Of a stretch of DNA of 64,000 bases, positions 1 to 64,000 are shown piece after piece. The notes beneath the pieces were generated by a model. That model did not search any database and was not told the origin of the DNA. It was given only the letters and a program-made list of their open reading frames with translations. This DNA comes from Auanema rhodensis (lineage: Eukaryota; Animalia; Nematoda): positions 6,014,001 through 6,078,000 of the forward strand of contig OZ059898.1 in assembly GCA_964057225.1 (NCBI GenBank), read 5' to 3'. How positions within the stretch are numbered: the first letter of the stretch is position 1; every line of letters begins with the position of its first letter. Made by a program: the position numbers and the translations under genes.

Positions 1-84
1 AGCACGGTCACGTTGAAGTTCAATGCTCTTTTGTCGCTCACGTTGTTTTTTCTCTTTCTCCTTCTGTTCAGCTTTTTGAAGCCT
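1..84 (-). CDS. Probable internal exon of an unidentified gene that runs off the left edge (charged helix RLQKAEQKEKEKKQRERQKSIELQRDRA)
   Basis: Minus-strand acceptor tttgttcag at 93-85 is followed by 28 open codons with coiled-coil-like K/E/R/Q composition and higher GC than the flank. Upstream exons were not identified. Confidence 0.45.
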
Positions 85-1584
85 CTGAACAAAGATTATA
101 CATCAATTGAAGTTTTTATTATATTTTTTTAAACTTTAACTATGTGATCAATTTGTCTATTATTATGATGAAAATGAGATAAACCATTTACATACTTTAT
201 CTTAAATGTATGTATGTATATATGCATATTATAACAATAATATTATATGAATATATTTATATATTTAAAATATTTTTTATTTAAAAAAATTTTAAATTCT
301 TTTTTTATTTGCAATGCAAAGACCACAAATTTTTATATTTGTGTTCTTAAAAAATATCTTTTTTTTTCCTTTTTTTCAACTTCTTCTTTTCTTATAATAA
401 TGTTGTAAGAAGAAGATAAATTTGAATTTTCAATAAAGAACGACAACGACTTTTTGTTTTATGGAATCCATACCAAGTGGATGTAAACAATCTCATATAG
501 AATTTCGAAATATGAAGAGAAGTTAGAGAAGTTTCACTATGCTGCACAAAGTTCGAGCTTGTAAAAACCTTTTGCTGTGTATGGAATAGATTTTGATTGA
601 AATATGGGGCGAACACTACAAGTAAGTGCTTGTTGTGAAAAAATTTAGAAAGTTCAAAATTTTACTAAAACTTCTGTTTTTTTTTAAATTTTGTAGAAAC
701 AATAAATCGATTTAAGGCTTATGTTGAACTTTAAAAAGGACATGGACATAGACTACTAATGGTAAACTTTTTGCTTATCTCAGAATATGATTGGAAGCCA
801 GTGATGATAGCACACAAGAAAAACATTCAAATATTTTTATATATTATATTCAATTTTTTAAATATAATATGTATAATATTTAAAATTATTAGAAAAATAT
901 GTTAACTGATATGAAACAAGAGATTATTAGTCTGTAACGTCTGTTTACAAAAAACTGAGGAATTGAATGACCTGAGAATGTCGGACAACAGAAAAAAAAA
1001 TTTTCAGAGTGATATATCATAGTAAGTGACAAAACTTTGATGAAAATTGTTGTGACAATTGAAAGAGCAAATGTTAGTTACATATAGTATTTCTCACATT
1101 TACTTTGGTTTATATAATTCATAATCTATCTCTTGTTGATTTTCGTTTTAAAATCTATAATTTGATTATGATATTATTGAATTGACTGTATTATTATTAT
1201 TTTTTTTTATTTCTTTATTATTAAAGAAAAACTAATTTTTTGCTTTCAAACTTACATCAAAATCACTAAATCCGCCAGCAAAAATCATAGTCCGTTATCG
1301 GATTAGCTTTACCGTAGCAAGCTGAACAAGTAAAATGAAATGAGAAGAGATTGAAGAATAGGTTCAAAGAGAAGATAGGAAGTAGTTTGTATCACGATAA
1401 TTGAAAAATAAGAGACAGCAGTAAGGAAAGGGGTAGAAGTAAAATGAAGAAGAAATAGAAGACGAAGAAGTAGGAGGGATGATGACAGGGGAGGAGTTTT
1501 AGGATCTGAACTCGGATGAAAGAGAATAAAACGAAAAAAGTGGACATTGAAAACTAAGAAGGCGGGTCATACAGAATGAAAGAA

Positions 1585-1655
1585 GAGAGAGAGAGCAAAA
1601 GAGAGAGAAACAGAGAGAGAGACAGAGAGAGAAACAGAGAGAAACAGAGAGAGAT
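1585..1655. repeat. Interrupted (GA)n microsatellite / GAGA tract
   Basis: Direct reading: gagagagagag...cagagagaga repeats. Confidence 0.85.
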
Positions 1656-4600
1656 ATTAACAATAAGTACGCAGTACGAAAGATAAAGAGAGACATAGAT
1701 ATTTAGGATCATGTAAGGAAAAAAAGAAATGTTAAATGAAAGAAAAACAAAAATATTTAATCATTTAGGACGCATCGGAAACGCAAGAGCTTCCGTCGTT
1801 ATCGGTAATGCAGGCTTAGATATTCCGTAATTCGGAAGTATGAATGTGCTGTTGAGACTTAAAGGATAGAGGATAAGCAAAAATGGCTTTTTAAACTTAT
1901 GAAGATGAATAGTTTGAGAAGAAGATTTGAAGGAAGGATGAAAATAATCTTGAAGGTGTAAAGTGATAATGACATATGCAACTAAAATAAGGATGGAACG
2001 GAAGTAGAAACTGAATGAAGAGCATTTGTCCTTATTACATACAAACACCATAGAAGCTTTGGTATAAATTTGGAATAATCACAAGGCAAATACTACTACA
2101 GAATTTATGAATTGGTCTTGCGAAGAAAAAAAAAACATAAAGTACATAACATTAAAGAAATAACTTTATGAATATTTCATATAGTTTAAGGACAAATACA
2201 ATTTGATGTCAATACTATATATGTATAAAAATTGAAATTTTCAGTAATTGAAAACAAAATGTTGTTGATAGCTTTTAAAGTAAAGAAAAACAAAAAAAAA
2301 GATTGTGTTAAAACCGAAAATAGTAGAAAAATGTGAGAACTAGTTAAAAAGAATTAAGCTTGTCATCGCCTTAATGATATATTTTTCTTTTTTTTTGTCT
2401 CTCTTGTTGAGAGACAGACAACTATTGTATAGTAAGTCAATATTTATTGATAATTAATTTTCATTTTCTTCATGAATAGCTGAATTAGAAACAAAAGTTT
2501 TTAAAAAGTTTGCTTGTTGAAAAGGCATGGTATGGTAAAAAAAGTTTTTTTTTTTTAATAAAAAAAAAGGATTATGAGAATTTTAAAGGTGAATGTAGTA
2601 AAACAAGTTTACAACTTTAATGTAACATTTAAATAACTCATAATAACTAAAAGTAGACAAAGAATTCAAATAAAGAATAAAAGCCAATATTTAATTTTCT
2701 AAAGGAAATAAGCGAAAATAAATGTTTTTTTTTTCGAAATTTAAAATAAAAATAGAAACTATTCAACTATGTAACTATGTAACTATATGGTATAATTAAA
2801 TATATTTAATAAAAATATACATATGTATATCATTTTAAATAAAAATTAATTGTATAATAGGTTTTAAATGTGTTATTAGTTATTACCCAACATATTTTGA
2901 AACAACAATAGAAAATAAAACATAAATAGATATAGCTAAAGACAAAAGTTCTCGAAACAGATGACATTTAAAGGAAAAAACTTTCAAAATGGTTTTTAAA
3001 CAACAAGTCATTTGTTTCTTTTAGAAAAGATAAAAAAATATGAAATATGATATGTAAAATTAATTTTAAAATAATAGTTCAAATTGCAAAGAAAAAAAAA
3101 CATAAATTTTCAAAAGAAACAAATTTGATATGTAAAATAAAAGCAGAATTACAATGTTTTTTACATAAATTTATCTTAAGAAATAAATATTATGAAATTG
3201 ACAATATTTATATTATTTCTATTATAAGCAACTTAAAGCTTAGAAAAATATTATAAGTTATTGTTGATTAATTAAGTTTGTTAATCATAAGAGAGATATA
3301 CTTAAGCTGTACTTTTTCAATTGAAAGCATAGATCATGAATGAGAATAGTGATGGATATTGATAGATAGATAGATATGTATTATACATATTGATATGTTT
3401 ATTGTATTCTAAGGACATAAGAATGAAAATTGTATTTCTTATATCACTTCATACATAATCAAACATATTATTCATTAAGATTGATAGCTTCTTGATGTCA
3501 TTCGTTCATTTTTTTTTGTTGTTTATTTTATTCTTCTAAAAAGATGAAAGAAGTTTCTTTTTTCAACTGAAGCAATGTAGCAATAATGATATCCAGTTAC
3601 AGAAAAATGAAAGAAAACAACACTTGAAGACTTATGGATTTCACACGGGTGTTTTGTGCTTTATTCTTCTTTTTTCTATCTCTATTTGGAATATTTTGTG
3701 TATTTAAGAATGAAAATTACTTACAAAAGCTTTAAAATAATATTTTCATTTAATTTACTGGATCAAAAACCTTAATGACATATGGAGTATATATTGGAAA
3801 TAGTATATTCAAAAATCAAATTTTCCTGTAATCCAAATATCATCTAGAAGAGTTTTTTGAAAATATTTATATTCCCACAAAAAATGTTTCTCGAAATTCT
3901 TGGATTCTTGGATAATATCAATTCTAAGAAGAAAAAAATAATTAAAACTGAAATAAGTAATAGTAGAAAGTAGTCGATGAAGCTAAAGTCAGTTTGGAAG
4001 ATTGAAAATCAAGATGTGAAAAGTCTAAAGACAAGAAAGTTTACAAAGTGACGAATGGACACAAAAGAACCCTAAATAGCTTCACAACTTGAGCTAAATC
4101 CAGGAAGCAAGCGGACGACAAAGCATTTTAGAATGATGATAGCAAGGGGCCAATGTCTATTCAGTATCTGAAAAGTCTTGACGTTTTCCGTTTTGTTGGA
4201 ACTGATATAATATTTCCGTTAGCTTTGGTTCTATGTCCTACTTAGCATTGGATGCTCAAGAAAGATCAACAGCAGACAAAGAATGAACAGGAAAACTGAA
4301 GAGTAGAGAGAAAGAGGAGAGCAAGGGGGGGGGGCAGTTAGGGAAACAAAAAAGGAACGTTTTGTGTGTGAATGAAATAGTCTAGTGATTTATATGATCG
4401 AGAACCAGAAAATGAGCAATTGAAGCAGGCTAAAATGAGTTTTTTTTTGTTGAAAAAAATAAGAATAATTGAAAGAGAATAGCAGAGATTAGAATGATTA
4501 TGAAAAAAACGAAGAATAGAGAGATTATTCAGAATAAAATGTCAATTATCTTTTGGAATTAAATTTGAACGAAGTGATTCAGTTCGTTCGTATAAAATCA

Positions 4601-6344
4601 TGATCAGACATCATGATGGACGAAAGACAGAAAAAATATAAATTTTTAAGCTGTTCAAAGGAAATTGCTCAAAATAGATTTTCGTGTCTTGTCTTGGCTT
4701 ATCCTCTTCAAAAATCGTATGAAAAGTAGCTATATGGGATAATTAACTAGTCAAAGAGGAGTTAGAAAGTGTTGTTACAATGTTGAATAGGCCATACTTG
4801 TCGAATTTAAGGTCTGAGACAGAAAAAAAGTTAAAAAATACCAATTTTTTCGATTAAAGTTCTTGCTGTGCTCAGCTGGTATAAACAGATTAAGCCTTGA
4901 ACGATCCACAGCTGAGTGTTAAGCTCAAGCACGAACTGAGTTCTTCGGCACGTAGATTGTATGTGACAGAAAAAAAAAAGAAGTTCAGAAATGAATGAAA
5001 AACGTGAATTTGTGTGAAAATATATGAAACAATTGAAGAAAATCACATAGATTTTGATAAAAATGAAAAAGAAAGAAATATTAAAAAAGACAAATATCTA
5101 GTATTCAACATATATTTCCATCTATCTATCTATATATGCATGTATCTGCCTGTCTCCTCTTCGTATATGTAAGTATCGCTTTCGTGTATCAGTGTATTTC
5201 AAAATCAAAATATTCAAAAAAAAGGAAATAGTAAAAAGAAAACATATATCTATATATAAAGACAGATAGAGTCATTCTGTCAAAGAGAGGCGCATGTACA
5301 TGGATGAGAATATTCAACTATGGAAGAGGAGAGGAAGAAGAGAGGGGGGGGAGAGAAGGACGCTTTCCTACATCTATCGTTTATCCACCCAATTTCAGCT
5401 TTTTTCTTTTTTTCTATCTATCAATTTCTCTATTTCTCTTTCTCTTCTTCTTTTTTATGTTTTCTTTTTCTGTTTTTCTCTCACTTACTTCTTCACTCAC
5501 TCTGATTTTTTTCTCCAAAAGAGATATCGTCAACGTGTCATGTCAACAATCATGTAAACTATTTTCCCTCATCTTCATTCTCTATATTTCGGTGTGTTAT
5601 ATCTCTTTTTGATGTTTCTGTTTCAAATCTAGACATGGATGCAGTGAGTGAGACAAGGAAGATGAATGGATATACTTGAAGAAGGTGAATGACGGATTTT
5701 GTGATATTTTGACAAAAAAAACTTTTCATACATGTATCTTGGTGTTTTATAGATGTTTGTTAACTAAAAAAGTACTACCATGTGCTTTAAATCATAAAAA
5801 TAGAAAACGTTTTAGCAGAAAAAAGAATTGAAAATGATGGTATATGAGAGGACATGTGAAAACGATGAATAGAGGATCAAGAGAAGAAAAAGGATTATTA
5901 AATGTTTATCGTAATTGCTATGTCGTCAAGTTCAAAATTCAATATAGAAACTATAGGAAGAAGCAGAAAAAAGAGAGAATAAAGCAGAAAAAAATCTTTT
6001 TTTTTTCTTTTTCATATAATTGAAATTAGACAAAAATTGATATCCAAAAACATTTGGGAATTATATTACTGAAAATATGATTTTATGTGAATTAATATAC
6101 AGTGACTCTACTAGAAATACATAGAATTTATAATTTTGTAGAATTGTTTTTGTGAAAAACAATTTTGTTTTTTTTTTGTCTGAGAAAAATTGGTTAATTG
6201 ATTCTAAAAACGATGGGACAATAAGATCATCTGTTATTACCTTATTATCATGTCACAAGTTCTCAAGTTTGTTGTCCGAAATCAATTCCAATGACTGTTT
6301 TTTGCAAAAAAAACTGATATAACAAACAAAAACAAATATAAAAG

Positions 6345-6362
6345 AGCTAGAGAGAGAAAGCT

Positions 6363-6393
<31 letters not shown>

Positions 6394-6450
6394 AAGAAAG
6401 GGAGAGAGAGAGAGAGATGAATACAGAAGAAGAGAGAGAGAGAGAGAAAG
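6345..6450. repeat. (GA)n microsatellite tract
   Basis: Long agagagag runs with short interruptions. Confidence 0.9.
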
Positions 6451-8547
6451 AACAAGCGTGAGAGGAAAATCATATAAAAAATTTTTATTTGATGATTGAC
6501 TAGTTAGTACTGCATGCATCTGTTTTAACATATTGTGTTCAAGAAAATGATTTTAATTCTATGGATGAATGAGCTTTTTCACTTTGACAGTATACTATTC
6601 AACAAACATGATTGGTTGATTATATTTCATTTGCAAACTGATATGATAAAGAAAGAAAAGAAAGCTCTCACACTTCATGGAAGAAATATGAAGGAAATGA
6701 CTTGAATTAGAGAATTGGTTATGCAGTTCATCTGACCTTCTTTTGAACTTTTTCATCGAATTTAGTGTAAGAAATGACCAAGAACTGAAGAGATTTCGTC
6801 TCAATTTTGTGACAGTTTGAGGATTTAAACTTTTAAACGACATCTTTCCATAGTAAAGATTCTGTAGTGCTATTGTTCTTCATTCAAATTTTGGGTCAAG
6901 CTTGTTCGTTTTTAGAGAATCATAGCTCAAAACAATTGATCATTCTTCCTTTGAAGCTTTAAGGGGAAGTTGTTCAACTGCTTTTCTACAGCCACCCTCA
7001 CATGAGCTATATCTGGATCTGTTTTTAGCGAAAATCTTAAAATGGAAACTTCTTGAATTTAAATAAACCTTCATGTTTTTTGTGATTTTTTAATTGTTCT
7101 TTTATACAAATTTTAACAAATATCCAACTAAAATAACACAGATGAAAAGGTTAAAAGAGAGAATAGGAGGGATTCAAACCATTTTATTTAAATCTTTTTT
7201 TAAATTTTAAAATAATTAATGTTATTCCTATTAGTTAATCCAAAAAAAACAAGTAAAATGATTTTTATTTTTTTGCTCTTTCTCTTTGTTGTAAATAATT
7301 TAATAGTTCGTCATCAATGAGCTCTAATACTAAAATAGTTTCATTGTTTTAAAAACAGCTACTAATCGTATAAAATTTCCACAAAGGCTAACAAGCTTAA
7401 AAATTGTAAAACGGAAAAAATATAAACGTATATTTCCTAATTAAGAGGGATTTATGTTGTAAAATGATTGTCGGTTTCAATCTTTTTTTTCTTCTCTCAT
7501 TTGCAAACTACGTAGGTGCTTGAAGATATACTTACAATGTACGTGGATACTAAGTTCAAAAAAAAAGAAAAAAAACTTAGAGATGATATACAATATGCGA
7601 TCAGCTTTCACCGTTTTTTTCAACAAAAAATTTTTGAAATTCTGAAGTTTTAAATAAATTCTTAACGTTCACATGATTAGTAGTAAGAAATAAAGGATAG
7701 CCATGAGGGAAATTCTTTAATGAATGTATTAAGCCATTTAATTTATATAATATGCCTTATAAAAGGCCATAGATCTTTTTGCTCTTACTCATTTTTTTTA
7801 TTTAAAAGTTTTAAGAATGTTAATAAGGCCTTCATTGCACTTTTTATTCTTAGCTTAATTTAATGATTCAAAATTAAAAAGGAACGACAATGAATTCTCA
7901 TATAAACGTGAGTCGGAAAAAAAAATTCTCATTGAACTTTGAACATCTTAATATTCCTATTCAATTTCGTTAGTCGAATAAGGATTGAAACAGGGAAAAA
8001 ACGAAATAATTAGAAATCTAAAGAGGGCTTGAAAAGGAGGAAGTTCTTCGAATCAAACGAATTATTCTGCATTTTCTTCAAAACCTTCTTTTTATGAAAT
8101 TTTATATGGTGAGATGGCTCACATGTTGAACAGCTCAACATAATAGAATTTGATGCAAAATTGAGTCAACTTTTTGACAACTTAAAAGCAAAAATCAATG
8201 GAAATAGAATAAGTTTTTCGAAAAATGTATCCTTTAGCATTAATGAAAGGGGATCTCATAGTTGTTAAAGTTTTGTTATTTTTTTATTGGATAAAAAAAA
8301 AATCAGAAATGCAAAAAAATAAAAAGAGGAATTGAGAAGAAGAACCTGCATAACTTGAGGTCAGCAGCGTCAAGGTATGATAGTGTTGAAAGATCATACA
8401 ACACTTGAAAATAATTTGATATATGATCTTCTAAGTGAAGCACTGATAAAGAAAAGTGAAGGTGATCAAATCTCAGGTGTTGGTAGGTGACAAGAAAGAG
8501 TAAGTTCATAAATCGGCTGTAAAGCGATGAGTAGAATCTAAAAATGT

Positions 8548-8605
8548 TTATATATATATATAAATATATACTTAAGTTAAATATATATATATATATATAT
8601 ATATA
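8548..8605. repeat. (TA)n microsatellite
   Basis: Direct reading. Confidence 0.85.
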
Positions 8606-9776
8606 CAAGTTATTTATTGAATAGCAATAGTTGTTGAAAAGTTGTGTCTCAAAACAATAAAGGTATTCTTCTCCATATCCCAAAATATCGTATAGTAAAG
8701 CTCACTTCTTTAGCACTTTTTCATTATATTAAGTATACTATATATAGTTATTTTATTTATATGCTATATATAAAAAGTCCAATTTCTATTTTTGTTCGGC
8801 ACTTGGGCTGAATAGACAGAAGAAATTAATCATCTGAACTGAAAAAATGTAAAATTTTGTCTTCGTTCGGCATTTTAAGCTTTGAAATAAAATCAAAGAC
8901 AAAGTGGACAACTAGCATCCGTTATCCTGATTCTGTCGGCGTAATTTTGATCATCTGATGCGTGAACTCGAAGGCAATAAGCAGACCCCTATAGACAATG
9001 ACATCAATGACAAGAATAGTAACAGAGCTAAGGATAGAATATGAAAGAGAGATGAGAGTTGGCTAGACGGTTGAAAGAATAGCCAGTATGGAATACTTTC
9101 CATCTCTTGGGAACAATTTTTCCACATACAAAGTGAGAGAGAACCAAACTTTGAAAGAAGTTAAACGAAGAGACAAAAAGAATCAGCTGTATTAAGATTA
9201 AAGAGTTAAATATGAATTGAAGTTTGAATATACAGCAGCGTTCTATATGTAAGTTATGCTCTCCGATTTATTTTTAATGGTTTTTTTTGTGTTTTTTGAT
9301 TGATCACAGATCAACATACATACATATAGACATCTATCTATCTATCTATAGGCAGATATGTATATGTTCTAAAAGCGGAAAACGAACGAACATGTGCAGT
9401 TAAAGCTTTTAGTTTTGAAATAAATTAAAATAAATTCATTTGAATGAAAATATTTTTAATATTATGCCTTATAAGTCTATTCTTGAATTATAATTTTATT
9501 TTATAAATATATTAGTATTATCATTAAATTAAAATTTAAAATATTATAATTATATTTCATTTAAGAAATAGGATAGTATAGATGTACCATATATGAATAT
9601 ATTTATGTATTTTATTGTTTATTATTACATATATATATACGAATATATACATATAAATTATAAATAAATATTAGAAAAATAAATATTCTCACTTAAATAC
9701 ATTTTTTCTTTCTTTGATTGCTATTAATAATCATTATAGTTAATTGTATATTTAGTACTCAAAATATTTTCTAACC

Positions 9777-9850
9777 TTTCTCTCTCTTTCTCTCTCTCTC
9801 TTCTTTTTTTCTTTCTCTTTCTTTCTCTTTCTCTCTCTTTCTCTCTCTAT
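9777..9850. repeat. (CT)n/(CTTT) pyrimidine microsatellite
   Basis: Direct reading. Confidence 0.85.
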
Positions 9851-12800
9851 GTTCTTTTCCATTTTGTTCTCCTGTTCCCTCTCGTTCTCTTTCATAGCAG
9901 ACTTTGTTCTTTAGGCTTTTCGGGTCATTTATATTCTCATTCTTCTAACTGAATATCAAGTATATTTCTTGGAATTATCATTGAAATTTGCAAAATTATA
10001 TTTGAAATTTCCGTCATGTCCAAGAAGGAAGTCACGAAAAAGAATAATAAAACATCATTTCATTCACATCATATGTACGTATGTTCATACAAGTTTGACA
10101 ATATTACTGTTTTACTATGTGTGCAGAATGATGTCAATATTAACTTCCGGGAAAAAAAGAAGAAGAAGAATGAAAATGAATCCTCATATATGCAAATGAA
10201 CTATAATTTTTTTATGAAAAGAAGAAAGTTCTAGTAAAGTAATTGCAAAAAAAGAAAATAAAAACTTCGATTTCATCATGTAATGTTAAAAAACATTGGT
10301 AAAGCCTAGCAATCAAATGACTCAATATCCATCATATCAAAAGCTTTGTATAACACATGCTGGCATGTTAATAGTGTTGTCTTTTACCGAGTTGGAACAT
10401 AAATTTTCTTTGATAGGTCGACTAATTGCACAAAAAAAATCTTATTTTTTTTAACTTCTTTCTGGGTGTTTGTTTTGAATGATTGTGAGAGAGATGTCGG
10501 CGACGGAACAAACATGCAATCAGTAGTTCCTGGATGAGTGAATGGGCATAAAAAAATTTTTTTTATAAACTCTATTATCATGTTTATAAAAAGAAGAAAG
10601 ATAACCTTTTTTTGTTCTGTGCAAAACGTTGAAGAACTTTTTTGTCTTTTCTACCATTGCCCCTGGGGGGCATATATAGTTTTTGAAAGAAACAAATATC
10701 TGAGAAATACCCAAACATGTAGTATTCACTTCGTCATTTTCCATTCGTCGTTTTAACTTCAGTTCGAATTTCAAAGTTTTACAATCGGTATAGTTGAAAG
10801 AAGCAAAAGTAGTAGTTAGAAAAATAAATTGTTGTTAAACGATTGATAGTATACAGTTATATTTAGATTAATGAAAAACAAAATTGACTAAATATACATA
10901 TAAATATGTATTAAACTATACATATTAATAGTTTATTTAAAAGAAGTTTTTTAATTATTATGATAATACTGTCGTTGAATGATAAATGATATTCATTAAT
11001 CATTAATGTATTATATTTATAAATATATATAAATAGTCTATTATTCTATATATAGATATATACTATATATACTATATTTATTTATTTTTTTCACATTTTA
11101 TTCATATAATATTCATTTAACTTTTATTCATCATCATTTCTGCCAATCATTTACGTGTATATACATGTACATGTACTTCACTTCATGTAGTTGAATCTAT
11201 TTCAAAACCTATATTGTCCTTTTTCAAATATTTTCTCTTTTAGAACAATAATCTACCCAAGAATGCGAAAAAAAAGCATTTAATAATAGAAACAAATAGA
11301 AAAACAAGAGAAATGCCTCACAAATTACGAGAATATGGCCAGTTAGAGAAGAAATTTGATTGAAGACATGGACATATAAGATGTTAGACTAGATCAGACT
11401 GATATAAAGACGAAGAGATAGATTTTGGAAGCAAATTGATGAAATCTGCTCTGAGCTCGAAAATTTCTCTTTTCTCTTCATCATCACACCACTATGCTCG
11501 TCTTCTTCTTCTTTTTTTTCACATCCATGTGCATACATATGTGTATGTTATATATGAAGTAAAATACATTACATGAGAATTGAAACAGAAAATGAAACAA
11601 CTTCCTTGGAAGTGACGGAAACTGTTAACTTTTAGTTCGTAAAATGGCAACTTTTAAATTAAATTGCTACACGTACCAAGTATTAGTGGTAAATCTCATT
11701 TTTTTTTAAACATCTTTTCTGTTTTTATCAAGTATTCAGATTTACTTTGCGTTGACGGAGTATGAGATTCAATTTTGAAACACTAATTTGGCAGGAAAAT
11801 CATCTTCAATCTCGTATCGTGTTTCAGACGAATTAGTTAATGTGGACCTCTACACTCTAACTCTCTTATGAAAGCTCAAAGAACTTTTACGATCCCTATT
11901 TTTTGTGTTCCTTTTATTTTATTTTTATTATTTTTAATTAAAATTGAAATTATTCACATACCTGTTTGGTTCGAAGTGCCTGAGCTCCGAGCATCTTTCT
12001 TACAATACGCTATTTGATTTCGTTTCGAACTTGTGAATGAGGAACACGGAAGCGATTCCTAAAAAAAAAGAAAAAAAAATTAATTGAACGAAAAAAATTA
12101 GAAAAGACGAGATGTATCGAGCTGTAATTGTCTTTAAATTGATGAACTTTTATATATTTTTTTGTTTTATTTGAAAGAAACTTCAAATTGATATAAAACA
12201 AATTGTAATGATATAGAAAAGTAGAATAGAAACGTTATGAAACCAGAAAACACAGAAAAAGAAGATGATTATGATGGTAAGAGTGATAAAGCTCATATTT
12301 AGAAGGCATTTTTTCGTATGAAAATGACAAATGTCGATTGGACAGATGACAAGTAGATGACAATCTTTCGCATTTTAAATTTCTTCTTCTTTAGCCTATC
12401 AGTTTGTTGTTTTAAACATAGTATTCATAGAATATAGATATGACAATAGAAAAAGTATAAATAGAATAAAATAGTTATCTTGAAATGAGCAATAATCCAA
12501 AATAAAATTGTGACAGCATCGTAGGCAGCCGGCTATTTTCAAGATACTTGTAGAATATATGGCTTGTGAGGTACAGGGTAGAGGTTGTTGGAATGAGGCG
12601 GAGTTTCAAGAACAAGCTTCCTGCTCATAGAGAGATCCTAACACAAAAATAGGCGGAGCAAGAACAAACGGTCTCTAGAGGAAAGTTCTGCAGTAGCATG
12701 AAAACGAGAGTAAGAAAAAACTGATAGAGATGAGAAAAAAAGAAACATGAAGTGATAGTAACATTGGAAAAGCTGTTCATTGTTAAGATTTGAAGAGGAA

Positions 12801-15800
12801 ACAGATTCAGTTCACTTAGTGTCAATTTGCGTGAAAATTACGTATATCAATGAGAAGAGTCAAGTTGTAATGGGATACGAGGTGCAGACTTAGAGAATGA
12901 GGAAAAAGTTTGAGAAAATTTGAGAAACTGTGATATGTTAGAATAAAAAGAGTAATAGAGCAAGTGAGTAAAAAGAAAGAATAAAATAATATACTGAAAG
13001 AGAGAATGAGTGAGAGAGAGTGAAAAGAGGAAAGAGGGAAAAAAGAGAAAAAGTAAGAGAGAAAAAGTTGACGTCATTCATGATAAAAATCAGAAAAAGG
13101 ATAAGAAGAGAAGACCCCCAGAGGAATCATTGAGTTCGACGATTGTGTTGCAATAAAAGAGGGTAGAGAGATAGAGATAAAGCCATGTGTGAGAATGATG
13201 AATGAGAGATCACACTTTGTTGAATGATTTCATAGACTTGGACCCAATTCTCTGGCTCAGCATTCATCTCATTTACACTTAGGTAAGATGTGATAATGAA
13301 ACTATTCATAAGATAAAGTTATATATAATGGCATAATGTTTAAAGAATATAAAAAAAATATATATAAATATATTATATATTATTTCTTATGTAATAAACA
13401 AATAAAAATATATTTATATAAAATTAATTTTTAATTGATTTAAAATAATATAAATATTCCAAATATATGTAAAGATATTATTTAAAAACTATGTAAAACT
13501 ATCTTGTACCCTCAGGGATTGACCAAACTTTTTGTACTTTATATCGGTCAAAGTTAAAGTTTTCACTCAGAATATTATTGATTTTGTGTGAAAAAAATTT
13601 TTCTATAATTAATCTTGAATTTAAGCTTTATTTTAGAAATAACAAAAGAGTAGATGTTTATATAAATAATAAGTTTTTAAGTGTAATATTGTAAAGATAA
13701 GTATTTATAAAATCGTACTTAGTGCTTGCCCTATGTCTTTTCGTATTTTTTTTCAAAAACTTTCTCACCCTTTATATATCAAGAGAAAATGTTATATAGC
13801 TGAGATTAACCGCCGCCTCTAGCAACTAGACAAAAACAGATAGTGAGAAGTGATGTCTCTAGTTGACCTGATTTGGCATCGATGGGATGCTACACTCCAA
13901 CTTCACTTCTACGAACTTATTAGCGACAGGTGATCAGAAATGGTCGACAGGCAACACTAGAAGATCAAGACAGCAGGAAAGAGAGAATGGACAAAAGAAC
14001 GAGAATGAGCTATTCTAATGGTAGTATGAGAGAGAGCCAGAGAATTACAGGTAGAAGAATATTCGGAAAGAGGGAGAAATAGGTGAGAGAAGGATACATT
14101 ATAGTATTGCATGATGACACAGAGAGAAAAAGAGGATAGAATCTGAAGAGAACACTGATTCGTAAGTGAGTAAGGCGGACGACTGTTGCCTTTTATGGAT
14201 GGACCCGATATTCGTCTGCCCTATCATCCTTGTCAAAGCCTTCACCTCTATATCAAAAGATAAATTTTGATAACATTTTCATTTCTAATAGTATGAGTGA
14301 ATTATTAAACTCAATAATGAAAGAAAACAACCAGGTATTTATAAATTTATTTGTATTCTCATTTTCTTTTCAAAAAACTTGTTTATTTTTATTTTTCTAA
14401 TGAACACATGTAATCGTATTATCTTTCCAAAATTGACATAATTTTGGTTTTCAACTTTATGTTTTTCATCACTTTTTATTGAAAAAAAAGTTATTTCATA
14501 AGATCACATTTATCTTCAAAAGTCATTCTATTTTTTGGAAATTTTATTGCACATAACATGTAATTCAAAGATTCGTTTTTAATCTTTTTGGCTATGAAGA
14601 CTCAATTATATCTTCTTATCCTTATTATAAGAAATATAAGAAGTAGGGTATAATTAGAATAGTATAGAAGCTATGAATGTTATTGCTGGTATTAATATTC
14701 TGAAATCCATTCTTTAAAAATAATTTTCTTTTTGAAATGTCTTAGCTTTATACCGCTATCTATTCCCCTTATTCTATTTTTTTTCGGTTTTCAACATTAT
14801 AACATTGACAGAAAAAAATGAAAGATGAAGAGAGAGAGGGAGGTGGTGGTAAGGGGATGAAGTTGTCTGAGAGATATTGGGGGTAGAAACGAAATAAGCT
14901 AGTTGATGATAGAAAACCGGGTTTCGTTTTCATTTAGACGCCTCATATACAAGTAAAGAGTTGTATTAGTAGTTTGAGAAAGCTAATAAGAGGGAGAGAA
15001 AATACAAAAGACAAAGTGAAATAGTGAGAAACAGAGAGATAAAGAAAGAAAAAGAATTCGAAGATGACCAGAATAGAAAAACGGGTGAAAATGAAGCGAC
15101 AATACATGAAAGGAATGAACAAGCAATATAACATACAGATTTCATACATCTTCACCATATCATGTCCTGTTATCTCTCGAAAAGCTTTTACTTTTTTTAT
15201 CTTTTGTTTACAAATGATTTATTCTTTTAACTTATATACAAAGTTATCTTTTTTTTTTCTTTAAAGAAAAAAAAACAATTTCCAGATCAAAATTCATTCA
15301 TGTATATGATATGACCTTTTCTATAAATTTCTAGACATATCCCATATATATTAAAACTTTTGAAGAACATTTTTGAATAGAAAGATTACAATTAACCTTA
15401 TTTTTTTGTTGAAAAAATGATGTTGATGCCTGAGAAAAGTCAGAAATGACATCAAAGACTGTAGAAAGAAAAGTATTCGTATGTATTTAATAATATAAAT
15501 TATTTATATTTATTTAATTTTTATATTAAATTATATTGATTATAATGTAGTTTATATATATATTATATAATATTTATAAAATTTTCTTTTATTTTTAATA
15601 TTTTTTTTGAATGACTTTCTCTCGTTTGCATAGACTTCGTAGTATTTAGTAAGACAGTTCAAGTATGGGTTTAAGGTAAATAATCTACTTGTTCTCGTTT
15701 CGCTACCCGGTTTCATCTGCTATCCAACTTGCTTTCCAGCTGTTCTTATTACCTTAAGGGGTCAGGGTATATATGGGAAGAAAGCCAAATCATTCTTCCT

Positions 15801-16770
15801 ACTTCTTAAATCACATATTACTCTACTCTCGTACTTTATTTTCTTAATGTTTTAAAGATTTGTATATAATTTTTTATAATTTTTAATATATTAATATACA
15901 TATAATAATGTATATATATATATAATATATCAAAGATTAAGTTTAGACATTCTCGACATATGTTTTTTTTCGAAAGGAATCGGACAAAAAGAATGAAATG
16001 TCTGAGTAATTGTTTCTTCTCTATTTTCTTTCTTTTTTTTTGTTATTCATAGGTTAAAGAATATTTGGTTAGATATTATACAATTTATTTATATTATATG
16101 TCCTTATTTATTTCAAAATATATAAGGATATGTATTGTTTAATGACTGAATTACTACATAGTAGAGATCTTTTTGAAGAAAAAAAAAGAAAGAAAAAGAA
16201 AAAGAAGGGATAATGAACTACGATAGTACGATGTATAGGATGGGCGAGAGAAGTGACCACCTTGTTCAAGTCTGAAATAGACAAATAAGGATTTCGTGTG
16301 TTCTATCGGCCTTGAACCGGCCTATTCTAATTCAGAAATTTTTTTTTTGTTGAAAACATTCTCATATTGGAAAAGAAGAAGCGAATCATAAGAATTGCAA
16401 AAGAGTCATTAGTTTTCATGTTTGAATCTTGTCTTCAAACGAAGTTTTCAAATCAATCAAAACGATTTTTTTATAAATATTTTAATTATAAATTATATAT
16501 TTTTATTGATTAAAATGTATAATTTTAGTACTTTTAATGTTTTTTAATATATAGTTTGCATGTGAGAGGAAAAAAAAAACTAAAATATACGAAGTATCTC
16601 TAGAAACATGAGACGAAGACATGAAAAAGCTATGAAAATGGAGAATAACCGAATAAAAATAGAATAATAATAATATTAAAATAGCAAAATAATTAAAAAA
16701 TATATAATTAATCTTTTTAACTTTTTTTGCAAATAATAACTATATAACTATACATATTAATAATAAAATA

Positions 16771-16781
16771 TTTTGTTTCAG
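16771..16781 (+). promoter_or_regulatory. Splice acceptor 6 nt before the elo-4 ATG, likely an SL trans-splice site
   Basis: ttttgtttcag immediately upstream of the ATG at 16788; no upstream coding exon is needed. Confidence 0.55.
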
Positions 16782-16787
16782 ATAGAT

Positions 16788-18755
16788 ATGGTATTAGAGT
16801 TTTTAAAATCATTGAATACGTTTGACGTTTATCGAAATGGAACCGATAACAATATGCAATCAGATTATCGATATAAGTAAAGAAAGAAAATGAATTTTAT
16901 TTTTAAAAAATTCTTAATTTCAGATTTGCATTACCATTTGAATATATAGAAAATCCTAAAGAAAAAACAATAGCATTTCAACAATATTGGTATCATGCTA
17001 TAACTATCTCAGTTCTATATTTCATTGCTATTAAAAGTAAAATAGTTATAGTATGATATAACTATAGGCAATTTTATTTATTTAAGTTATTCAACATGCT
17101 ATGAAGGACAGAAAGCCATTTGAATTACGTCTGCCACTGTTTTATTGGAATGGTGGATTGGCTTTATTCAGTATTTTGGCACTTGTACGATTCAGTGAAG
17201 TATGTGAAGATTAGCTCAATAAAGAACTATGTTTATATTTATTACAGGATTTCTTTGAATCATTAATCAACAGAGGATTCTATCAAACAATCTGTTATTC
17301 AGTTCATCCAAATGATGTTGCAGCTTATTGGTGCTTAGCTTTTGCATGGTCTAAAGTACGTTCTACTCCTAACTTATATAGTTAAAACAAATAAATTTAA
17401 TTTCTTTTTAGGTTATCGAGTTAGGAGATACTTTATTTATTGTTTTACGTAAACGTCCATTAATCTTTTTGCATTATTATCATCATGCTGCTGTACTTAT
17501 CTATACAATTCATTCAGGTAAGACTAGAGCAACTTTTTCAACTTTTCTCATCTTGTTTTGAAAAGAAAAAAAACAATCTTTTTGACAAAAAGAAAACATG
17601 TATTATGAGTTTAAAAATTGACGAATGATGATGTTTTTTTAAGGAGCCGAACATACAGCTCCAGGAAGAATCTTTATTTGGATGAATTATTTGGCTCATT
17701 CTTTCATGTACACTTATTATGCCATTCGAGCATATGGTGTTCGGATTCCAAAATGGGTATGTAATCTACCTTGAAAGTACTTGTTTCAACTATAATCCAT
17801 TTCATTTTGTATTATCAGAACAAATTATAGAAAACTTTTCATACATATAGTAAAGAAAACTAAAAATATTGTATAGTTAATATAATTATTCTAAAATATA
17901 GAAAAAGAAGAAGTTATTTTAGTATTTGCAAAGACAAAAAAAAAAGAATTTTTTCTTTATGCTTTTCTCTCATCCATTTTCTTTCGTTGCAGCATAAGCA
18001 ATAAAACAAACATTTTTACTGTTAAAAACTTGACCGCATGCATATATATGTATAGAAAAATAGAGCAATAAGGAAATTTGAGATATATATTTAAATGGTG
18101 AATGAGATGAGAAAGAAAAATGCAGTGAACTCAATGAAAAAATTGACAAAGAAAATGCATACTTGACGAATAAAGTGACAGACTTTCGGCATTTTTGCAT
18201 TTTAATCCAATTCTAAAGAAAGAGTAAGAATGACACATCTTTCTTAGAAATCTTAAAATTGGAAGTATAAGTAAGATGGAAGATGACTGATTTGAAGGTA
18301 TAATAGTACAAATAAACACATATATATGTATAATATATAACAAAAACAAAGCTTAAAGTAATATGAAATAGAAGTATTTTTTATTCTTTCTTTTTGCAAA
18401 TTTTGTAAAATGATATTTATTCAGATATCTATGGCTGTAACTATTATTCAAACATCACAAATGTTGGCAGGAGTAGCAGTTACTTTCTTCGTATATCGTA
18501 TTAAGACCGTGTACAAATGGCCGTAAGTATTATTATTATTATTATTATAATTATAAGAAATCAGAAATCATATATAATATATAATTAATAATATATAATA
18601 ATACTATTTATAGATGCCAACAATCGGTTTCTAACTTATATTTGGCTTTCATCATCTATTTTACATTTGCTCTCTTGTTCATACAATTCTTCTACAATAC
18701 TTATTTCCAACAAAAGTCATCCATCAAGAAAGATCAACGTCAAAAGATTGAATAA
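16788..18755 (+). CDS. elo-4: Very-long-chain fatty acid elongase (GNS1/SUR4/ELO family), 8 exons
   Basis: Spliced translation [15 protein letters not shown]...[15 protein letters not shown]...[42 protein letters not shown]...[13 protein letters not shown]...[15 protein letters not shown]. It contains the HxxHH box and closely matches remembered C. elegans ELO-4. Stop TAA at 18753-18755. Confidence 0.92.
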
Positions 18756-19971
18756 TAGGATATAAAGAAAGTTTTATTTGAAATATTTTTTCTTCAAGTT
18801 TTATAAATAATTATATACTATATAATATAATATAATTGTGTATATTCCATATTTATATATCAAGAAAAAGTATTCAATTATCAAAAAATATTGAGAAAAA
18901 TAGGCAAATACAGCAAAAACAACAGATTATGAAGTTCAGAGTGGGTGTAGTAAGAATGGACAATAGGTTAACCTAACACAGAGTTTATTAAAGCTAACAG
19001 AATATGTCGTTATGACTGAAAGAGTACCAAAATACATCTAAGAGTATGTTCCCATCGGGGTAAATCGCAAAAAAGCCACCATTTTTCGTTCGGAATAACT
19101 TCTCCGGAGGGACAACGTCGGAACATTTCCAGGCGAAGTAAAGAACATCAAACATCTAGGCTTATTTCCATTTAGGGAATAAAAAAGCATGTATAACCTC
19201 TATTTCGACAAATATCCTTTGGGATATGATTTTGAACGACTTAAAATATTTAAAAAGTTGAGTCAAGAATAAAAAAAAATTGTTTGAAAGCATATTATAT
19301 CTTATATATAATGTATATATGTCGATGTGAATATGTTAAATGAGTTTTTACATACAGAAAATCTAATTTAAAAGATATTTTAAAAACAAAGTTAATCTTC
19401 AATCAATTGTGAAATATTTTTTGAAACAAATTTGAACTTTTAAGAACATTTAGTATTTAGTTTAGTTAACTACAAGTATTATTGTCAAGAAAACAAAGTT
19501 GGAAACGAAACGAAACATCCGGTGATGCGATTGTCAGATGAGTGTATGTGTTTGAGTTTTTAAAAATAAATGTTTTTCTTATGTTTCTTTGAAAAAAAAG
19601 GTTCGAGCAAGTCTTAACTCAAAAAATAACTACATATATACATAATATATCACATTTGTCTATATAATCAGTCATATGATTTTAAAAAACATATTTTTTC
19701 CAATAAACTACTCACAAGATAAATTGAAATTAAAAATTGAAAAAGCTTAATTTCAATCAGAATATGAGAAATAATAGTAATTATTAGTAGGCTATTCATA
19801 TTATTTCAGTATTCATGAACCATTTTATGTACTAAATACAATAATATTTATTAAAATAAATACAATAATTATATAAATCTAATAAATTATAAAATTTTTA
19901 TAAAAATAATATATAAATATTAGAATATTAGACTATATTTAGATATAGTCCAAAATGTAAATGAACTTTCT

Positions 19972-22900
19972 TTATGGGAAACTATCAAAAGAATTCAAAA
20001 TATGGTTAATATCCTTGGAAATCTCTTCTGATTCTAAAATTTCACTTGCAGTTTTTTGTTCTAATATATCCAATACTTTTTCACTAAATAAATAAATTAT
20101 ACAAATATATATATATATATGTAATTCATACCTTATAACTTCATTATATTCTTCAGTTATACGTATAGTTTCATTTAATGTATATGTATATATCTATAAA
20201 ATTATATATTTATTTATAAAATAATTTATAAATTCTTACAATTCTATTAAATTGTGGTGAAAGATCTAATTGTTTATTTGTTATAAAAATCATTAATACA
20301 TCATCTTTATGTGTATATAATGAATTATGAAATCGAATTTCTTTTTCTTCCCATTTTGATAATAAAGAATAATATTCAACTGGAGGTACATGATGAATAT
20401 TATAAAATATCTGTAACAACATAAGTTTATTTTTTATTTTGTATATGTGTTATTGTCCATTGTTCAAGAATCATAGATAACATGTTCTTGAGCTGAACAT
20501 TCAGTCAGTGTACGTACAATTGGAGTTGAATTAGATAAATGACGGATTATTCTTTCACATAAATCAGCTTCCATCCAATCTAAACCATCAACATCAATGG
20601 TAACACACTGAGGATGAAGCTTTAAAAGAATGTTGAGAAGAATATCCTTTTCATCAATAAAGAAAGTAAATTGTCTATGATGTTCTATATCTCTGAAATA
20701 TTTTTTTCTCTCAAATAAATAGTTGCTAAAGAAGCATTTTTATGCTTTTACCGCACTATCTCCATTGCCAATACGGAACATGTTGGCTCATGATGTTTAA
20801 TAAGATTTTCTTCTTTTAAATATTTAAGCCAATTTTCTAATAACTGCTTCAATAAAACAAGCATTATGTTATATATTTTTCTATGTAAACTAGAGAAATA
20901 CCTGTTTTGAGATTTTGCTCAAATTTGAAGCAAAATTCGTGTAAGCTGCTTGTAGACAACATTGCCCAACCAAATCCTGTTCTATATTACTGTACTTTAA
21001 GCAATCTTCTGTCCATCTAAATAAATAATTTTATATTTATATATTCTTTTCTGTGTCCACTTCTTTTCTAAAAATTTTAAATTATCCAGTAAGATGCCAC
21101 TTCGGGTACGATATGCAACAAGTTTAGTATCAGCAGATAAATCAAATTCATTTTGTTTACGTTTTTCACTTAACTAAATTAAAATATTATTAATAATTAA
21201 AAATAAATTAATATATTACCAATGTTAAATCTTCTTGTAATGATCTAATAAATGCTTTTGATTCATTATTCTTTATTTGAACATCTTTAATTATTTGATT
21301 TGCTTCTGCTAATTCTTTTCGTTTTTCTGATAAATTATGCAATTTTCTAGAACAAACACATTTTTTTTAAAGATTTTCTTTAGAAAACCTTGATAGTTTC
21401 ACCAAAGCATTTATCCAAATTGATAATTCTGCTGCTAATTCACATTCGGTTCTCATCTTGACTGGACGAAAATCACGACTGTCCACATACTGCTGGACTT
21501 TATCGAGATTTTCACTGGATAAACTATCCTTCAATTGTCATAAAGTTCGAACATTTAGAAGATTTGTATGACATACCACGTCAAATTTCAAGACTCGAGT
21601 GAAGAGTAAGGGAGTTCTTAACATTTTCTGCATTTGAACCCAATTTTCAGACTTGTTATTTTCTAAGAAAAAATGAAAAAAGAAAAATGAATAACTGATG
21701 AAAAAATTGTTTCTCACTTCTTTTGAACTCAGAGCCTACTAAGATTTGTAAAACTTCAGCAACATATCGGCAGCCTATTGATGGTTTTGAGAGTTGCGAG
21801 AATGTGCGATAGTCATTGCAGCTATATATGGCAAGGCTTTTCAAAGCTTTTTGAAATTGATTTTCAGGTTCCTGTAAAGAAAAATTTAATAAAAATTATT
21901 TTTTATATATAATGACTGTTAGTTGTTGTTCAAGAAGTTGTTCAATTGTTGTAACTATACTTCTTTTCAGTTGAAGCATTGTCTCAGCTTCTTCAGTTTT
22001 CTAAATGAAAATACAAATGATCACATGAATAATTAAAAAAACTTTTAATAGTTGTTCCAAAGTATCACTTTTGATATTGATATCATTCTCAAGATTAGAT
22101 AATTCAGTTTCTCTCATACTAATTCTTAAATATATTTATATTATATACTATATGATGGTATTATAAACCTTTCTAATAGTACATTCTCATCCACTTTTTC
22201 TGCTGAAACTTTAAGTTCACGCACATGAGCTAAGGTTGATAATGCTGCAGATACACTGTTTTTCCGTTTTGTGTATTCTCTAAAAATCAAAATTAATTAG
22301 TAAAATGCCTTAAATTATATTTACTGATGTTTTCGTGACCATAGTTGAGCTATTTGATATGTTAAATGATAATATACATTAAAATCCGTAATATTTTTCT
22401 GATTCCATGTACGATGAGTTTGTAGATTTTCAATTCCAATTTTAAATAATTTTTGAATTATATTTACATTCAATATATTATCTAATTTAGCATCTTGAAG
22501 AATTTTCTTTGATACAGTTGTATATTTAGATTCAGATGCCGTCTGAAAATTAGATGTTTGAAGTATGTACCTTCTATGTTAGCTATTTATAGATAGTATA
22601 TGTATATGGAACAAACATACTTTAACATGTATAACAGAGCACCATGAAAAATCTGTTTTCACATGCTGATCAACAAGAAACATTACATGTATAAGGTCAT
22701 GTATTCTCAATTCCATTATTCGGCGTAAAGTTGTTGGTTCTTTTAATACTTCAATTGCCAAAAAACGACATGATCTTTGGCTGAAAATGAAATGAACGTA
22801 TATGCATATAACTTTTCTTGGAATCATCCAAATATTCTTCTACTTACCCAGGCAAACGAATTCCAACACTTTGCATTTGAGCTGCTAATGATTTCTCATT

Positions 22901-25900
22901 TTCAATTAATTGTTCACCACATGCAATGAGTTGCTCATCAGATATTACTCTATTTGTTTCTGGTCTTTCAAGCCAAAGACGAAGATAATCCATCCAACGT
23001 GGTTCAACTCTTGCATACTGTATATTAAATTTAATCAATAATAGATATATTATACTTTATAAGTAAACTTACATCAAAATCCATATGAATCAATACGCAT
23101 ACATGTTGGTTTGAATTCAATGTTGATAATATGGCTCGACCAAAAACATCATATAAACCCTATAATATCGATAATTATTTAATTTATGTTTATCAGAAAA
23201 AGTTACATTAATAAATGTTTCAAATGTACGAACATCCGGATAGAATCGTAATAGCTATATCAAAATAAAATGATATGTTAACTTCTACATAAAAACAATT
23301 AAAACCTGAGCACAGTTGGCTGCTGCAGCAAGTGTTACCATCTGACTTCTTCCCTGGCCAGGTTGTCCACTTAAGCATAAATGCTCTCCAGCTTGTCTGA
23401 TGATGCGACTGATTTGTTGTACATATGAGGAAATATCACTATTAAGATGACTCAATTTATTAAAATAATTGTTTTAATTTAATTACCTATCAATAGCTAA
23501 TTGAATTCGATCTCGACGATGATTTCTATGATATTCAAATAAAAAATTTTCCATAATTGTATTGAAATTCATCATGCATTTTACTGGAACATAGCTTAAA
23601 CCATCATAACTTTCAGTTACATCCATTTCAGAATAAAGAAGATTTTCTAACTGAATAGTATTTGATTTAACAGTTTGGTTTGTTTTCTCCAAATATAGAT
23701 CCTAAAGAAATGAAATTACATGCTATATGATTGAACATAAAGACAGACATCATCTTCATCAGACCAAATTGTCAAGTCTTTCAGTAATTCTTCAACTGTT
23801 TTATCAAAATTCTTTTTAAGAGCAAATCTAATATCTTGTAATAATAGTGGAACTTGATCTTCATCTGATATATCATAATAAAGAAATATAAACATGTATT
23901 CAATACCAAGAGCATCCATTATGACACGAAGACATTCATGTACCCAGAGCCGTATAAACGAAGAAGGATCTGGGGAATTGTCAGGAAAGGCAAATTGTAA
24001 ACCTTTGACAATTCTCATGCACACAGATAATACAGAAAAAGCCTGAAATTTTGTTAAATTGCCAAAACAAACTATAGAAATACCCTTTTATAACATTAAA
24101 TTACTGTAACTTATACAGTAAAGTGCACAGTGCTCTGTTTCGAATTACTGTAACTTATACAGTAATGAGCGCAGTGCTCTGATTCGCTATAATATTAATT
24201 AGCCAATCACAGACCGCTGCAGGATACAGTACTCTACATTTGTACATTCGTATCATTTTTTTGATATTTGAATGATTATGTTTCGATTTGAAACGTTTTT
24301 TTTTTCAATTTTTCAATTAAATAATTTAAACTTACAACATATTGCCTTGTAGCTAAAAATACAGTTGCATATGCTATCGGTTCAAGTAGAGATTGATATT
24401 CAGAACTAAATGATCTGAAATATTCATTAGCTTTACCATATATTTGTTACTAATAGTATTACTTCAAATTCAAATTCCAATTAGTAAGTTGATAAACAAG
24501 AAACTGAAGTTCATCAAATGTTAAAGTTTTCATAGGTAAATTAGAAAATGTTTCCCACAAAGCATGATTATCTTCTAAGCTCATCCAATCTTCATCATCG
24601 GTTATCAAAATAAACTAAACAAATTACTTATATATCTTTTATAATTATACATATTACATAAAATATAATATTAATTATGTATTTTATTTTATCAATCAAC
24701 TAACTTTTAATTGTTTATCTGTAACAACTTTTTTTCCATTTTGATAATATGCACCACAGTCAACAAAAAGTTCTAAAACAGCCAAAAGTGACTCAGCAAC
24801 AGAGAATTTATCCACAACAATGTACTAAAAAGAATATTAAAGACCAAAAACTGATGAACATTGAACTTTTGTTTCATTTGTTTTCACATCCTCAACTATT
24901 CTGGCAAACATCTTCTGAATGCTCTCCAAGCAAACTCTTGATTCATTGCCCAGCCATTGAAAAGATATACTGACATTAGGCTCATTCTCAAGTTGCTTTC
25001 CTAGCATCTGTACTAAATATAGTTAGAACTATTATCAAAACATCGAAACTACTTTAACAAAAGTAGATTTTTGACTATATTGTGCCCCACTTATGATTAA
25101 GTTCTTCCCGAGAGACAACAAGCGAATTCCAAAATGAAGCATTCGATCAAGCACTGGCCAAACAACCTAGACTCTTGCATTTGTTGTATAATTTCAGAAG
25201 TTCATACCACAAGATCACTTAATCGATCTTCTTTTTCTAAACTTGAACGATGATATGGTTGTTCATGCCATTTGACAAGCTTTGAAAAATCCTGAAAACA
25301 AAAGCATTATTTTTGAAGAAATCCAGAAGAATACTGTTGTAGACAACTTCCATTCAGAGAGATTTTGAGGAAGTTTCATAATAGTTTTTGTAAAAGCAGT
25401 AGATATTCGCTTGTGCATCTGAGAAATTAATTAAAAATACAAAACAAAACAATATTATACTGAGAGGTCCAATTCTGTTGGTAGATCAGAATACAAGGCA
25501 AGAAAATTATTAATTAAGGTAATACTTGATACAAACACAGCTTCATATCCATTTGGAGATATTTCACAAAATTCCTTAAAATAGGTTATTTCATTTATAG
25601 TATTTATAAAATAAAAGAAAAAATAAACCTGATGAAGAAGTAACATAATAACATCAGCAATAGGTTTACTTAATGATATACTAGTAACAACTTTTTTAAT
25701 CTAAATATTAAAAAATAAATATATCTTATTCAAAAAAATCAAAAACTTACAATAATTTCAAAAACTTCGATAGATTTAGAATTATTAAGTATATTGTGAA
25801 AGCATGTTTTCCAAGATTTTTCATATATTTCGGATATACTATTCATTAAATCTTTGTTAAAAGTTTCATAAGGAATTCCAAGTGTTTGTAAAATCTCTAG

Positions 25901-28900
25901 TTTTGTTTTCTAAAATTGATAAAAATGATTTGTAAGAATATTCAGATTCAATCAGAACTTACATCAGAATCTGGTATACAAAGCACGCAATGTACTGATT
26001 TTGGGCAGGTTTGCATGCTTCCATCAGGTAAAGTCATATATGGTTTTGGAATAACATTACCGTCATACTTAAATATATGTAAATATAAAATTTTGATATA
26101 TAATTAACATACTCTAAGAAATAAACTACTTAGTATAGGGATCATTTGCCAAATATTACTGAATCCATAAAAAATTGTAATTTTATTAACATCTTCTTTA
26201 ATGTCAAAATTATCTAAATATAGTGAAAACTTACAGAAAAAGTTTATAAGAAACTTTACCATTAGAACTAAAAGCTTCGAATTCTTGGAAAATATCTAAC
26301 AATGCTCCTTCATATTGACAACCAAATCCAGAAGAGCTTCTCATTGATTGTTTCTTAGTTAAACTATCGATATAAAACCATTCAATCTGTATTATATATA
26401 AATTATTATTTATAATTTATATGAAAACAAAAACCTTTTGAGGAAGAAAACTTTGACTTCTTCTCAGAAATGATTTAGCTAACGGTCCAACACAAGCAGT
26501 TACAGTTCTTAATTAAGATTATAAGGTTTCAAAAAAGAAATTAACTAAAACCCATTTTTCAGCTGCTCAGCAAGATGTCCTACTGGACATAATGGCTTGA
26601 TGGAAGGAATAGTTGAAACTTCAAGATCAGCATGTTCTTCTTCAATTTCATTCTATAATGTTTTTTATTTATTTCAGATTTAATAATTATTATACATATA
26701 GTGAAATTTCAATTTTTTCTTCTTCAGCTGGTAATATCTCATTTGATATTTGATATGGTGATATACACATAGGCATATGAACTGTTGATATTGATTCTGT
26801 TGATGTAAAAAAAAGTCGAGGAAAAGCAACTAAAAATTAAAAAAAAATAAAACCAAAAATAAATAAATAAAATACCTTTTCCTGCTTTCTTACGAATTGT
26901 AGTGAAGAGGTTATAAAGACCAGAAGAACTTAACTGATTAATATTTTCAAATACAATAAGAATTGATTCTTTAAACGATGTCTATAAAAAAAATATAAAA
27001 TAAATATTTTAAAATATTTTACCTCAACAACTCTATTATATAATTCATCAATTAGATCTTCATGACAATTTACAAAGAAACATGAAACAAATAATTTACT
27101 GATAACTTTATTTAAAATTTTTCTTGTTAATGCAATTGGCCCAATCAAAAGCATAAATTGACCTTCAGACCACAATTGACACATTTTTTTCCTATAATAT
27201 TTACAATTTGAAAAGAAAATATTTATATTCAAATATAATATATAATATTAAAACTTACGGTAAATAAATATGTTCAATATTTAAATATATAAATTCTATT
27301 ATAATTTTTGTATGTTGTTGATGTGATAAGTTTTCCAAAATAAATTCTCCATCCTTTAAAATATTAAAAATATTATAAAAAATAATTAGGAGCGTACCGT
27401 AAACGAAAGATTGATCTCATCTGGAATTTTTTTAATTTTTAACATTTCATTATACAATTGATTTAACATTTTGTTTGATTGTTTACTATACTCACCACGT
27501 TGATCACTAGATAATATCTTAAATAAGAAATATATTTAAATAATATATAAGTTATATTCTATACTTCAGTTATTTTTTCACAAAAAGCTTTTTCAATTTT
27601 CTCTATCAAGTCTGGACATGTCATACGACGACATTGTGCTTTCGTAATCCTTTCTAATATCATACGATCACCATTATGATCATGAAGTTCTAATAATTCA
27701 TCATTATTAAAAAATAATTTCCGTAAATTTGGAAATATAAGATGAATATGATATGAAATTCTATAATTTAAATAAATAAATTGAAATATTTGATCTATCT
27801 AGTAACGTTTCAACTGGTGTTTCAGCAGATAACAAAGCTAAAAGATGATAATCTGATATAAGAGTTAGTCGTGAATAATTGGAACGAATTTTGTTCATCA
27901 CATATGCAAGGTTCTATAATTAAGTTTTAAGTTATTTATATAAATATAGTTATATACCAATGTAATACTAGACATCATATGTGATATGGTTCGTAACCAA
28001 CATTTTATATGTTTCAAATCCAAAATAAGCAAAACACTACTATCAGAAACAAAGCTTTCTACAAGTTTTTTCCAAAATTTCGCACACTGACGAAACTGTA
28101 GAAATTGTTCCTAAATCAAACATTATTGCTTAATAAGAACAACATATCAATATACTTCAAGTTCGTAACGGGAACGCTCAAATAATCGGGCTACAGTATG
28201 CCATTCCTCCCAAGCAACATACCATTTTCCCAGAGTGCTACGCAATTGTTCAACAATTGAAGTCCATTTACTTAATACTATTATGTTTATATATTAAAAC
28301 GTTGAAACATACTTTAAATTTTTGCTTATGTGAGGTGGAGTAGCATTTGTATCTCGAATATCATGAAGAATTTCAACATCACGAATAGCAGCATTCAACT
28401 GATTTCGTAAATTCGTTGGTTGCTTTAATTTCCAGTAATTAGTTTCTTCTAATTCAAACAAAGCCTAAACGATTGAAACATAAGCTAAATCATGATTAAG
28501 TTAACTGTAGTCCAATACGAAATGACATCATCCAGATGATCAATAATTTTTGCTTCTCGTTCAGCAGCAAAGACTATTGGCTTCAATTGACTAAGGTATT
28601 TATCCAATCCCAACTCGCATAATACGGATACAGTTGAATTGGCATATACAGCCATATCAAAAGCTTGAATATAAAAATTATAATGAATATAACTATGATT
28701 GCTAATTGATTGTAATACTCACACATAACTTCAGACATCTTCTTCCAATGATTATCCAAAAGACGAGGGCAACACATGATTTCCATTACAGCAAAATTTT
28801 TTTTGAAAGCATCAATATCATTTCTCATCTGAAATAACCTTTTAAACATATTTATTGAAAAGAAGAATAGTTAAACCTGAACAATAAACAGTCGAGCAGC

Positions 28901-31900
28901 TCGTTGACCAGATAAGCCGCTTTCATATTCAGATAAATCTTTCAGTAACGTAGTTACAAAATCCAATAAAGCAGGAATATTAACTGCTGTTCGATGACTT
29001 TCAAAGAAATCACTGAATATAATAAATTTTAATTTTATAATTTCCATATATTTATAACTTGACTATTTCAAAATAATTCAAAGTACTTTCCAATAACTTT
29101 TCCATCACCAGCATGTTTTCATAAGATTGCCGATGTCTTGGCAAATCAGTCAACACAATTTTGACCACCTACAAATAATTGAAAATTTAATTTTAAGACG
29201 ATGAAAACCTTTTCGAAACGATTCAATTCTTCTAGATCTGCAAGTAAATTTTGAACACTTGGCTTTAACTCTGCTAAATCTTCAAGATATGTTTGAGAAT
29301 CCTGTGGTATTGCCATAGTCTGCAAGACTTTCAGACGTTCATTTAGTTTCTGAGCAGAAACTTGTATGGCTTTTTGTTTTTTCTGAAATAATATTTTTCA
29401 TTAAATTTTGTAACTAAATTTAGTTAACAAACATTTACAAATAACTGAAATGTTCCTAATCGTCGATTAAAGAAGTGTTGATGATGTTCAATCAACTTTG
29501 GTAATGAACGACAAACTGTAGCTAAGCGGATCAGAGCTGATTCTTGTAAAGAGTCTAACTTTACATGCTGAAATAATAAATTTCAACAAAACAATTATTT
29601 AGATTAAACCTGAGTAAAGATTAATAAACGTTCATAAATATCTGATAAGCTTTTCCCATGAGATGGCATATCGGTTTCCAACATTTCATCTACTGTTGCC
29701 TGTGATAATTTTTTAAATTAAAATAAAATAAAACAAAAAAACTTTATTCGCTAACATTTGGGCTGGATTTATGGAACGAAAAGACAGTACTTTAACATCT
29801 TTTCGAAAATCAGATTGTAAAGCATCGATCTGTCTAAATGATTTAATTTTATTAATTCTTCTTTGTTGAAACTAAATATACTTAAAGATTTTTTTTATAA
29901 ATAAATTAATAAATTTATAAGTTTTACTTTATTTTGATTAACAGACACAAACCTGAAAGGTTATGTGCAAACTAATGTGATATACACAACAATTATTTCA
30001 GTCATACCGTTCTAGTCATTCAGCTGGAATGGTTGCTTCAACAACAAAAGCAATGAATCATTTTCTTCTTTTGTTTTTAAAATTTTTTTTTTATTTTTTA
30101 TTTAATTTGATATATATTTGGTTATTTAAATCAGGTAGGGTATATCTATTATCACATCAGTTTTCATTTCTTTTTGTTTTTATTTTATTTTCTTACTCTG
30201 CTAAGTTAATTCGTAATTTGTCTGTCAGAAGATTATATGTAATAAGAAGTCGTTGTTCTATGGCTTGCCATACTTTTCGTAGCTTAATAGTGAAAAGATG
30301 ATGCAAAATTGTCTAAATAAGGTTTTTTTATATTTTTTGATATGATGTGAATGCTCTAGACTTCGGGAGCTCTTGTTAATCGTAGTTTGAGCACTTCAAA
30401 GTTTCTGATAAGGGATAAGAGCTCGTCAGGAGATGAACTATCAGGAATCTAAGCAATTAATAAGAACGATATAGAATATAATAACATTATTTTAACCTTT
30501 TGATCTTGAATAAAAAACTGAAACTGATAGAGAATAGGTATACTTAAGATTTTTTCCTGATTTAGCTGATCCATAATAATTTGACTGACCCTGAAGTATA
30601 GATGTCATAGTAAACTACTAATTGAATATTTTCTTACAAAGTAGTCCAATAATCTACATCAGTTGTTGAAAAACGAACCCATTCGATAGCAGATATTAGA
30701 AGAATTGGTTCCTAAAGATTGTTAGAAAGGTTGCAATTTCTAACTATAGACAACCTTGAAATATTCTTTCAATTGTTCGATTGGAAAGAACAAACGTTTT
30801 CCAACTAAATTACTATCAATTTGTATGATACTATGCTGTAATCATTGTTTTATTATTATAAATTTATATAAATATTAAACCTCTTTTTGTAGAAATCGAA
30901 TATAATTTCTTATTGTATGAAAAGCTAGCTTTGTTGTTTCTTGAATTAATGTAATATCAAACATCTTTTTTCTAGTTTCTTTTTTAGGTAAATCTTGCAA
31001 GAATCTAAAACATATTCTTAACTGATTATCAATCTTTGCTAAATTCTCACTTTTTTTGCAGCTTAGTTTCGAACTCTAAAATTTTAGCTTGAAATACCTT
31101 AGGAACATCTCTGGCTGTTTTTTCTTTCAAATTAATTATATCATTTGGATCAAATAACAAGGACTCTCTAAAGCGTATTGTGTTTTGGTTTTTTTTTCTA
31201 AAATTTGAAAACTTTTGCTCAAAAAATAGTCGTAGTTGCGAGCATTTGAAACTATTACTTTTAGCTATCCTTGTTGTCAATAACTCAGCATTCACTATTC
31301 GCTTTTTGCATTTCGCGAGAATATCTAAAGTATTCAAATAAATGACAAGAAAGTTCATATGAAAAACCGCTTGTCTTCTTTGTTCGTCTTAGCTCTTGTA
31401 TATTATACTGATCGTTCGCAAGATGTATGTATGCTAGACGCTCCGTACAATAAATCCATTCAAGAACTTCTAGTATTACCGATCGCTCTTTTTCAAATAA
31501 TCTATAACTTGTAACCATAAGTGAAAACGATTGAGCTCAATTCATTTCACCTCATTTCTTCGATTCGTTTATTAGCTTGTCGAAAATCTAAGGGAAATTT
31601 AGTCATTATTGCCAGCCATTGTTTCTGAGAGGAAATGTGAAGATATTTTATAAAAACCTGTAATAAATTACCGCTTCGCCAATATCTTTACATTTGACGC
31701 CTTGTTTAAGTGCTTGAATTGATTTCCTCTCATTCCACATATTTATATGATACGTTATGAACGATTTCCTAATTGATAAAGTTGTAAGTTTACAGAAGGC
31801 CTTGAAAAATTTACCTGTACAGGGGTAATCTTTGTCGTTTTCTGTCCTCCTCTTGTTTTTTCCATTCTTCTACCACAGTTTCGATATCCTGTTCTGGTAG

Positions 31901-31954
31901 TGGGTGATAAGCAAGAACTCTACTATATCTTTCTACTGTAACTTGGCATGCCAT
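19972..31954 (-). CDS. dhc-3: Divergent axonemal-type (inner-arm-like) dynein heavy chain, dhc-3-like; many small exons; degenerate AAA sites; ends in the AAA5 buttress region
   Basis: Linker motif IDAFKKNFAVMEIMCCPRLLDNHWKKMSE (28.7-28.85 kb); AAA3-lid RLWVHECLRV (23.9 kb); AAA4 GEHLCLSGQPGQGRSQMVTLAA (23.35 kb); stalk/MTBD NWVQMQKML...KFDVDSL...DFRPVKM...ELSIWINAL (21.4-21.65 kb); last exon EKVLDILEQKTASEILESEEI...FP* with stop at 19972-19974. The start (MACQVTVER, 6 nt after acceptor ttcttttag) is less certain, and the dhc-3 symbol is inferred. Confidence 0.85.
24099..24186. repeat. Two-copy 44-bp tandem repeat with internal palindrome TTACTGTA-ACTTA-TACAGTAA, inside a dynein intron
   Basis: Units start at 24099 and 24143, and each carries the 8-9 bp inverted repeat. 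Confidence 0.85.
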
Positions 31955-32354
31955 TAATATCTAAAAGAATTATCAACTTACGTTTGATGTATTTAGGCTT
32001 TAGATAAAAATCTTCATGATATAAGTCTCTATTAGCCATAATTCGCTTTGGTTTGAATAGATTGCTGATCAATGTACCTCTCATGTATGGTATGCTTCAT
32101 TTCATTTGGCGAAAGACCGGAAGCGTTCACCACGAGAAATGCGTTAAACCTTCAAAATAAAAGAGCTCATATTAGGCTGCCATGCTAGATTAAGCTTTAC
32201 AATATTAAGATTTGAGCACATCGATTCTTAGTCATTCGTTAGAGGAGAAACATTAATAAAGACGAGAAATATGTAAAAGTTTAATCAGATGAAAATTCAA
32301 TAAATAAAACCAGAAAATACACGTGAATTGAAAAAAATGAGGTTCATCGCTTGC

Positions 32355-33409
32355 TTAATGTTCCATCTGAGAAAATCTCTCGGCGGCGTTCTTAAGTTTA
32401 GTTCTCAAAGATGAAGTTTTTACCACGTCTAGAGGGCATTTCTCATCCTTAAAACATCTATTTCAAAAAATATTATATTAACTGAAACAAACCTTATTTT
32501 TAGCTTCAATGTCTGCACCTTTAAAAGCTAACGCCAAAGCAGAATCTTCGCGGTCTTCCTCACATGCCATAAATCTGGAATATAATCAAAAACTTGAATT
32601 AATGCACACTTGAACCAACAAAGGAGTATTTCCTTCGCCATTGTGTGCGTCTATGTTAATATCTCTTTGGGCAATTAGCAGATGAACTATCTAAAGATTT
32701 AAAATGATGTGTCAATTTTTCAATGAATCATACTTGATCATGGCCTTGACTAGCTGCTCTATGAAGAGGTGTATCTCCATACTTGTCAGCGGGATTTACA
32801 TATGCGCCCGAATTAATCAGCAAATAAGCCAACTAAAAATATGAGATTGAGGAAACAAACAGTTTATAGTGAGAACTTCTTTCAAATTCTTACTGCAGGC
32901 ATAATGAAGAGAAGACTGTCCGTTGTTGTTTTTAGTATTCACATCGACCTGAACAATCAGTTCACATAAAATCAATTAACTATTGGAATTAATTACTTCT
33001 GGCAAAGTCAGAAGATACTTCACAAGTTCAGTACGCCCAGCAGAAGTAGCAATCATTAAAGGAGTCCAACCCAACTAGGAAAAAATGATAACAATCCTAA
33101 ATATTAATGTTCTTACTTCATCTTTCAAATTGGCGAAGTCTTGATCAGTACCAATACAGTATCGCAAAATGCTCAGGCATCCCCCAACAGAAGCAAAATG
33201 CACGGTACAGCGTCCAGTCTCGTCTGTAGACTCTAAGAGTTTCGGTATTTTTTGAAGCAATCTTTTTCCATCCTTAAAATATCATGAACATTCCTTTTTT
33301 TCTTTTTATTTATTCTAACATCCTCTTTCCCTTCTCTAAGCAAATTCGAGAGATTTCTAACATGGTCAATCATTTTGAGCTCAGGTTCAGCTTCAGGCTT
33401 GTCCGTCAT
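32355..33409 (-). CDS. PSMD10: Gankyrin / 26S proteasome assembly chaperone PSMD10-like ankyrin-repeat protein
   Basis: Spliced translation with ankyrin repeats GRCTVHFASVGG, LGWTPLMIATSAGRTELVKYLL, NGQSSLHYACSKN, KYGDTPLHRAASQG, GEGNTPL..ACEEDR, which is the characteristic gankyrin series. Confidence 0.88.
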
Positions 33410-33587
33410 TTTCTAAATAAATATAAAAATGTTCTTCACATTTTGGAAAAATATAACTGTAGAAAGAACGTGTATACTAGTCAATAAAATATACAGAAAA
33501 ACGTTTAAAATTTATACAAATCTTCAGAATAACATATCTTCCCATATATATATAAATTAAAAGCCCATAAAACATTGCTTCCTATTT

Positions 33588-34526
33588 TTAAAAAATAGAA
33601 AATTTAGACAGAACCCGCTTTTGAAGTATATAATATACAACAAGAGCATAAAAAATACAAGCTATGGTGACTAGGATCTTATCTGTTAGTTCTCTCCGCT
33701 CATATTTTGATAATAATTTATTAGATGTCTGAAAAAAATCGAGAAATCAACTAATATTATAGCATATTTACCTGTATATGAGTGGCTTGACTCTCGAATT
33801 CAGTTTGAGTCTCTGCAAGAATTGCACTGGAATGTACTAAACTATCCATAGTCTGTTCACTATGAGTGACTCTTTCATTTACTTTGGCAACAAGATCCGT
33901 TAATCTATCAGTAGTCTAAAAAAATAATTGTAATTACTGGTAGCAACTAATTTTCTCACCTTGGTCGCATTTTGCTTCAAGGTATTGTGATCAACCAAAC
34001 GTTTTCTTATCTCAACACTCTGAGCACCCCCCGAGAGTAACATCGAACGGGTTTTCTCAACTGAATTTTTTGGGTAAAATATATTACAATATGACTATAA
34101 ACCTATATTTTTCTTCACTATAATTAAAGAATTTGTTAATCCAACTGTATTTTCTTCAAGTTCTTTTTTATGTTTTTCAAGTTGAGCTTGCATCTCCTTT
34201 TGTTCATTTGCCAAAGGGACCTTAATGCATTGTGTATAGACAAAAAGCCCCTATCAAATAAGTTTACCTGATTGACAACATTCTGCAAACTTTCTACTTT
34301 CTTTCTCAATTGACTGATGAGGTCTTTAAGCTGTTTATTTTCCTCAAACAGAGATTTTTCATCAGAAAATGAACTGCAATGCAATAGCATTTGTTATTCT
34401 ACTTATGAAAACTTTGATTTACCTTAAGTTTAGAATTCTTTTTTTCAACTCAGAATCTAAACGTACAATATCGCGATTTAAAACTATAGCTTCTACAGAG
34501 TTGGGGTCATTGTTTTTAGTAATCAT
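33588..34526 (-). CDS. sec-20: Sec20/BNIP1 ER Qb-SNARE
   Basis: C-terminus SNKLLSKYERRELTDKILVTIACIFYALVVYYILQKR matches the BNIP1 KYxRRELTDK plus TM signature, with a SNARE-like coil before it. An alternative start at the ATG at 34578 (micro-exon) is possible. Confidence 0.9.
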
Positions 34527-34743
34527 TCGCTATAAATTATTATTAAAAACTGTGCTATAATTCTGAACGCGGTACCATTTCGGTTAAAACCATCAAAAAG
34601 AAAAGGCTTCTCAGCATTTTTAATGCTTCATTTGAAAAGTAATAACAACAACAACTAAATATCAAACAATTAAAGAAATATGATGTCCTAACAATGACTA
34701 AAACTATTATTTAAAGCGTGCAAACTAAATTAAACTAAACAGC

Positions 34744-34981
34744 TTAGACGTTGAATCCAGCTTCTCTCATGCATTGTTTGTGGGCTTCAATAAGTTTTCC
34801 GCAATTTTCTTCCCCATTTTCAATTATACAAGCATCCCGAATCTATCAATAAAAAGTTTAAACAGTAAGACTACATATAATATACTTGTTTTGTTTCAGG
34901 GCAAGCACAACAGGGCCTCAGCTTCTTGGTAGAATCAGCAGAGTTATTGCTACTATTAGCGTTACCTTTTTCTTCAGGCAT
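34744..34981 (-). CDS. cox-17: Cytochrome c oxidase copper chaperone COX17 (2 exons, 64 aa)
   Basis: [46 protein letters not shown]: CC copper site and twin CX9C motifs. Confidence 0.97.
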
Positions 34982-35027
34982 TTCTGAAACATTTTTTAAT
35001 TCCAAAAAGGTTCAGAATTTAAAAATC

Positions 35028-35050
35028 AAAGTAAAGAACTGTTTTAACAG
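35028..35050 (-). promoter_or_regulatory. Candidate Ur element (short stem-loop plus UAYYUU) upstream of the cox-17 trans-splice acceptor
   Basis: Minus strand reads CTGTTAAAACAG (self-complementary), then TTCTT, then TACTTT about 45 nt upstream of gtttcag|aaATG. Confidence 0.4.
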
Positions 35051-35474
35051 AATGTACACAATTTTGAATCTGGAAAAAACGCTTTATATCTTTTCTAAAA
35101 ACTACAACAGCGGACTGTGAACGTTGAGTTATCATGTTATATATTCAAAATATTTAAGACAGAATATAATATTGTAAAAACACAGTGAAAGGGTTAGGGG
35201 AGTGGAATTTATATAAAATAGTTATGATGACTATCTAATCAAAATGAGCAACACAGCAAGCGTTTACGGTTAATGGAATAACTCTGATTGGAGATAAGCT
35301 TAGAGAAAAAGTCAAGCGATAAAAATAACTTTGACAAAGCAAACCATTTAGAGAAAATCAGGAAAATCATATTATCATAGACCATCATCATCATCATTAT
35401 CATATACCGGCAATAAATATATTCAGCACCTGAAGTCATTATTTGAATTAGTAAAGTACTTCAAAATAGGCGTT

Positions 35475-35478
<4 letters not shown>

Positions 35479-35508
<30 letters not shown>
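35479..35508. repeat. (TA)n microsatellite in the ubc-20 3' region
   Basis: Direct reading. Confidence 0.85.
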
Positions 35509-35511
<3 letters not shown>

Positions 35512-35526
35512 ATATATATCGCTTAA

Positions 35527-36361
35527 TCACGAAAAGATATAATCGGTGGCTTTCGAGAGATCCCAGTTACTACAGCTCAAAACCGAAATGGCTTCATCCT
35601 GAAAGTTAAAGTTGAAAGTACAAGCTGTTTTTGAATGTTCTACTAACCTCTGCAACACCCATGTCCATTAGTCTAGTAATTTTTTGTTTAAATTCAGGAC
35701 TATCGGGTACAGTTCCTTTAGCAAAACGTGATGTCCAAAAAATAGCAGTTTCCTAAAAAAACCATATTAAGTGGAACGCTTCTCAAAGATCAAACCTTAA
35801 ACAATTGTGGGTTATCCATATATTGCCGAGCAACAACAGCATCTTGTGGATCTTTCGGTTCTGGAGTACACATTAAAGATTGAATAGAAAGTAAGACTGT
35901 TCTTAAAGTCAATGATGCAGCCCTGAATAAGAAATACACTATGAGTAAACTATTGATTAGTTATTGATAACCATTGGTCCTTCAAAATATCTAGGCAAAT
36001 TATCCCTGTTTGGGAGCTAATGTTTGGATGCCAGATCTTGGTGATAAATTTGGCCTTAAATACGAATATATCGATAATAGCCTCAAATAGAACTAAAATA
36101 CCTTTGGTGGAATAAATGGATATTGCTCGGGAATTACAATAGAAATATCAAAAGTACCACCCTCATACGGCGAATCAGGAGGACCTTTAATTGTTCCCTG
36201 CAAAAAAAAACAAATGTTAAAGAAGGATAATTAATTCAAACTTTTATATCAGTTAAAGTATCGTTTAAAATTTCAATCATGATTCCAGTATCCTGGATTT
36301 CTTTGTTTGTTACAACTTCTTTGCATTCCCTTTGAATTCGAACAAAAGCAATATTAGACAT
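35527..36361 (-). CDS. ubc-20: Ubiquitin-conjugating enzyme E2 K (UBE2K/E2-25K) with C-terminal UBA
   Basis: [22 protein letters not shown]...[10 protein letters not shown]...[37 protein letters not shown]...[11 protein letters not shown]...LVDMGV...ATDYIFS*; near-identical to remembered C. elegans UBC-20. Confidence 0.97.
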
Positions 36362-36651
36362 TTCCTGAAGTGATTTGATTAATAATTTAAAAAAAAAAGT
36401 AAAAAAGAGTAAAACGTGTTACTTAAAACTTTATTCACGCGGTGAAAAACAATAAACCTATATAAAAGTCATAGAAAATATAAAAGGAGGATGCGCGTTT
36501 GTATTAGAACGCGTCGTGAGGTAAAAAATATATATAAATATGAACCACGACCAACGCCGAAGTGCACTGAGAAAAAATGAACTTTGACCTTGTATGATTT
36601 ACTATTACTTGTGTATTATGTTATATCTTTTATCATTTTGTTTTTTTTTAG
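36362..36651. promoter_or_regulatory. ~290-bp bidirectional promoter between ubc-20 (-) and mxl-2 (+)
   Basis: Head-to-head starts, each with a splice acceptor next to the ATG; three CGCG cores (tcacgcgg, atgcgcgt, aacgcgtc) stand out in an AT-rich background. Confidence 0.6.
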
Positions 36652-37374
36652 ATGAACAGAAGACGTTTAACCATTGAAGAAACTAACACAATGAGCCCAT
36701 CAGAATCTGATTCATTTGTTGATAAAAAAAAAGAAACGCATTTACGATGTGAACGTCAGCGTCGAGAAGCAATAAATGTAAGTCTATAACACTAGTTTCT
36801 CGATAAGTTGTTTAAATTAGAATGGATATAATGATTTGAAAGATTTAATACCACAAACTCCTTCGGCTATGGGCTGCAAAATAACAAATGCAGCTATATT
36901 ATTCAGGTGTTTTTGTATGGAAAGACAAGGGTTTATCTCATTTTTAGAGCATGTGAGCATATGACACAATTAAATAATGAAGTTGAGAGTGGAAATAAAG
37001 AAATTCAACAGCTAACTACTCAAGTATCGGCTCTTGAAATGATCGCTGCTCAATACGAAACTATGACTGCCGAATCGACGACAGGAGGATCTGTATCTAT
37101 CCAAGCAAAAATGGTAAAATCGTTATTTGTTCCAACAACAATTTTTTTTTAAAGATACAAGCCCTTCTTGATGAATGTTTTTCAACTTTCTCGGAACAAG
37201 TAGATTTCACAAGTTATGCAACAATCACAAGAACCTTATTGACTTGGGTGGAATCATTGGCAGGGGATAATGAGCAATTCAAGGTAAAGACTTTCATATT
37301 TATACATTAAGGTTTTTTTTTAGAAAACAGCGAGTAGATTATTGACAATAGCTTTAAGTCAGACATCTAGTTAG
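36652..37374 (+). CDS. mxl-2: Max-like bHLH-ZIP transcription factor (MLX orthologue), 5 exons
   Basis: KKKETHLRCERQRREAINNGYNDLKDLIP...KITNAAILFRACEHM...LTTQVSALEMIAAQYE...LLDECFSTF...TLLTWVE: bHLH, zipper and MLX-type C-terminal domain. Confidence 0.93.
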
Positions 37375-37931
37375 TTTTTTTCTTAATCTAATTTTCGGGT
37401 TCCCGCAATATGTTTTCTCAAATTTTTGTTACTTGTGGATTGTTATATATTTGATCCAAGTTGTTTAACTCAGATAAAAAGCCTTTTTTGTTAGCTTGAA
37501 TAATAGGATTATATTCTTTTGTACAAAGAAAACTAGAATTTTTATTTAGAAAGTATTGAATCAATAGCTCAATAATTATAAAAAACATATCGTTTAGTGG
37601 GGATTTTTTAGCAATAACCTATTCTCATAGAAGAAGTTAACCCCAGCATTAGATTTTATATTTCTGCTTATACCAAGTTTATCCCATTTAATTTTATACT
37701 CGGAACGATTTTCTATTCCAAAACTGAACGACGCCAAATTTCTCTTGCTCAATATACTAAATGTGATTATAACCCAAATATGTGTAATGTTAATATATTT
37801 ATTCCAAAGGTTATGATATTTTATGTAATAATAATATTCTTGCCACTATATATGTTACTGTTTCAAATGTTCTATCATTTTATTGAAAAACATAATAAAT
37901 ATTTATTTTTTTTATTTTTTCCTTTCTTAAC

Positions 37932-39135
37932 TTATTTTCTTCTTTTGATTTCTTGATTAATTTTTCTCTGTAAAGCGTATTCTACATTCTTCAATTGTTC
38001 TATCCCTGGTATCCAGTGTAATGCATTCCAATATTGCTCCCAAATATCTTCAGTATCCCATCGCTGAACTAATCCTCCAACATGAATAATAATGGGGACC
38101 TATGCTTCAAAAGTAAGTTTGAGATATAAGCATTAGACGTACATATTTAGGAATTGGGTGAGCATCAACATCTATCTCTATATTGTAACTGACGATTAAT
38201 GGACGAGATAATACTTCTCTTATCGACTTTGCAGTCTTTAATTCATCTTCGTATACTATTGGAACTTGTCTAAATTCATAAAACTAAGTATTAATATTGT
38301 TCAAATATGTTTTTACCTTATATAATCTAAAACATTCTTTTCCTCTTCATTATCGAGAAGCTTATATGGTCCTTTCAGACAAATTTTATTTTGACGTTTT
38401 TCGTTCATCTAAATTTTCATTAATCGTTAAAGTTATTTGATCAGGCAAAATAAATAAATTTTAATACCAAAGGATCAATTTTTGTGTTAGTATTTCCAAG
38501 CTTACAATATGTTGACCATAAAGTCGTTTCCCAGACACATGTATCACCACTCAAGGCGCTTCCAATAGTAATAGGACATAAGGTAGCTGAAGCAATGCTT
38601 GAGAAAAGGTTTTTATGTAGAACCAACTTAAGTTTTCTTTGTATTTTTCTAATTCCTTAACCATTTTGGGACTAGACACAGAAACAACATATCGGGGTCC
38701 CCAATAAAACGAAGAAAGAGGTCCATAGCATAAACTACAATATTCTAGAAACTGGCGAAAATTTGGATATCTAAATTTGATATTTATATATACATATAGA
38801 TGACGTTCCCAATTATATGTCTAACCGTGCTATTTCCTCTAGATGTCCTTTTATGTCAGCGATATTGTTCAAAGACTGGCCTGGCTCAATGGTTAATGGA
38901 GGCAGATTTTCAGCTTCCATATCCAGCTTCATTCCAGGAATAGTTGTGTAATCATAAGGACGAGGCTACAAGTTGAAATGATTCATTCATCTCAATAAAC
39001 TTCGAGCATGCAACTACTTACAAATAGCCGCTTCCATATATAATCTGGACGAACCTTTGGAAATTTATTGTATAAATATAGAAAAAAAAGAAATCCTAAT
39101 CCATTTAGAAAGAAGTAAAGTAAAACATCATACAT
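37932..39135 (-). CDS. Membrane-anchored, internally deleted cytochrome P450 (CYP20-like) remnant of ~300 aa, without a heme-Cys motif
   Basis: Seven exons splice in frame: MYDVLLYFFLNGLGFLFFLYLY (signal anchor)...TTIPG...GHLEEIARYPNFRQFLEYCSLCYGPLSSFYWGPRYVVSVSS...IREVLSR...NIEIDVDAHPIPKYVPIIIHVG...IKRRK*. It resembles the remembered CYP20A1 N-terminus and beta1/beta2 strands. Confidence 0.7.
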
Positions 39136-39724
39136 ATTGTTGAAATTCAAAACCACAAAGCTAAAACTGCTATGATAAGGTGACCTTTCAATTCATTGAT
39201 AAGAATATACATAGATTATGATTTCATAATTCTATTTGGAAACATCTTACTACAATATCATACTATTTCTTTATAAATTAAAATAAACTAAAAACTATAA
39301 TAAAGTCGACATGGTGAAAAATTCGATGAAATTTTGTTTGCTCTTCGAATACCGGATTCTGAAATTTCACTGGCCTATACTGGTCGCGAACCGACGGTCT
39401 TCTATACTACAGAACGAGAACTAATGCCAACCAATACTTTATCAAAATTCAAAAGGATCGAGATAATTTTAAAATTGTTACCTCTTGGGAAATATATTTT
39501 AAAGAATTAATAACATATATGTATTTTAGATTACACGTTTACTTCAATATCTTCAAAAAATAAACATGAACTTAAAAACATAATAAACTTATATAATATT
39601 TGAAGAAAAAACATAATATAATGAAATTAAAAATATAATAAGAATGAACTGATTAAAGTATTCATGCTGGATAAAGAGATCAAATGTTGTTGGCTTTTAT
39701 TCAACACAAAGCTTCGAATCAGAA

Positions 39725-41215
39725 CTAGAATGAAGTCAAAAATCCTTTTGGTTTAACTTTAATGTCATTGCTGGACATTCTTTTCAATGGAGCTTGTTGA
39801 GTAGAGGCTGTACCGGTAGAAGTTGGAACAGTAACCTGAGTATCTGTAACTGAGCCTACTGATCCAGATCTTGGTTTTTCAAAAGATCTAAAATAATTTA
39901 AAATTAATAATACATACATTTTGAAAAATAAACTTACTTGCTGAATGATCTGTTCATAGTGAATTCATAACGAGGAGATCTAGCAGGCCCTAGTGTAATC
40001 TGAAATAATAATTAAATTAGCTTTGATACCCATATACATTAATATATTTTTTTCTTTCTTACTATCTTATCGTTAAGTATTTTATTTTCTGATTTTATCT
40101 AGAGTTCGTTGCTTAGTTTGATATTCTATGAACTGTGAAAGAGAAGTGTTTATAAAAAGTGAAAATCATGTGATGCGAAAAATAAGTTTTAAGATATTAT
40201 ATTATCATATTATAATTTTATCTTGAATGAAAATGGGTGTTGGCTTATTCATATTCACACTTTTTGAGCTACTGTTCTCAAAAAGGTTGGAGAATAGATA
40301 AGCATAATCATATTCTTGATGATTCATATATATAAATATATCTGGAAATGTGATGGAAAGACAGAAAAAGCTATAAAACAAGCTGTATATCTATGAACGG
40401 AAGTCTTTTGTCCTGTACTGTTCTATGTTTTATTCGATAAGAGATGGCGCCGAAACAGTAAAATTAATATGATCAATGTCTTACTCAAAATTTTCGTAGA
40501 TTCTTTGCATACAAGTGAAAGAGGATTATTGAACAATTTAAAGATTAAATTATATTTTTAATCTTTTGGGGCTGGTATCGTTTCGCCCACCCCCCCCCTA
40601 AGAGTTAACATTAGAGCGCATGCGTTTTTTACCTGAAAATAAAGAGTCTCATCTCTGTGAGTGGGAGTGCTCTCTCTGATACTTTTAATACTTTTAAATT
40701 TTGTTGAAGCTCTCTCTATCTGGGGGGGATACCCCCCCAGACCCCCCGGATTTGGGATAGAGCACTCCCGCTGGTTTATGCAAAGCTAGTGCGTGCCCAA
40801 AATGTTATCTTAGATCATGCGTTATTTACTCGAAAATACAGTCTCATTTCTGCGAGTTTAATACTTTTAAATTTTGTTGAAGCTTTCTCTATCTGGGGGG
40901 GATACCCCCCCAGACCCCCCGGATCTGGGATAGAGCACTCCCGCTAGTTTATGCAAAGCTGGTGTGTGCCCAAAATGTTATAAGCGCGCTCTAATGTTAA
41001 CTCTCTGATTATTAGGGGGGGGGGGTGGGCGAAACAATACCAGCGCCAATCTTTTTTATCATAAAGTCATATGTTATGATTAAAATTCTTGTGAGCATTT
41101 TCTGAGTTTTAAGATGGAAAATTAAATGTTTTACCTTCTTCATTTTCTTCAGCTGCTCCTTCTTGTCAACTTCAGTTGAGCGCGTAGTAGTCATGTTTCC
41201 TTGTCCAACAGACAT
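39725..41215 (-). CDS. Small (101 aa) Ser/Thr-rich protein of unknown function, 3 exons
   Basis: Exons 41215-41135, 39999-39938 and 39887-39725 have canonical GT-AG sites and splice in frame: MSVGQGNMTTTRSTEVDKKEQLKKMKKITLGPARSPRYEFTMNRSFSKSFEKPRSGSVGS...KRMSSNDIKVKPKGFLTSF*. Confidence 0.75.
40568..41047. mobile_element. Non-autonomous DNA transposon (MITE), Merlin-like, 480 bp
   Basis: TIRs GGGGCTGGTATCGTTTCGCCCACCCC...AGAGTTAACATTAGAGCGC and its reverse complement (with a short indel). Perfect 8-bp TSD AATCTTTT at 40560-40567 and 41048-41055. Two internal direct repeats (~40635-40808 and ~40832-40981). Confidence 0.85.
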
Positions 41216-41909
41216 GTTTCTATAATTTATAAAATTAAAATACAATGTTATTCATATATAATAAAAAGAAAAATGAGAATAACAGAAATAAAAACGAATA
41301 GAAAGACAATATAGATAGGTTATAGTTGCTGATATAGAATGATGCATCATTACATTGTATCTATTACATTGAAATGAAGTAAATAATAAAAGAAAAATCA
41401 AATAATGAGGTTAACGATAACAAACGACTGAACTACTGGAAGGTAAAATATAATTATATGTTCTTATCATTCTTCTATATTAGTATTTTAAAGTTGAAAT
41501 GGGCGGGACATAGACTTACATACATATGATTAGGATAGTAACTAATACATTGCCTGGAATTGAATTATAAGACTAAATAGAGACATCCTAAAGGTTAGAA
41601 CAAACATGAAAAGATACATAACAAGTCGTAAAACAAATTTTTGTTCTAATGAAGTGTTATCGAGTTATATTTCTATTTTTTTGAACAAAAATACAGAAAA
41701 ATGATAATTATCTTATTGACAATATTAAAATATGATGAAATTTGACATCTTTTTATTTTTTGAGAATATTTGAAGTTATGTGAACATCTTCTAAGAAAAA
41801 CTTCAAAAATTGGTAACAATTGAAAGCAAACTGAGGAACAGATGAGCTTAAAACGATGATAACGCTACTAGGCCATCCTAGCTTAAATGTCTCTTATCTG
41901 TCTAATCAT

Positions 41910-41912
<3 letters not shown>

Positions 41913-41946
<34 letters not shown>
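41913..41946. repeat. (TA)n microsatellite
   Basis: Direct reading. Confidence 0.9.
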
Positions 41947-41950
<4 letters not shown>

Positions 41951-43388
41951 AGATAGCTAGATATATAGATATTTATAAATCAACAACAAAAAATTATTTT
42001 TGAAGATTAGGACAGGCAAAGTACAATTATATTTAATATCAAGCTCTATGTTTCGTGTTAGTTTCAGAAAAATTGGTATACGGTATTTCTGGTTGAGGTT
42101 AGCAACACGATACGCATTTGAAAATACATATAATAAATATATTTTATGTATAGTTATGATAAATAAATTATATTAATTGTAAATATAAATATATTTAACT
42201 AGAAAATCTATGTAGAATAGATTACAAAGTTTTATTTGTATACAACCCATTAGGAAATTAATAGAATATGATAAGATTTTAACTTATTTAATATGCCATT
42301 ATAGGAAATATACAAACAATGTTATGTTCATATCTTAGTTGAAACTCTATTTTATACTGTAAAAGCTAGATAAATGTAGATTGTGGAAGAAATAAGATGA
42401 TAACAAATATAACTTCCTACGCTATTTTGAAATATTTCGCTTATGATTCATCATCTTTCTGATAGTTTTCTTCGAATATTTTGTAGAATATTCAATAAAT
42501 TATATAAGATGAAAGTAAAAAGTGACGTGTAACATGCTCAATCAAAGTCTTTGAAGATAATTCATGATAATGAACAATTCTTTTTCTATTTGATAATCTG
42601 TTAACAATGAAATTGAAATTTTATATACAAATCAGAAGAATTTAAGAAATGCATCATGAAAAAAGGTAAATACTGCTTCTGCTTTAAAGAAAAAAAAGGG
42701 AATTTGTTGAGAATTAATAATAATAAACTATATAATTATTATTTATATACAAACATATTATTTTAAAATATTTTTGTAATAATATACTATATACTATATA
42801 CTCTAATCTTTAATTTCATACTCTTCATGCTCATTTTCTCTTAACCATCGAAATCTTGTTCATCATTGTATATCTTAATGTTTAAGATATATTTTAATTA
42901 ATAAAAATAATTGTAATATCAGGATAGAAGCGAGAGATGAATAAGGATGATGGTTGAGGATGTATTTCTAAAACTAAGATAGACGATGTCCTTATTTACA
43001 AAAAGTCTTCACGGCTATTTGGTCCCATTGTGTTTTCAAAGCACTTGAGTTCTTCGCGCCTCTCCCATTCTCTCACGCATCTCCTTCTAAATGGGAAGGA
43101 GGACCACGTGTACGGTTTCGTTCAACAAGTCATCTTCATCTGTTTCCTTATTTCTATCTCTCATCTTCATTTTATTCTTTTACAAGATCCAACCAAATCT
43201 TCTATTATAACCTATTTCTTATTTCCAACTTTTCAATTTTCATCTACATCAAGCTTCTATACTATACTATTCATACTATACAAACTATTCATTTGATTTG
43301 GTTTCTTTCAGAATTTCGAAATATTCTCATCTACATCTGAATCTTCCTAGTTTATTTTGATATATTTAGGAATGGTTATTAGAAGATC

Positions 43389-46300
43389 ATGAAGATTATT
43401 ATAGTTCAACTACTTATAACCTCAGCTATAGCCGATTTCAATTTTTACGCTGAAGAAGATGAAGAAGTTTTCAGAGGCACAGCTACAGGTGATTTTATTT
43501 TATAAAATTGGAATTTTTCAATAAAACATTTAAGGTTCTGCTAGAGTAGCAGAGCGTTGTTTAACGCATACTGATTGTGTTCAAGGAGCTTATTGTGAAT
43601 CGTCGATATGTCATTGTCTTCCATCTCATGTTCCTCTTGAACGATACTGTTGGAAAAGTATAAAATGATTATTTGAAATAAAATAAAAACATTGTATATT
43701 AAGAATTGGGACCAGAAGAAGCTGGATGTACATATGATGAACAGTGTGAAGCAACTTGGCCAGGTTCAACTTGCCAATATTCAATTTGCAAATGTCCAGC
43801 AAATACAAAATTTACAATGACTCGAGAAGGAGCTGTTTGTCATAAACCTGGTACATCCCAGTTTTTTTTTTAAATCTTTTAGTATTAAACTCATCAGGTC
43901 ATTGTCCAACAAATGGCTTAAACGGAGTGCTTTATAATCGAAATTCGGATACACCAGCTCAATGTCATTTCTTCGATGGGGATGTCAGTATTTAAAAAAA
44001 CATTTTGTAGAATAGCTTCAAGTTTCAGATAAAAGGCGGTAGCAGATTCATTGGTTGTGATGATTTTCCTGAACTACATGATTGTATTGATGGAATATGT
44101 TGTCCTACAAGAGGTATATTGAGTATCCACTTCAGAATTCATCTAAACAATTCGATAATAAAAAACAGAGAGAGATAATAAGTTATAAATATCTTTGTGA
44201 TAGTAAAGAGAGATTTGAGATGACATATTCAAGATGAACAGAGATGTAAATAGGATGAAATGTGAGAGAAATGATACAAACGTTTGCTTTTTTTGCCAGC
44301 AAAACTGACGGAATTAGCAGTATGTTCTTTGTTTGGTTAAGAAATGCTAAACGTTGATGATAGATTCATCAGGTAACCTGAGCGCTTTAAAGAACCAAGT
44401 ATTCTTGTGTTCGTTTGCAAAGATTTATTTACTTGTTTACTTAAACTTATAGGAGTATTCTGCTAATAGGGTCGTTTATTAAGTTGTTCAAAATATTATT
44501 TGTAAACTGTCTATCTTCTTTCAATATATTTTCTCACATTAGACACGTCTTTTTTAATAATAATTCATCTAAGTAAATGCTTATCTATAAAAATTTATAT
44601 GAATTAAACTAAAATAATAATAATTTTTTATTTGTTTATTGATAATTTTCATTTCTTTTCTGCAGCTCTAACATGTATACAACCTCTGGATGCAGGAATA
44701 TCATATACTAATCAAAGTATAAGCATGTTTACTAGATGGTTTTATAATTCTATAACACAATCATGTCAACAGTTTCAATTTACTGGAGAAGGTGGAAATT
44801 CAAACAATTTCATTACTTTTGAACATTGTGAATCATATTGTAAACATCGTAAGAATTAGAATCTATAGATATATATTAAGAAAATTTGTCTATTGAAGGA
44901 TGTTCACGAGGACAACCTCAGTTATCATCTGATACAAGAGATAAAGGATCATCTAATGAAATTGCTACATGTAGTACATCTGGAGATGAATGTGATGATA
45001 TGTTTGAATGTGTTCAATTAAATGGACAAAATATGTGTTGTCCAACAGCTGGTATTAAGATTGAGGAAGTTATTCATAAAAGTATTCATAATTTTATAGA
45101 ATTTGTATGTTCTATGCAAGGTGGAGTTGTACAAGAAAGTATATCCATTGTTGCTTCATCACCAGTAACACCATTCTCAACAGGATCATATAGACATGGA
45201 TCTAGTCCAATAACAAGGTTAGTATGATTAGAGTATATACTATAATATGAAATTATGGTTTATAGATGGTATTGGGATACAACATCTAAACAATGCTTAA
45301 CATTTAAATATTTTGGACAAGGTGGAAACTTTAACAACTTTATAAGCTTAGAACAGTGTCAAGAATATTGTGCTCCTAGTAAGAGCTAACATCATATTTA
45401 CAATTTTAATTCATATTTCTTTTTCTTTAGCTATATGTTCATTAGGATATCCATTAAAGGATGGTAATGGACAATCTATTGTTTGTTCTTTACAATCACA
45501 TTGTCCACGAAGTCATATTTGTACCAAAGGAGTCTGTTGTCCAACACAAGGTTTAAAACTATAAAAATAAATTTTAAAATATTTTATTTGAAGGAACTGT
45601 TTGCAATCAGCCACTGGCATCTGGTGTTTCATGCTTCTCATCGCCATCAAAGAGGTACAGATTTTCATTTTAATATTTAATTTGTGGTTATCAATTAAAT
45701 ATATATTTTACGATTTAATTTAAATTATGGTAGGATATTCAGGTATTGGTTCAATGCAGCTATGGGCTCTTGTCAAGAGTTTGAATATGAGGGATGTCAT
45801 GGCAACACAAATAACTTTATTTCTTATGAACTTTGTCAAAAACATTGCTCATCCGTTGAAGGTAGGGAGATATTTTGATGAAGCATTTTCAAATTCTGAA
45901 TTAAGTTGAGCCAAAATGCCTAATAGGTAAAGCATTCCAAATGGATTCAGGACGGTATTGGAGATGTGGTCACAACTCAAAAGTTGGATCTTGTCCAGCA
46001 AATTATGAGTGTCATTATGATGATAAACGATATGGATGCTGTCCCACTAGAGGTTTATTGAAAAGTTTATTTTCTTAATAATTCGTATATGGTGTTAGAT
46101 TATGTTTGTCGTCAAAGTCAAGATTCTGGAACAAAATGTAGCAGTTTAGCTTCTATCAGATGGTATATAATCAAATTTGTAGAATATAAATAAACATTTA
46201 TTAAAGGTATTATGCTGCTGGAACATGTTTTTCATTTTCGTACAATGGATGTGATGGTAATGCCAATAACTTTGCTTCTCAAAAAGAATGCATGGATTTT

Positions 46301-49300
46301 TGTCACAGAACAGGTAATTCTATATGCAATTTCGTCAAGTTCCAAATAAATCTTATAGATTGTCCTGATGGTGGAGATCCAATAGTTGATGATTATGGTA
46401 AAATCATTTCGTGTGCTGATAAAGATTCTTGTCCATCAACTCATCAATGTGTTCGTTCTGTGAGTGGTTCATATTTAATTTTAGAATATTCAATCATATT
46501 TCAGCAATCATCACACGAACTATCTATATGTTGCCCAACTCGTGAGCATATTTGTCGTGAACAAATGGATGATGGAGATACTTGTTCGAAAGAAGCAATT
46601 AGACGGTATTTCAATAATAAAATATATTTTTTTGAATAATTTGCTGATTTTAAGCTATGTTTTTGATCCAATACAACATGTTTGTCGACCTTTTTCATAT
46701 CATGGTTGTGGAGGTAATTCTAATAACTTCCCTTCGAGAATGGCTTGCTTCAGTTTTTGTCAAAGTGCAGGTAAATCATAAAATCTATATTCAGTATAAT
46801 TTAATTAACTACATGTTTAGCTTGTGCTTCTTCTGAAGTATTATATCAGACAACAACATCATCTGAAATTTTTGATTGTTCAACTAAATCTTGTCCTCGT
46901 GGTTACTCTTGTGTCCAAGATGTATGGAAGCCGAATCGCAGAATATGTTGTGGTTCTCCTAACTTTGGTTAGTTTTTTATAAAACTTCGTCTTTAGGAAA
47001 AAATATAATTCAGGTGTTTGTCGAGCGGGAGAAAGATCATACATAGATAATCGAAGCCAACAACCTCAGACTTGTAATCCAACTATTGCATCTACATGTC
47101 CATTCGGATTTCATTGTTTATTCAATCAGCAACGAAATAATCATTTCTGTTGTACAGAAGATGTACAAACAAGTATTTCATAAATTATTATATGTTAGAA
47201 TAAACTTATGACTTTGTTTCAGCTACATGCCCAGAAGGATCTAGACTTGTACGACTTTCAACAACTGGAGATCCTTTAGGATGCTCATCTAATCAACAAT
47301 GTGATGGTCAATCGAAATGCCATCGTTCTGATCCTTATCGTAGTGGTGTATGTTGTCAATTTCTGGATAGTAGTAAGATAAACTAAGATTCATCATGATT
47401 TACATTAAAATATTATAGTTTGTCCTCCAACATTTACATATGATGAAGAGCTATCTGAAAATAAACCAGATTGTTCACCACTCGATCGTGAATCTTGTGA
47501 TCCTCGTCGTCAATCAGTCTGCTTATTTAGTGAGAAAAAAGTTAGATATAAACCATTTTCTTAAAAAGTATCTCCCTATTAAATCTCATTTTAGAATAGA
47601 TTTGTTTGTTGTCGCCGAGAAGATCGTCGGATTGTTACAATAGAAAAATGTCCTCGGGGCTCTATACAAGGTTTTAAATACTTAATATTGAAAAATATCC
47701 ATTTACTCGTTATTAAGATCCGCTACGTGTATTTTGTGCACACGACAAGCCTTGTCCTTCTTCTCATTTTTGCGTACGACGTGATTCTGATAGAGTTGGA
47801 ATCTGCTGTTCTCATCCAAATCTTGGTCGTGAGCGTCCAACCACTACAACAACAACAACAGCAACTAGTATATTAGATAGACTCAAACGTAGATATATCT
47901 GAAAAGATTTATAAAATTAAAAAAAAATCTTTTATATTACAGATAAATGTCCAAAAAATCAATTAGCCTTCATAGATGCACGTACAATGGATGCTCAAAA
48001 ATGTCATGCTTTAATGCCTTGTCAACCGCCATATACTGTCAGTTATCATAATTATTTATAAATAATTTTTAAATTTCAGTGTACTCCAACATCTTTTAGC
48101 TCTTCTGTTCGTATCTGTTGTGCTTCTCAAAAAAATCTTTTTGTAACATGTAAAGAGGGTACATTACCTATTTCAATTGATGGTGTACAATACTCATGTC
48201 ATGTTAGCTTAAATCTTGAAAGTTAAACAAATAATTGTTATTGTTGTAGATAAAAAGCTGTCCACCAGGATACCAATGTGTAAATGATATGTGTTGTCCA
48301 CTTCAAGGTATTTATATAATTTTAATAGTTAAATATAATTATATAAAATATATTTTAGAAACAGCCTGTACAGAACCTCCTTTCATGGGAACTGAGTGCG
48401 CATTCGATAAACAGCAGCTAACGAAACGGTAAATCAAACTGAATTTTTGAATATCAGTTGATATACAATTTGATTTTTTTTCAATTGTAGGTATTTTTAT
48501 GATGTCGATTCAAAATCTTGTCAAGAATTCGAATATCGCGGTTGTAATCCATCAGCTAATACATTCATTGATATACACTCATGCGAACAACTCTGCAAGC
48601 CAATTTCTGAAAGGATGTTAACTACAACATCACAACCAACAGTAACATCAACCAAACATATACAGGAGCTCGTTACTTCAACTGAAAATTTGATTCGAAA
48701 AACTGATTATACGATCGATCTAAAGAAAATTGTAACTATAAAGCCTCGTGTAACCACAAGTGTTGATGCGAAGTATTTCACTTGCCCTTCACCATATAAA
48801 AACCCGAAGGATTGGCCACAATACTGTGAGCTTGAACGACAATCATGTGCAGGTATTACTTTGTTATCAAATATTGATAGTATATTCATATATAGATGAT
48901 GAGAAATGTATTCGCATGAAGTCTGGGGCATCAATCTGCTGCCTAAATGATTCGGAGGAAGAAACAAAATCATCGTCGTTGTTGAATTTGATGACCAAAA
49001 TGTGCGGAGATAATCATGCACCGTATGTAAATTTTAAACTAAATCATAAGCATTATGATATTTGTTTAGAGTTCTAACACGAATTGGTGATCCAGTACGA
49101 TGTTCTCGTCATCGTCCATGTAAAAATAGAGCTGTATGTATGTTTAGTTCAGTATTAATGATAGATATATGCTGTACTAAAGGTGCATAATCTACAATCA
49201 ACACATATTTTAAATTTTATAAACTTATAGGACGGCCAGCTTTGTTCCCTGTATCACCAAATCTTCCTGATTTACCGGATTTATCGAGTCATACTGTAGA

Positions 49301-49654
49301 CCCAAATGATATAATGATAAATCCATTATGTGATAATATGCATGAAAATGGTGGATGTGGTGATGAGACAGGAATGCCTGCCATACAAACAAGTATTATA
49401 TTATAAGTTTTAGTTAAATTTTGATTTTTCAAACTATAGAATTATATGCTGGTGATAGCGGATGTAAAGTTTCGGATGATTGTACAGGCCAAGCAATTTG
49501 TGTTCGAGGAATGTGTACATGTAGATTAACTCAAGTACAATTTCATAGAATGTGTTGTAAGAATTTTATTTTACTTCAAAACAAAACTCAATCAAATCAT
49601 TTAGATTGGAAGTGTCCATCATTTTATCGTAATATCAGTGGAGTATGCATATAA
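43389..49654 (+). CDS. Large secreted nematode EB + multi-Kunitz/BPTI + Lustrin-cysteine (WR1) repeat protein
   Basis: Signal peptide [15 protein letters not shown], then an N-terminal EB-like Cys module. Six Kunitz domains (e.g. [39 protein letters not shown]) alternate with C-x-x-G...CP..Y.C...CC Lustrin-type repeats. A Thr-rich segment and a C-terminal EB-like module end in GVCI*. Confidence 0.9.
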
Positions 49655-52600
49655 TCTTTTCATATTATATACTATATTATATTAAATAAGGTATATAAAC
49701 TTATATACAACATAACATATAGCATAGATTTGTTGTAAGCTTTAACGGGTGTCTTTACTTACTTATATTCTCAAGCAAAAAAAGCAGTTAATCAGAAATT
49801 TCTTTTATAAATATTTTAAAATTAATTTTAGAATTTTTATTTTAAAATGTCAAGATTTCATTGAATTATCCCCCTTTCTCTATCTCTAGGCTTTTGAGGT
49901 TTGAAACTACTTCATTAACATGTAGCTTAGATCATTCCATGTTTCTTTTCTTTCAAATTATTCTTTATTCACTTGCCTTATTGGAAGGTTTGTATAATTC
50001 CAATTAATATTATGATTTTTTAATAATTATATATATATATATAAATAAAATATATGTATTAGTTTAGTTTCTTACTCAAATAATATCCTGCAAATACATG
50101 TTCGTATGAATTACAATAACAACTATATATGATTATTCCGTATCAAATTGATTATAAACTTTATAAAAACAGTTTAATCGTCTAATCTATGATGTTTTAA
50201 AACATTTATTTCAAGTAATATACAATCAAATATATTTATCAAATTTAATGAAAAATTGACAAAAAAATAACATTAAATGAAAAAAAAATAAAATCTAATT
50301 CTCTTGCATAGTCAAATACAATTTTAATTTCCTTTCTACATAATAAATAGATAATATTACATATTTTATAAAATAAATAATGAATAGAAATATAGAAAAA
50401 TATGAAATAATACTAATTATACATAAAAGATTATGAAAAAGAGGAAAAAGTAAATTGAATAGATTGATCTAGCTCGTTTATTATGAGTATTTTCGTTTAT
50501 GCATATATTCATATTAAAATTTTTCATATAATTTAAGATTTATTATTAAAAATATTATTTGAATTATAAACTTTATAACTAATATTTTACTTTGAAAATA
50601 AGAATTTTTAAATTCATTTTCTAATTTTATTAAAGATTTGTATATCATATACTTAAGTATTTTATATATTGAATAATATATATTTTAACTTCTAAAGTTC
50701 ATTTTGAGGATTTATTTACTTTTCATTTTATTTTTAACAATACAGACACAATTAGCATGAATGAAAGAACATTGCACCATGTATTAGCTATTGCTTTTCA
50801 ATCTAGAAGTTTAATCAAACAAGAGCGAAGAGTTTATTTCATTTTCTTTTTTTTTCAAATTTGTTATAACATGAATACTTCTCACAATGTTTTCATGAAA
50901 TGTTATTGAAAACTATCTATATTTTAATAAAATTTACTGTTTTCAAACAATATTGTTTTCAAGTAAAAACTTGACAAATTATTATTTTGTGATAATTAAA
51001 AGGAACATCAGATTTACCGATACTTTGTTTAAATAAGAGGAAAAACAGAGTATGTTGTTGATACGAGAAAAGACATAACTGATGACATTACTGTCTATAT
51101 ACCCAATGTTTAGTAGTTATCTTCAAAAAGAACATAATTTGTAAAAATAAAATATAAATAAAAAGGACATTACGTGTATAGTTGAAAAAAAAAATTAGAA
51201 ATCAAAGAAGAGTTTATAATTGAATTGAAACGTAACTCGATTACAAGATATTGCTCAATAATAATCTTATTTTGTTTCTTTTCATTCTCTTTCTGTATAT
51301 TAATGGCTTTAGTAAGTAAGTTTTAACAAATATTTTTGTTCAACTTAATCGTAATTCAGCATTAAACTATTAAATAAAGTTTGTTATAGATATTAAATAA
51401 ACAATAACAATTAAAATTATCAATTGATATACAAAAAATAATAAATTGAAAAGATAAATATATCATAACATAAGATTATTTATTTTTTTGTTTATTTTTT
51501 ATCAATATTTCTTATTATATATCTTATTTATTTGTTTTATTTTTATAATTTAGAACTTTATTATAGTTTATTTATATTTTATCACATAAAATATATGTAA
51601 GTATATCACTGATTTACAAGATTTAGCCTTGACATCGAATATCAGTGATATTTTCGAATGGACACTTAAAAATTGAAACGAAATTCAAAATTAAGTTAAG
51701 TGATTGAACTATTTTTTTAAAATTGTTATTGGAAAATAAAAAAAAACTGGCTCAATTGTGTTTGTGATCTCTTTAACAATCATCTGTCCAACAAACTCAC
51801 TTTACTCACATTGCTCTTTAACTTATAATAGAGCAAGAGTTTAATGAAACTATATATTAATATTGTCTTGTAGCTATGGTATGTTCATGCAGTACATTTG
51901 TCCTCTGGAAGCAGCTGAGATTGCACACTAAGTATCTTTGAGTACAAAAAATAATTTTTTATTTACGAGTAAAGGGTAGGAGAGAAAGAACAGACTATAA
52001 CATTGAAGATGACAGTGTAAAGAAGAGAAATAGTGACACGTTTCAGTTACTAATTGACAGTCAATGGCAAGAAATCAAGGAGAAAAAAAGAAAAGAAATA
52101 TCTTATGGTAGGGCATACAGATAGAGGAGGACAAAAAATTTAAAGAACAAAAAACTTGTTTTCTACACAAGAAATAGACAGGGTATATATGGAATAACAT
52201 TCATATTTGACCAGCTGATTCTTTGATTTTGCTATGATTTTTTTGGAGAAAAAGTTGATTTCTCTCAATTGATTCCTAATCGGTTAAGTTGAATATAGAT
52301 GTTTCTCTCAAATCTTTTAAGCCTAGCATGACCGATCACTGAGATGGGTCAGATTCTCTTCTTGCAAAGTTAGTTCAAATAGACAATCATCACTATATAT
52401 TCTGGTTATGTTGATCAGTATCTAGTATTTGAATGTAGCATGACCCTTAATTCGATGTTTAGTTTGATGTTAATCATTAACGTCAAAACTTCAAAACCGA
52501 CCTTGTGACATATGACGGACGTATGACGACGTCGATCTTCAGTTTTCTCACCAACGAAAAAAGAAATGAAGCATCTTCTACGGGCAGTAGCAAGACCTCC

Positions 52601-53275
52601 AGAATGACCGTCACGGCAACGCATGCTAGAAATGTACAGACGTATATATCAACTATCTTTATAAATTAAAAGAGAATAGAAAGAGATTCTAGCATTTTAT
52701 ATTAATTTTTTAAATATTTTTCTACCTCATCTTTTGTTTTTAATAAATAATTTATTTGTTATTTATTTATTTATATATATAAGATTATAATATATTTTTA
52801 TTCTATTTCCTTCGTTGATCAGTTAATTTTTATTTATTTTAAATGAATCCATAGTTGGATATGAAATGATTCTTTTCACAATGTCCTATTTCACATTCAA
52901 AAATATTCCATCTCTTCTTTTATCTTTCACCTATGTATGTATCTACCTCACCTTTAATGGCATCAACTCATTTTCTATTATTCAATTCACATAATAGATA
53001 ACCTTGTCTTAAATCGTTATCCAAAATATATTTCAACAATTTCCTTTTTTTTATTTTGATCCTTCCATATGCTTCATTGCACTCTTCGAGCCATGCTGCG
53101 CAGGCTGCCCTTCATAGCTTGAAATAAACATGTTTACATCTAGTGCAAGTAGTAGCAGTCCTTTCTCATTTCATCTTCTAGTTCTTTTTCAAGCTGTGTT
53201 CTTCCAATTTTATATGGCTCATTGGACTCTATGTATCTTTTTCCGTCTTCTTTTACCACTAACTCTTTCTCTCCA

Positions 53276-53289
53276 TCTATCTATCTATC

Positions 53290-53320
<31 letters not shown>
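53276..53320. repeat. (TCTA)n/(TA)n microsatellite
   Basis: Direct reading. Confidence 0.8.
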
Positions 53321-55495
53321 CTAATCGGTCATCCAGCCAACCATTCCTCGTTCCCTGTTTTTCAACTCGTTTTATCCGACATTGCACTTTTTTTTCCAAA
53401 TTATGTACCTGTGTTTGCCAATTGCTCTTGGTTTTCTTTCCTTTTCCCAACTAACAGTTTTTCAACAATAGACAGAACTATATGTGGCATCTTATCTCAT
53501 ATTCTCTATCAAAACTGCTGACCTCCGACTTCAACCAATTTTTCATCAATTCCTTCATTGCCAACTTTATTGTCAGTCCTCTTCATGAGATCGTCGATCC
53601 TCCAATTGTCTTTTATGTTTTTCTTAATCAAAAATTTCTTCTTGTACTCAGTGCATGTCACGTGTTTTGTTTGAAAACAGATTCATTTGCTGTTTTGCGA
53701 GATCACGCGGTTTGTTTTGCATAATCTTCATTGTTCAATGACACTTTTTTGGGATGATCAATTATTTTGCAGCAATTGACGGAACTTTTTGTTCTTAACT
53801 CGGTCATATGATCTATTGAACCTAATAAGTTCAAACAGCAATCTGATTAAGATGCTGCATCTCTCAGCTGTTGTTGCTCAGAGAAAGATCTCATTTCTTC
53901 ATATTATATATAAATTTAAGTGTGTCACTTTATCGGGCTTTTGTCATCTTCTGTCGTCTTTTATCATCTTTCTCAATTTTTATTATTTCTTTCTCTTCAT
54001 CTTTTAAGACTTCTATTAACTTCCTAATATTGCTACCGATATTGCTGTAGCTGCAGTTGCAGCAGCTACTGCTTTCTCTTCAGCAAGCCTTTTGTTTTAC
54101 ATCTTTAGTCTTTCACTTTCTAACTCTTTTAAATGATCATTCTGTCGTATTGTTATCACTTCTGTTTGTTTCATTTCATTTCCATAGGAGGCGTGTCTAC
54201 ATCTTCAACAGGTACCCTCTTTCTCTTCAGCCAGTTTTTAGTCTTGGATCTTCACACATCAAACTATCCAGCAGATTTTCATTCTCTTCGAACATCTTTT
54301 TCTTATTTTATTTCTATTGTCAATGTTATTAACGTACAATGTGTGTGTGTGTGTGTTTACATGGATGTAGTGTTAGTCGATAGCTAGACGAATGGGTAAC
54401 AACACGTTCGCCTGAACTTTGAATCTCATGACCACTGTTCTTTTTCATGTTGACATACTCTTTTCCTGAACAGCATGCATTTTGACCAAAATCATTTGAA
54501 GATAGAGAGAGAGAAAGCTTGTCCCTTTCTCCTTCTCTTAGATAGCCTTAATAAACAGTGTGTGTGAGTGCTGATAGCTTTGAAAGACGAGAACTAATTG
54601 TCTGTACTTTTCGAGTCGTTGTTGTGATGAACTTAAAATTTTATAACAAGCGAAGTGAGATGATTTTGAGAATTTCCATCATTTCCACATTTCCAGTGAG
54701 ATAAATCAGAGATGTCTCCTAAGAAGGATGTCATCAGCATTATTCAGCTTCTACTTACACAATATAAGAAGTTTTATGTTTTTTGTATTATCTTTAATGT
54801 TTTTGTATTGCATGTTCTTTTTCAATCTCTAAAGGGTCGAAATAAGTGCAAAGCTAAGAGATGCAGGCAATAAGTGAACGAATGGAAGAGTTTCCGTTGG
54901 AAGACGTGAGAAGCGAGAATGATTGAAAGAACAACGATGAAAGAGATAGAAATTATCTTGAGAGTCATGCAGAGAAAAAAAGATGGAGTAGAAATACTTA
55001 GTTATAGTTGAAAATAGTATATTGGTAGAGGTGTAGCTAGATAATAGAAGAACGACAAGCGTCAAAGAAGAACATGCAGTCTTCGCTCGGCTATTAGCTA
55101 TTCTCTCTTTTTCTCTGAATTTTTCCTCTTTCTCTGTCTCGTTTCATGTTTTTCCCTCTCATCCATTATGTTCTCTTATAACTGGTATCATCTCTACTCT
55201 CTTTATCTGCAAACGTTGAGGTATTGTGATTTCTCTTGAAACTTTAGTGCATCATACTTTCTTCGGTGACCTTTCTGCCGGCTCCTATTTATTCTCGATT
55301 TTTTAATCTTTTTTTCATTCTTTTCTATTTTGATAAAACTCCGCCTACCATCTTGTGACATAAGCTTGAGTCCTTTGCATCAATAGTTCCGTGTTTTCGT
55401 TTTATTTCTTACCTCTTGCATATTACTAAACTCTTGCTAGATTTTTAAATATTATTTCTTAATATACTATATTTCTCTAGCTTCCTATTATCACT

Positions 55496-55982
55496 ATGCC
55501 TGAATACGTGCAAATTGATCCTGAAGCAGCGTACGAAAATACTCCTCCTCCTTATATGGATCCAGGAAACAGTATTGCTAAGAAAAAGAGTATTGTAGCA
55601 GGTAATACTATATGAATTTATTTTATGAAAAGCATAACTAATGGCTCTGTCACCTGTATATTAATTTGTGTTTTCTTCAGCAAAGAAGAGTTTGGCTACT
55701 GCCCCTGGTCCTAAAAAATGTTCGCACTGTGGGTATCCTCCAAATTTCGGTGGCGAATCTCGTAAGTTAGCACGAAATTCTTTAGCTTCTGTCTTTATAT
55801 GAATGAAACTCTTATGAGAAATTTAATTATGAGGAAGATAAAAATCTTATTTTCCAGATATTTGGCCTGCTCCTCGCCCAATTGACCATATCCGACCGGA
55901 TCATAGGTCATTTATCGGATATGTTGTCATTATTGCTGTTGTGATTTTCCTTCTTTTTGCTGCTTGTAAATATCTTCCATGA
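55496..55982 (+). CDS. Small (103 aa) tail-anchored membrane protein with PPxY and CxxC motifs, 3 exons
   Basis: Exons 55496-55601, 55681-55761 and 55858-55982 splice in frame: MPEYVQIDPEAAYENTPPPYMDPG...KKCSHCGYPP...RSFIGYVVIIAVVIFLLFAACKYLP*; acceptor tttctctag lies 15 nt before the ATG. Confidence 0.8.
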
Positions 55983-56858
55983 ACAAAAGCTTATCTCTTA
56001 AGCTGGTAATGCATTTATGAAAATATCACTTTTCTCTTGTTTTCCTAAACTTTAAAATATTTTGATGATTCCACGATCACTTTCCAGTAGTTTACTTATA
56101 ATCTACATATTATATTGTTTCTAAAAAAAACAAAAATGTGTTATTCATATTATTGTTTAAAATACACATAGTTTGTACAATGTATCAGAACTATGAATAC
56201 TGAATATAATGATTTTTTTTATATATTGCCTATTAGTTTTTCCACAATTGGTAACAAAGCAACAACATTAATGAAATAGTTTATAAAATAATTTAAATTC
56301 TCTATTATGCAGATTGAGAGCTTGTGAGGGGAGGGGAATGGTAATACATACATATAGCAGGCAGCTTGGTTGATTTTTCATTCAAACACTTCTAACTATT
56401 AAAATGAAAAAGTGGTAAATGAAGAGATAAATTGAATTAAATGGAAAATATTGCTGAATTGTAAGCACTGTGGGTGACCGTATAGCTTTCACAGGGGAAA
56501 TATATAAAACAAAAATTATTCAAAATTCAGTAATAATTGCAAGATTGGCCAATTGATTCATGAGCAAGCAGTTACGTGGAAATGAGATTATTTCTTCAAA
56601 TTTGAGCACTTATGCATTTGGGTTGTAAGAGTACCGTAATGTTTGTAATAGCTGAGATAAACCACATAACAAGAATCGATGGAATAAAACAAAAAATGGA
56701 AAAAACATAAGAAAAACGGTTATCACTATGAGATGTAATACTGAATACTCATTCTATAAATGAAAGAAAGTTGCTCATGCAACACCTAATATACTTACAA
56801 CATATCATTCAGATAAAATAATGTTTTCCAAATTACATGATTTGTAAAAGCTTGTAAC

Positions 56859-59632
56859 TCACTCACGTGTCGCCCAACTTAAAGGTACCCACGATGGTCG
56901 GGTTTCAAAAGCTTGGATTAAACTTATCAGTTTACTGAGACTTTCCTCGAGATTACAATTTATCAGACGAGCATCAAAATAATGCCCGCATTGTTCCTCT
57001 AATTGATGACCTAAATTTGAATAAATCAGTCAACTAAACAAGATTAACAAAACCTGATTCGACAATTTGTTCAATTTCAGAATCGCTGAATCCTCTGGTG
57101 ATTGAACTAGTTGCTGCCGATGCCATGGATCCTGCCCGTGATGCACGTGCACGAAACGCTGATCGAGTCTCCTTGAAAGAAATTGTTAAGGTTAAAAGTC
57201 AATAATTTGTTTAATAAAAAAGGAACCGAAACCAATAAAGTATGATTGATGATCGAATAGAGATTGCATTTTCAACTGAATTTCTCACCTTCCATGTCGC
57301 ATATCAGCTTTGACATTGGTCAACTTTTGTTACGTTTAAAAACTTAAATGGTTACACTAACCTTGAATGTGGCAAGATCAGGAGGCTGGATGAAAATGAT
57401 AATTGGACGGAATTCGGGGGTTCGAAGTTGGCGAAGAGCCAACGGATGTGGAGTCAATAACGGTGTACCAGTTTCTCTAGCAGCTTCAACAGATGACAAA
57501 GCTGTTCCGTATAAATTACCTATATATTTAAAATTAATAATAGTATTTATAGATTTATTTTTTATTTCTTACCTCTGTACTCTCCAAACTCTAACATTTC
57601 ACCTCTAGATATCATTCCTTCCATTTGCTCACGAGACGCGAAATAATAGTCAACTCCATGTTTTTCACCAGAGCTGATAATTCAATTTGTTTTATAATAA
57701 CAGAGTCTAAAGCGAACCGTGGTGATCGACTGGTATGTGGTATTGTTGTTGAAAAACGTTCAGGGAACAGCATTAACAATCTTCTTTTTAATTCATTTCT
57801 AAGAATTCACATGCATAACTGCTTAAACTAACGGTATACCTTCCAACACCCGGGGGTCCTATCAGGATGATAGGACGTACCATACCAGGTCGAGATCGAA
57901 AACGACAAACAGATTCATAAACAAGATCTTCCTTAAATCATTAATTAAATGTAATGTGATTTAATCATTTAGAAATTACTTCACAACTGGTTCTAGACCT
58001 TTCAGTTGATTTACCACACCCGCCTTTACTATCACGCTCACGTTCAAGCATTCGTACCCGATGTTGTAAAAACTCGGACGGTATCAAGCCAACGCGTGAA
58101 TTTGCTTAAAAATATTCAAAATACAAAGAGTAAAGACCGAATAATTATAAAAATTGTCCTTTATATCAGTGAAGCTCAGATAACGTTTGTTTTGAGCTTA
58201 AACAATTATATGATTCACGATATTATACGTCCAAAAAAATTGAAAACAAACCTTTTGTTCCATCAGCACAGGTTGTCAGAGAACTATTTCCTAAGCATCT
58301 AGCCTGCAAATTAAAGTTTTTCGTCATGCTTAAATATGAAAATCTGACCTGCCACCAATGAGTATCTGTACAAACAAGGAGTTCCAATATATCACCTTTC
58401 TTAAAACTAAGCGAGGTTTCCGGACATGGCTGACGTGGATCATTCGAACCATCATAATCAAACTTAAATAAACTTTTCGTGTTTAATAAGTTTTATATGT
58501 ATATCTTTCTTTAATTAAGTTCAAACTTAACCCCCCCCCATTTTTGCAATGCTATAAATACACTTAACACTTAAATATATAACAAAAACGAATGCTATTT
58601 CAAAACGGATCTAATTACACTTTTAAATTTTTACACTTATACACTCAATTTAAGCTTCTCAAAGATATTTCAAAAGTTTGCAGCCAACTAGATTAAGTAT
58701 ATCAAATTTCTAGCTTAAGATAAAGCAACACTCATTTTTGAAGATATGATTATAAGACTTACTTGAGCTCGAATAAATAATTGTGTATGGTCTGGATCAG
58801 TAGGCGGTATTTCAGCAGGAATAAGTTTGAATGTTACACTGCCATTTTCTGATTTGTTTAGTAGACGAACAATATCATCAGCGGACATTTCGGGGGATAC
58901 AGGATAGCCATTAACTTCAAGCACGCGATCACCTTCCTGTATAAAAACAATTTAAATAATAAAATATTGAAGATGATACAACCTGTATACAAGCACTGCG
59001 ATCAGCAACACCACCAGCAATTATTCTAGCTATAATAACTTTTCCATTTTCACACCGAATCGTTGCTCCTAATGGTTCATCTTTACGAGTTATTCTGACC
59101 TGCAATAAAGGAATGCGGCGAAAGCAATAAACATGTTTTGTTACAATTTTCACAGCAATTCCTTCGTCTTCGTCCACTTCAAACGGAATAGCAGGTAACT
59201 GTGGCAAATACCTACAGGAAGATATATCCTCAGAGGCCATTAGCACGCCCTGTAAAGATTTTTACAAATAAAATAAAGCAAAAACGTACTCGAATATGAG
59301 GCCTCTTCAACAATGCAATTAACTGTTGAACTGCAGCACATTTTGCCCCTGATGATTCCCAATCTGCTATAAATCCATCACACCATGCTAATGTATCAGC
59401 CGCACTGAAGTTCTTCATACATTCAATTCAATCAGAAACTAATAACTCACGAAGGTTCAGGTACTAGTTCACCACTGGAAACCAATTCATGTAAATCTCT
59501 AACAGTTTTTAACCGTTCTTCGCTCAAACTGATTTTTTCACGAGAATCTTTCTTTTCGACAATACTTTCCAAAATACTCTCGAAGGCGTGAACAAAATCA
59601 TCCGCCGTTCGGATCGGCCTCGGGCTCATCAT
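56859..59632 (-). CDS. MAGUK p55 subfamily protein (L27-PDZ-SH3-GuK; MPP7/MPP3-like, nematode magu family)
   Basis: L27 (LIALLKRPHIR), PDZ (EPLGATIRCENGKVIIARIIAGGVADRS...GDRVLEVNG), SH3 (FDYDGSNDPRQPCPETSLSFKKGDILE...HWWQ), GuK (RPIILIGPPGVG...PHTSRSPR...DYYFASR...GNLYGT) and C-terminal WVPLSW. Confidence 0.92.
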
Positions 59633-60816
59633 CGCATGATACTAAATACTCAATATTTTAAAAATCTAGTCATTGGGTATAAGAATAACATCAGCAAATT
59701 AAATAAATATTTGTTAACGATTTAATTGAACGCGTTGTAAATTATCTGGTTACTGTAGGAGTATTTTGGTTCATTTGGAACAATAGCTCACGTACCGTAG
59801 GACGCTAATTTTAAATATATATGCTATTTATAATATAATATTTATAAATAAATAGATTAATATGGATATAAATTTAAAATATAATAAATTATTTCAAGTA
59901 ATTTTATGAATATAAAATTAAAAATTCAAGCCATTATATGTAAAAATCAGCTGTTATCGTTAAAAAATGTATTTTCAAAGAAAATGCGTGTTACATATTC
60001 ATGAGAAACCATGTAAATTATGAATATAATTAGAAGAATCTGTTTATAGGTTGAATATTATTTACTGCAATTTCCAAAACTATATAATAATTCTCATATA
60101 TGATACTTCACAAAACGTTACAAAATGATCTCATTCACCAAGTTAAAATTCATAAATTTATAAATATAATATTATATAAGTGATATATTATATTAAGCTT
60201 ATTATTAATCATCTACACATCATTTCACTAATAATTATACAAACTATAAAATATAGTTTAATTGTAAATATATATTATGTATAAATGAACGTGTGAACAA
60301 TATTTCCCTCATTCTATAATAATGAAAAATATAATGAAGACTTGTATGACATGAGGATAAAAAAGGTTAAAAGAGAAAACGATATTTATGGAGAAATAGA
60401 AAAGGATTCAATAAAATATTATGCTGAGCAAGAGAGATTTGATTTCAATAGAATCGTAGATAAAGATGTACCATATGGTCACGACAGATAAATCAATATG
60501 AACACATGTAAAAGATATGCTTCGAATATTGAATGCTTCATTTTTCACTTATACTATAAGCTTCACAATGTAACAGAGTTTTTTTTTTGTGTTGATGTGT
60601 TTGAACTATGGAATTGTATTGCAATAATATATCTTTATGAAATGAGAAATTTGAAATAGAAATGTTTATCTAGTTTTAACCATATAACGCACCCGTAATA
60701 AGAAAGATACAACTGGCAATATTTTGAAAATAATAATACAATTTTTAAAAAAATTAAGTTTTCTTTGGTAAAAACATGTTAAAACTGTTCAATATTGGGC
60801 AAGAAGCTTATATTGA

Positions 60817-63389
60817 TCAATAATCATGAAAGTTGAGTAGGCACATCCGTTTGATAATTCGCTTGAATGCTGTTCGGAAATCTTGTGAGAATACAGTGTA
60901 AATGACAGGATTGAGCGCAGAATTTAAATATCCTGAAAAGAAGTAAATGTATATTATATTTAAATATATTTTATATTAAGAATTGAACCTTTCAAGCCAA
61001 GAAAAAATGTTCAAAATAACGAATGAATAGAAGATTGTTCTTTTATTCTATTATATTCATAGAATTGTATATTTTATAAAGTTTTAGTTGTAGGGGATGT
61101 CTAGTTCAATATTAAGGAAATATATTTTTATACATAAATAAAGAGATTTATTTACCCAGCCATGCTGTAACCAATTCAACAGCTGGAGGAATTGCACATC
61201 CACAAATGGGACGATAGAGAGATACTAAGAAAAATGGAGTCCAACAAGCGACAAATGTACCTAAAAAATAATAAAAAAATTTCAACCAAAAAGAAAAGTT
61301 TATGAGAAATTAAAAGTTTAATTGATTTATTTCACACCTGTGATGATTGCTAACGTTCGCCATGCTTTTCTTTCTCGCTTTGTTTCTGCACTCTCTTTCG
61401 GTCTTCTCTTACGTTTAGGCATTAAACCCATAGTTTTCTGTTTAGTGAATTGTGTACTGCCAGCTAAATAAAATATAATTTAATATATTTATCATATTTA
61501 AGATTGTTTAACCTTGAGCTACATCCAATTTTGTTTCTAATGTTTGAACTGTCCTCTCTTCTTCAGATGTTGATGAAGATGATTCAGGACGATTAACCTG
61601 AAGCAGTAATATTCAATTTTTATAAAAATATCTGAAACATACCTTTACAGATCCATTTTTGCTATCAGAATTACTGTTTCTATCCAAATCTGATATAACA
61701 ACAGCTGGTGGTAAAGGAATCTAAAAAATAATAAAAAAATAAATAAATTCAATATACAAAAATATAAATTAAAATTTTTAATTAAAAGCTACCTTTTTAT
61801 TCTTTTTCATTATTAAGGGAGCTTTTTTCTCATCAATTACATCTGGTGGTGGCCGTATAACAGTTCTACGATCTCGTTCTCGTTTAAATCTTCAATTATA
61901 TTATAATTTTTGATTAATAATATATAAATTAATAAAATGAACTGTATGTATAAATGTGTATATTTACCTTTTTTTCGCAGCTCTCATAATTTTCCAATAA
62001 ACACATACTATGGCTATTAAGGGAATATAGAAAGCGGTAGCAGTTGAAAATACCTGTAAATAGCATTATATTATATAATTTCAATTATACTTTCATTTTA
62101 TTTTCTCTATTGTTTGTTAATAAACATTTTGTTTATGTTAGTTTGGGTACTGTAGCTTTACAATCGTGATAGTCTACAGTTATTTCTGTTAACTTCTGTA
62201 GGATATGCATGATTTTTATATTTTAATAGCATAGTTAACAAGCTTATGGCATGCGGCTTGTATTTTTTTCTTTGAAAAAGTTCTGAACAATTATTATTCA
62301 TTGCCTTAGGGAAAAATAAAATAAACTTCAGCATAGTTAAATGTCCAATGGTAAGAACTCAAGTGATTTACTATCTATAGAAGCATTTATCATTTTTTTG
62401 AAAAAAAAATATTTAAATACTTTTTCAGTAAGCATTTTGTGATAAACGATTACATTCAATTTCAAAAAAATAAAGAAAAACCAACATTTCAAAAGCATCA
62501 TGAATGGCTACTTAAACTGAAAAAATGTGTTCATATTTTCTTGCAAATGTGGTTCAAAAAATGTCTAGAACAACAATATTGAATAGGTTTCGAACTTCTG
62601 TTTTGAGTTTGAATTCATGTCACTGCTTCCATACTATTTCAGGAGTTTGCTTTGCCTTTTTTTTGAGAATCCGGAAATAATGTCTAGCGAATGTGGTGAA
62701 ATACAAATTTCCTTCCGGGAATTTTATCATGATTGAATTAACTGTGATGATGAAAGGAAAGAATACCACTTTTACTTGATAGATGTTAATGTAACTATGT
62801 TATAGTTAGCAATTATATACATATATGTATGTATATATATATATATATTGAATAGATGATTATGAGTTTTTAGATGAATTGAGACGAACCTGATAACTGA
62901 TTTGCTGGCTGATTAAACATTTATGTTCAATATTCACTCGATCATCAAAGCCATCGTCCTTAAATAAATCAATTAGAAAAGCATTTTTTCTTCTTCAAAG
63001 TTTAATATAATATTCAGTATTTATATTATTTTTTGAGCATTTCATACTTTCCATCCTGCAAATGGAGCTAAACTGATGAGTAATGATGTCATCCATATAC
63101 AAGCCAACATGAGCGTGACACGACGTGGAGTTCGATTTTGAACATATGAAATATCAGTGATAGACCAATATCTAAATAATTTATTATTATAATATTTTAT
63201 TTATTTTTACTAAAGATATATATAAAATCTATTTGCTAACCTATCAAGAGCAATGGCTACTAGATGAAGAATTGATGCTGTGCAAACGAGCACATCTACT
63301 GATATCCAGAAATCACAAAGTGCAACGCCCAATCGCCATGCTCCGGTAACAGTTGACCATGCTCCAAGCGGCGTTACGATAATTCCCAC
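60817..63389 (-). CDS. ser-4: Serotonin receptor, 5-HT1-like class A GPCR (5' exons lie beyond the window)
   Basis: [28 protein letters not shown] (TM3 Asp, DRY), [74 protein letters not shown]; matches remembered C. elegans SER-4. Confidence 0.93.
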
Positions 63390-64000
63390 CTATAATCGTT
63401 CAGTTTTTTTTTTCAACAAAATTATATTTAAGTGACTAATGATTATTGAGAGCCTAAGGCAATTTTCTTATTTCTATGTAAACATTAAAATTAGAGGATT
63501 GTTAGTGGACCAAAAGTTCGTGAGTTTTCTTCTTCTTGTTTAAATTAAGAAGTTCTTTCTGACTAACAGCTTAAAGCCGTTGGGTCCCGTTCAAATGCCC
63601 TCAGGGGGTTCAAGCAAATACCATAGAATGACTCAAAACGATCTCACGACTTGTCGTCTTTTTAAAGTCAAATAAAATAGAAAAAGTGGGAAATATTTAA
63701 AGTTTATAGATTAGTTTTATTTGATTTTCTAAAAAAAAAATTAAAAAAAAAACAGAAATTCATATGCTCATGTATCCACTGTGGGTATTGCTGATTTCTT
63801 TTTAAATTCTCAATTGCATTTGATGATCATTCTTTTATATAAATATAATATATTTATATTTAAGTTTTCATTTGAAAATATGGCAATTTTTGTTTAAAAC
63901 TAGCTACTTTTCTCCATTTAATCAAACGAGGTGGACATTTGGAAAGGAGTAAAGGGACAGGAGGCTAGTCACATGCTCAGCTTTCATTTGAGATCATAGG

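What the first reader, a model, noticed from the sequence alone, without database searches (positions are those of the whole stretch)
37932..39135. Intact but heme-less, half-length CYP20-like P450 pseudo-enzyme
Seen: a 7-exon, stop-free ~300-aa gene with canonical splice sites that the ORF track catches only as one fragment. It keeps the P450 N-terminal module (signal anchor ending LYLY, IPG hinge, 'F.QFL....YGP..SFYWGPRYVVS') and a beta-strand segment (EIDVDAHPIPKYVPIII). It has only a distorted K-helix (EVLSR rather than ExxR), no I-helix consensus, no PERF and no FxxGxxxCxG heme loop. Established: P450s are ~500 aa and need the heme Cys; CYP20A1 is an orphan with N-terminus MLDFAIF...LYLYP...IPG...LHEFLVNLHERYGPVVSFWFGRRLVVS, and nematodes are usually described as lacking full CYP20. 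Inference: the membrane anchor and beta-domain were kept under selection for a non-catalytic role (scaffold, lipid binding or reductase modulation), which would also hint at what orphan CYP20 does.
Basis: partly seen in the sequence, partly recalled or inferred. Interest (0 to 1): 0.75.

Follow-up and report, generated by a model that had tools for sequence, protein, structure and literature searches.

The report
Heme-less half-size CYP20 relic gene
This nematode gene is an intact, strongly conserved, half-length descendant of the orphan enzyme cytochrome P450 20A1. It has lost everything needed to hold heme, so it must do something other than P450 chemistry, and its C. elegans counterpart (F40G9.5) has no described function.

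Summary
On the minus strand at 39135-37932 there is a 7-exon, 300-codon gene with GT-AG introns of 41-59 nt. It is single-copy in its 181-Mb genome.

It is the orthologue of Auanema sp. JU1783 CAI4227507.1 (69% identity, same exon plan, same neighbours) and of C. elegans F40G9.5. The family is 230-307 aa long and was found in clade IV and V nematodes. It is under strong purifying selection (dN/dS 0.09 in one Caenorhabditis pair).

An AlphaFold model of the Auanema orthologue is confident (pLDDT 86). In two independent structure searches its top matches were all cytochrome P450s (Z about 11, about 220 residues aligned).

Profile searches tie the family to CYP20A1 specifically:
- 45-57 bits against CYP20A1 sequences, versus 13.7 bits for the best solved P450.
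- hhalign E 6e-17 for the N-terminal module, plus a colinear J/K-helix and beta-sheet match.
- One shared phase-0 intron position.

Helices C to I, the meander, the Cys loop and any conserved cysteine are gone.

The proposed roles are untested, and reductase modulation looks unlikely. I found no paper describing this. The spliced window protein was never joined; searches were run exon by exon.

The parts
39022..39135 (-). Exon 1 (38 codons): start codon, N-terminal transmembrane signal anchor, basic stop-transfer residues
   Evidence: 74% identical to Auanema P0001 residues 1-38. AF2 gives a helix at 2-24 with pLDDT 94 in the orthologue. Aligns with the CYP20 anchor in hhalign.
38826..38965 (-). 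Exon 2: hinge with the invariant P.P.DYTTIPG.K motif and an acidic loop up to the G-H-L-x-E-I motif
   Evidence: 71% identical to Auanema. Invariant columns in family alignment A1. TTIPG and GN(H)L..I are shared with the CYP20A1 profile.
38628..38770 (-). Exon 3: P450 A helix, strands beta1-1 and beta1-2, B helix (the YGP...SFYWGPRYVV block)
   Evidence: Pfam p450 E 2.2e-4, profile positions 21-60. 91% identical to Auanema. It is the only N-terminal match to the CYP20 profile in the whole genome.
38468..38586 (-). Exon 4: remnant of the B-C region (P.TIGS.LSGD...W), then a short variable linker that replaces helices C to I
   Evidence: tblastn to P0001 residues 133-157. BLASTP extends the CYP20 alignment into this block. 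The 41-nt intron 3 fits the Auanema protein.
38317..38408 (-). Exon 5: linker plus J-helix equivalent with the family-invariant Gln (QNK)
   Evidence: Q179 is invariant in A1. It aligns with the CYP20 J helix 'Q.K' in the second hhalign hit.
38143..38269 (-). Exon 6: K-helix equivalent (ExxR degraded to KSIR), beta1-4 and the beta2 hairpin with DAHPIPKY
   Evidence: 74% identical to Auanema. hhalign A1 169-260 matches CYP20 307-391. The exon ends at a phase-0 intron shared with CYP20A1 genes.
37932..38099 (-). Exon 7: beta1-3, short helices, the W-(I/L)-P-G motif, a C-terminal amphipathic helix and the TAA stop. No Cys, no PERF, no heme loop
   Evidence: 56% identical to Auanema residues 249-303. 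No Cys. The model helix 281-302 falls within the structural alignment, which runs to about P450 residue 458, roughly where the L helix lies.
37880..37931 (-). 3' UTR start with three AATAAA signals (37916, 37907, 37884)
   Evidence: Pattern search. No conserved coding block between here and the convergent HLH gene.

Best explanation
The gene encodes the single-copy orthologue of C. elegans F40G9.5. This is an ER-type, N-terminally membrane-anchored protein of about 300 aa that descends from the orphan cytochrome P450 CYP20A1.

It keeps the CYP20 anchor and hinge, the A helix, the beta-1 sheet, the B helix, the J and K helices and the beta-2 hairpin. It has lost helices C to I, the meander, the Cys-pocket loop and any conserved cysteine. 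It therefore cannot be a heme-thiolate mono-oxygenase.

Shown here: the gene structure, orthology, synteny, purifying selection, a confident P450-like half fold, the specific CYP20 affinity, and the absence of the heme-binding parts.

Inferred: it works as a non-catalytic, membrane-proximal binding module. The parts under the tightest constraint are the transmembrane helix (invariant Tyr, Asn, Gly, Phe), the TTIPG hinge and the beta-sheet face. In real P450s that face sits on the membrane at the mouth of the substrate channel. So the protein most likely binds a hydrophobic ligand or a partner membrane protein there, rather than oxidising anything.
For: Gene model and intact frame.

Orthologues of 230-307 aa in Auanema, Mesorhabditis, Caenorhabditis (10 species or contigs), Pristionchus, Bursaphelenchus, Aphelenchoides, Acrobeloides, Panagrellus and Panagrolaimus.

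Synteny: the gene is followed by a convergent HLH gene, then UQ_con, then COX17 and Sec20. This order holds in the window, Auanema, C. remanei and C. elegans.

Selection: window versus Auanema pN 0.195 against a saturated pS of 0.80. For a Caenorhabditis cDNA against C. remanei, dN/dS is 0.09.

Transcript evidence: a spliced mRNA contig carries the complete 271-aa ORF and its stop.

Fold: AF2 pLDDT 86, pTM 0.81. All 43 Foldseek hits with E <= 0.001 that were listed are P450s. VIA-align gives Z 11.6 with 216-229 residues aligned. In the Foldseek-independent search the top 50 are all P450s, Z 11.0 to 6.4.

CYP20 affinity:
- The family profile, searched against 5.8 billion proteins, recovered as its only non-family hits two 466-aa CYP20A1-like P450s at E 4e-9 and 7e-9.
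- hhalign against a 15-species CYP20A1 alignment: E 6.3e-17 (prob 98.8) for the N-terminal 93 columns, and a colinear second hit at E 5.7e-5.
- The family HMM scored 45-57 bits against the CYP20A1 sequences listed (first 60 output rows of a 118-sequence search), versus 13.7 bits for the best of all solved P450s.
- The CYP20 HMM gives 22-50 bits on family members (12-13 bits on the two divergent panagrolaimid proteins), where generic Pfam p450 gives 0-19.
- In the own genome the family profile hits only this gene. The CYP20 profile's only N-terminal hit is this gene's exon 3.
- A phase-0 intron after IPK(N/Y) is shared with Mercenaria and Priapulus CYP20A1.

No Cys column is conserved in the family.
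Against: Pfam p450 stays below its gathering score on every member.

The second (C-terminal) hhalign hit is only moderately supported (prob 66%).

Identity to CYP20A1 is about 25%, below any nomenclature threshold.

There is no RNA evidence for this particular species.

Whole-protein analyses used the Auanema orthologue as a stand-in, because the window's exons were not joined.

Nothing tested here bears on the proposed binding role. A non-canonical cofactor site cannot be excluded from sequence alone.

I had no sequences of other P450 clans for a formal tree.
Confidence: 0.8

Rival explanations
1. The short protein is an annotation or model artefact. On this reading the real gene is a full-length P450 whose C-terminal exons (heme loop) lie further downstream or were missed.
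For: P450s are normally about 460-500 aa. Gene models in many nematode assemblies are automatic. One older Pristionchus model (P0014, 397 aa) is longer.
Against: The stop falls at the same place in more than 15 species.

A spliced mRNA contig ends the ORF at 271 aa.

AATAAA signals follow the stop within 50 nt.

The convergent HLH gene's conserved coding blocks end about 560 nt downstream, and no conserved coding block lies between.

The CYP20 profile finds no C-terminal exon anywhere near the window. Its heme-region hits all lie in other, canonical P450 genes.

The missing helices C to I are internal, so extra 3' exons could not supply them.
Confidence: 0.03
2. It is a decaying pseudogene remnant of a P450 that happens still to be open in this genome.
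For: The catalytic motifs are lost and about a third to two fifths of the ancestral length (roughly 160-200 residues) is gone. Pfam is below threshold.
Against: All 7 exons are open with intact splice sites.

The gene is 69% identical to the Auanema orthologue while silent sites are saturated, and dN/dS is 0.09 in Caenorhabditis.

There are 31 invariant columns across clade IV and V nematodes.

The predicted fold is confident and compact.
Confidence: 0.02
3. It is P450-derived, but from another clan (2, 3, 4 or mitochondrial, the clans nematodes are known to keep). The likeness to CYP20 would then be generic N-terminal P450 similarity.
For: The structural best matches are CYP2, CYP1 and CYP3 enzymes, because no CYP20 structure is solved. 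Exon 3 alone scores about the same with generic Pfam p450 (20.6 bits) as with the CYP20 profile in the genome scan (21.8 bits).
Against: The same family HMM gives 45-57 bits on CYP20A1s but at most 13.7 bits on any solved P450 of clans 2, 3, 4, mitochondrial, 7, 19, 46 or 51.

It hits none of the 20 or so canonical P450 loci in its own genome.

The shared TTIPG hinge, the GN/H-L..I motif and the SFW(W/Y/F)G.RYVV block are features of the CYP20 alignment.
Confidence: 0.07
4. It still binds heme or another cofactor through a non-cysteine ligand (for example the invariant His of DAHPIP) and keeps some redox or sensor activity.
For: One His is invariant. CYP20A1 itself has an atypical heme loop and no I-helix motif (PMC8110760, PMC4964396).
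Against: The invariant His aligns with the GGH.IPK His of CYP20 on the beta-2 hairpin. That site is far from the heme-ligand position in the P450 fold (P450 topology from general knowledge).

The I helix and the Cys loop, which lie against the two faces of the heme, are absent, and the L helix at most survives as a short relic.
Confidence: 0.06

Closest known systems
Cytochrome P450 20A1 (CYP20A1), the last orphan human P450; comparators used here were invertebrate orthologues such as Mercenaria, Priapulus, Strigamia, Branchiostoma
   Same: - Single-copy gene with a conserved N-terminal anchor.
- TTIPG hinge, GN(H)L..I motif, and (S)L.EFL followed by GP(I/L)(A/S)SFW.G.RYVV.
- J helix Q.K, and the beta-hairpin H.IPK followed by (T/I)P(V/I)I.
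- A phase-0 intron inside that hairpin motif.
- An I-helix oxygen-activation motif is already missing in CYP20A1 itself (PMC8110760).
   Different: CYP20A1 is 460-480 aa. It has helices C to I, ExxR, FDPDRF and a PFGFAGKR.CPG Cys loop.

The nematode protein is 230-307 aa. It has none of these and no conserved Cys.

Identity is only about 25%.
C. elegans F40G9.5 and its unnamed orthologues (for example Auanema sp. JU1783 CAI4227507.1)
   Same: Same architecture end to end, same neighbours, same exon plan in Auanema, and 39-69% identity.
   Different: The window protein, like those of Auanema, Mesorhabditis and Pristionchus, carries an extra basic C-terminal helix of about 30 aa that Caenorhabditis lacks.

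These proteins are listed as uncharacterised. The only two papers found that mention F40G9.5 give no function.
Canonical microsomal P450s (CYP2B6, CYP2C9, CYP1A1, CYP3A4 structures)
   Same: The best structural matches. About 220 of 260 soluble-domain residues superpose, Z 11-11.6, rmsd 4.2-4.6 A.
   Different: Only about half of the P450 fold is present. Sequence identity is 10-15%. There is no heme site.

Membership tests
Cytochrome P450 superfamily (Pfam PF00067) | Score at or above the Pfam gathering cut-off (22.8 bits) | tested here: not met
   Exon 3 scores 20.6 bits. Auanema P0001 scores 19.1. Other members score 0-13.8.
Cytochrome P450 superfamily (Pfam PF00067) | P450 fold | tested here: inconclusive
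   About half of the fold is present. All listed top hits in three searches are P450s, Z up to 11.6 with about 220 residues aligned. The C-I helical core is missing.
Cytochrome P450 superfamily (Pfam PF00067) | Heme-thiolate cysteine in the FxxGxRxCxG loop | tested here: not met
   No conserved Cys column in the family. No Cys in window exons 6-7. The profile alignment ends before the loop.
Cytochrome P450 superfamily (Pfam PF00067) | K-helix ExxR and meander PERF/FDPDRF (ERR triad) | tested here: not met
   The aligned position reads KSIR in the window and Auanema, and xxxR or other residues elsewhere. No PERF-like motif is present.
Cytochrome P450 superfamily (Pfam PF00067) | I helix with (A/G)Gx(D/E)T(T/S) | tested here: not met
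   The model has no long internal helix. CYP20 residues of about 93-296 have no counterpart. The motif is already degenerate in CYP20A1 (PMC8110760).
CYP20 family (P450 nomenclature: more than 40% identity to members) | More than 40% amino-acid identity over the protein | tested here: not met
   25-26% identity over 66-69% of the query.
CYP20 lineage (descent, not nomenclature) | Closest P450 relatives are CYP20A1s, reciprocally, and the CYP20 N-terminal signature is shared | tested here: met
   against the control. Own-genome reciprocal scans. No formal tree with other clans was possible.
F40G9.5 orthologue group of nematodes | End-to-end colinear similarity, single copy, conserved neighbours (HLH, UQ_con, COX17, Sec20) | tested here: met

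The most novel reading that the evidence does not exclude
The conserved job of the orphan CYP20A1 across animals may be, at least in part, heme-independent and carried by its unusually conserved anchor, hinge and beta-sheet module. Nematodes would then have kept exactly that module and discarded the catalytic half. If so, C. elegans F40G9.5 mutants and interactors could reveal what CYP20A1 does in vertebrates.
Probability: 0.2. Interest if true: 0.85.

Novelty: new variant of a known kind. Interest (0 to 1): 0.62.

Why it matters
CYP20A1 is called the last human orphan P450 (PMC8669017), and its function has resisted substrate screens.

Here a whole animal group has kept, under strong purifying selection, only the membrane anchor, hinge and beta-domain of that protein. 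The helical core, the Cys loop and the thiolate cysteine that make up most of the heme pocket were deleted.

This is a natural deletion experiment. It shows that this part of a P450 can be a stable, useful protein on its own, and it gives a genetically tractable handle (C. elegans F40G9.5).

It also corrects the picture that nematodes simply 'lost' CYP20.

Finally, it is a clear animal example of a P450-derived pseudo-enzyme. I found none described in the searchable literature.

Tried and rejected
- Pfam on the seven exon pieces: only exon 3 gave a sub-threshold p450 hit.
- Family profile against PDB sequences: nothing significant. The best P450 was at E 0.35, which served as a negative control.
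- ESM Atlas look-up of F40G9.5: scores of 0.79 or less, uninformative.
- Bacterial promoter/terminator scan of the 3' region: irrelevant for a eukaryote.
- Literature searches for F40G9.5, CYP20 in nematodes and P450 pseudoenzymes: no description of this family.
- A candidate 'heme-like' ORF downstream (37594-37752, FSFG...) is not conserved with Auanema and is not hit by the CYP20 profile. Rejected.
- My first exon-4 boundaries (GTAAGC donor) broke the frame with exon 5. They were replaced by the GTATTA donor at 38467, which fits the Auanema protein.
- Window versus Auanema dS is saturated, so no finite dN/dS could be given for that pair.
- No human sequence was used.

Full report
**What is there.**

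The window is AT-rich eukaryotic DNA (29% GC). It comes from contig C6 of a 181-Mb, 112-contig genome.

On the minus strand between 39135 and 37932 I reconstructed a gene of seven exons:
- e1 39135-39022
- e2 38965-38826
- e3 38770-38628
- e4 38586-38468
- e5 38408-38317
- e6 38269-38143
- e7 38099-37932

The six introns are 41-59 nt long and all are GT..AG. The exons sum to 903 nt, which is 300 codons plus TAA. Three AATAAA signals lie within 50 nt after the stop.

Every search on the window gene was run exon by exon, by reference. Whole-protein work used the closest natural orthologue as a stand-in. No human sequence was met or used; the CYP20A1 comparators are invertebrate proteins returned by the tools.

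**Is it more than chance?**

Exon 3 alone matches Pfam p450 at E 2.2e-4 (20.6 bits, profile positions 21-60). That is just below the 22.8-bit cut-off.

A phmmer search with exon 3 against 1.84 billion representative proteins found 13 hits. The top hit is a 303-aa protein of Auanema sp. JU1783 (91% identity over the exon). tblastn shows the window gene is colinear with that protein from Met1 to the last residue. The tblastn hits fall in the same seven exon-sized blocks.

**The family.**

Word-based searches with the Auanema protein, and then with a 14-sequence alignment (A1), recovered orthologues of 230-307 aa. They come from Mesorhabditis, ten Caenorhabditis species or contigs (including C. 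elegans F40G9.5, 271 aa), Pristionchus, Bursaphelenchus, Aphelenchoides, Acrobeloides, Panagrellus and Panagrolaimus. Those are clade IV and V nematodes.

All carry source names such as 'unnamed' or 'uncharacterized'. One UniRef entry is auto-named 'Cytochrome P450', and a few names are evidently wrong.

A1 has 31 invariant columns. They are concentrated in the transmembrane helix (Y, N, G, F, F), the hinge (P.P.DYTTI.G.K, with the Pro of IPG nearly invariant), the G...F.W..RY.V block and the E....AHP.P...P block.

In the window's own genome the A1 profile hits only this locus, so the gene is single-copy.

**Orthology by context.**

The gene is followed by a convergent HLH gene, then a UQ_con gene on the same strand as the finding's gene, then COX17 and Sec20. 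This order is found in C. elegans chromosome III, C. remanei and Auanema and in the window.

A tblastx comparison of window 33000-40000 with the Auanema locus shows uninterrupted colinearity of all these genes. There is no conserved coding block between the stop at 37932 and the HLH gene's last conserved coding block at about 37368.

**Selection and expression.**

- Exon-by-exon codon alignments of the window gene with Auanema give 69% amino-acid identity over 281 codons. pN is 0.195, against a saturated pS of 0.80.
- A Caenorhabditis pair at suitable distance (Logan contig L012 versus C. remanei genomic L013) gives dN 0.059, dS 0.64 and dN/dS 0.09.
- L012 carries the 271-codon ORF without the introns present in L013. 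It is therefore a spliced mRNA that ends at the short ORF's stop.

The protein is made under strong purifying selection and is not a pseudogene. There is no RNA evidence for the window's own species.

**Fold.**

AlphaFold2 on the Auanema orthologue with alignment A1 gave pLDDT 86.1 and pTM 0.81. The elements, in order:
- an N-terminal helix (2-24)
- a helix (89-100)
- two strands (103-108, 111-116)
- a helix (119-126)
- short elements
- helices 176-185 and 208-218
- four short strands (230-253)
- short helices
- a terminal helix (281-302)

Foldseek against the PDB gave 43 hits at E <= 0.001, and all those listed are P450s. VIA-align on those chains gave Z up to 11.6, with 216-229 residues aligned at 4.2-4.6 A. 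The alignment spans model residues 44-303 and P450 residues of about 28-458. The Foldseek-independent scan of 48,161 chains gave P450s at all top 50 ranks (Z 11.0 to 6.4). The soluble part is therefore roughly half of a P450 fold.

**Which P450?**

The A1 profile, searched against 5.8 billion proteins with the E-value ceiling at 10, returned beyond the family itself only two proteins. Both are 466 aa and both are CYP20A1-like (a bivalve and a Logan contig), at E 4e-9 and 7e-9.

From one of them I collected more than 100 CYP20A1 orthologues. I aligned 15 from molluscs, echinoderms, hemichordates, amphioxus, a brachiopod, a nemertean, an annelid, a coral, a centipede and a priapulid (A2).

hhalign of A1 against A2 gave two colinear hits:
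- E 6.3e-17, probability 98.8%. It covers the anchor, the TTIPG hinge, the GN(H)L..I motif and the block L.EFL...GP(I/L)(A/S)SFW.G.RYVV (A1 4-120 with A2 7-99).
- E 5.7e-5, probability 66%. It covers A1 169-260 with A2 307-391.

Controls with the same family HMM:
- 45-57 bits on the CYP20A1 sequences listed (first 60 output rows of a 118-sequence search), versus 13.7 bits for the best of all solved P450s.
- No hit on any of the canonical P450 loci in the same genome.

In the other direction:
- The CYP20 HMM gives 22-50 bits on family members (12-13 bits on the two divergent panagrolaimid proteins), where generic Pfam p450 gives 0-19.
- In the genome scan, the CYP20 profile's only N-terminal match is exon 3 of this gene.
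- No full-length CYP20 exists in the genome. The other hits are the generic I-helix and heme-loop regions of canonical P450 genes, at 41 bits or less.

One more piece of support comes from intron positions. The phase-0 intron that separates window exons 6 and 7 (after IPKY, before VPII) is present in Auanema, C. elegans and C. remanei. It sits at exactly the aligned position of a phase-0 intron in the full-length CYP20A1 genes of Mercenaria and Priapulus (after IPKN, before TPVI). I could not test whether that intron is specific to CYP20.

**What was kept and what was lost.**

I mapped the hhalign ranges onto an AF2 model of the bivalve CYP20A1 (pLDDT 83).

Kept:
- the anchor
- A' and A helices
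- beta1-1, beta1-2 and the B helix
- the start of the B-C region (BLASTP extends the alignment to about residue 120)
- the J helix
- the K helix
- beta1-4, beta2-1, beta2-2 and beta1-3

Lost:
- Roughly 175-200 residues holding helices C to I. About 25-50 residues replace them.
- The last 85 or so residues: the FDPDRF meander, the PFGFAGKR.CPG loop with Cys414, the L helix and the C-terminal sheets.

In Caenorhabditis, about 15 residues with a W-L-P-G-F motif replace that tail. In the window, Auanema, Mesorhabditis and Pristionchus there are about 33 residues ending in a basic helix. The structural alignment runs through that helix to about P450 residue 458, so it may be an L-helix relic.

No cysteine column is conserved. 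Window exons 6 and 7 contain no cysteine at all. Canonical heme-thiolate chemistry is therefore excluded.

**How it most likely works.**

Shown: it is an N-terminally anchored, compact, conserved protein without a P450 heme site.

Inferred: it is a non-catalytic module that acts at the membrane surface. I give three reasons.
- Constraint is highest in the transmembrane helix. This includes an invariant Asn and Gly, which is unusual for P450 anchors and suggestive of helix-helix contacts. It is also high in the hinge and in the beta-sheet face.
- In P450s that face lies on the bilayer and forms the mouth of the substrate channel (general knowledge of P450 structure).

I put about 0.4 on 'binds a hydrophobic ligand or a membrane partner'. 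Scaffold versus lipid binding is unresolved.

**Comparison and novelty.**

By nomenclature the protein is not a CYP20. Identity is about 25%, Pfam is below its cut-off, and four defining P450 motifs are absent. By descent it is a CYP20 derivative.

The literature held here treats CYP20 as lost or sparse in protostome and ecdysozoan lineages (PMC2678163, PMC8110760, PMC8669017). It contains no description of F40G9.5 beyond list entries and one mistaken urease comparison. A search for P450 pseudoenzymes found nothing comparable.

Databases may already tag some members with a P450 superfamily label, since one UniRef name says so. The recognition is therefore not wholly without precedent.

I class it as a new variant of a known kind. 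It is interesting mainly because it offers a genetic route into the function of the last orphan human P450.

Noticed in passing
window 33000-40000 (versus L011, L013, L014): A block of seven genes keeps its order and orientation between this genome and Auanema: Ank-repeat, Sec20, COX17-like, UBC with UBA tail, bHLH, the CYP20 relic, and a small upstream gene. The core part is also kept in Caenorhabditis. The neighbours are far more conserved (UBC exons 95-100%) than the CYP20 relic (69%).
   Followed up: partly
window e6|e7 junction 38143/38099; L015 28962; L016 3924/4174: A phase-0 intron between IPK(N/Y) and (T/I/V)P(V/I)I is at the same aligned position in the nematode genes and in full-length CYP20A1 genes of a bivalve and a priapulid. 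Whether other P450 clans share it was not tested.
   Followed up: partly
L012 (Logan SRR33369745 contig): The contig holds the spliced 271-aa ORF and runs on into the convergent HLH gene on the other strand. The two mRNAs' 3' ends apparently overlap or abut closely enough to be assembled together.
   Followed up: no
P0002, P0030, P0014 (database entries): Source names or lengths look wrong for family members. A Heterorhabditis fragment is called 'Inorganic diphosphatase'. A Panagrellus protein is called 'Autophagy-related protein'. An older 397-aa Pristionchus model has an unrelated tail. These are probably fused or mislabelled gene models.
   Followed up: no
P0069 (Batillaria attramentaria, 654 aa): This protein carries two copies of the CYP20 N-terminal module (family HMM hits at 72-125 and 392-458). 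It is probably two tandem CYP20A1 genes fused by annotation. Several molluscs list multiple CYP20A1-like genes, unlike the single copy in vertebrates.
   Followed up: no
window 19972-31954: Another first-stage note on this window describes a truncated axonemal-type dynein. I did not examine it.
   Followed up: no
G000 C1:8.68-8.69 Mb, C1:7.86-7.87 Mb, C4:15.97-16.05 Mb: The Pfam p450 scan of the genome found clusters of tandem canonical P450 genes, so the genome has a normal nematode CYP complement alongside the relic.
   Followed up: no
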